Shown here: one piece after another, positions 1 through 29,320 of the stretch | Position numbering within the stretch: the stretch's first letter is position 1 | Layout of the letters: every line of letters starts with the position of its first letter | From: Vulcanimicrobiota bacterium | Lineage (GTDB): Bacteria; Vulcanimicrobiota; Vulcanimicrobiia; Vulcanimicrobiales; Vulcanimicrobiaceae | NCBI GenBank assembly: GCA_003135555.1 | Contig: PLCF01000066.1 | Location: 1-29,320, forward strand | Length of the DNA: 29,320 bases | Direction of reading: 5' to 3' | Program-made: the position numbers and the translations under genes | Notes under the pieces: model-generated | The model's database searches: none | The model's input: the letters and a program-made list of their open reading frames with translations, nothing else | What the model was told of the DNA's origin: nothing

Positions 1-252
1 CGCCATGGCGATCGCGTCCTGCAGCCTCAACCCGACGAACGGCTGCTGCTGCACGCCAACCAGGTCGCCGTTGGGAAGCGCGGTGACCGGGGCGCTGAAG
101 CTCGGCGCGACCGTCGGCACGGGCGGCAGCACGAACGGGACGGCCGTCGCCTGGGGCTCGGCCGTCTGAGCCCGCGCCGGCCCGGCGTACACGGCCGCCG
201 CGGCAAAGATACTCGCGCCTAGCGCGACAGCGATCCCACGCACCCGAGACAT
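1..252 (-). CDS. TolC-family outer membrane efflux protein, N-terminal part (runs off the window start)
   Basis: Manual translation from ATG at 252: MSRVRGIAVALGASIFAAAAVYAGPARAQ (signal peptide)...FVGLRLQDAIAMA, resembling the 'LTLxEAIxxAL' first helix of TolC proteins; lies directly downstream of the HlyD gene. Confidence 0.65.
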   Translation of the reverse strand, partial: MSRVRGIAVALGASIFAAAAVYAGPARAQTAEPQATAVPFVLPPVPTVAPSFSAPVTALPNGDLVGVQQQPFVGLRLQDAIAMA

Positions 253-259
253 CGCGCCG

Positions 260-1660
260 TTACTTGCCGGTCGCGATCGACGTGACCGCGTTCATCCCCA
301 CTCGCAGGGGCGTATCCGCGGGCGGGTTGTCGACGACGATGCGGACCGGCAGCCGTTGGGTGACCTTCACGAAGTTTCCGGTCGCGTTCTGGGCGGGAAC
401 CAGGCTGAACGTGTTCTGCGAGGCCGGTGCGATCGACGCGACGTGGCCGTGGAACGTGACGCCTTTGTAGGCGTCGATCGTGATGTCTACCGCCTGGCCG
501 ACCCTGACCTTGCCGAGCTGCGTCTCTTTGTAGTTCGCGGTGATGTAGATGCCCTTGGACGGAATCAGCGTCATCAACGACTGTCCCGGCGCCACCGCCA
601 TCCCGACTTCGACGTTCTTCGCGCCGACGACGCCGTCGATAGGCGCGCGAATGTCGGCGTTCGCCAGCCGGTCCTGCGCGGTCTTGAGCTGCGCCTGCAG
701 CGAGCCGGCCTGGGCGAACGCCGCGTCGGCCTGGGCCTGCGTCGCCGGGACGCGGTACGGATTGTCGGACTCGCTCAGGCGGCCTTGCGCAGACTGCAGC
801 TGACCCTGCTGCGCGCCGATCGCCGCGCTCGCCGCGCTGGTGGAGGCGATCGCGGCAGTATAGCGCGCCTGGGCCTGCGTGACCGCAGTCTGCGCCGCGG
901 CGACGTTGTCGAGCGCCGACTGATACTGCGCTTGCGCCTGCGCCTGGAGCGCGCGCTGCGCGTCGAGTTGCTGCGCGGCGACGTCACCGCTGCGGACCAG
1001 CGCCGTGTACCGCTGGAGGTCGGCGTTTGCGCGGGCCAGCGCCGCACGGCCCGACGGTACTTGCGATTGCGCCACCTTGAGCTGCGCCTCGGCCTGCGCA
1101 ATCGCGGCGCGCGCCGCATCGGCCTGCTGTTGCGCCGCCTGCGTCTGAGCCGACGCGCTCGCGATTTGGCTCTGCGCCGCCGCGACACCGCCCACGCCTT
1201 GCGTCGCCTGCGCCTGCACCTGCGCGCGCGTCAGCGCAACGTTCTCCTGGGCCGCACGCGCTTGCGCGCGCTGGGCCTCGAGCGCGGCACGCGCCTGCTG
1301 CACGGCATTCTGCTCGTCGGTGCGGTCGAGCCTGATGATGACCTGACCCTTGGTGACCGGAGCGTTCGTATCGACCAGGATGGCGGCGATGCGCTCTTGG
1401 ATCTTGCTCGTCACGGTGACCGTGTCGGCGTCGACCCGGGCGTCGTCGGTCGTTTGGTGCGTGGTCGAATAGGCCAAGTACCGGATGCCCCAGATCAAGA
1501 CCGCGATCACCACGATCGCGCCGATCACGAGCACCCACACGGGCGGCCGGCGGCGCTTGGTCGTCACCTCGGTCTCGATCGTGTCGATCGGTCCGCCGGG
1601 GACGGTGCGGCCTTCAACGGTGCCGCGGGGCTGCGGGGGCGCCTCGGTGCGCGTATCCAC
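260..1660 (-). CDS. HlyD/EmrA-family efflux membrane fusion (periplasmic adaptor) protein
   Basis: N-terminal TM, TDDARV motif, long A/Q coiled coil, IRAPIDG, ANYKETQL, FSLVPAQNATGNFVKVTQRLPVRI. Start moved to GTG 1660, just after the TetR stop, because the ORF-track start (1894) overlaps tetR. Confidence 0.93.
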   Translation of the reverse strand: MDTRTEAPPQPRGTVEGRTVPGGPIDTIETEVTTKRRRPPVWVLVIGAIVVIAVLIWGIRYLAYSTTHQTTDDARVDADTVTVTSKIQERIAAILVDTNAPVTKGQVIIRLDRTDEQNAVQQARAALEAQRAQARAAQENVALTRAQVQAQATQGVGGVAAAQSQIASASAQTQAAQQQADAARAAIAQAEAQLKVAQSQVPSGRAALARANADLQRYTALVRSGDVAAQQLDAQRALQAQAQAQYQSALDNVAAAQTAVTQAQARYTAAIASTSAASAAIGAQQGQLQSAQGRLSESDNPYRVPATQAQADAAFAQAGSLQAQLKTAQDRLANADIRAPIDGVVGAKNVEVGMAVAPGQSLMTLIPSKGIYITANYKETQLGKVRVGQAVDITIDAYKGVTFHGHVASIAPASQNTFSLVPAQNATGNFVKVTQRLPVRIVVDNPPADTPLRVGMNAVTSIATGK

Positions 1661-1661
1661 G

Positions 1662-2255
1662 TTAGGCTGAGACTCCGGACAAGAAACCATCGACCATCGC
1701 GTCGATCGTCGCGTGGTCCGGGACGACGCTGTCCCAGAGCTTGCGCCCCACGACGTACGAGAAGAACATGCCCAAGAAGTAACGGGCCACGAACGTCGGC
1801 TCGCCGCGCACGAGTCCGGCTCGTACCTTCTCGGTGAAGTACGCCGCCAGATCGTAGGCGATCTGCGCGGGACCGCGCCATTCCGGCGCGTCATCCGTGC
1901 CGGCGGCGTCTTCGGCCAGCGAGATGCACATCATCGCGCGCTTCGCGATCATGTGCTCGACCACGTAGTGCGCGATCGTCTTGAGATCGGCACGCAGATC
2001 GGTACCCGGAAGGGCACCCAGAATCGACCGGAACAGCTCGACGCCGCACGCTTGCTCGCGCATCGCATCGAGCAAGGCACGCTTGGAGCCGAAATGCCGG
2101 AACAACGTCGCCTCGTTGACGCCCGCGGTCTCGGCGACCTCGCGCGTCGTCGTCCCGCGGGTGCCGTTGCATTCGAACAGCTCCCGGGCGGCCGCCAGGA
2201 TCTTGGCGCGCGTCTCCTCGACGCCGGGATGCGAACGTTGCCCGGTTACCAGCAT
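1662..2255 (-). CDS. TetR/AcrR-family transcriptional regulator
   Basis: ILAAARELF...GTTTREVAETAGVNEATLFRHFGSK HTH signature; TAATG stop/start overlap with the upstream gene. Confidence 0.95.
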   Translation of the reverse strand: MLVTGQRSHPGVEETRAKILAAARELFECNGTRGTTTREVAETAGVNEATLFRHFGSKRALLDAMREQACGVELFRSILGALPGTDLRADLKTIAHYVVEHMIAKRAMMCISLAEDAAGTDDAPEWRGPAQIAYDLAAYFTEKVRAGLVRGEPTFVARYFLGMFFSYVVGRKLWDSVVPDHATIDAMVDGFLSGVSA

Positions 2256-3241
2256 TACTTGCTCTTCGTGAAGACCGAATCGTCTACGGCGACGTTCGTC
2301 TTATAGTCGGTATAGGTGCCGTGAGCCACGGCTTTCGCGTAGGGAATCGCGATCTCGGCATTCTGCTCGGCGAGCATCGAATAGCCCCCGACCTCGCGGA
2401 AGGTCTGGGTCATCGTGATGTGCCCTCCATTGTAGTAGTCATAACGGATCGAGTCGATGGCCCACGAGCTCGGATCCACCAGGACCGTCTCGTGATCGAT
2501 CATCCCGCGAACCCGTTGTACGAGCCGCAACTCGAGATCCTTACGGCCGCCGAATTCGTGTTCACCCTGATACGTCACGACGAAACGACGCTCCCAGCTC
2601 GACGGGTCCCCGATGTCGGTGAACATCTTGTCGAAGCCTTTGGCGAGCGGGGGCACCTTGTCGAAGACGACCTCGTAGCTCGACGGCCGCTTGTAGTACG
2701 TGGCGCCGTCGAGGTGCTGCCGCAAGAACGGAAACGAGGTCAGCCGGAGGTCGACGTGGAGCCGCCCCTGATAGGAGCTCAGGCTGGGATTGCGTTCTTC
2801 GACCCGGGCCAGAATGGTGGCCGGATCCGTCGGATGGTCGGCGCCCGCGAGCGCGGGGATACCGACCAAGGTCAGCACCGCGGCGAAGGATGCCGCCGTC
2901 AGGCGTCCCAGCAGGTTGGCGGCCCGCCGGGGCGCCTCCGCCGGACGGAGCGGAAACGCGAAAACGCGCTCGAGCCCGCTCAGCGCGAGGGTATTGCGGA
3001 CCGCGGCGCTGCGCGGGATGACTTCGATCGCGCCGCCGCGCTCGCGTAGCCGGCGCAGGCCGGTAACCAGCCCGGCGACGGTCTCGGGCGGGAGGCGTTC
3101 CCCGTCGAGGACAACCGTCAGCCGGCCCGCCTGCTCGCCGTCTTCGGCAAGCAGCGCGTCGACGGCGGCGGCGACCCGCGTACGGGCCTCGGGATCGTCG
3201 GCATTCAATTGGATCTGCGTATGATGCGGTGTCGGTTCCAT
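2255..3241 (-). CDS. Fusion protein: STAS-like domain + TM/signal segment + LolA-like (lipoprotein-carrier fold) periplasmic domain
   Basis: N-terminal 'GLVTGLRRLRERGGAIEV...AVRNTLALSGLERVF' is STAS-like; hydrophobic segment ending 'PALAGAD'; beta-rich C-domain ending 'YTDYKTNVAVDDSVF', typical of LolA-like folds. Start taken at ATG 3241. Confidence 0.6.
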   Translation of the reverse strand: MEPTPHHTQIQLNADDPEARTRVAAAVDALLAEDGEQAGRLTVVLDGERLPPETVAGLVTGLRRLRERGGAIEVIPRSAAVRNTLALSGLERVFAFPLRPAEAPRRAANLLGRLTAASFAAVLTLVGIPALAGADHPTDPATILARVEERNPSLSSYQGRLHVDLRLTSFPFLRQHLDGATYYKRPSSYEVVFDKVPPLAKGFDKMFTDIGDPSSWERRFVVTYQGEHEFGGRKDLELRLVQRVRGMIDHETVLVDPSSWAIDSIRYDYYNGGHITMTQTFREVGGYSMLAEQNAEIAIPYAKAVAHGTYTDYKTNVAVDDSVFTKSK

Positions 3242-3249
3242 GATTCTCA

Positions 3250-3314
3250 TGCGTGTAGGTACTTGCACGAACACGATAGCACGGCGCTTGTATTCATGCA
3301 AGTACCCGCTTGCA
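3250..3314 (-). promoter_or_regulatory. Sigma70-type promoter of the efflux operon with two 18-bp operator-like palindromes
   Basis: Minus strand TTGCAT (3301-3296), 17 nt, TATCGT (3278-3273) with upstream TG (extended -10). Palindrome TGCAAG-N6-CTTGCA at 3297-3314; degenerate copy TGCGTG-N6-CTTGCA at 3250-3267. Confidence 0.6.
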
Positions 3315-3323
3315 ATTCAGTGC

Positions 3324-4106
3324 GTGCGACTACCTGATCTAGCCGTGCTCGGCGAGCAAACGGGACTCGGCGCGGCCCAGATTCATGTCCGCCGGCTCGC
3401 CCCCGACGGCCCAAACTGGACCCGGGACGACGGACGCACCGTCTACCCCGCTTCGCTCATCAAGCTGCCGCTGGCAACCGCGGCGGCCGCGGCGATCGCC
3501 GCCGGCCGGCTGGACTGGGAAACGGCCGTGACCGTCCAGGCGCGCAATCTCACCCTCAACGACGCGCCCTCGCCCTGCGTGGCCGGCTACCGTTCGACGG
3601 TGCGAGAGCTCGCGACGCTGATGCTGCAGCGCTCCGACAACGTCGCTACCAATCAGCTGTACGACCTTCTGGGCCGCGACCGGGCCACCGCCGACGTGCA
3701 AGCGCTCGGCTACCCGGAGATCGTTTTCCGGCGCAAGTTGTCGGGTGCGCTGCCGCTCATCGACGACCCTGACGCCACCGGGCGCAACGTGTTCCCGGCC
3801 GCGGCCGCAGCGCGGCTTTTGACTGCCATCGCCGAGCGGCGGGTGCCGCACGCGGACGTGCTGCTGAACATTTTGTCGACGTCGTGGTGGGACGTGAAGC
3901 TTTCCCGCGGGCTCGAGCCGGCCGACCGCTTCGCGCACAAGACCGGCGACACCGACGAGGTCGCGCACGACGCCGGGATCCTCACGCTGCCCGGCGGCGC
4001 ACGCTGGGTGGTCGTCGTCTACACCCAGCTCGCGAGCAGCGACGAGGCCGATGCGCGCTTCGGCGAATTCATGCGCGCGCTGCGTCCGTTTCTGCTCGCG
4101 GCGTAG
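3324..4106 (+). CDS. Serine hydrolase, class A beta-lactamase-like (Beta-lactamase2 family)
   Basis: SxxK (YPASLIK), SDN (QRSDNVATN) and KTG (AHKTG) motifs; no signal peptide; start uncertain (GTG 3324 chosen). Confidence 0.85.
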   Translation: MRLPDLAVLGEQTGLGAAQIHVRRLAPDGPNWTRDDGRTVYPASLIKLPLATAAAAAIAAGRLDWETAVTVQARNLTLNDAPSPCVAGYRSTVRELATLMLQRSDNVATNQLYDLLGRDRATADVQALGYPEIVFRRKLSGALPLIDDPDATGRNVFPAAAAARLLTAIAERRVPHADVLLNILSTSWWDVKLSRGLEPADRFAHKTGDTDEVAHDAGILTLPGGARWVVVVYTQLASSDEADARFGEFMRALRPFLLAA

Positions 4107-4186
4107 CAGAGCGCGCCGCCGGCCGGAGGAGCGCTCCGCACACTTGCGAACGGCCGTTCAACCAACCAGAACGCAGGAGTCATAGG

Positions 4187-5323
4187 ATGAATCGAACCAC
4201 GGTCCCGGTGCTTGCGCTGCTCGCGATCGCCGCGCTCGTCGCGCCTTCCGGCGCGGCGTCCAAAGGCCCCGCGGCCGGCAAGACGGTCCACGTCGGCGTG
4301 ATCGCCGACGTCACCGGCGGCGCCGGAATCTACGGCACGCCGCAAAAGAACGCGTACGAGCTCGCCAACGACGACGTCAAGAGCGGCAAGATCGACGCCG
4401 GCGGCGCGAACCTGACCTTCGATGTCGCCGACGCGGCGACCGACGGCGCTCAGGTCGTCAACCTGATGCAGAAATTCACCACCGACGGTCAGACCGTGAT
4501 CGTGCTCGGGCCCACGCTCTCGGGCGAGGCGTTCAAGGCCTTCCCGATCGCCGCCAAAGCGAACTTTCCGGTCATGGGGACGTCGACGACCGCCGAAGGC
4601 GTCACCGCAATGGGCTCGTCGGTGTATCGCGACGCGCTCGCCGAGTCGCAGGTCATCCCGACCACGGTGAAACGCACGCACGACAAATGGCACTACAAGA
4701 CCGCCGCGATCATCTACGGCGACGACAACGCGTTCACCAAGACCGACTACGATGTGTTCGCTCGCGAGTTCAAAGCCGCCGGTGTCGACATCGTCGACGT
4801 CGAGACGTTCCACATCAAGGATACTGATTTCCAGGCCGCGCTCACCCGCATCGAGTCCAAGCATCCCGACGTGATCGCGATCGGCGGCCTGTTCCCCGAA
4901 GCCACCAAGATCATCCAGCAGGCGGGCAAACTGGGGATGAAGACGCACATGGTCGGCGGCAACGGGCTCAACGCCCCCGACATGTACAGCGTAGCCGGGC
5001 CGGCGTCGCAAGGGACGGTCGTCGGCGCCGCGTGGTTCTCAGGCGCGAAGTACTCCTCGAACCTCGACTTCGTCAAGCACTACTCGGCGAAGTACGGCAA
5101 AGGTCCGGACCAATTCGCCGCTCAGTCCTACGCCGCCGCGCAGATCGTGGCGTACCTCGTCGCGCACGGGGCGACGACCAAGGACGAGATGTCGGCCGCC
5201 CTCAAGAACGTGCGGGTCATCCAGACCGTGCTGGGCCCGATCGGCTTCGATCAGAATCGCGACGTCAAGTCCTCACCGGTGATCCTATCGATCGTAAAAG
5301 ACGGCTTCGCCTATTTTCACTAG
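4187..5323 (+). CDS. Branched-chain amino acid ABC transporter substrate-binding protein (LivJ/K-like)
   Basis: Signal peptide MNRTTVPVLALLAIAALVAPSGA after AGGAG; VLGPTLSG, DTDFQAALTRI and PDQFAAQSY motifs; first gene of a liv cluster. Confidence 0.92.
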   Translation: MNRTTVPVLALLAIAALVAPSGAASKGPAAGKTVHVGVIADVTGGAGIYGTPQKNAYELANDDVKSGKIDAGGANLTFDVADAATDGAQVVNLMQKFTTDGQTVIVLGPTLSGEAFKAFPIAAKANFPVMGTSTTAEGVTAMGSSVYRDALAESQVIPTTVKRTHDKWHYKTAAIIYGDDNAFTKTDYDVFAREFKAAGVDIVDVETFHIKDTDFQAALTRIESKHPDVIAIGGLFPEATKIIQQAGKLGMKTHMVGGNGLNAPDMYSVAGPASQGTVVGAAWFSGAKYSSNLDFVKHYSAKYGKGPDQFAAQSYAAAQIVAYLVAHGATTKDEMSAALKNVRVIQTVLGPIGFDQNRDVKSSPVILSIVKDGFAYFH

Positions 5324-5396
5324 CGTAGGGCGGTAGGAGGACGAGGGCACGGTGATGGAGCGAGCGCAGGAAGATCGCGACGTCACCACATTGTCG

Positions 5397-5461
5397 TTGC
5401 GAGCTCGGATTCGGGGGCCCCACGCTTTGCGTGGGGGGCGCGGAGCCTGGGGCGGAGCGCC
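5397..5461 (-). repeat. Dispersed palindromic (REP/MITE-like) element, intergenic copy
   Basis: Reverse complement GGCGCTCCGCCCCAGGCTCCGCGCCCCCCACGCAAAGCGTGGGGCCCCCGAATCCGAGCTCGCAA closely matches 13937-14000. Confidence 0.8.
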
Positions 5462-5467
5462 GTTAGA

Positions 5468-6349
5468 ATGATCGCACAGCAGCTCTTTAACGGGCTGTTC
5501 CTGGGCGCGGTGTATGCGCTGTTTGCGGTTGGGTACACGTTGGTGTTCGGGGTGCTTGACATCCTGAACTTGGCGCATGCGGCCATTTTTACGGCGGCTG
5601 CGTTCGTGGCGCTCTCGCTGGCGCTGGCGGGGATGCCGCTGCCGCTGGCATTTCTCGTGGCGGCGGCGGTTGCGGGGATCATCGGGATCCTGCTCGACCG
5701 CGTTGCGTTCGCGCCGTTGCGGGCGCGCAACGCGGGGACGCTGGTTCCGTTGATCTCGTCGATCGGCGTCGCTATCATCATCGGCGCGATCATGCGCGGG
5801 ATCTATGGCGTCGACGAGCGGCACTTCACGACCGGCGGCCTCGAAACCGTGCCGGCGATTCGGCTGGGCCCGGTGACGTTCACCACCGTCGAACTCGCGA
5901 TCTTCCTCTCCGCCGTGGCGCTGATGCTCGTGCTGAGCTGGGTGTTGCGATCGACGACGCTGGGCCGGCGCATCCGGGCGGTCGCGGAAGACCGCATCGC
6001 GGCGGCGCTGCTGGGCGTCGATCTCGAGCGCACGATCGCGGCAACGTTTTTCATCGCCTCGTCGCTGGGGGGCGCGGCCGGCGTTCTCACCGGGCTGGAA
6101 TACAACAGCGTGACGCTCGACATGGGCGGTCCCATCGAGCTCAAGGGGCTCGCGGTGATCATCTTGGGCGGGATGGGGAGCGTCACCGGCGCGGTCATCG
6201 GCGGCTTCATCCTGGGTGCGGTCGAGACGCTGGCGGTCGCGTACGGTGCCTCGGCCTGGCGCGACGCGATCGTCTTCGGCGTGATGTTCGTACTGCTCGT
6301 CGCGCGACCGACGGGGTTGTTCGGCAAGCGCGCGCTGCGCCAAGCGTGA
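5468..6349 (+). CDS. livH: Branched-chain amino acid ABC transporter permease LivH
   Basis: QQLFNGLFLGAVYALFAVGYTLVFGVLDILNLAH; GRRIRAVAED; ILGGMGSVTGA. Confidence 0.92.
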   Translation: MIAQQLFNGLFLGAVYALFAVGYTLVFGVLDILNLAHAAIFTAAAFVALSLALAGMPLPLAFLVAAAVAGIIGILLDRVAFAPLRARNAGTLVPLISSIGVAIIIGAIMRGIYGVDERHFTTGGLETVPAIRLGPVTFTTVELAIFLSAVALMLVLSWVLRSTTLGRRIRAVAEDRIAAALLGVDLERTIAATFFIASSLGGAAGVLTGLEYNSVTLDMGGPIELKGLAVIILGGMGSVTGAVIGGFILGAVETLAVAYGASAWRDAIVFGVMFVLLVARPTGLFGKRALRQA

Positions 6350-6368
6350 ACCGGGGCGCGCGCTCGTC

Positions 6369-7247
6369 ATGACCCTCCTGGCGGACTTTTATGCCAAGCA
6401 CTCCCGCTTGATCGACCAAATCGGCGTCAACGCGATCCTCGCGCTGTCGCTCTCGGTTTCGCTCCAAGCCGGACAGCTGGCCCTCGCACAGGCCGCATTC
6501 ATGGGGATCGCGGCCTACGTGTCGGCGATGCTCGCGCTTAACGCCCACTGGCCGCTCGTGGCGACGATCGCCGTCGCGATGCTGGTTTCCACCGTCGTCG
6601 CAGCGCTGTTGGCCTATCCGGTTCGGCGCTTGCGCGGCGTCTTTCTCGCGATCGCGACCATCGGATTCGGCGAAATCGTGCGCGTCTGCGCCAATAACCT
6701 CGGATCGATACAGTTCGCCGGAAGAACGGTGCAGCTGACCGGCGGCGCCGAGGGCTTGAGCGGAATCCCCAACGACGCGACGACGCTTGTGATCTACGCT
6801 TCGCTGGCGTTCGTCGCGCTGGCGCTGGTGCTGATCTCGCGCACGAAGTTCGCCCTGGCCGTTGCGCTGGTGCGTGAGGACGAGTATGCCGCGCGCGGCG
6901 TGGGGATCGACGTGGGGGCGGTCCGGACCCTGTCGCTGGCGCTCGGCGGGGCGATCGCGGGCTTGGGAGGCGCGCTGTACGCGCACGCCTCCTTCTTCAT
7001 CACACCCACCGACTTCGGCTTCGCCCGCATGGAGCAGATCCTGGTTTGGTGCGTGGTCGGCGGGGTTACCAGTCCGTTCGGCGCCGTGCTGGGGGCCACG
7101 CTGCTCTCGATCCTGCCCGAAGCGATCCGCTTTCTCGCCGACTACCGCGAGATCAGCAACGGCGTGATCCTGCTCGCGGTGATCCTGTTCGCTCCCGGCG
7201 GTCTTTCGTCGCTGTGGCGCCGCGGCGCGGTTCGCGTCCGCTCGTGA
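6369..7247 (+). CDS. livM: Branched-chain amino acid ABC transporter permease LivM
   Basis: AGQLALAQAAFMGIAAY; RLRGVFLAIATIGFGEIVR; LTGGAEGL; VREDE. Confidence 0.9.
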   Translation: MTLLADFYAKHSRLIDQIGVNAILALSLSVSLQAGQLALAQAAFMGIAAYVSAMLALNAHWPLVATIAVAMLVSTVVAALLAYPVRRLRGVFLAIATIGFGEIVRVCANNLGSIQFAGRTVQLTGGAEGLSGIPNDATTLVIYASLAFVALALVLISRTKFALAVALVREDEYAARGVGIDVGAVRTLSLALGGAIAGLGGALYAHASFFITPTDFGFARMEQILVWCVVGGVTSPFGAVLGATLLSILPEAIRFLADYREISNGVILLAVILFAPGGLSSLWRRGAVRVRS

Positions 7248-7260
7248 GGTCAGGCGCGAG

Positions 7261-7983
7261 GTGAGCTTGGTGTTCGAAAACGTCGGCGTCCGTTACGGCG
7301 GGGTCGATGCGCTGCGCGCCGTCACGCTCTCGATCGAGCGCGGCCACGTCCTGGGTTTGATCGGCCCAAACGGTGCCGGCAAGACCACCCTCGTCAACGC
7401 GACGACCGGGCTGGCGCCGCTCGCCTCGGGGACGATCGCGCTCGACGGGCAGCGCATCGACGGACTGCCGACGCACCGCATCGCGCGCTCCGGCATCGCG
7501 CGCACCTATCAGAACATTCGCTTGTTCGGGGCGCTCGACGTCCGTGCGAACCTCGCCGCCGGCGGGTACGCGCGTCGCACGCGGGCGACCGCGGCCGAGA
7601 TCCGGTCGTTGCTCGAGCGCGCGGGGATCGAGCGTCTCGACCTCGCCGCGCGGGCGGGCTCGCTGCCGTACGGCGATCAGCGCCGGCTGGAGATCGCGCG
7701 CGCGCTGGCCATGGCGCCGGCGGTGTTGATGCTCGATGAGCCGGCGGCGGGGATGAACCCGTCGGAGACGACGCGCTTGGTCGAAACGATTCGCGCGATC
7801 GCCGCCGGCGGCATCGCCGTGTTGCTGATCGAGCACGACATGACCCTCGTCCGCGCCGCCTGCGACTCCGTGGTCGTCCTCAACTTCGGCGAGCTGATCG
7901 CCCGCGGTACGCCCGCGCAGGTCGCGCGCGACCCGGTCGTCGTCGAAGCCTATTTGGGCAGCGGCGCCGAGGCGCTGGCATGA
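7261..7983 (+). CDS. livG: Branched-chain amino acid ABC transporter ATP-binding protein LivG
   Basis: Walker A GPNGAGKTT; RTYQNIRLF; LPYGDQRRLEIARALA; LDEPAAGMNP; IEHDM. Confidence 0.93.
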   Translation: MSLVFENVGVRYGGVDALRAVTLSIERGHVLGLIGPNGAGKTTLVNATTGLAPLASGTIALDGQRIDGLPTHRIARSGIARTYQNIRLFGALDVRANLAAGGYARRTRATAAEIRSLLERAGIERLDLAARAGSLPYGDQRRLEIARALAMAPAVLMLDEPAAGMNPSETTRLVETIRAIAAGGIAVLLIEHDMTLVRAACDSVVVLNFGELIARGTPAQVARDPVVVEAYLGSGAEALA

Positions 7984-8720
7984 CCGAGCCGGCGCCCAGT
8001 GCGGTCACGGCCGCGCCGGCGTTGCTCGCGGTCGAGTCCATGCGGGCCGGATACGGCAACATCGAAGTGTTGCACGACGTCTCGATCGAGCTCGCCACCG
8101 GGACGCTGTGCGCGATCGTCGGCGCGAACGGCGCCGGCAAGACCACCCTTTTGATGGCGCTGGCCGGCATCGTGCCGGCGCGCAGCGGCCGCGTCCGCTT
8201 CGACGGGGCGGAGATCACCCGGCTCGCCTCGCACGAGCGGGTGCGGCGCGGCCTCGTCCTGGTGCCCGAAGGGCGCCGCATGCTGCCCGGGATGAGCGTC
8301 GAGGAAAACCTCCAGGTCGCCGCCGGCGCTCGCGGCGCGGCGGGGTTCGCGCGGATCGAGGGGCTGTTCGACCGTTTCCCGATCCTGCGCACCCGGCGCA
8401 ACCTCCCGGCCGGCTCGCTATCCGGCGGTGAGCAGCAGATGCTCGCGATCGCCCGAGCCTTGGCGATCGGGCCCGCGGCCCTGCTGCTCGACGAGCCGTC
8501 GATGGGCCTCGCCCCCAAGCTCGTCGACGAGATCTTCTCGATCATCGCCGACGAGCGCCGGCACGGCACCTCGATCCTGCTCGTCGAGCAGAACGCGCGC
8601 CGTGCGCTCGCGCTCGCCGATTCCGCCTACGTCATGGAACGCGGTCGCGTCGTGCTCAGCGGTACCGGGGCGGAGCTTGCGACGCACCGCGACGTGGTCG
8701 CAGCCTACCTCGGCGGCTGA
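7980..8720 (+). CDS. livF: Branched-chain amino acid ABC transporter ATP-binding protein LivF
   Basis: GANGAGKTT; VPEGRR; LSGGEQQMLAIARAL; LDEPSMGLAP; VEQNA. Confidence 0.93.
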   Translation: MTEPAPSAVTAAPALLAVESMRAGYGNIEVLHDVSIELATGTLCAIVGANGAGKTTLLMALAGIVPARSGRVRFDGAEITRLASHERVRRGLVLVPEGRRMLPGMSVEENLQVAAGARGAAGFARIEGLFDRFPILRTRRNLPAGSLSGGEQQMLAIARALAIGPAALLLDEPSMGLAPKLVDEIFSIIADERRHGTSILLVEQNARRALALADSAYVMERGRVVLSGTGAELATHRDVVAAYLGG

Positions 8721-8738
8721 GAACCGTTCGCGGAAACG

Positions 8739-8840
8739 GTGGAACACTGTGAGGCCCGGTGGATAACCTCACATTCTTGTGGACGAGCGCATCATCCGGG
8801 CGCTCGACCCCTTGCGGAGCCCTCACCGCCGCCGTATGAT
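8739..8840 (+). promoter_or_regulatory. Unit 1 promoter with phased GTGGA boxes
   Basis: GTGGA at 8739, 8759, 8779; TTGCGG 8812-8817, 17 nt, TATGAT 8835-8840. Confidence 0.75.
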
Positions 8841-8846
8841 CCGCAC

Positions 8847-9010
8847 ACGTCGGAGGCAACGAAGACGCGCGAGTGACGAGAAGCTCGCCGGCAGCAATGC
8901 CGATTCGAAGTTCGACGCCGTCTTGGCCGATGAATAATTGGCGAGGACACGCGCAGATCGATTCCCGTGCTATCGAAGCCGTTTGGGGAAACCCGGACGG
9001 CTTTGTCGCA
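8847..9010 (+). ncRNA. Putative structured ncRNA, copy 1 (short form, ~164 nt)
   Basis: Starts at A, 7 nt after the -10; shares stems with copies 2-4; the P3 insert is reduced to CGGCA-GCAA-TGCCG. Confidence 0.7.
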
Positions 9011-9092
9011 TCTCGACGTCCGCGGCGCCGGGGGGGCGAGCTCACCGGCTCCGCCTGTGCGTGCGAACGGGGGGAGGCCGGCCGTCTGCGCT

Positions 9093-9203
9093 GTGGATTG
9101 CGGGGATTGATGTGGGTTGGCGTGGAGAAGTCACATTTCTTGTGGACAAGCCGCGTTTGCGGGTTTGAGGGTATTGCGCCGCTGGGCGAGCTGCACGTAT
9201 GAT
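9093..9203 (+). promoter_or_regulatory. Unit 2 promoter with phased GTGGA boxes
   Basis: Boxes at 9093, 9102, 9112, 9122, 9142; TTGCGC 9174-9179, 18 nt, TATGAT 9198-9203. Confidence 0.75.
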
Positions 9204-9209
9204 GCGATC

Positions 9210-9415
9210 ACGTCGAAGGCAACGACGACGGGCGAGCGACGAGAAGCTCGCCGGCGCAGAAACGATGACGCGAGGCGCAAGTTGAGCGGCATTTGAACGA
9301 AACGCCGATTCGAAGTTCGACGCCGTCTTGGCCGATGAAAGTTGGCGAGGACACGCGCAGATCGATCCTCGTGCTGATTGAAGCCACGTAGGGAAACTTA
9401 CGGGGCTTCGTCGCA
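9210..9415 (+). ncRNA. Putative structured ncRNA, copy 2 (~206 nt)
   Basis: Same stem order; GNRA loops (GCAA, GAAA); 3' hairpin GAAGCCACGTAGG-GAAA-CTTACGGGGCTTC. Confidence 0.7.
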
Positions 9416-9485
9416 TTCCGGGGGCCCCGCCGGCATCGGCGAGCTCGATGCTGCCGCGTCACGCGCGTTCCAGCCCGATCGCGCT

Positions 9486-9596
9486 GTGAATTGCGTGAAT
9501 TGCTGCGGAACGCCGTGGACAACGCAACTTTCTTGTGGACAAGCATCGATTCGGCGTTTTGGCCTCTTGCACTATCGACGCGGGCGCAGGTATGAT
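9486..9596 (+). promoter_or_regulatory. Unit 3 promoter with phased GTGGA boxes
   Basis: Boxes at 9486, 9495, 9505, 9515, 9535; TTGCAC 9567-9572, 18 nt, TATGAT 9591-9596. Confidence 0.75.
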
Positions 9597-9602
9597 GCGT
9601 AC

Positions 9603-9815
9603 AAGTCGATGGCAACGTCGACTGCGAGTGACGAGAAACTCGCCGGTGCGGTGAAGCGAGGTGACGAGCGATGAAAGTCGAGCGGCGCGTCGAGAGAAGT
9701 ACCGACAACGAAGTTCGACGCTGTAATGGCCGGCGAAAGCCGGCGAGGACGTGCGCAGATCGGATTCTCGTGCTGACCGAAGCCGTGCGGGGCAACTCGT
9801 GCGGCTTCGTCGCGT
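9603..9815 (+). ncRNA. Putative structured ncRNA, copy 3 (~213 nt)
   Basis: AGTCGATG-GCAA-CGTCGACT 5' hairpin; GCCGGC-GAAA-GCCGGC; GAAGCCGTGCGGG-GCAA-CTCGTGCGGCTTC. Confidence 0.7.
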
Positions 9816-9853
9816 TCAAGGCTCGTGCACGCGCGCGAATTGCGATTTGGCCT

Positions 9854-9943
9854 GTGGAATGCGCGATTCGACGTGGAGAACGCAACATTCTTGTGGACGA
9901 GCGGACGTGCGGTATTGCGCAGTGATTTGGCGTGCGCTACGAT
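9854..9943 (+). promoter_or_regulatory. Unit 4 promoter with phased GTGGA boxes
   Basis: Boxes at 9854, 9873, 9893; TTGCGC 9915-9920, 17 nt, TACGAT 9938-9943. Confidence 0.7.
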
Positions 9944-9949
9944 TCGAAC

Positions 9950-10150
9950 ACGTCGGCGATTCGTCGGCGGGCGAGTAGCGAGAAGCTCGCCGGTGGGAAT
10001 CGCATCACGGAAGGCGTCAGCCCGACGGATGCGAGATCGCCGAGACGACGTGAGAACGCCCCCCTGGCTGAGATTTCGGCGAGGAGACGCGCAGATCGAT
10101 TCTCGTGCAGACCGAAGCCGCGTAGCGATTGCCGCGCGGCTTCGTCGCGT
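9950..10150 (+). ncRNA. Putative structured ncRNA, copy 4 (most diverged, ~201 nt)
   Basis: Retains GCGAG..CGAGAAGCTCGCCGG, GGCGAGGA..GCGCAGATCGATTCTCGTGC and GAAGCCG..CGGCTTCGTCGC. Confidence 0.65.
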
Positions 10151-10174
10151 ACGTCGGTCGCCTGCTAGTCGCCG

Positions 10175-10678
10175 TTAGTTGCCGTTCCAGGCGGTGAAGG
10201 GCGCTGGTTTGGCGTACGGCGGGCCGACTTCGATCGTCACGTCGAGGTGTTGGGGGAGCTCGATCTTGCGCGGATCGCCGGCGTAGGGCCGGCCGCTGAG
10301 CCAGATCGCGACGTGCTCGCCGTTACCGGGTTTCGCCCCTGCGACGTCGGCCTTTCCCAACGGCTGTCCCCAAACGTCGAAAAACTCGCCCAACGTGAAC
10401 GTGCGAAAGCGCGGCGCCTCGATATGGATGATCCCGTCGGGCGTATGCGTGTGGATCCAGTAGAGGCACTGTGCGGCCAGCGGCCGGCCGACGTCGTCGG
10501 GGATCGCGACCGGCTTGCCGTGATCCAAAACGGTGAGGTGCTGATGGATGTGCAGCACCGCGCCCTCCATCTGGTCGCAGCGAATCCCATCGACCGGCCG
10601 GCCGGCCGGAACCGCCGCGCGCACGGGTGAGAGGCACGAGAACGCGGCCAGCGCGGCCACGGTGACGAACAGCTTCAT
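10175..10678 (-). CDS. Secreted hypothetical protein with a conserved-looking His/Cys motif set (putative metal binding)
   Basis: Signal peptide MKLFVTVAALAAFSCLSPVRA; HIHQHL and CLYWIHTHTPDGIIHIE motifs; GGGAG SD spacing favours ATG 10678 over 10687. Confidence 0.8.
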   Translation of the reverse strand: MKLFVTVAALAAFSCLSPVRAAVPAGRPVDGIRCDQMEGAVLHIHQHLTVLDHGKPVAIPDDVGRPLAAQCLYWIHTHTPDGIIHIEAPRFRTFTLGEFFDVWGQPLGKADVAGAKPGNGEHVAIWLSGRPYAGDPRKIELPQHLDVTIEVGPPYAKPAPFTAWNGN

Positions 10679-10729
10679 CGATCGCATCGCTCCCGTACAA
10701 CGCGACTTCGAGCGATCCCGTTCCTGCTG

Positions 10730-11758
10730 TCACCCTGACGTGGTGTCAGCTGCGGCTGAGCCTGGTCGAAGGCCGTAGCGCGCGGCCAGCCGCCGCGCGA
10801 TGTCGGCCGCGGCGCGGCGCGCTTCTTCGGGCGCGATGACCTCGGCTTCGGCTCCCCATCCCAGCGAGAAGCGGACGATCTCGAGCGCGTCGGCGACGCG
10901 GTACGTGATGTCGACTCCGCCGTCATCGGCCGGGACCACGCGGCGATCGCGGGCGACCGTCGACGCGGCGGTTGCCGCCTTGGCGACGACCGGCGAGAAC
11001 CGCACCGTGACCTCACCCAGCGTCGCGCCGTGCACCACGCCGCTCACCGAGTTCGCCCCGTAGGCTTCGAGGTTGAAGTCGGCGGGGCGCTCGAACGTCT
11101 GCGGCGTCACGGCGGCGTCCGAGACATTGTCGACTGCGAACACCCGCATGTCGGTGCGCGTGTGGTCGTACCCCACCAGATAGACGCGGCCGTTCGAGAC
11201 GATGAAACCGTACGGGTCGACTCGCCGCTGGGTACGTACGCCGTTCTTGTCGGTATAGCCGAACGCGACGCGGCGATGCTCGCGCTGGGCGCCCTGGAGC
11301 TGCTCGAAGACGCGCTCGACGCCGGCGTCCATCGAGACCGCCTCGAAACGGATCGCGAACGAGCTGGTCTCCACGGCCGCCTCGGTGCGCCGGTCGCTGG
11401 AGCGCAGCAGCTTCTGCGTCGTCTCCTCGATGGCGCTGGCGAACGTACCGCCGAGCGAAGAGCCCAGCCGTTTGAGCGTGACCAGGCCCAGCAGCTCGCG
11501 ATGCGAGAGGTTGAGCCGGCGCAAACTGTAGCCCTCGGCAAACCGGTACTTCCCGCTGGTCCGCTCGAAGAACCATGGGAATCCGGCATCGGAAAGAACG
11601 CTCAGATAGCGCCGCAACGTCCGCGTGCTGGGGGGCTTCTCGTCGGCGATCTCGTCCTTGAGCTCCTCGAAGGTGAAGCGGCCCTCGTCGATCGCGCTGA
11701 GCAGCCGCACCAAGAGGACGACTTTGGGTTCGGCCCGTTCCTCCGCCACCCGGGCCAT
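10730..11758 (-). CDS. WYL-domain transcriptional regulator (wHTH-WYL-WCX; YafY/PafBC-like)
   Basis: N-terminal HTH 'STRTLRRYLSVLSDAGFP'; WYL core 'RRVDPYGF...YLVGYDHTRTDMRVFAVDNV'; 'FERPADFNL'; WCX 'LGWGAEAEVIAP'. Confidence 0.92.
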   Translation of the reverse strand: MARVAEERAEPKVVLLVRLLSAIDEGRFTFEELKDEIADEKPPSTRTLRRYLSVLSDAGFPWFFERTSGKYRFAEGYSLRRLNLSHRELLGLVTLKRLGSSLGGTFASAIEETTQKLLRSSDRRTEAAVETSSFAIRFEAVSMDAGVERVFEQLQGAQREHRRVAFGYTDKNGVRTQRRVDPYGFIVSNGRVYLVGYDHTRTDMRVFAVDNVSDAAVTPQTFERPADFNLEAYGANSVSGVVHGATLGEVTVRFSPVVAKAATAASTVARDRRVVPADDGGVDITYRVADALEIVRFSLGWGAEAEVIAPEEARRAAADIARRLAARYGLRPGSAAADTTSG

Positions 11759-11859
11759 CTTCGTCGTTTCTATACGGTGTCCGCGCGGTTTGCGTAGGGT
11801 GCTCGGCGGTCACGAAGAAACGACCCCTCAAAGCAGCCCGACTCCCGGTAAGGAGAACC

Positions 11860-13209
11860 ATGGACGACCACCGCCCCGACACCTCCGTCGATCGGAAAGA
11901 GTTCCTCCGCCGCACCGGCGCCCTCGGCATCGCCGGGGCCGCCACGCTCGGCTTCCCGCTCCTCGAGACCCGCATCGCCGGCGCGTCGCCCCTGCTCCCC
12001 GCGCGTGACGTGATCGCCGCCGGCGGCGGCGCAACCGTCAAGATCGGCCACATCGACGGATTCTCCGGCGTGTATGCCGCGGCGTCGCAGTCGCAGCAGC
12101 ACGGGATGGAAGTCGCCGTCGCGGAAGCGATGAAAAAGAACAACCGCATCAAGTACGAGATCATCAAGGGCGACGACGCGAGCGCCGCGGCAACCGGCAC
12201 CACCGAAGCCAAGCGCCTCATCTCGCAAGAGAAGGTCGATCTCCTGACCGGCTGCCTGAGCTCGGCGGTCGGACTTGCCGTGTCGGCGACCGCGTCGCAG
12301 AACAACACCTTCTTCCTCGCCGTCGGCACGCACGACACGAACATCACCGGCCCGAAGGCGCACCGCGTAACCTTCCGCCAGACGTGCTCCAATGCGATGC
12401 TCGCAAACGCCATCGCGCCGGAGCTCATCAAACACGGCAAGAAATGGTACTTGCTCGTCGCCGACTACGCGTTTGGTACCGACGGCGCGGCGCGCGTCAA
12501 GAAGATCCTGCTCGCTCAAGGCGGCCAAGTCGTCGGCGAAGATCTGCACAAGTTGGGCGAAACCGACTATTCATCGTACCTGACCAAGGCGCGCAATACC
12601 GACGCCAACGTCCTGTTCTTCTCGAACTACGGCCCAGACTGTCAGAACTCGACCAAAGCGGCGGTCCAGCTCGGTCTCCACAAGAAGATGACCTTCGGCG
12701 GGATCTTGTCCGGCAACGATGTCGCCGTTGGGATGCCGGTCGACGACATCGTCGGTTCGATCTGGGGTTACGTATGGGGTCCCGAGGCCGGCGGCAACGC
12801 GATGGAAGTCTACAACGCCCTCAAGCCCGGTACCACCGAAGTCGACTGGCGCCAGTATCTCGGCTACATGGCCGCCCGCAACATCATCAACCGCGTCAAC
12901 GCCGCCGGCACGACGCAGACCGAAAAAGTCATCGAGGCTTTCGAGAACTACCACTACGACGCCGCCAAGAAGAGCGGCGCGTACTTCCGCAAGTGCGATC
13001 ACCAAGCGATCCAGCAAACCTACGCCGGCGTGATCGTGCCCAAGAGCAAGCGCCGCAGCCCGAACGAGTTTTTCACGATCGCAGCAACCATCGGCGGCGA
13101 GTACGCGGCCGAGTCGTGCGCGGCACCCGACAACGCCGCGGCCGAAAAGATCATCACGTCCGAAAAGGTCGGCGCGCGCGAAGGCTACACGCCGGTCTCG
13201 ACCAAGTAA
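11860..13209 (+). CDS. ABC transporter substrate-binding protein (Liv/Urt-type), Tat-like signal
   Basis: AAGGAG SD; 'DRKEFLRRTGALG' Tat-like motif; GCLSSAVGLAVS, VADYAFG, GETDYSSYL and FRKCDHQA motifs. Confidence 0.9.
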   Translation: MDDHRPDTSVDRKEFLRRTGALGIAGAATLGFPLLETRIAGASPLLPARDVIAAGGGATVKIGHIDGFSGVYAAASQSQQHGMEVAVAEAMKKNNRIKYEIIKGDDASAAATGTTEAKRLISQEKVDLLTGCLSSAVGLAVSATASQNNTFFLAVGTHDTNITGPKAHRVTFRQTCSNAMLANAIAPELIKHGKKWYLLVADYAFGTDGAARVKKILLAQGGQVVGEDLHKLGETDYSSYLTKARNTDANVLFFSNYGPDCQNSTKAAVQLGLHKKMTFGGILSGNDVAVGMPVDDIVGSIWGYVWGPEAGGNAMEVYNALKPGTTEVDWRQYLGYMAARNIINRVNAAGTTQTEKVIEAFENYHYDAAKKSGAYFRKCDHQAIQQTYAGVIVPKSKRRSPNEFFTIAATIGGEYAAESCAAPDNAAAEKIITSEKVGAREGYTPVSTK

Positions 13210-13232
13210 CCACCCCTCCGCTCCGGGGCTCT

Positions 13233-13268
13233 CGAGGGTGGTCGCGAAAGCGGCCGCCCTCGTTCTTT
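13233..13268 (+). terminator. Intrinsic terminator after the solute-binding protein gene
   Basis: CGAGGGTGGTCGC-GAAA-GCGGCCGCCCTCG stem followed by TTCTTT. Confidence 0.8.
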
Positions 13269-13283
13269 AGGATGAAGGCAAGG

Positions 13284-13333
13284 CTAAGTTCTTAAAACCT
13301 TAGTTGACAGCCGGCTGCGGCCCGTGGTAGCGT
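13284..13333 (+). promoter_or_regulatory. blaI-operon promoter with adjacent inverted-repeat operator
   Basis: CTAAGTTCTTAAAACCTTAG imperfect palindrome (13284-13303) abutting TTGACA (13304-13309), 18 nt, TAGCGT (13328-13333) with upstream TG. Confidence 0.75.
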
Positions 13334-13339
13334 CTTGCC

Positions 13340-13723
13340 ATGCCCCGCAAGAAGTCGCCGACCCTCACGGAGGCGGAGTACCGCCTCATGAAGGTCCTGT
13401 GGGACCGGGGGGATTCGAGCGTCGCCGACGTCGTCGAAGCGATCGGCGATCCGCCGCTGGCGTACAACACCGTTCTCACGACGATGCGCATCTTGGAGCA
13501 GAAAGGTTACGTCCGCCATAAGGCGGTCGGCCGGGCCTTCATCTATCATGCCTTCGTCGCCCGCGACGAAGCGCAGCGCAGCGTCGTGACGCACGTCCTC
13601 TCGCGCTTCTTCGACGGCTCGCCGCGCGACCTGGTGCTCAACCTGCTCGAGTCCGAAGCCGTCGACGCAAAAGAACTCGATCGCCTCCGCGAACTCCTGG
13701 ACAAGGCCAAAGGACGCCAGTAG
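13340..13723 (+). CDS. BlaI/MecI/CopY-family transcriptional repressor
   Basis: LTEAEYRLMKVLW; LAYNTVLTTMRILEQKGYV; GRAFIY; RFFDGS. Confidence 0.95.
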   Translation: MPRKKSPTLTEAEYRLMKVLWDRGDSSVADVVEAIGDPPLAYNTVLTTMRILEQKGYVRHKAVGRAFIYHAFVARDEAQRSVVTHVLSRFFDGSPRDLVLNLLESEAVDAKELDRLRELLDKAKGRQ

Positions 13724-16024
13724 GTGTTCGAGGCGGTCGTTGGTGTCGCGCTCCGCGCGATTCTCGCGAGCGTCGTTCTGGGAGCGGCGCTCGCCGCGCT
13801 CGTCTTCGTTGCGACGCGCCTGCTGGCGCTGACGGCGGCGACGCGCCATGCGCTGTGGACGACCGCGCTCGTCGCGACCGCCCTGATGCCGCTCGCCGGC
13901 GTGGGCGTGAGTGTTTGGAAGGCCGCCAGTTTTCAAGGCGCTCCGCCCCAGGCTGCGCGCCCCCCGAGCGAAGCTCGGGGCCCCCGGGCCGAGCTCGCAA
14001 GAAACATGCCGATTCGGCACGAGGGTTCTGCGCTCGCTCCATCGCCGTCGCATCAGCAGCGCACAAGTGTTGCGACGGTTGGCGCGCCCGAGCCCGCTTC
14101 GGTTGCGTCGCCCTCATTTTTCGCCGCACTCTCCGACCGGCTCGCTATCATCCGCTGGTCGCCGCGCATGTCGCGCAACCTTGCCGTCGGCGTGGTCGGT
14201 GTGTGGGTCTTGGGCGCACTTGTCGGTCTGGTGGGGCTGGCGGCGGGGATCGCTCGCGTGCGCGGGCTCAAGCGGCGTTCGAGCCCGATCGACGGCACGC
14301 TCGCCGACGAGCTGCCGTGGTTGACCGCGGTCGGCCCGGGACGCGAGATCTATCTGCGGCTCTCCTATGAAACCGAAACCCCGGTAGCGATCGGTTTCCG
14401 CCGGCCGGTGATCTTGATTCCGACCGAGCTGGCCACAGCCGAGGGGCTCGCGGCAATCGAACAACTGATCCTGCACGAGTACGCGCACTTGCGCCGCAAC
14501 GACGATTGGACGAACCTCGTCCAGCGCACGATTGAGCGCGTCTTCTGGTTCAATCCGGTCGTATGGCTGGTCGGGCGCAGGATTGCCCTCGAGCGTGAGA
14601 TCGCCTCGGACGATGCCGTCGTCGAGAAGACCGGTGAAGCCCACGCGTACGCGGCGTCGCTGTGGAAGCTGGCGCGCGAGATGCGCATGCCCGAGCATTC
14701 CGTCGTCGCCCCCGGGGCGCTGCTCACCCGCAAGCAGATCACCGTGCGCATCGAGCAGTTGCTCGACGCCAAGCGCGGGCGCCTGCACCGGTCCCCCGCC
14801 GCGGCGCTGGGCATCGCCGTGGCGAGCCTCGCCGCGGTCGCATTGGTCGCCAGCAGCGCGCCAGCGGTCGAGCTGCCGGCGGAATCTCCGGTCGCGGTGA
14901 CCACTTCGGCGCCGCATGCGGCGAAGCCCAGCGCGCCAAAGCCCAGCGCAGAGACCTGGGTGCGCGCGAAGGTCGTCCCGGCGGCGGCCAAACCCGAGCG
15001 GGTCACGACCGCCCAACATCCGCCGGCATCGGTACGCTATGTGCTCGGGGCGCTCGCCACGCCGACGCCCGTCGTCCGGGAGCGGATCGTGAAAGTCTAC
15101 GAGCGCGTCGCGATGAATCCGCCCGCCGACGCGCCGGGTGCCGCGACCGCCGCTGCGCGTGCTGCCGCCGCCGCAGGTGCTGCCCCGATGCCGCCCATGC
15201 CGCCGTTGGCGTCGTTCTCGCCCGAGATTCCGCCCCGGCCAGGCGTGAGCCAAGCGACCGTGGCCGCGCGCGCCGCACGCAAGGCGCTCGTTGCCGAAGG
15301 ACAGGATTTCGCGAACATCGGCCACGAGATCGGTCGCGCCGTACACGAGGCCATGGCGACGGTCCCGCAACAGATCGCGCAAGAAACGACGGGCTCAGCC
15401 CACCGTACGCGAACCGACGGGCTGCGGCTCTCGCGCGAACTGATCGCGTCCTGCATCGGCTGCTCGTTTCGCAACGCCGACGCGCGCGGCGTGGACTTGC
15501 ACGGCGTGCGAATCAATGGTGACGACTTCACCGGCGCGGACTTGCGCGGGGCGAACCTCGCGGGCGCGTCGCTCATCGGCGTCTCGCTGACGCGCGCGAA
15601 CCTTTCGAATGCCGACCTGCGCGGTGCGCAGCTCAACGGTGTCGAGCTCCGCGGTGCGATCCTCGACGGGGCGCAACTCGAGAACGTGCACCTGATCGGC
15701 GTGTCGATCAAAGGCGTCAGCCTGCGCGGGGTAGCCCTGCGTGCCATCGTTGCGAACTGCACCGGCTGCGATCTCTCGGGGATCGATCTGCACGGCCAAG
15801 ACCTCCACGGAATCGCGCTCAACGGCGCCGATCTCAGCCACGCCGACCTTCACAACGCCAACTTGAGCGGGGTTCGGTTCAACGGGGTCGATTTAAGCAA
15901 CGCCAATCTCAACGGCGCCGATCTCAGCAACGCGCGCCTCGACGGCTGCGACCTGTCCGGCATCGACCTGCGCGGCGCCCGGACCGCCGGGATGACCATG
16001 CACGGGACGTCGCTGGGCGACTGA
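13724..16024 (+). CDS. BlaR1-like M56 metallopeptidase with a C-terminal pentapeptide-repeat domain
   Basis: RHALW TM; HEYAH zinc motif; FWFNPVVW; EREIASDD; TM, Pro/Ala linker, then A(D/N)LxG pentapeptide repeats with CIGC/CTGC caps. Confidence 0.92.
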   Translation: MFEAVVGVALRAILASVVLGAALAALVFVATRLLALTAATRHALWTTALVATALMPLAGVGVSVWKAASFQGAPPQAARPPSEARGPRAELARNMPIRHEGSALAPSPSHQQRTSVATVGAPEPASVASPSFFAALSDRLAIIRWSPRMSRNLAVGVVGVWVLGALVGLVGLAAGIARVRGLKRRSSPIDGTLADELPWLTAVGPGREIYLRLSYETETPVAIGFRRPVILIPTELATAEGLAAIEQLILHEYAHLRRNDDWTNLVQRTIERVFWFNPVVWLVGRRIALEREIASDDAVVEKTGEAHAYAASLWKLAREMRMPEHSVVAPGALLTRKQITVRIEQLLDAKRGRLHRSPAAALGIAVASLAAVALVASSAPAVELPAESPVAVTTSAPHAAKPSAPKPSAETWVRAKVVPAAAKPERVTTAQHPPASVRYVLGALATPTPVVRERIVKVYERVAMNPPADAPGAATAAARAAAAAGAAPMPPMPPLASFSPEIPPRPGVSQATVAARAARKALVAEGQDFANIGHEIGRAVHEAMATVPQQIAQETTGSAHRTRTDGLRLSRELIASCIGCSFRNADARGVDLHGVRINGDDFTGADLRGANLAGASLIGVSLTRANLSNADLRGAQLNGVELRGAILDGAQLENVHLIGVSIKGVSLRGVALRAIVANCTGCDLSGIDLHGQDLHGIALNGADLSHADLHNANLSGVRFNGVDLSNANLNGADLSNARLDGCDLSGIDLRGARTAGMTMHGTSLGD
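13937..14000 (+). repeat. Dispersed palindromic element, copy inside the M56 coding sequence
   Basis: GGCGCTCCGCCCCAGGCTGCGCGCCCCCCGAGCGAAGCTCGGGGCCCCCGGGCCGAGCTCGCAA matches the reverse complement of 5397-5461. Confidence 0.8.
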
Positions 16025-16085
16025 CCGCCGCCGTGTTTCTTTTGCGCTCACCTCTTATTTCATTAGTTACTCGAAGGAGATCGCC

Positions 16086-16934
16086 GTGATCCGTGGACTC
16101 GCTCTCGCCGCGGCCGCGCTCGCGCTGGCTGCACCCGCGGCACCCGTGATGGCGCAAGACGACGTCGCGCGCCAGCTGATCGACGCCTGTGTGGGCTGCC
16201 GCCTGCCGAAGGATCTGCACGGCCGCGACCTGCACGGATTGCGCTTCGTCGGCAGCGACTTGCGCAACGTCGACTTCTCGCACGCCAACCTCAGCGGCGC
16301 GCAGTTCACCGGCGCGAACCTCGACGGCACGCGCTTCGACGATGCGAACCTGCGCAACGCCCAGTTCATCGGGGTCCGGCTGCGCAGCACGTCGTTCGCG
16401 CGCGCGAACACCGAGGGTGTGCGCTTCGTCGGCGCGGCCGTTTCACAAGCCGACGTCGACGGCGCGGCCGGACGAGTGATAATACACGACTGCACCGGGT
16501 GCTCGTTCAAAGGTCTCGATCTGCACGATGCCGATCTGCGCGGCATCAGGATCGTCGGCGCCAGCCTGCGCGGGGCCAAGCTCGCCGGGGCACGCCTCAA
16601 CGATGCGCGCTTGACCGGCGTTGGCGCTCAAGGCGCCGATTTCTCCCGCACCGATCTGCGCGGCGCCAACTTGGTCGGTGCCAGCCTGCGCAGCGCGCGT
16701 TTAGAGGCCGCGACGATCGGCGACGCGGTCATCTGCAGTGAAAACCAAGGCGGAGAGCGTCCCACGACGTGCGTCGACTTGCGCGGCGTCGATCTCCACG
16801 GCCTCGATTTTCGGGCGGCACGGTACTGCAGCATCGAGTATCGCAACGACTACCGCGGCTGCCGCACCGTCACGCGCCAGGAGCTCACCGAGTTCGCCCA
16901 TGCCGACCTCAGCGGCGCGCAAGCGCCCACGTAA
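16086..16934 (+). CDS. Secreted pentapeptide-repeat protein
   Basis: AAGGAG SD; signal peptide; CVGC and CTGC caps; ANLSG/ANLDG/ADLRG repeats. Confidence 0.9.
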   Translation: MIRGLALAAAALALAAPAAPVMAQDDVARQLIDACVGCRLPKDLHGRDLHGLRFVGSDLRNVDFSHANLSGAQFTGANLDGTRFDDANLRNAQFIGVRLRSTSFARANTEGVRFVGAAVSQADVDGAAGRVIIHDCTGCSFKGLDLHDADLRGIRIVGASLRGAKLAGARLNDARLTGVGAQGADFSRTDLRGANLVGASLRSARLEAATIGDAVICSENQGGERPTTCVDLRGVDLHGLDFRAARYCSIEYRNDYRGCRTVTRQELTEFAHADLSGAQAPT

Positions 16935-16956
16935 GGTAATGGAACGGGACGAACGC

Positions 16957-17358
16957 CTAGGGGTGCCGGATCTCCCCCCAGGCGCGAATGACGGCGTCGG
17001 CCGAGGGCGCGCGCCGTGACTGCGCCGCTTCGAGCGCGATGAGCGACGCGACGCGAGCCCGTTTGGCCTCGAATCGCGGCAGCCAGCTGTCGCGCGGGTA
17101 GTGGACGCGCCAGTCCTGCATGGCGTCGCTCACCAGCGCGAGCTGGCCGCTCATCGCCGCCGCGTTGCGATCGCCGCTCGAGGCGCGGCGCTCAAGTCCG
17201 TCGAGCGCGTTGCGGATCCCCAGCACGCTCATCTTCATGCGGCCGAAATACTCGTCGGCCGGGGCGAGGTCGCGCATCGTCGTCGCGTGCGCGGGAGCGT
17301 AGCAAGCGACGACCAGCGCCGTGATGAAGGCCAGCCTAGTCACGCGGAAGTTGGGCAT
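16957..17358 (-). CDS. Secreted hypothetical protein (paralog A)
   Basis: Signal peptide; LAPADEYFGRMKMSVLGIRNAL...DWRVHYPRDSWLP. Confidence 0.8.
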   Translation of the reverse strand: MPNFRVTRLAFITALVVACYAPAHATTMRDLAPADEYFGRMKMSVLGIRNALDGLERRASSGDRNAAAMSGQLALVSDAMQDWRVHYPRDSWLPRFEAKRARVASLIALEAAQSRRAPSADAVIRAWGEIRHP

Positions 17359-17740
17359 ATTGCGACTCCGGGAACGTGGCGGTCAGCCAGTCCAGCGTGT
17401 CGTTCCGGCGGACGCGAGCGTCGTCGAAGTCGAGTTTGCCGTAAAGCTGCGCCAAACTAAAGGCGTACTTGGGGATCCATGGATCGCGCGGAAAGTGGGC
17501 ATGCCAATCGCGCAGCGCGTCCTCGACCAGCACCGCCTTGTCGAAGATGTGCTCGGCCTCTTCCGGGCGCGCGGTAGCGCGTTCCGAAAGGTCCTTGAGG
17601 GCGTTGCGAACGCCCAGGATGCTCATCTTGAGCCGCCCGAAATACCGGTCGGCGGGTGCCAGGTTCGCCATAGGCTCCGCCGCAAAGGCGGGAGCGGCGA
17701 ACGAAGTCGCGAGCAGCAATGCGAAAACGATCCGTCTCAT
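17336..17740 (-). CDS. Secreted hypothetical protein (paralog B)
   Basis: Signal peptide MRRIVFALLLATSFAAPAFA; LAPADRYFGRLKMSILGVRNAL...DWHAHFPRDPWIP. Confidence 0.82.
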   Translation of the reverse strand: MRRIVFALLLATSFAAPAFAAEPMANLAPADRYFGRLKMSILGVRNALKDLSERATARPEEAEHIFDKAVLVEDALRDWHAHFPRDPWIPKYAFSLAQLYGKLDFDDARVRRNDTLDWLTATFPESQYAQLPRD

Positions 17741-17898
17741 GAGCGCACGTCCTTGTCGAGGGGTTGACGAAGCGCGGCGCACCGTTCCGTAACACGCCGC
17801 GTACCTTCTCCATCGGACGCCGCACAAGCTGGATTAACTCGCCTGCATCACACTTCGAACCGGACGTCCGCGAGGTTGTGACGCCGCGCTCTTTACTG

Positions 17899-20800
17899 CT
17901 ATTCCGGATCGCTGAACAGGAACGCGAGGTCGTCGCGGGTGAGCGTTTTCGCGACGGCGCTGTCGGCCTTGACCACGGCTTTGGACAGCGCGGTCTTGCG
18001 CTCGGCCAGCGCGCGGATCTTCTCTTCGACCGAGCCGGCGGTGACCATCCGATAGGCGGTAACCGGGCGCGTCTGGCCGATCCGGTGGGTGCGGTCGATG
18101 GCCTGTCGCTCGACGGCCGGATTCCACCACGGGTCGTACAGGATGACGTAGTCGGCGGCGGTGAGCGTCAGCCCGACGCCGCCGGCCTTGAGCGAACACA
18201 GGAACACCGGCGGCCCCTCGTCGCTCATGAAGCGCTCGACCTCGGCTTGACGGTCGCGGTCCTTGGTCGCGCCGTCGAGGTAACCGTAGCGCACGTTCTT
18301 GCGGTCGAGCGAGGTCCGCATGATCTTGAGCATCGACGAGAACGCGCTGAACACCAGCACCTTGTGCCCGCCGTCGAGCACCTCTTCGACGGTCTCCATG
18401 AATGCGTCGAATTTACCGCTGGCATCGGGATCGTCGAGGTACTCCGGCACGAGCAAGCCGGGATGCGCGCACACCTGGCGCAGCCGAGTCAGCGCCGCGA
18501 GCACGTGGACGGTGGTCGACTCGGCGCCGTCGTCGTCGAACTTCGCCAGCACGTCGCGGCGCGCGGCCTCGGCTATGCCGCGATAGAGCCGCCGTTGCAG
18601 CGGGGTCAGCTCGCACTCGATCACCGCCTCGGTGCGCTCGGGCAGCTCGCGGGCGACGTCTTCCTTCGTCCGGCGCAGGACGAAGGGCTCCAGGCGCGAG
18701 CGCAGCGCCGCCGCGGCGCCTTCGTCGCCGTCGGCGATCGGCAGCTCGAAGCGGCGGCGGAACGAGGTCTCGGAGCCCAGCAAGCCCGGTTCGACGAAGC
18801 CGAAGATCGCCCACAGATCGCGCAGCGAGTTCTCGACCGGCGTCCCGGTCAGCGCCAGCCGGTGATCGGCCTGCAGCCCGCGCACGACCTTGGCGATCTG
18901 CGAGCCCGGGTTCTTGGCGTTCTGGGCCTCGTCGAGCACCAGCGTCCGGAAGCGGAAGCGCTCGAGCTGATGCGCGTCGAGCCGAGCCAAGGCGTAGGAC
19001 GTGACCACGACGTCGTAGTCGAAGATCGTCTCGTACTTGGCCGCCCGGTCGCTGCCCGACTGTAGCCGCAGCGTCCGCAGCGACGGCGCGAACTTCTTGA
19101 TCTCGTTCTCCCACGTATGCGTCACCGACGTCGGCGCAATGACCAGCACCGGAACCTCGCCTTCGATCTCCTTGCGCTTGAGAATGTGCGCGATCACCTG
19201 CACCGTATTGTGGGTGACGATAAAATCATCGGTTACGTACAGCTGATCCGGCGCATCGACCGCGATGCATTGCATTTCGCGAGGCTCGAGCGGCACTACC
19301 TTGACGATCGCCCGAGACGGTTGATACTTTGGACGACCGCCGAATCGTCCGGCTTTACGAGCGATTCGAAACGGGTTGAACCAGTCAAGAGCGATAGTTA
19401 CACGGTAGCCCGGCTTCCCAACGCGTTGTTCACCGCGATAGCGATACTTTGGAGCCGCCCTGTAATTCATTCGCGCCGTTCCGCTCAAGGATCGCACCAA
19501 GAATGCCACGCCTTCCGCGAGATCCTCAGACGCCGAGTAGAACTCCACATGCCCACGCGCATCAACGTATCCGTCCGTGTCCATCAACCCTTGCAGCAGC
19601 GCCAAACGTTGAGAAACGTCTCCAAGCAGGTACGCTGTGGGGATGAATTTCTTTTCGGACGTTCGTCCCATCAGACCATACTGCTTGAGGGTTCCGCGGA
19701 CGACGTTCGGAATGCTCGCCGCTGGCGATGCATTCAGCGCCATTCGGATGCGATATCCATATTGGCTGAACTGTACGATTTCCGTGCCGGTTGGCGTCAA
19801 CTGACGACATTCTTCGACAAGGTCCTCGTCGGCAGACGTCAGGTAGATGCTACTGCGCGACGAGATGCCTCCATCGCCCAGTAAGCAGCCCATCAGATAT
19901 GGATCGATGTCGTAACTGCTAGGCGAGCCGAAGCGCATGGGGCGCGCGATCGGAATGTAGTGACGCGCGTTGCCCGCAGCGTCGTGCAGCCGCTTCCGGA
20001 TCTCCGAGAGCGGTAAAACGCGAGGCGGATTGCCGCGCTTCTTTCGTACCGCCGAATTTACGAGCCAAAGGTGATCGTCAGAGCATACGGTCCACGAGCC
20101 GTCGCTAAAGAAGACGCGGAAAGCGGGGAGTTCTCCCTGCGGAAAGACACCCGTTACGCGTGAGATGCCACCTTCAGCGTTCATGATGCGGTCGCCCGGC
20201 ATCAAGTCACCAAAACGGCGCCAACCAGTCGGTGTTAGAACACGACAATTAACCGGTTGAGCTTTCCCGACGCCCATATCGTCCGCTAGAATTCCACCGA
20301 AACGGAACGACGACAGGTACGACAAGAAGTCCAACCCCCGGCGCTGGTAATCTCGCAGGACATGTTCGAGAATGTCGGGCGGCGGTACTTCTTCGATTCC
20401 GGCAAAGTTGCGCAAGCGTTCGCGGATGCGTTCGACTTCTGCGGGCAGTGCGACGTCGCCGAAGGCTTCGTGCAACTCGTCGCGCATCGCGACGAGTGAG
20501 GCCAGTCCCGTGCGGCGGCGATCGGTCAGCTCGGAGAGCAGGTACTGGCGCGAGCGCAGGTCGGCGACGTCGACGAGCTTGCCGCGCACTTCGGCGTAGC
20601 GCCCCTTCGAGCCCAGCAGCGCGCGCAGCTCCTCGCGCGTGAGCGGCTGGCCGCCGCCGACGAACACCGCCACGTCGAGCTCGAACCAATCACCGACCTC
20701 GGCCGCGGTCGCGCTGACCGAGACGTCGACCTTGCCGCCGCCGGCCAGCGCCGCAAGCGATTCGTCGAGCCGAATCTCGACGTCGTCCCACGACGGCCAG

Positions 20801-22110
20801 ACCGTGCGCACGATCTCGGCCGCGCGGTCCGCATCGTGCAGCGCGAAGCCGTCGCCGCCGCGCGGCACGAACCCCGCTTCCAAGAACCGCCGGGCGAAGC
20901 CGCGCGCGACGTCGGGCGCCCAGCGCACGAAGCGTCCGCCGCTGGCGCTCACCGCACCGTGCGGGCTGAAGGTCGCGAAGCCGCCGCTGTCGCGATCGAG
21001 GAAGGCCAGTCGCGCCGCCAACGCGCCGTCACGCCAAGCGGCGCGAACGACGAGCGCCGGACGTTGCACGTCGACGACACCGAGATCGGCGCGCTCTTCG
21101 CCGGTCAGGAACGGTGCGACACGAGCGATGGCCCGAATCGACGGAGCTTCGGTTGCGTCGACTGCGTCCGACGCTTCGCCGGCGGCGGCGCGAGCGGCTG
21201 CGACGACCTTGCGCGCATCGAAAGATCCGTCGAGCAGAAATGCGCAGCGTTCGGCGACCAGCCACGCAGGCGGACCGTCGACCACCGCCGCCTCGGCCGC
21301 GGAGATGCGACTGCCTTCGGGCGTTTCGAGCACCGGTGAGAAGCGAGCGCCGGTGCGCGCGGCGCGCAACCGGATGCCGCGCGATTCGACCGCGAACGGC
21401 GGCAGCTCCGAGGGGTGGCGATTCTCGCCCGGCGCGTCGTCGAAGCGCAGTCGCGGGTGGCGCGCCAGCCGGAAGAGCGCGCGCGCCAGCGCCTTGGACG
21501 ACGCTCGCGCACCGAACGCCTCTTGCACGGCGTCGTCACGCAGCATCGTGCGGTCGACGTCGTCCCAGTCGTCGGGCGGAGTCTGGTCCATCATCGCCAG
21601 GATCGCGTCGGCGTCGCGAATCACCCCACGCAGCCGCGGCGTGTCGAGGTAGAGTGCGCCGCTGAGCATCCCGCCGTTGCCGACCGCGAGCACCGGCCAG
21701 ACCGCACGCGCCCGCGCACGCGCCCCGTCCGGTTCGGCGTCGGGGAGCCAGGAGAGGTCCGGCTCGAATCTGTCGGCGGCCAAGGGCGCGAGCGCCGCCT
21801 CTTCGGCGTTGCGCACGACCTCGAGCGTCGCGACGACGTGCTCGCACACCCCGCTTGCGCCGCAGGAGCAGACCGCCCGCAGCGCCTGCGGCCCGGTCCC
21901 CGAGGCCCACTCGACCGCTGTGCTGACCGGCAAGCGCTCCTTGACGGTCGCTTCGATCCGGATCGCCTCGACGGAACGCAAAACGACGCGCTCGCCCTCG
22001 ACGAGGCTGAGCGCAGCACGGGTCAGGTCACGGGCGAACCAGGTTCCGATCTGCGCCGGAAGGCGCGACCGCCACAGCGCGTACGGGGTCAACCTACCGT
22101 CTTTCGCCAC
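17899..22110 (-). CDS. SWIM zinc-finger SNF2-family helicase/ATPase containing an intein
   Basis: SWIM CSCGASGVCEH; LRDYQ; LADDMGVGK[intein]T; LDEAQ; LTGTPVEN; SLKAGGVGLTL; DPWWNP; QAIDRTHRIGQ. Confidence 0.95.
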   Translation of the reverse strand: MAKDGRLTPYALWRSRLPAQIGTWFARDLTRAALSLVEGERVVLRSVEAIRIEATVKERLPVSTAVEWASGTGPQALRAVCSCGASGVCEHVVATLEVVRNAEEAALAPLAADRFEPDLSWLPDAEPDGARARARAVWPVLAVGNGGMLSGALYLDTPRLRGVIRDADAILAMMDQTPPDDWDDVDRTMLRDDAVQEAFGARASSKALARALFRLARHPRLRFDDAPGENRHPSELPPFAVESRGIRLRAARTGARFSPVLETPEGSRISAAEAAVVDGPPAWLVAERCAFLLDGSFDARKVVAAARAAAGEASDAVDATEAPSIRAIARVAPFLTGEERADLGVVDVQRPALVVRAAWRDGALAARLAFLDRDSGGFATFSPHGAVSASGGRFVRWAPDVARGFARRFLEAGFVPRGGDGFALHDADRAAEIVRTVWPSWDDVEIRLDESLAALAGGGKVDVSVSATAAEVGDWFELDVAVFVGGGQPLTREELRALLGSKGRYAEVRGKLVDVADLRSRQYLLSELTDRRRTGLASLVAMRDELHEAFGDVALPAEVERIRERLRNFAGIEEVPPPDILEHVLRDYQRRGLDFLSYLSSFRFGGILADDMGVGKAQPVNCRVLTPTGWRRFGDLMPGDRIMNAEGGISRVTGVFPQGELPAFRVFFSDGSWTVCSDDHLWLVNSAVRKKRGNPPRVLPLSEIRKRLHDAAGNARHYIPIARPMRFGSPSSYDIDPYLMGCLLGDGGISSRSSIYLTSADEDLVEECRQLTPTGTEIVQFSQYGYRIRMALNASPAASIPNVVRGTLKQYGLMGRTSEKKFIPTAYLLGDVSQRLALLQGLMDTDGYVDARGHVEFYSASEDLAEGVAFLVRSLSGTARMNYRAAPKYRYRGEQRVGKPGYRVTIALDWFNPFRIARKAGRFGGRPKYQPSRAIVKVVPLEPREMQCIAVDAPDQLYVTDDFIVTHNTVQVIAHILKRKEIEGEVPVLVIAPTSVTHTWENEIKKFAPSLRTLRLQSGSDRAAKYETIFDYDVVVTSYALARLDAHQLERFRFRTLVLDEAQNAKNPGSQIAKVVRGLQADHRLALTGTPVENSLRDLWAIFGFVEPGLLGSETSFRRRFELPIADGDEGAAAALRSRLEPFVLRRTKEDVARELPERTEAVIECELTPLQRRLYRGIAEAARRDVLAKFDDDGAESTTVHVLAALTRLRQVCAHPGLLVPEYLDDPDASGKFDAFMETVEEVLDGGHKVLVFSAFSSMLKIMRTSLDRKNVRYGYLDGATKDRDRQAEVERFMSDEGPPVFLCSLKAGGVGLTLTAADYVILYDPWWNPAVERQAIDRTHRIGQTRPVTAYRMVTAGSVEEKIRALAERKTALSKAVVKADSAVAKTLTRDDLAFLFSDPE
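19207..20262 (-). mobile_element. Class 3 intein (352 aa) with LAGLIDADG homing endonuclease
   Basis: Splits Walker A GK|T. Begins AQPVNCRVLTPTGW; block B SDDHLW; LAGLIDADG motifs LMGCLLGDGG and LLQGLMDTDG; block F MQCIAVD; ends VTHN followed by Thr(+1); visibly lower GC than the host gene. Confidence 0.95.
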
Positions 22111-22137
22111 GAGCCCGTCGGTTTCCCGACGGGCTCG
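22110..22137 (-). terminator. Perfect 12-bp hairpin between clpC and the SNF2 gene (terminator/attenuator-like)
   Basis: Minus strand CGAGCCCGTCGG-GAAA-CCGACGGGCTCG; no U-tract. Confidence 0.5.
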
Positions 22138-22167
22138 CGTGGCTCAGCGCGCACCGTGCGTGCGTCG

Positions 22168-24666
22168 TCAGACCTGCTGGGTCTCCGGTTGACTCGGCGC
22201 GGGCGGTTCGAGGTGCGGGATCTTCGAGAATCGCAGCTTCTCGGGGTTGGCCTGGTCGACTTCGGCCAGGATCCGATCGCCCGATCCGAAGTTGCCCTTG
22301 AGCATCTCTTCGGCCAGCTCGTCTTCGACTTCGCGCTGGATCGCTCGGCGCAGCGGACGCGCCCCGAACTGCGGATCCCAGCCCTTCTTGGCCAGCAGTT
22401 GCTTCGCGTCTTCGGTGACTTCGAGCGACATGTCCTGAGCCTTGACTTCGCGCGCGACCTTCTCGAGCTCGAGCCCGACGATCTCGGCGATCTGTTCGCG
22501 GCTGAGCTGATGGAAGACGACCACTTCGTCGACACGGTTGAGGAACTCCGGCCGGAACGAGTGCTTGACCTCGTCGAGCACTTTGTTCTTCATCCGCTCG
22601 TAGGCCTGATCGTCACTGGCCTCGGTGCCGCGCGCCGGGCGGAAACCGATCTCGGTGTTCGTCGTCATCCCGGTCGCGCCGACGTTGGAGGTCATGATGA
22701 TGACGGTGTTCTTGAAGTCGACGACGCGGCCCTGAGAATCGGTGAGGCGGCCGTCTTCGAGCACCTGCAGCAGCAGGTTGAACACGTCGGGATGCGCTTT
22801 CTCGATCTCGTCGAGCAACACGACGGAATACGGACGGCGCCGCACCGCTTCGGTGAGCTGACCGCCCTCTTCGTAGCCGACGTAGCCCGGAGGTGCGCCG
22901 ACCAGCCGCGAGACCGCGTACTTCTCCATGTACTCCGACATGTCGATGCGGATCATCGACTCGGCGTCGTCGAACATGAACTCGGCCAGCGAACGCGCGA
23001 CCTCGGTCTTGCCGACGCCCGTTGGGCCCAGGAAGATGAACGAGCCGATCGGGCGCTTCGGATTCTTGAGTCCGGCGCGCGAACGGCGGATCGCGCGGGT
23101 CAGCGTCGAGATCGCCTGATTCTGGCCGATCACGCGCTTGTGGAGCTGATCCTCCATCCCGAGCAGCTTGGCCGTCTCGGCCTGAGCCAGCTTGGAAACC
23201 GGGATCTTGGTCCACGACGATACGATGTGGGCGACGTCGGCCTCGGTGACCTTGAGCGTCTTGTCCTGCTGGGCACGTTTGTCGGCCCATTCCTGTTCGA
23301 GGCGCTGCTTCTCGAGGCGCAGCTTCTCCTCACGGTCGCGGATCGCAGCGGCTTTCTCGAACTCCTGCGACTTGACGACCGACTCTTTTTCTTGCTTGAC
23401 CTGGCGGATCTGGTTGTCGATTTCGCGAATCTCGGGCGGCGAGAGCGTCGCCTGTAACCGCACGCGCGACGCCGCCTCATCGATGAGGTCGACCGCTTTG
23501 TCGGGGAGGAAGCGGTCCGAGATGTAGCGGTCGCCGAGCTTGGCTGCGGCAACGAGCGCTTCGTCGGTGATGGTGACCTTGTGGTGCGCTTCGTAACGGT
23601 CGCGCAGCCCCTTGAGGATCTCGATCGTCTCATCGACCGTGGGCTCGCCGACCATGACCGGCTGGAAGCGGCGCTCGAGCGCCGAGTCCTTCTCAATGTG
23701 CTTGCGGAACTCGTTGAGCGTCGTGGCACCGATGCACTGCAGTTCGCCGCGCGCCAACGCCGGCTTGATGATGTTCGAGGCGTCGATCGCGCCCTCGGCG
23801 GCGCCCGCGCCGACGAGCGTGTGCAGTTCGTCGATGAACAGGATGATCTCGCCGGCGGCACCGCGGATCTCGTCCATCACGCGCTTCATCCGCTCTTCGA
23901 ACTCACCGCGATACTTCGTCCCCGCGACCAATCCGGCCAGGTCGAGGGTGATGACGCGCTTGTCGCGCAGCGGCTCGGGGATCTCGTTCTTGATGACCCG
24001 CTGCGCCAGCCCTTCGGCGATCGCAGTCTTCCCGACCCCGGGCTCACCGATGAGGGCCGGGTTGTTCTTGGTCCGGCGGCTGAGGATCTGGATGACGCGC
24101 TCGATCTCGTTGGCCCGGCCGATAACCGGGTCGAGCTTGTTCTCGCGAGCCAGGGTGGTCAGGTCGCGGCCGTAGGCGTCGAGCGTCGGTGTCTTGGACT
24201 TGCCCTTGGGCGCGGGGGGCTGCCCCTCGGCGCCGAGCAGGGAGGTCGTCTGGACGCGGACCTTGGCCGGGTCGACGCCCAGGTTGGTCAGGACGCGCGC
24301 GGCGACGCCCTCGCCCTCGCGGATGAGGCCCAGCAGCAGGTGTTCCGTACCGATGTAGTTGTGGTTGAGCTGGCGGGCCTCTTCGAAGGCGAGCTCGATC
24401 ACGCGCTTGGCGCGCGGGGTGAAGACCATCTCCTGCTGGACCGTCTGGCCGCCCCGGCCGACGATCGCCTCGACCTCCTGGCGCACTTTGGCCAGGTTGA
24501 CGCCCAGGGTCTCGAGGACTTTCGCCGCCAGGCTCTCGCCCTCGGAGATGATCCCGAGCAGGATGTGCTCGGTCCCGATGTAGTTGTTCCCGAGCCGCTG
24601 CGCCTCTTCCTGAGCGAGCACGATGCTCCGCCGAGCGCGTTCGGTGAACGGTTCCCACATTGACAT
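22168..24666 (-). CDS. clpC: ATP-dependent Clp protease ATP-binding subunit ClpC
   Basis: Two Clp-N repeats (YIGTEH); [25 protein letters not shown] '[11 protein letters not shown]'; [11 protein letters not shown] loop (EIGFRP); GARPLRR. Confidence 0.97.
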
Positions 24667-24837
24667 GACGCTTACGAAACTCCCCGAGCGGCCCAGCCGC
24701 TCCTGCTCCCCCGAACCGCCGGGCTATGCGATGCCCCGTGCAGGCCGTGGTGTACTAATAACTTTCGGCTGGTCGGTTCAGTTTCACACCCTAGGCATGG
24801 AAGCGGACCCCTGGGGAGCGAACGGTGGGTCTTCCCG

Positions 24838-25752
24838 TTGCACCCGGAGGACGGCGCAATCCATTTCCTAGGTCTGATCTCGGCGCCCGAGCTGCTCGAT
24901 CAGCTCGTCAACGGCGTCACGTTGGGGATGCTCTACATCCTCGTTGCCCTTGGCCTCAACATCATCCTCGGTCTCATGGGGGTGATCAACTTCTCGCACG
25001 GCGCGTTCTTCATGCTGGGCGCGTACATGATGTTCGAGCTCAACGGGCGGATCGGGTTCTGGCCCGCGATCCTCGCCGCCGCCGTCATCGTCGGATTGCT
25101 CGGGATGGGGTTCGAGAGGTTCCTGGTCCGGCCGCTGTACAAACGAATCCCTGAATATACGCTGCTTCTCACGTTTGGGACGGCGTTGATCTTCACGCAG
25201 ATCGTTCGCAGGGTGTGGGGCGACGACGCGGTGCGCGTCGACACGCCCGCGTACATGCCGGCGTCGATCAATCTGTTCGGGCTAGCGTTTCCGTTCTACA
25301 AGGACTTCCTGCTCGTCCTCATTACCATCGGGATCCTCGGCGCCGTGTGGCTGCTCTTGAACAAGACCAACATCGGCATCATCATCCGAGCTGGGACGCG
25401 CGACGCCGAGATGGTCAAGATCCTGGGCATCAACATGCCGCTGATGTTCACCCTGGTCTTCGGGATCGGTTCGCTCATGGCGGGGCTGGCCGGAGCGCTG
25501 GCCGCACCGATCTACGCGATTCAGCCCAGCCTCGCATCGCAGTGGATCGTGCTGACCTTCGTGATCGTGATCGTCGGCGGGATCGGCTCGTTCTGGGGCG
25601 CGATCGTGGGCGGCCTGCTCATCGGGATCCTCACCAGCTTCATGGCCCTGCTGTGGCCGCCGGCCGTGGAGATGACCGGCTACATCATCATGGGGATCAT
25701 CCTGTTGGTGCGACCGCGCGGTTTGTTCGGCGTGGAGGGTCTCTTCGAGTGA
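24838..25752 (+). CDS. livH: Branched-chain amino acid ABC transporter permease LivH-like
   Basis: QLVNGVTLGMLYILVALGLNIILGLMGVINFSHGAFFMLGAY; IVGGIGSFWGA; start codon uncertain. Confidence 0.9.
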   Translation: MHPEDGAIHFLGLISAPELLDQLVNGVTLGMLYILVALGLNIILGLMGVINFSHGAFFMLGAYMMFELNGRIGFWPAILAAAVIVGLLGMGFERFLVRPLYKRIPEYTLLLTFGTALIFTQIVRRVWGDDAVRVDTPAYMPASINLFGLAFPFYKDFLLVLITIGILGAVWLLLNKTNIGIIIRAGTRDAEMVKILGINMPLMFTLVFGIGSLMAGLAGALAAPIYAIQPSLASQWIVLTFVIVIVGGIGSFWGAIVGGLLIGILTSFMALLWPPAVEMTGYIIMGIILLVRPRGLFGVEGLFE

Positions 25753-26876
25753 CCAAGCCGAACCCGGTCGGCGCGCTCGTGACGCACCCGCTGCTCTGGA
25801 CGGCGCTGCTCTTTGTCGCGCTCCCGTTCGTCGCCGGCGCGAACCCGTTCGCCGGGCAGTGGAGCGGCTTCGTCGGGATCGCAACGACGATGGTCATCTT
25901 CGCGATCTTCGCCAGCGGCTTCAACCTGCTGTTCGGTCACGTCGGCGAGCTGTCGTTCGGCCACGCGATGTTCTTCACCATCGGCGCCTACGCGACGGCT
26001 CTGTACTCGAACGGCTTCAACATCATCGTGCTGGGGGTGCCGCTGCACCATGTTCGCACCGACAACCTCTTCATCGCGCTGGTCTTGTCCGTCGTCATCG
26101 CGCTGTTGTGGGCCTGGCTGCTGGCGCGCGTGGTCATCCCTCGCTCCAGCGGCATCTACTTCTCGATGATCACGCTGGCGTTCGCCCAGGTGATCTTCTT
26201 CGTCACCTACCGCTTCAGCGACCTGACCGGCGGCGAGGACGGCCTCCAGAACATCGCCCGCCCCAACCCGACCGGATACGGCTGGCTACAGGACTCGCTG
26301 CACTTCTACTGGTTCTGCGCGGCCGTCGTCTTCCTCGCGCTGTGCCTGCTCTACTGGGTTCTGGCCTCGCCGTTCGGAAGCGTACTGCACGCGATTCGTG
26401 AGAACAAGCAGCGCGCACGCTTCCTCGGGTACGACGTCGACAAGTTCCGCGTCAACGCATTCGTGCTCTCGGCCCTGTTCCCGGCGATCGGCGGCTGGTT
26501 GTGGACGTACTACCAGCAGGCGATCAATCCCGACGCCGGTTCGGTCGAATACTCCGGCCGGGTGGTGATGATGTCGCTGCTGGGCGGGATGCAGACCTTT
26601 CTCGGACCGATCCTCGGGGCGTCGGTGTATTACGAGCTGCAGAATAACGTCTCGCAGCTCACCAAGTACTGGGAAGCCTGGATCGGCATCGTGTTCGTGG
26701 TGTTCGTCCTGCTCGGACCGCGCGGGATCGTCGGCGTCTTCGACGACGTTCGCCACTACGGTTTCGCGACGGCGATCCGGCGTGTGTTCTCACGCACCGC
26801 GCGTGTCGAAACGGACATGAAGGAAGAGCTTCCGCCGGCGATCGAGGACCCCGTCGCCACCAAGGCGTCGTCGTAA
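25749..26876 (+). CDS. livM: Branched-chain amino acid ABC transporter permease LivM-like
   Basis: GTG 25749 overlapping the livH stop (GTGA); LSFGHAMFF; IYFSMITLAFAQ; TGGEDGL; AIRENKQRA. Confidence 0.9.
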   Translation: MTKPNPVGALVTHPLLWTALLFVALPFVAGANPFAGQWSGFVGIATTMVIFAIFASGFNLLFGHVGELSFGHAMFFTIGAYATALYSNGFNIIVLGVPLHHVRTDNLFIALVLSVVIALLWAWLLARVVIPRSSGIYFSMITLAFAQVIFFVTYRFSDLTGGEDGLQNIARPNPTGYGWLQDSLHFYWFCAAVVFLALCLLYWVLASPFGSVLHAIRENKQRARFLGYDVDKFRVNAFVLSALFPAIGGWLWTYYQQAINPDAGSVEYSGRVVMMSLLGGMQTFLGPILGASVYYELQNNVSQLTKYWEAWIGIVFVVFVLLGPRGIVGVFDDVRHYGFATAIRRVFSRTARVETDMKEELPPAIEDPVATKASS

Positions 26877-27674
26877 GTGGCGGTCGACATGACGGCGCCG
26901 CTCGACGCGCCGGAGCCCGCGGACAAGCCGGGCATCGTCTTTCGCACCGCCGGGCTTACGCGCCGCTTCTCCGGCTTCACCGCGGTCAACAACGTGACGC
27001 TCGAGATCCCCGAAGGCGGCGTGCGCACGATCATCGGCCCCAACGGCGCCGGCAAGACGACGTTCTTCAACCTTCTGTCGGGCCTGCTGCCGCCCAGCGA
27101 AGGGCGCATGTGGTTTCGCGACCGCGAGATTACGACGTTACGGGCCTACCAGCGCGCCCGGCTGGGCATCGCGCGCTCGTTCCAGATCACCAACATCTTC
27201 GGCCGCCTCAGCGTGTACGAGAACGTGCGGCTCGCGGTCCAAGCGGTCCACGACGGCAAGGCAAGTTTCTTCGTGCCGCGCGGCAGCATGGGCAACCTCG
27301 CCGAGAAGACCGAACGCGTGCTGCACGACGTCGGCTTGTACGACGTGCGCGACGCACGCGCTGAGAACCTGTCGCACGGGGACCAACGGCGCCTCGAGAT
27401 CGGGTTGGTGATCGCGAGCGATCCGCCGGTGCTCTTGCTCGACGAGCCGCTGGCCGGGATGTCGCCGACCGAAACGCAAGAGACCGTCGATCTCATCCAG
27501 CGCATCTCGCCGGGGCGTACCATCCTCTTGGTCGAGCACGACATCGACGTGGTGATGGCGATCTCGACCACGATCACCGTCTTTCAGACGGGCGCGGTGC
27601 TGGCGATCGGGACGCCCCAGGAGATCCGCGGCAACGAAGCCGTGCAACGCGCGTACCTGGGTGAGCTAGCATGA
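26877..27674 (+). CDS. livG: ABC transporter ATP-binding protein LivG-like
   Basis: GPNGAGKTT; RSFQITNIF; LSHGDQRRLEIG; LDEPLAGMSP; VEHD. Confidence 0.92.
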   Translation: MAVDMTAPLDAPEPADKPGIVFRTAGLTRRFSGFTAVNNVTLEIPEGGVRTIIGPNGAGKTTFFNLLSGLLPPSEGRMWFRDREITTLRAYQRARLGIARSFQITNIFGRLSVYENVRLAVQAVHDGKASFFVPRGSMGNLAEKTERVLHDVGLYDVRDARAENLSHGDQRRLEIGLVIASDPPVLLLDEPLAGMSPTETQETVDLIQRISPGRTILLVEHDIDVVMAISTTITVFQTGAVLAIGTPQEIRGNEAVQRAYLGELA

Positions 27675-28369
27675 CTCTACTCGAGCTCGACAACGTCAAC
27701 GCGTATTACGACAAGTCGCACGTGCTGCAGAACGTCTCACTGAAGGTCGAGGCGGGTCAGGTGGTCGCGTTGCTGGGCCGCAACGGCTCGGGCCGATCGA
27801 CGACCTGCAAGACGGTGATGGGGCTCGTGCCGGCGCGTACCGGGACGATCCGCTTCAAGGGCAAGGAGATCACCAACAAGAGCCCTTTCTCGCTGGCGCA
27901 AATGGGAATCGCGTTCGTCCCCGAGGATCGGCGCATTTTCCCCAACCTCACCGTCGGCGAGAACCTGCGGCTGGCCTCCCTCGCCGGGCGCAAGGGTGCC
28001 TGGACCGAGAAGCGCATCTACGACTACTTCGAAGTGCTGGGCGAGCGCCGTGACAAGCCGGCCAAGCTCTCCGGCGGCGAGCAGCAGATGCTCGCCATCG
28101 CCCGCGCGCTCGTCGCAAACCCGGAGATCATCCTGCTCGACGAGCCGATGGAAGGTCTCGCCCCGCTCATCGCGCGCAGCGTCGAAGAGGTGGTCCGCAA
28201 CATCCGCAGCGAGGGCAACACGATTCTGCTCGTCGAGCAGAACGCCCAGGTGGCGATGAGCCTCAGCGATACCGGATACGTGCTTTCGAACGGCCGCGTC
28301 GTCGGCTCGGGAACCATCGCCGAGCTACGCGCGGACGAGACGATGATGCACCGCTACCTCGCGGTCTAG
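27671..28369 (+). CDS. livF: ABC transporter ATP-binding protein LivF-like
   Basis: GRNGSGRST (K-to-R Walker A variant); VPEDRRIF; LSGGEQQMLAIARAL; VEQN. Confidence 0.92.
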   Translation: MTLLELDNVNAYYDKSHVLQNVSLKVEAGQVVALLGRNGSGRSTTCKTVMGLVPARTGTIRFKGKEITNKSPFSLAQMGIAFVPEDRRIFPNLTVGENLRLASLAGRKGAWTEKRIYDYFEVLGERRDKPAKLSGGEQQMLAIARALVANPEIILLDEPMEGLAPLIARSVEEVVRNIRSEGNTILLVEQNAQVAMSLSDTGYVLSNGRVVGSGTIAELRADETMMHRYLAV

Positions 28370-28370
28370 G

Positions 28371-29012
28371 GTGGCCGACGAGAGCGCGCAGGACCGAAAC
28401 CGGTTCACCCGGCGCCTCGAGGGGTTCAGCGACATCGTTTTCGGGTTCGCGCTGGCGCAGAGCGCCTTCGCTCTGGAGATCCCCAAGACGCTCGACGGGG
28501 TGTATGCAAAGTCGGGCGATCTGTTCTTCTTTGCGGTCACCTTCGCGGTCATCGCCGCATTTTGGATCATGCACTACCGCGTGTTTCACTATGCCTTCGC
28601 AGGCGGCCGAATCGACGTCATTCTGAACTTCGTCCTGCTCGCCGCGGTGGCGTTGCTGCCGTACGTGCTGCGCCTCTACATCCAGTTTCCGGATTCGGTC
28701 ATCGGTTCTGCAGCGTACGCCGCCGAGCTGGGCGTCGGGTTCTCCTTGCTCGCAGCGCTGGAGATCCGCGGGCTGCGCGCTTTGGGTCCGTCGATGGCGC
28801 CCAAGCCGCTGCTCACGATCCGGCGCGCATCCTGGCGGCACGCCGTCGCCGGCGGGGTGTTCCTGCTGTCGCTCGTGTTCATCGCGCTATTCGGGCTCGT
28901 CGGCCGAGTCGCGTGGGGCGCGGTTCCGCTGGCGATGATCGTCGGGAGGGTCATGGAGCGCGTGCAAGCCGGTCGCGCCGCCCCGGGCCCCGCCGCAGCC
29001 GGCCGGTCCTAG
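28371..29012 (+). CDS. TMEM175-family (DUF1211) membrane protein / putative K+ channel
   Basis: RLEGFSDIVFGFA (RxxxFSD motif); FWIMHYRVF; about six TM helices. Confidence 0.82.
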   Translation: MADESAQDRNRFTRRLEGFSDIVFGFALAQSAFALEIPKTLDGVYAKSGDLFFFAVTFAVIAAFWIMHYRVFHYAFAGGRIDVILNFVLLAAVALLPYVLRLYIQFPDSVIGSAAYAAELGVGFSLLAALEIRGLRALGPSMAPKPLLTIRRASWRHAVAGGVFLLSLVFIALFGLVGRVAWGAVPLAMIVGRVMERVQAGRAAPGPAAAGRS

Positions 29013-29162
29013 CATGCAGTGGCGCGGCGCGGTCCCGACGGGTTACGTCGATGCTCGCCGCCGGCGCCCAGTTTGTGGTGCGGCGCTTCGGGCTCCCCGC
29101 CGACTGGCTCCCGGCAGCGCCGAGCGTAACCTCCGGTCCCCCGGTGGTATCGTAGAGCCCGT

Positions 29163-29320
29163 ATGGTAACCGCGGAAGTTGTGCGCGATGCGCTCAAGGA
29201 CGTCCAGGATCCCGAGCTCCTGATGGGGATCCTCGACCTCGGGCTCGTCTATGACGTCGCCTGCGAGGGCAGCCAGGGCGAAGACGTGACCGTCGTGATG
29301 ACGCTGACCTCGCCGATGTG
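29163..29320 (+). CDS. Metal-sulfur cluster assembly factor (SufT/PaaD/DUF59), partial
   Basis: Manual translation MVTAEVVRDALKDVQDPELLMGILDLGLVYDV...MTLTSPM(C): DPE..I.DLGLVY and MTLT.P.C signature; runs off the window end. Confidence 0.9.
   Translation, partial: MVTAEVVRDALKDVQDPELLMGILDLGLVYDVACEGSQGEDVTVVMTLTSPM

Follow-up and report, generated by a model that had tools for sequence, protein, structure and literature searches.

A helically phased module of DnaA-type boxes upstream of a structured RNA family in the Vulcanimicrobiota probably places the RNA under DnaA control

The stretch of DNA that was analysed (the window) comprises 29,320 nucleotides of contig PLCF01000066.1 from a member of the Vulcanimicrobiota (Eremiobacterota). 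It contains four tandem units on the forward strand, each with a module of short boxes, a predicted sigma70-type promoter and a structured RNA. The box module of unit 1 (8738..8786) consists of a weak box (8738-8746), the strong distal box GGTGGATAA (8758-8766), an A/T linker and the strong proximal box TGTGGACGA (8778-8786). It is followed by a promoter called from sequence (8812..8840; -35 TTGCGG, 17 bp, -10 TATGAT) and by a short form of the RNA without the P4 arm (8849..9010; model hit 8847-9018). In the module of unit 2 (9092..9149), weak boxes at 9092, 9101 and 9111 precede the distal box CGTGGAGAA (9121-9129), the linker and the proximal box TGTGGACAA (9141-9149). The predicted promoter (9174..9203; TTGCGC, 18 bp, TATGAT) leads to an RNA (9212..9415) with P1, P2 including a loop pseudoknot, P3/P4, P5 and a terminal hairpin, homologous pieces of which occur in RNA libraries. 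Unit 3 has weak boxes at 9485, 9494 and 9504, the distal box CGTGGACAA (9514-9522), the linker and again TGTGGACAA as proximal box (9534-9542) within a module at 9485..9542, a predicted promoter at 9567..9596 (TTGCAC, 18 bp, TATGAT) and an RNA fitting the structure model at 9605..9814, likewise with homologous pieces in RNA libraries. The module of unit 4 (9853..9900) combines one weak box (9853) with CGTGGAGAA (9872-9880), the linker and TGTGGACGA (9892-9900), followed by a predicted promoter at 9915..9943 (TTGCGC, 17 bp, TACGAT) and an RNA that also fits the structure model (9952..10149). Two conserved neighbours lie convergently behind the array on the reverse strand: a gene for a 170-aa protein without a Pfam or NCBIfam family (10175..10687) and a gene for a 342-aa regulator with WYL and WCX domains according to a domain match (10730..11758). 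Further along, the window contains a BlaI-family repressor followed by a long pentapeptide-like repeat protein and a second such protein (13340-16934), and, on the reverse strand, a SNF2-family helicase whose LAGLIDADG-containing insertion is probably an intein (17899-22110).

An earlier note on this DNA had described pairs of GTGGA cores 20 bp apart together with weaker boxes upstream, and a base-for-base check found the pairs at 8759/8779, 9122/9142, 9515/9535 and 9873/9893, with the 20 bp spacing in four of four units. The weak boxes are also where the note had placed them (8739; 9093, 9102 and 9112; 9486, 9495 and 9505; 9854), at steps of 9-10 or 19-20 bp, the one at 9854 lying 19 and not 20 bp before 9873. 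From the proximal core to the -35 hexamer, whose TTGC starts at 8812, 9174, 9567 and 9915, the distance is 33, 32, 32 and 22 bp in units 1 to 4, as the note had it; the module of unit 4 belongs to a short class that sits one helical turn nearer to the -35. Altogether, eight strong and about eight weak boxes are spread over 1.2 kb of the locus. The pattern GTGGAnAA-N12-GTGGA occurs four times in the 3.57-Mb genome (84% complete), each time at the RNA locus. As the four units are tandem duplicates of one another, chance was judged by conservation across relatives.

The RNA family, of about 200 nt, is predicted to be pseudoknotted. A hand-set structure of 54 pairs comprises a hairpin at the 5′ end; P2, whose loop forms a 7-bp pseudoknot with the 3′ part; P3, optionally bearing a P4 arm; P5; and a terminal hairpin. 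With this structure 93% of the cells are paired, compared to 27-40% in slid controls, and 41 pairs show two-sided changes, including five of the seven pairs of the pseudoknot, a support that is overstated by the derivation of the structure from the very sequences on which it was scored. The RNA model of the genus recovers units of the Lustribacter type with scores of 75-154 bits; some diverged units are hit in the correct position as well, though weakly. The same helices can be traced in an alignment of the diverged form, and R1 hits from outside the genus with E near 0.001-0.01 were taken as noise. Searches of Rfam at gathering score gave no match in the window or in seven other loci, and by E-value only chance-level matches appeared in the array and 12 related loci, the best being CrfA (E 0.023, below the cut-off). 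Two known RNAs were considered and rejected: the covariance model of the raiA motif RNA (RF03072) had no hit at the locus with E up to 10 in five genomes, and 6S RNA (RF00013) had none at the locus, gave sub-threshold hits elsewhere in two of the five genomes and folds differently, into a long hairpin joining the 5′ and 3′ ends around a central bubble. No description of the RNA or the module was found in the literature, where the supplementary motif lists of large ncRNA screens could hold the RNA. In RNA libraries from four soil or litter studies, contigs from relatives coincide with the RNA bodies, and three such contigs of one run end in poly(A), as RNA would; being contigs, they say nothing on level, start or strand. 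Peat RNA runs X6-X8, all from one study, gave no cover on the RNA. That RNA contigs do not extend over the box DNA was left out of the evidence.

In many genomes of the family, a second copy of the RNA lies elsewhere (L315-L319, L332, L338, L339, L329), with a full module and with neither the WYL nor the 170-aa gene within 1.5 kb; one of these copies sits upstream of mutS. In two other loci (L040 and L047, of genomes G021 and G029), an inversion has turned the first RNA unit, along with livG/livF, against the remaining array; the unit has kept its own box module.

Conservation of the boxes at homologous loci is clear among 80 units of the genus, in which core positions mostly carry 1.2-2.0 bits, compared to 0.06-0.5 bits in the upstream flank; the underlying alignment was anchored on the proximal core, not on the distal box or on the TT that directly precedes this core. 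By BLAST, the array was found in 33 of 36 genomes of the same genus and in none of 24 others, a count that takes in the unpublished genome G032. A scan of GTDB genomes for the exact pattern yielded 60 stretches, nearly all from Vulcanimicrobiota/Eremiobacterota, with Ca. Elarobacter, Lustribacter and Rubrimentiphilum among the taxa bearing it. According to HMM searches, 86 of the 92 exact matches in GTDB lie just upstream of the RNA and four before its diverged form, while two fall in unrelated phyla. Several pattern matches outside the order lay inside coding sequence and were dropped as chance. With one mismatch allowed, the pattern is present in 113 of 301 genomes of the phylum (101 of 215 in the family), as against 12 of 301 for a reversed control pattern; these counts take in the unpublished genomes G048, G254 and G277, and the compared genomes are kin. 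Some members of the family carry off-consensus distal boxes (GTGGGTAA, GTTCATAA). Module and RNA occur in two families of one order and are absent from the class-level family f3 where looked for. Within the genus, tandem duplication appears to have given two to four copies with long, short or reduced modules.

The promoter calls rest on conserved TTG and TANNNT elements with spacers of 17-18 bp; a consensus promoter scanner reported no promoter at the locus, the unit 1 promoter scoring below its threshold. Together with the window, the 34 fetched loci of the genus gave 101 hits, 98 of them full-length. Three of the 101 had no parsed promoter, 18 no proximal box, and 80 possessed one. The claim that boxes precede every ncRNA promoter is therefore valid within the window and too broad for the genus, where 18 of 98 parsed units have kept the promoter and are devoid of the proximal box. 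In the 80 boxed units, the proximal box lies 21 (seven units), 22 (22 units), 32 (48 units) or 33 bp (three units) from the -35, with nothing between. The common layout has weak boxes at -50, -41 and -31, the strong distal box at -21, the A/T linker and the proximal box. The slot between the two strong boxes holds a box in none of the 80 units, and all boxes point in one direction, no reverse-strand box being present in any slot of the genus modules.

Outside the genus, 40 parsed units that had been selected by the pattern showed distances of 32 (34 units), 33 (four) and 22 bp (two), one further unit being unparsed. A sample independent of the motif was obtained by searching 40 genomes without the strict pattern with the RNA model of the diverged form; 17 of them had hits, and after removal of five weak, partial or antisense ones, 24 of 29 hits, spread over 16 genomes, remained as units. 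In the range of 25-40 bp from the -35, the best box sits at 32 bp in 20 and at 33 bp in four of these units, and a distal box follows another 20-21 bp upstream in 24 of 24. In 22 of 24, an additional weak box is located 11 bp downstream of the proximal one. Due to these box positions, it appears likely that the ancestral module had boxes approximately 21, 32 and 52 bp from the -35, and that short units arose by a shift of one helical turn. A tree of 98 RNAs requires six changes to account for the short class, and supported branches force at least three of them; this count is qualified by a bootstrap that was still unsettled and by the possible transfer of promoters from one paralogue to another. 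That the boxes lie on one face of the helix, as the earlier note had proposed, is supported by the strictly bimodal spacing to the -35 (21-22 or 32-33 bp).

The dnaA gene of this genome lies in the usual order rpmH-dnaA-dnaN and encodes a canonical DnaA with an intact domain IV and the DHTT helix. In 14 of 22 loci, a box pair with a DnaA-trio tract locates the origin, oriC, in the interval from dnaA to dnaN, following the layout of a box pair and then DnaA-trios set out in sections of PMC8287927. A profile was built from 35 origin and dnaA-promoter regions and seeded with the textbook DnaA box; unseeded motif runs at the origins returned a purine-rich motif first and GCTGTGGAT only secondarily. 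Of the 80 distal boxes, 78 score above 6 bits with this origin profile, as do 73 of the 80 proximal ones; the profiles of the distal and proximal boxes correlate with that of the origin boxes at 0.91 and 0.84. With 19 of 280 oriC/dnaA-promoter sites and 29 of 80 proximal boxes, TGTGGACAA is the most frequent 9-mer in both sets, and the distal box varies where origin boxes vary, at positions 3 and 5 of TTATNCACA; its GGGGA form is also seen in a trio-adjacent origin box. Box 8-mers recurring in at least three of the 35 origin/dnaA regions make up 59 and 63 of 80 at the two strong boxes, compared to 83 of 400 8-mers from the flank. In a distant member of the phylum (G065), an exact match to the pair lies upstream of a DnaA-like ORF. 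Comparison with the lineage's own oriC and dnaA boxes, which the earlier note had proposed, points to the same 9-mers with the same degenerate positions, and the suggested identity of the boxes as DnaA boxes gains support from this match as well as from the same module before minC. DnaA is probably the protein that binds the module. The module was also considered as a replication origin and rejected: a DnaA-trio run occurs in none of 101 units, and the best 30-nt AT content has a median of 0.53, compared to 0.67 at oriC.

The 20-bp pair with its A/T linker differs from the layout of the genus's own oriC and dnaA promoter. Because of this, and because the slot between the strong boxes is boxless, a second factor may take part. 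A stronger version of this idea, that a different direct-repeat binder such as a cell-cycle regulator reads the pair and its linker, alone or with DnaA, appears unlikely. In its favour, pair and linker are specific to the RNA and minC promoters, the TTTCTT ahead of the proximal core hardly varies within the genus, and module and RNA are found in the order and not in family f3, although domain IV of DnaA is near-identical there. Yet the boxes repeat the 9-mers of the origin down to their degenerate positions, and the linker is outside the genus a variable A or T tract, which is more like bendable DNA than a read sequence.

MraZ recognises GTG(G/T) boxes at a period of 10 bp and, at high concentration, spaced ones too, according to portions of 10.1101/2022.02.09.479790 and PMC12957436, and for its box period it was taken seriously as a rival. 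As an oligomer on the module, it would tie the RNA and minC to the division-gene cluster. The GTGG cores do lie at multiples of 10 bp, and the protein is present in five of five and 29 of 30 genomes. However, the lineage's own MraZ boxes (84 boxes from 21 of 32 loci, 11 loci being unparsed) are contiguous AGTGG repeats over the -10, whereas GTG occurs at slot -11 of the array in none of 80 units and GTGG at slot -31 in nine of 80. The AA tail is present in 76 of 80 distal boxes, compared to one of 84 MraZ boxes, and 80 of 80 distal as well as 72 of 80 proximal boxes fit the origin profile better than the MraZ profile. Binding of the module by MraZ is accordingly extremely improbable.

With a matrix built from units outside the window, the best site of the genome outside the array is located upstream of minC, scoring 21.8 compared to a maximum of 15.2 in the reversed genome. 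Of 35 minC loci fetched, one ended at a contig edge, and 30 of the remaining 34 pass a lenient score; the four that fail include both genomes of family f3. In the genus, 17 of 17 minC loci score 11-27, as opposed to at most -8.5 when reversed. The module is followed by a conserved GCAGGG, of which the AGG keeps a distance of 22 bp to the proximal core in 27 of 30 loci, and then by GGAAC, elements that we take to resemble a sigma-H promoter; SigH is present in five of five genomes. Behind minC lie two tandem minD-like genes (L186:2412-4876), in one locus (L191) with minE after them.

The occurrence of the module at minC also bears on whether the neighbouring WYL regulator binds it, which we consider highly improbable. 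The 170-aa gene and the WYL gene follow the RNA convergently in 30 of 34 loci, the other four ending at contig edges; the two f2 genomes examined have all three of module, RNA and WYL orthologue, and the two f3 genomes examined lack both RNA and orthologue. This co-occurrence favours the regulator, but the module stands as well before minC and before those RNA copies that have no WYL gene within 1.5 kb. WYL dimers use inverted repeats, whereas the module is a direct repeat equal to the origin boxes. In addition, no DnaA-type box was found upstream of the WYL gene in any of 31 loci, a weak point against it, as a WYL activator need not autoregulate.

Beyond minC, the occurrence of boxes is patchy: before ftsA, they run in gene direction in two of six genomes, are reversed in two and absent in two, and before mutS they were seen in three of six. 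For nrdJ and dnaB, one query each found no gene in the 84%-complete genome, and the matches that two relatives have, one near nrdJ (L165) and one near dnaB (L192), were left out of the evidence. A palindrome of the CACAATATATNGTG type, presumably an NrdR box, lies upstream of ftsA in six of six genomes (G000:C84:10291-10400, L344-L348) and is preceded by three phased DnaA-type boxes in the two of them that belong to the genus. As a separate matter, the module itself was considered as an NrdR box and rejected, an ATATAT-type palindrome centre being present in none of 80 linkers. At G000:C35:7987-8244 (forward strand), a near-consensus TTGACA/GATAAT promoter follows a pair of DnaA-type boxes spaced 12 bp apart; its leader contains TTGAAAACTGAACA, which we take to be an rRNA-leader element. 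In one relative (G025), a module lies before a TTGACA promoter beside hslU in a region without an RNA hit (L189:2300-2460). In another (G255; L193:2230-2360), module and promoter are followed by the palindrome CGAAC-N4-GTTCG, presumably a LexA box, which is also found upstream of the mraZ promoter in four of five genomes (G000:C16:5300-5400; L206, L209, L210).

The earlier note had offered a datA/DARS-like DnaA sink as an alternative. In such a reading, the locus would chiefly take up DnaA or serve nucleotide exchange, with the RNAs as bystanders. Eight strong and about eight weak boxes within 1.2 kb would suit such a role, and three of the four RNA units are among the 13 phased clusters of the genome above threshold (three in the reversed control). 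The top-scoring of these clusters (36.5), on the reverse strand at G000:C9:68350-68415, has no gene identified beside it. Several features disagree with a sink and leave it very unlikely: the fixed distance to the -35, the single orientation of the boxes, the occurrence of the modules as single copies in other genera, and the density of boxes, which is highest at the dnaA promoter with nine boxes per 300 bp as opposed to four at the array. Moreover, three long contigs place the array at 1.29-1.37 Mb from dnaA, whereas datA is most effective close to oriC, as stated in parts of PMC10380432.

Regarding the effect of DnaA on the RNA promoters, we consider it moderately probable that DnaA binds one face of the helix and activates them. 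Activation is preferred because no box lies over the core promoter, the -35 is off-consensus and only shifts by whole turns are tolerated. The two strong boxes 20 bp apart would anchor DnaA, and the weak boxes at steps of 9-11 bp would be filled cooperatively on the same face, probably by ATP-DnaA. The A/T linker might bend the DNA or dock the alpha tail of the polymerase, and DnaA one or two turns upstream of the -35 would then touch RNA polymerase and turn transcription on. The opposite effect, in which DnaA would spread from the strong boxes toward the promoter, block upstream contacts of the polymerase and let the RNA accumulate at low DnaA, as in slow growth or dormancy, appears rather unlikely. 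It shares the evidence from the identity with origin boxes, and DnaA mostly represses in B. subtilis, as described in passages of PMC2533591. The extra weak box downstream of the proximal one outside the genus, its counterpart at minC that nearly abuts the conserved GCAGGG, the promoters retained in units without a proximal box and the RNA pieces in soil and litter libraries are likewise in agreement with repression. However, the core promoter of the RNA, with -35, -10 and start, is free of boxes, and occlusion alone needs no strict spacing of 21-22 or 32-33 bp.

With activation as the preferred effect, the RNA is best read as a member of a replication/division regulon. An abundant folded RNA would be made when free active DnaA is high, alongside the Min division-site system, and the long, short and reduced modules of the tandem copies would grade the response. 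The RNA may then act as an effector of replication or division status, as Sda does in B. subtilis. As a tentative proposal, possible rather than probable, this order-wide RNA would be a dedicated effector of the DnaA regulon and an RNA counterpart of Sda, switched on via the phase-locked module shared with minC, relaying replication status to division or dormancy, possibly as a ligand of the WYL regulator, with copies tuned by one helical turn. Large structured bacterial RNAs without a known function usually give no clue to the timing of their production, and here the promoter points to DnaA as the likely regulator. The putatively co-regulated operon minCD-D-E and DnaA make control and role of the RNA family directly testable, and the natural series of 21-22 and 32-33 bp offers a ready-made experiment on activation by DnaA, a question left open in those sections of PMC2533591 that deal with it.

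Among known systems, the replication checkpoint gene sda of B. subtilis comes closest to the array, having several DnaA boxes upstream of a promoter away from the origin; portions of PMC2533591 and PMC4447404 describe its positive control, with activation by DnaA via five upstream boxes. In contrast to sda, the predicted output here is an RNA rather than a protein, the boxes have one direction and a fixed phase to the -35, the module is duplicated with its gene, and the phylum is another one. In the DnaA regulon of Caulobacter (gcrA), DnaA acts as a transcription factor in a cell-cycle circuit. DnaA sites have also been predicted there before small RNAs and ncRNAs, in the relevant parts of PMC5988900 as matrix predictions from a single genome, whereas the module described here comprises several boxes, retains its sequence and phase throughout an order and recurs at minC.

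Like the array, datA, DARS1 and DARS2 of E. coli are clusters of strong and weak DnaA boxes outside the origin. MraZ repeats resemble the module in their GTGG cores at a 10-bp period, their oligomeric binder and their link to division, but they are contiguous, lack the AA tail and lie over the -10, whereas the module has an empty slot and is located upstream of the -35. The core boxes of DARS are opposed in orientation. Those of the array have one orientation and a fixed promoter phase, in contrast to datA and DARS, which according to passages of PMC10380432 depend on IHF/Fis sites and have no fixed link to a -35. The raiA motif (ModT) RNA is similar to the RNA of the array in being about 200 nt long, pseudoknotted and transcribed from its own promoter; it differs in having a P1 that closes 5′ to 3′ and two pseudoknots, as depicted in parts of PMC12968392, as opposed to a local 5′ hairpin and one supported pseudoknot. 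DnaA as a transcription factor was already known; what is new is its likely module on an RNA family without a match in Rfam, which is probably controlled by DnaA.

Follow-up and report, generated by a model that had tools for sequence, protein, structure and literature searches.

Four tandem, covarying RNA units with a pseudoknot lie behind phased GTGGA repeats in an Eremiobacterota genome

The window, by which we mean the whole analysed stretch of 29,320 nucleotides from a soil-dwelling member of an uncultured phylum, carries a liv-type ABC operon, two periplasmic-binding-protein genes and, adjoining the operon, a gap of 1454 bp between the end of the livF ORF (8720) and the end of a convergent ORF (10175). 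Four diverged direct-repeat units fill this gap (8738-10151, + strand). They are represented by five repeat families (D2, D3, D5, D8 and D13), each with 4 copies spaced 335-405 nt apart, and align with a mean column identity of 68%; the array region has a GC content of 62%. This agrees with the original prediction, made from the sequence alone, of four diverged units in a gap of about 1.45 kb. The genes and predicted RNA units are listed below, with scores from the covariance model and the spans covered by contigs from RNA libraries.

7980-8720, + strand: livF-type ABC ATPase, the upstream neighbour within the genus, kept in 28 of 29 loci
8847-9012, + strand: RNA unit 1, 166 nt; 169.8 bits; RNA-library contigs on 8855-8968
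9210-9417, + strand: RNA unit 2, 208 nt; 219.2 bits; RNA-library contigs on 9222-9388
9603-9816, + strand: RNA unit 3, 214 nt; 188.1 bits; RNA-library contigs on 9635-9782
9950-10151, + strand: RNA unit 4, 202 nt; 180.9 bits; RNA-library contigs on 9967-10151
10175-10687, - strand: P170, a secreted His-rich hypothetical protein, a neighbour of the RNA locus kept across the family

RNAalifold on the four copies recovered P1, P2, P3, P4 and the long terminal hairpin, which are all of the stems originally proposed; 10 of the 65 pairs showed compensatory change. P1 and P2 are hairpins, and P3 carries an insert domain in some copies. A covariance model search returned 86 full-length copies, scoring 58-219 bits, in 30 loci of the same genus (the window and 29 others). 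In the alignment of these copies, which was built on the model and whose pair counts are therefore biased towards it, 93.0% of cells were paired, as against 83.6% after shuffling and 26-44% in slid controls, and both-side (compensatory) changes occurred in 41 of 65 pairs, as against 14-21 in the slid controls. The bias is lessened by structure-blind MAFFT alignments: with 70 copies aligned in this way, RNAalifold found 38 pairs, 25 of them compensated. Within the terminal hairpin 12 of 14 pairs covary. Model helices 8, 10 and 11 are unproven because they are invariant in sequence, and model helix 7 (CGA..UCG, columns 156-160 with 235-239) was dropped, as it clashes with the pseudoknot described below and its pairs lack compensatory changes. 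Selection acts on the fold at the RNA level. Structural selection had been proposed at the outset, with covariation among homologues named as its test; that covariation is present both in the 86 homologues and in the structure-blind alignment.

The plus-strand reading of the G-U pairs is likewise borne out. Such pairs are many (columns 268-292 are GU in 33 sequences and columns 41-240 in 27), and unit 2 folds with a minimum free energy of -90.5 kcal/mol (z -4.45) on the + strand, compared with -74.9 kcal/mol (z -2.31) on the - strand. In unit 2 four elements, namely P1, the P3 insert, P4 and the terminal hairpin, are closed by GNRA loops of sequence GCAA or GAAA; loops vary in some copies, as in P4 of unit 4, where the loop is GAUU. 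The RNA is almost all paired, and the conserved unpaired stretches, of about 4-7 nt, lie at the junction and the pseudoknot. No ORF is common to the copies, as had been claimed: across the 86 homologues the longest closed ORF has a median length of 15.5 aa and start columns are scattered, with none shared, and indels in the insert domain do not respect a reading frame.

A mutual-information scan detected a 7-bp pseudoknot, absent from the starting model, in which the P2 loop pairs with a conserved 3' strand. In the 86-copy alignment its 7 pairs are 97.6% paired and 4 of them carry both-side changes; pair 41-240 is AU in 28 copies, GC in 28 and GU in 27, and pair 44-239 is CG in 77 and UA in 5. 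On the MAFFT alignment the same helix is 96.7% paired, again with both-side changes in 4 of 7 pairs, while six slid controls gave 0 each. A second RNA subtype retains the pseudoknot with other bases, the loop ACGUG pairing with 3' CACGU. The positions in the four units of the window are as follows. Unit 1 is a short form without the P3 insert domain, with P2 at 8869-8888 and pseudoknot strands at 8876-8882 and 8962-8968 (one A.C mismatch). Unit 2 has P1 at 9211-9230, P2 at 9232-9251, pseudoknot strands at 9239-9245 and 9366-9372 and a terminal hairpin at about 9373-9414. In unit 3, P2 lies at 9624-9643 and the strands at 9631-9637 (ACGAGAA) and 9765-9771 (UUCUCGU), and in unit 4, P2 lies at 9971-9990 and the strands at 9978-9984 (GCGAGAA) and 10100-10106 (UUCUCGU).

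Each unit is preceded by a predicted promoter of the common form TTGCr-N17/18-TAyGAT, and the predicted RNA start is in every case the A of ACG.

8812-8840, + strand: predicted promoter of unit 1, TTGCGG (8812-8817), 17 nt, TATGAT (8835-8840); A at 8847
9174-9203, + strand: predicted promoter of unit 2, TTGCGC (9174-9179), 18 nt, TATGAT (9198-9203); A at 9210
9567-9596, + strand: predicted promoter of unit 3, TTGCAC (9567-9572), 18 nt, TATGAT (9591-9596); A at 9603
9915-9943, + strand: predicted promoter of unit 4, TTGCGC (9915-9920), 17 nt, TACGAT (9938-9943); A at 9950

These elements had been described as TTGC(G/A)N, 17-18 nt and TA(T/C)GAT, with the same four A positions, and they read back in all four units. 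The -35 of the units agrees with TTGACA at 3 of 6 positions, and a generic sigma-70 and terminator scan of the array called neither promoters nor U-tract terminators; the promoter assignment rests on conservation, the pattern TTGNNN-N16-19-TANN[AC]T-N5-8-(+1) being present in 86 of 86 homologues. There is no T-run or U-rich tail after the 3' hairpin. Some arrays of relatives (L024 and L025) contain an inverted copy with a promoter of its own, and the orientation of the RNA relative to its neighbour genes flips between genera.

Contigs from 4 metatranscriptome runs (at most 3 samples, from 3 studies) matched all four units at 90% identity or more, and the mean word depth of single contigs reached 6500 and 3329; in these Logan contigs the start, end and strand of a transcript are not readable, and an RNA library may contain DNA. 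The 3' end of livF (8600-8827) and spacers such as 8999-9169, as well as 9797-9910 and 10196-10300, had no RNA-library contigs, which is not a sign of silence, and 9398-9625 was mostly bare, with three bins only, at a depth of 14. Together with the 86 conserved promoters and the inverted copies, the contigs on each unit support the proposal that the copies are separately transcribed. We consider it very probable that the array represents a real family of independently transcribed structured non-coding RNAs.

Comparison with known RNA classes gave no assignment. Rfam 15 (4227 models) at the gathering score returned no match in the window and none in 10 homologous loci (30,829 bases), so that the description of an unrecognised family holds against Rfam 15 and the Rfam scan that had been suggested as a check yielded no strong match. 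In E-value mode on 8700-10200 the matches were Pseudomon-Rho, ceN40 and BASRCI408 (E 2.7-8.5), far below the gathering score and regarded as noise. In the accessible parts of the literature on Eremiobacterota/WPS-2 RNAs and on soil metatranscriptome RNAs we found no description of the array RNA, and the available portion of one preprint (10.64898/2026.10.21.760802) contains no mention of Eremiobacter, WPS-2, Vulcanimicrobi or DnaA. The 6S model RF00013 did not match at the array and gave nothing above the cut-off in scans of three genomes (G000, G020 and G007), with a model that is insensitive, since the control was detected in only 5 of 14 known genomes; one RF00013 match of 28.6 bits sits at another locus. 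The 6S and Ms1 RNAs are abundant structured RNAs that bind RNA polymerase, 6S being a long, interrupted helix that opens into a bubble at its centre. The array RNA resembles them in size range, in high apparent abundance in RNA libraries and in being encoded by stand-alone genes, but it is multi-copy and its fold is not of this rod-and-bubble kind. Sponges of the CsrB/RsmZ type carry about 7-20 GGA motifs in hairpin loops; we rejected this assignment, as there are 2-3 GGA per RNA, in unit 2 only in the paired P4 GAGGAC and at the edge of the terminal GGGAAAC loop. An analogy in kind may be drawn with raiA, OLE, ROOL/GOLLD and HEARO, orphan bacterial non-coding RNAs with complex folds. Like them, the array RNA is lineage-restricted, has a strongly covarying multi-helix fold with a pseudoknot and conserved junction nucleotides, and has a function that is not deducible from context; unlike them, it is without a model match, has a much narrower range and occurs as tandem paralogues with their own predicted regulated promoters.

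As far as searched, the family is restricted to one family of Eremiobacterota (records named Candidatus Elarobacter and Baltobacteraceae). Two RNA models matched 19 and 26 of 151 genomes of this family, and neither matched in 79 sampled genomes of 20 other families. A motif scan of a genome collection yielded at least 122 stretches, from which 80 loci were fetched; 8 of these contained real copies, all under Eremiobacterota names, and 71 had no covariance-model match. An actinomycetotal locus among the 80 (L094), at 24 bits, is probably a chance match. There are two RNA subtypes, with a minimal form of about 135-146 nt. The source genus carries 2-4 paralogues per array, and the site between livF and the P170 gene is syntenic in 28 of 29 loci. 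Other genera of the family have a single RNA copy divergent from P170, with which it has a common control region.

P170 itself was of no help as a clue to RNA function. It belongs to no Pfam or NCBIfam family, and its 2920 homologues are all annotated as hypothetical. The AlphaFold2 model has a mean pLDDT of 70.7, and Foldseek against the PDB found nothing at E <= 0.001, the best match (E 0.15) being a putative metal-binding beta-grasp-like protein. Nearly all genomes of the family (147 of 151) encode P170, so that its presence does not track that of the RNA (19 and 26 of 151); the two may be neighbours through inherited synteny and need not be linked in function.

Upstream of every copy we found same-strand GTGGA repeats in a 10 bp phase, about 5-6 per unit, from about -125 to -57. 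In the window these are as follows.

8738-8788, + strand: upstream repeats of unit 1, DnaA-box-like GTGGA, GGTGGAAC..TGTGAGG..GGTGGATAAC..TTCTTGTGGACGAGC
9091-9151, + strand: upstream repeats of unit 2 in six 10-bp registers, CTGTGGATTG CGGGGATTGA TGTGGGTTGG CGTGGAGAAG TCACATTTCT TGTGGACAAG
9484-9544, + strand: upstream repeats of unit 3, among them CGTGGACAAC and TTCTTGTGGACAAGC
9852-9902, + strand: upstream repeats of unit 4, CTGTGGAATGCG..CGTGGAGAAC..TTCTTGTGGACGAGC

The 130 nt upstream of the 86 copies contain 193 GTGGA in the forward and 12 in the reverse orientation, with peaks at -117/-116, -108/-107, -88/-87, -78/-77, -68/-67 and -58/-57; other genera also keep GTGGA repeats, at -97 and -67. 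Neither this conserved upstream array nor the pseudoknot was part of the original prediction.

The DnaA-box consensus is the 9-mer TTATCCACA (complement TGTGGATAA). A perfect TGTGGANAA occurs in 36 of the 86 upstream regions, the remainder being 1-2 bases off; of the 86 copies, 28 have a perfect proximal box TGTGGAyAA, which also occurs in two other genera, and TGTGGATAA is found in the copies of G176 and G189. The source genome has 128 sites for GTGGANAA, and its densest 600-bp windows are the RNA array (4 sites) followed by C88:752-910 (3 sites), directly upstream of dnaA; as the motif had been taken from the array, the rank of the dnaA upstream region is the sole independent part of this result. 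Of 5 genomes inspected, 4 have similar boxes upstream of dnaA. Since the repeats match the DnaA box, DnaA is a candidate regulator, and the sequence match makes it a plausible reader of the repeats, at somewhat less than an even chance. A phased TGTGGA triplet also precedes small ORFs on contig C69, so an ordinary response regulator fits as well. We rejected the array as oriC, which would adjoin dnaA or dnaN and have an AT-rich unwinding element: the region is 62% GC, and dnaA is not adjacent, lying on another contig in G000 (C88) and in G007, and in G020 at position 443 as compared with 1.368 Mb for the array.

The best explanation of the whole, to which we would give slightly better than even chances, is that the array comprises four independent genes for pseudoknotted RNAs, trans-acting binders under a repeat-binding regulator, that arose by amplification of an ancestral single unit divergent from P170. 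The RNAs would be trans-acting structured RNAs that bind a protein or a ligand, in the role of scaffold, decoy or sensor, and their synthesis would be switched by a DNA-binding protein oligomerising on the phased repeats, either DnaA or a response regulator of the winged-helix type. In the ancestor there may have been one RNA gene, transcribed divergently from P170 under a common control region, and the source genus would have inverted it and amplified it into 2-4 specialised paralogues. In that ancestral layout the RNA would have shared the repeats with the divergently transcribed gene of a secreted, metal-type protein. A bolder version, which we regard as speculative and unlikely, is that a DnaA filament on genuine DnaA boxes switches on an abundant pseudoknotted RNA, and ancestrally also the divergent P170 gene, so that the amplified array would serve as a datA-like sink and an RNA read-out of initiator status. 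If this were true, a structured regulatory RNA would be tied directly to the control of replication, a link we did not find in the accessible parts of the literature on DnaA boxes and small RNAs; and were DnaA the reader, replication-initiator status would be tied to an abundant regulatory RNA. What is new at the level of the RNA is a well-supported structured family with a defined fold, a pseudoknot and two subtypes, from Eremiobacterota (WPS-2), a phylum in which, to our knowledge, hardly any experimental genetics has been done. The family is accompanied by signs of very high abundance in soil metatranscriptomes and by an unusual predicted promoter layout, with five to six helically phased GTGGA repeats fitting the DnaA box.

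The strongest rival to trans-acting binders is that the units encode classical base-pairing sRNAs of the Qrr, LhrC or AbcR type, perhaps acting on amino-acid ABC transporter mRNAs, with seeds at CGAAGU between P3 and P4, or in the P2 loop when the pseudoknot opens. Multi-copy sRNAs with factor-dependent promoters include Qrr1-5 (Vibrio), LhrC1-5 (Listeria), the NsiR1 tandem array (Nostoc) and AbcR1/2 (Rhizobiales), which are about 60-110 nt long with simple hairpins and exposed seeds. The array shares with these partly tandem paralogues of variable copy number, each with its own promoter (86 of 86) behind predicted regulator sites and its own terminal hairpin; AbcR and GcvB sRNAs target amino-acid ABC transporters, and here a liv-type operon adjoins and the window includes two periplasmic-binding-protein genes. 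Another possible seed is offered by the strands of the pseudoknot. The array RNAs differ in being 166-214 nt long and near-fully paired and in having a pseudoknot, loops that are mostly GNRA and a domain that some copies lack. Long antisense seeds are probably not in use, since the conserved unpaired stretches are so short, as against at least about 8 nt of exposed seed and a U-rich 3' tail in sRNA genes of this kind, and none of the units ends in a U-tract terminator. Tertiary-folded RNAs, moreover, typically have features seen here, namely GNRA loops, a pseudoknot between a loop and the 3' side and a peripheral domain that may be absent. The RNA of other genera is not beside liv genes, and a weak k-mer scan, in which the source genome was searched for sequences complementary to the conserved segments, gave nothing other than common GC-rich words. 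We think base pairing possible on these grounds, though rather unlikely; a binding-type mechanism in preference to antisense, judged from the architecture, we would put at about even.

It is improbable that the DNA itself is the functional element, a non-oriC cluster of DnaA boxes that titrates or modulates DnaA, with the transcripts secondary. DnaA-box clusters and DnaA-regulated promoters are known from datA, DARS, the Bacillus DBCs and the dnaA promoter. The array is like them in its same-orientation 9-mers fitting TGTGGAnAA, a motif also clustered upstream of dnaA here, and the number of phased box-like repeats across four units, the density rank in the genome and the perfect proximal boxes would all suit such a role. 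Its candidate boxes differ in being 10-bp phased and in lying far from dnaA, at an activator-like -125 to -57 before RNA genes. Covariation that includes the pseudoknot is selection on RNA, and a role in DNA only is disfavoured because G-U-tolerant compensatory changes would not persist; deep RNA-library contigs on the RNA bodies and the invariably present promoter pattern also speak against it. The DNA-element and RNA roles could coexist.

Cis-regulatory leaders or riboswitches of a neighbour gene (livF upstream, P170 downstream) are very improbable. The compact junction with a pseudoknot resembles aptamers, and the common RNA/P170 control region of other genera would fit, but each unit has its own promoter and a long end hairpin, after which comes a further unit or a convergent gene; in those other genera the RNA gene points away from P170 rather than lying upstream of it on the same strand, and no Rfam riboswitch model matches.

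Finally, the tandem repetition and the + strand ORFs of at least 30 aa in 19 of the 86 copies leave a barely perceptible chance of a MITE-like mobile or selfish repeat, small-protein genes or a chance repeat, against which stand the scattered, short ORFs and the frame-ignoring indels already described and the distribution of the copies, which are not scattered as had been considered for a MITE: in the source genome, 84% complete, RNA matches are confined to C34:8833-10148, the locus is syntenic in relatives, and tree clades of the copies track array position across genomes, unit 4 belonging to a 'last-copy' paralogue type whose clade brings together the final copies from over 20 arrays.

The four diverged direct-repeat units (u1–u4) in the 1454-bp gap between the livF and P170 open reading frames are a new RNA family. 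Five repeat families, with four copies apiece spaced at 335–405 nt, occur in the gap region, and a four-way alignment of the units has a mean column identity of 68%. A promoter motif and first base had been predicted for every unit, and all were found in place:

7980–8720, + strand: livF-type ORF, upstream of the RNA array
u1, + strand: −35 TTGCGG, spacer 17, −10 TATGAT, first base A8847
u2, + strand: −35 TTGCGC, spacer 18, −10 TATGAT, first base A9210
u3, + strand: −35 TTGCAC, spacer 18, −10 TATGAT, first base A9603
u4, + strand: −35 TTGCGC, spacer 17, −10 TACGAT, first base A9950
10175–10687, − strand: P170 ORF, convergent with the array

Every copy carries independent promoter-like elements. 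The −35 agrees with TTGACA at only three of six positions, and a generic consensus scan of 8650–10250 called no sigma-70 promoters and no U-tract terminators; a T-run after the 3′ hairpin is absent. Immediately upstream of P170, and oriented like it, is a WYL-WCX regulator gene (10730–11758, −) whose position next to the RNA locus is conserved across three genera.

RNAalifold on the four copies recovered the predicted helices P1–P4 and 3′ hairpin (65 pairs, 10 compensated). The + strand of u2 folds at −90.5 kcal/mol (z −4.45; 0/200 shuffles as good) and the − strand at −74.9 kcal/mol (z −2.31). Searching the window and 29 loci of the same genus with R1, a covariance model built from the four window copies, gave 86 full-length copies at 58–219 bits; two are from G032 (locus L011), whose genome is unpublished, and the conclusions are independent of both. 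In the model-fitted alignment of these copies (A5), 93.0% of cells are paired against a shuffled mean of 83.6%, with none of 500 shuffles as high, and both-side changes occur at 41 of 65 pairs. Slid controls, with the 3′ partner moved by 1–3 columns, were 26–44% paired and had 14–21 pairs with both-side changes. Because A5 was fitted to the model, we also used a structure-blind MAFFT alignment (A3) of 70 of the 71 near-full-length nhmmer copies, omitting L011:273–481, on which RNAalifold predicted 38 pairs, 25 with compensatory changes. Covariation in 86 homologues and compensatory changes on a structure-blind alignment bear out the structural selection proposed for these RNAs. The short helices 8, 10 and 11 are sequence-invariant and hence unproven. 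G-U pairs are common at many positions of A5, so the RNA strand is +. As the original prediction held, the 86 copies share no ORF: the longest closed ORF per copy has a median of 15.5 aa, start columns are scattered, and 19 copies have an ORF of at least 30 aa.

A mutual-information scan of all A5 column pairs brought out pairing, absent from the model, between the P2 loop and a conserved 3′ strand. This pseudoknot had been missed in the predicted fold. Its helix, r-CGAGAA against UUCUCGy, comprises seven pairs and is 97.6% paired on A5, with both-side changes at four pairs; pair 41–240, for example, is AU in 28 copies, GC in 28 and GU in 27, and pair 44–239 is CG in 77 and UA in 5. On A3 it is 96.7% paired with both-side changes at four of seven pairs (27 cells), and each of six slid controls had no such pair. 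A CGA..UCG helix of the initial model, incompatible with the pseudoknot and never showing covariation, was dropped. The comparative evidence demonstrates selection on a compact pseudoknotted fold, with these elements from 5′ to 3′:

P1: hairpin with GCAA loop
P2: hairpin with the pseudoknot-forming loop
P3: closes an optional insert domain, missing from u1
Junction: short, conserved, CGAAGU
P4: GNRA loop and CAGA bulge
3′ elements: pseudoknot strand, then long terminal hairpin

Unpaired conserved stretches are only ~4–7 nt each.

Rfam 15 gave no gathering-score match in the window or in 10 homologous loci, in line with the prediction that the family is unrecognised, and noise only in E-value mode (E 2.7–8.5); a full-text literature search found no description of it. 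Qrr, LhrC, NsiR1 and AbcR are multi-copy, individually regulated sRNA gene sets. The array resembles them in working as individually regulated multi-copy genes but differs in size and fold, whereas in architecture and unexplained role the family is similar to raiA, OLE, ROOL and the like. It belongs to none of these. The family is solid and testable and has an unusual regulatory front end; its host lineage is uncultured.

Within G000, the assembly to which the window belongs (84% complete, 98 contigs), the array locus is the sole matching place. BLASTN matched 33 of 36 genomes of the genus, mostly with several matches in tandem, the three unmatched genomes being 72–84% complete; none of five sister-family genomes matched, and two of 19 in a third family gave short marginal matches only. 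Of 80 loci examined among the matches listed in a pattern scan of a genome collection, 8 held real copies (101–186 bits), and the record title of each was Vulcanimicrobiota, Candidatus Eremiobacteraeota, WPS-2 or Candidatus Elarobacter; the covariance model matched none of 71 others, and one more scored 24 bits. Under strict filters, R1 run phylum-wide on 151 genomes detected the RNA in 6/6 of the genus and as single copies in two more genera of the family, with none in 79 genomes of 20 other families. R2, built on the 86 copies, found it in 19 of 151 family genomes: all eight of the genus, all four of a second genus, and others singly. Gene order in the genus is livG–livF, the array, then P170 and the WYL regulator, both convergent with the array. 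LivF is present in 28 of 29 loci and P170 in 20, the remaining loci stopping short of P170. In a tree of the 86 copies, grouping follows array position, not genome, the P170-adjacent copy forming one clade over more than 20 arrays; the paralogue types are therefore older than the species, demonstrating their long-term retention.

The invariant residues of P170, a secreted protein of 170 aa, include two Cys and many His (HIHQH, WxHTHTPDGIIHIE), and it has the look of a periplasmic metal-binding protein. No Pfam or NCBIfam family covers it; all 2920 homologues are 'hypothetical', with names including Candidatus Elarobacter, Eremiobacteraeota or Baltobacteraceae. An AlphaFold2 model (pLDDT 70.7) had no PDB match at E ≤ 0.001. 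P170 occurs in 147 of 151 family genomes and therefore does not track the RNA. (Unpublished genomes enter the family tallies for R2, P170 and R3: G260, G201 and six more, these six for P170 only.) The RNA nonetheless always adjoins P170, a conserved adjacency that extends to two genomes of other genera (G176, G189) with a different orientation and livF neighbour.

The DNA flanking P170 was searched without speed filters in 14 genomes with no RNA found before. Two matches scored 44 and 39.9 bits, four weaker ones (15.7–20.3 bits) occupied the equivalent position in other genomes, and another three weak matches were found elsewhere. The six at this position all diverge from the P170 start and, compared side by side, form a second subtype, with the 5′ sequence ACUUCAGCAAUGAAGU, a terminal hairpin as in the first subtype, a CTTGaa-N17-TAnAnT promoter and the upstream GTGGA repeats of the first subtype, here at −97 and −67. 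Its P2 loop, AACGUGA, has its partner, CACGU, within the 3′ strand, so that several compensating changes preserve the pseudoknot. A minimal form of 135–146 nt in G156 (L220 2709–2843) lacks P4; P1 and P2 are retained, as are the pseudoknot strand and terminal hairpin, and this form would be useful for defining the RNA core. R3, built from four subtype-2 sequences, matched 26 of 151 family genomes, spread over 21 of 63 genera that do not include the window's own, and 0/79 genomes of other families; among the matches listed, 15 of 29 lie 124–209 nt (one 498 nt) from a P170 match and diverge from it. We infer an ancestral unit of the form P170 ← repeats → RNA, of which the window's genus would have inverted and amplified the RNA part along with its repeats. 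In G183, which had no P170 match in the search of family genomes, an inverted subtype-2 pair with identical scores lies ~1.4 kb apart (C6:325731–325928, +; 327312–327509, −).

DNA of the array stretch occurs in peat and soil metagenomes. Logan contigs from four RNA-library runs (three studies, no more than three samples), placed on 8600–10300, cover 8855–8968, 9222–9388, 9635–9782 and 9967–10151 at 90–100% identity. Mean word depth of single contigs reaches 6500 and 3329, though contigs give no ends, strand or level and RNA libraries can contain DNA. As weak hints, all four informative adapter junctions displayed share one orientation, from which, given the Illumina adapter layout, the second mate would presumably lie on the + strand, and A-rich loose ends follow 8967, 9375 and 9773 (contigs of run X17), homologous positions just before the terminal hairpin. 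The latter may be a processed or tailed 3′ end without the hairpin.

The 130 nt upstream of the 86 copies hold 193 GTGGA on the RNA strand versus 12 on the other, with peaks at −117/−116, −108/−107, −88/−87, −78/−77, −68/−67 and −58/−57, one helical turn apart in two registers. The proximal repeat reads TTTCTTGTGGAcAAGC; a perfect TGTGGANAA occurs in 36 of 86 regions, and the copies in G176 and G189 have TGTGGATAA upstream. The repeat 9-mer matches the DnaA-box consensus (TTATCCACA; TTGTCCACA in high-GC bacteria). Of 128 GTGGANAA sites in G000, the two densest 600-bp windows are the array (four sites) and C88:752–910 (three), directly upstream of dnaA; since the motif was derived from the array, only the dnaA-upstream rank is independent. 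TGTGGAcAAG-type boxes precede dnaA in four of five genomes examined. DnaA is a candidate reader of the repeats, at somewhat under even chances, and a winged-helix response regulator would explain phased direct repeats equally well. That the array is oriC is ruled out because dnaA is not nearby (contig C88 in G000; in G020, a one-contig genome, position 443 versus 1.368 Mb for the array). A further caveat on the DnaA reading is a phased triplet of TCCACA (TGTGGA) repeats, spaced 11 bp, ahead of two small ORFs (G000 C69 ~20897–21193; L194 2398–2430), where the factor that binds the array repeats may also act.

Transcription would be set by an oligomerising DNA-binding protein recruited to the repeats, and in the ancestral arrangement this protein would also act on the divergent P170 promoter. 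The RNA itself would act in trans through its folded core, binding a protein or small ligand, a mechanism to which we give an even chance. We favour binding over antisense because few unpaired bases are conserved, all of them in the junction or pseudoknot, and because the peripheral helices vary freely, mostly with GNRA loops, and an entire domain (the P3 insert, or P4) can be absent; we consider a base-pairing sRNA less likely.

Elsewhere, the window has another complete liv-type ABC transporter operon at 24838–28369 (+), with two permeases and two ATPases, and an additional Peripla_BP_6 gene at 11860–13209. A BlaR1-type M56 peptidase fused to long pentapeptide-repeat regions (13724–16024, +) is followed by a separate pentapeptide-repeat protein (16086–16934, +), and a class-A beta-lactamase-family ORF lies at 3240–4106. 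A 1403-aa SNF2-family helicase ORF (17899–22110, −) contains a LAGLIDADG_3 domain at residues 834–879, which may represent an intein or homing-endonuclease insertion.
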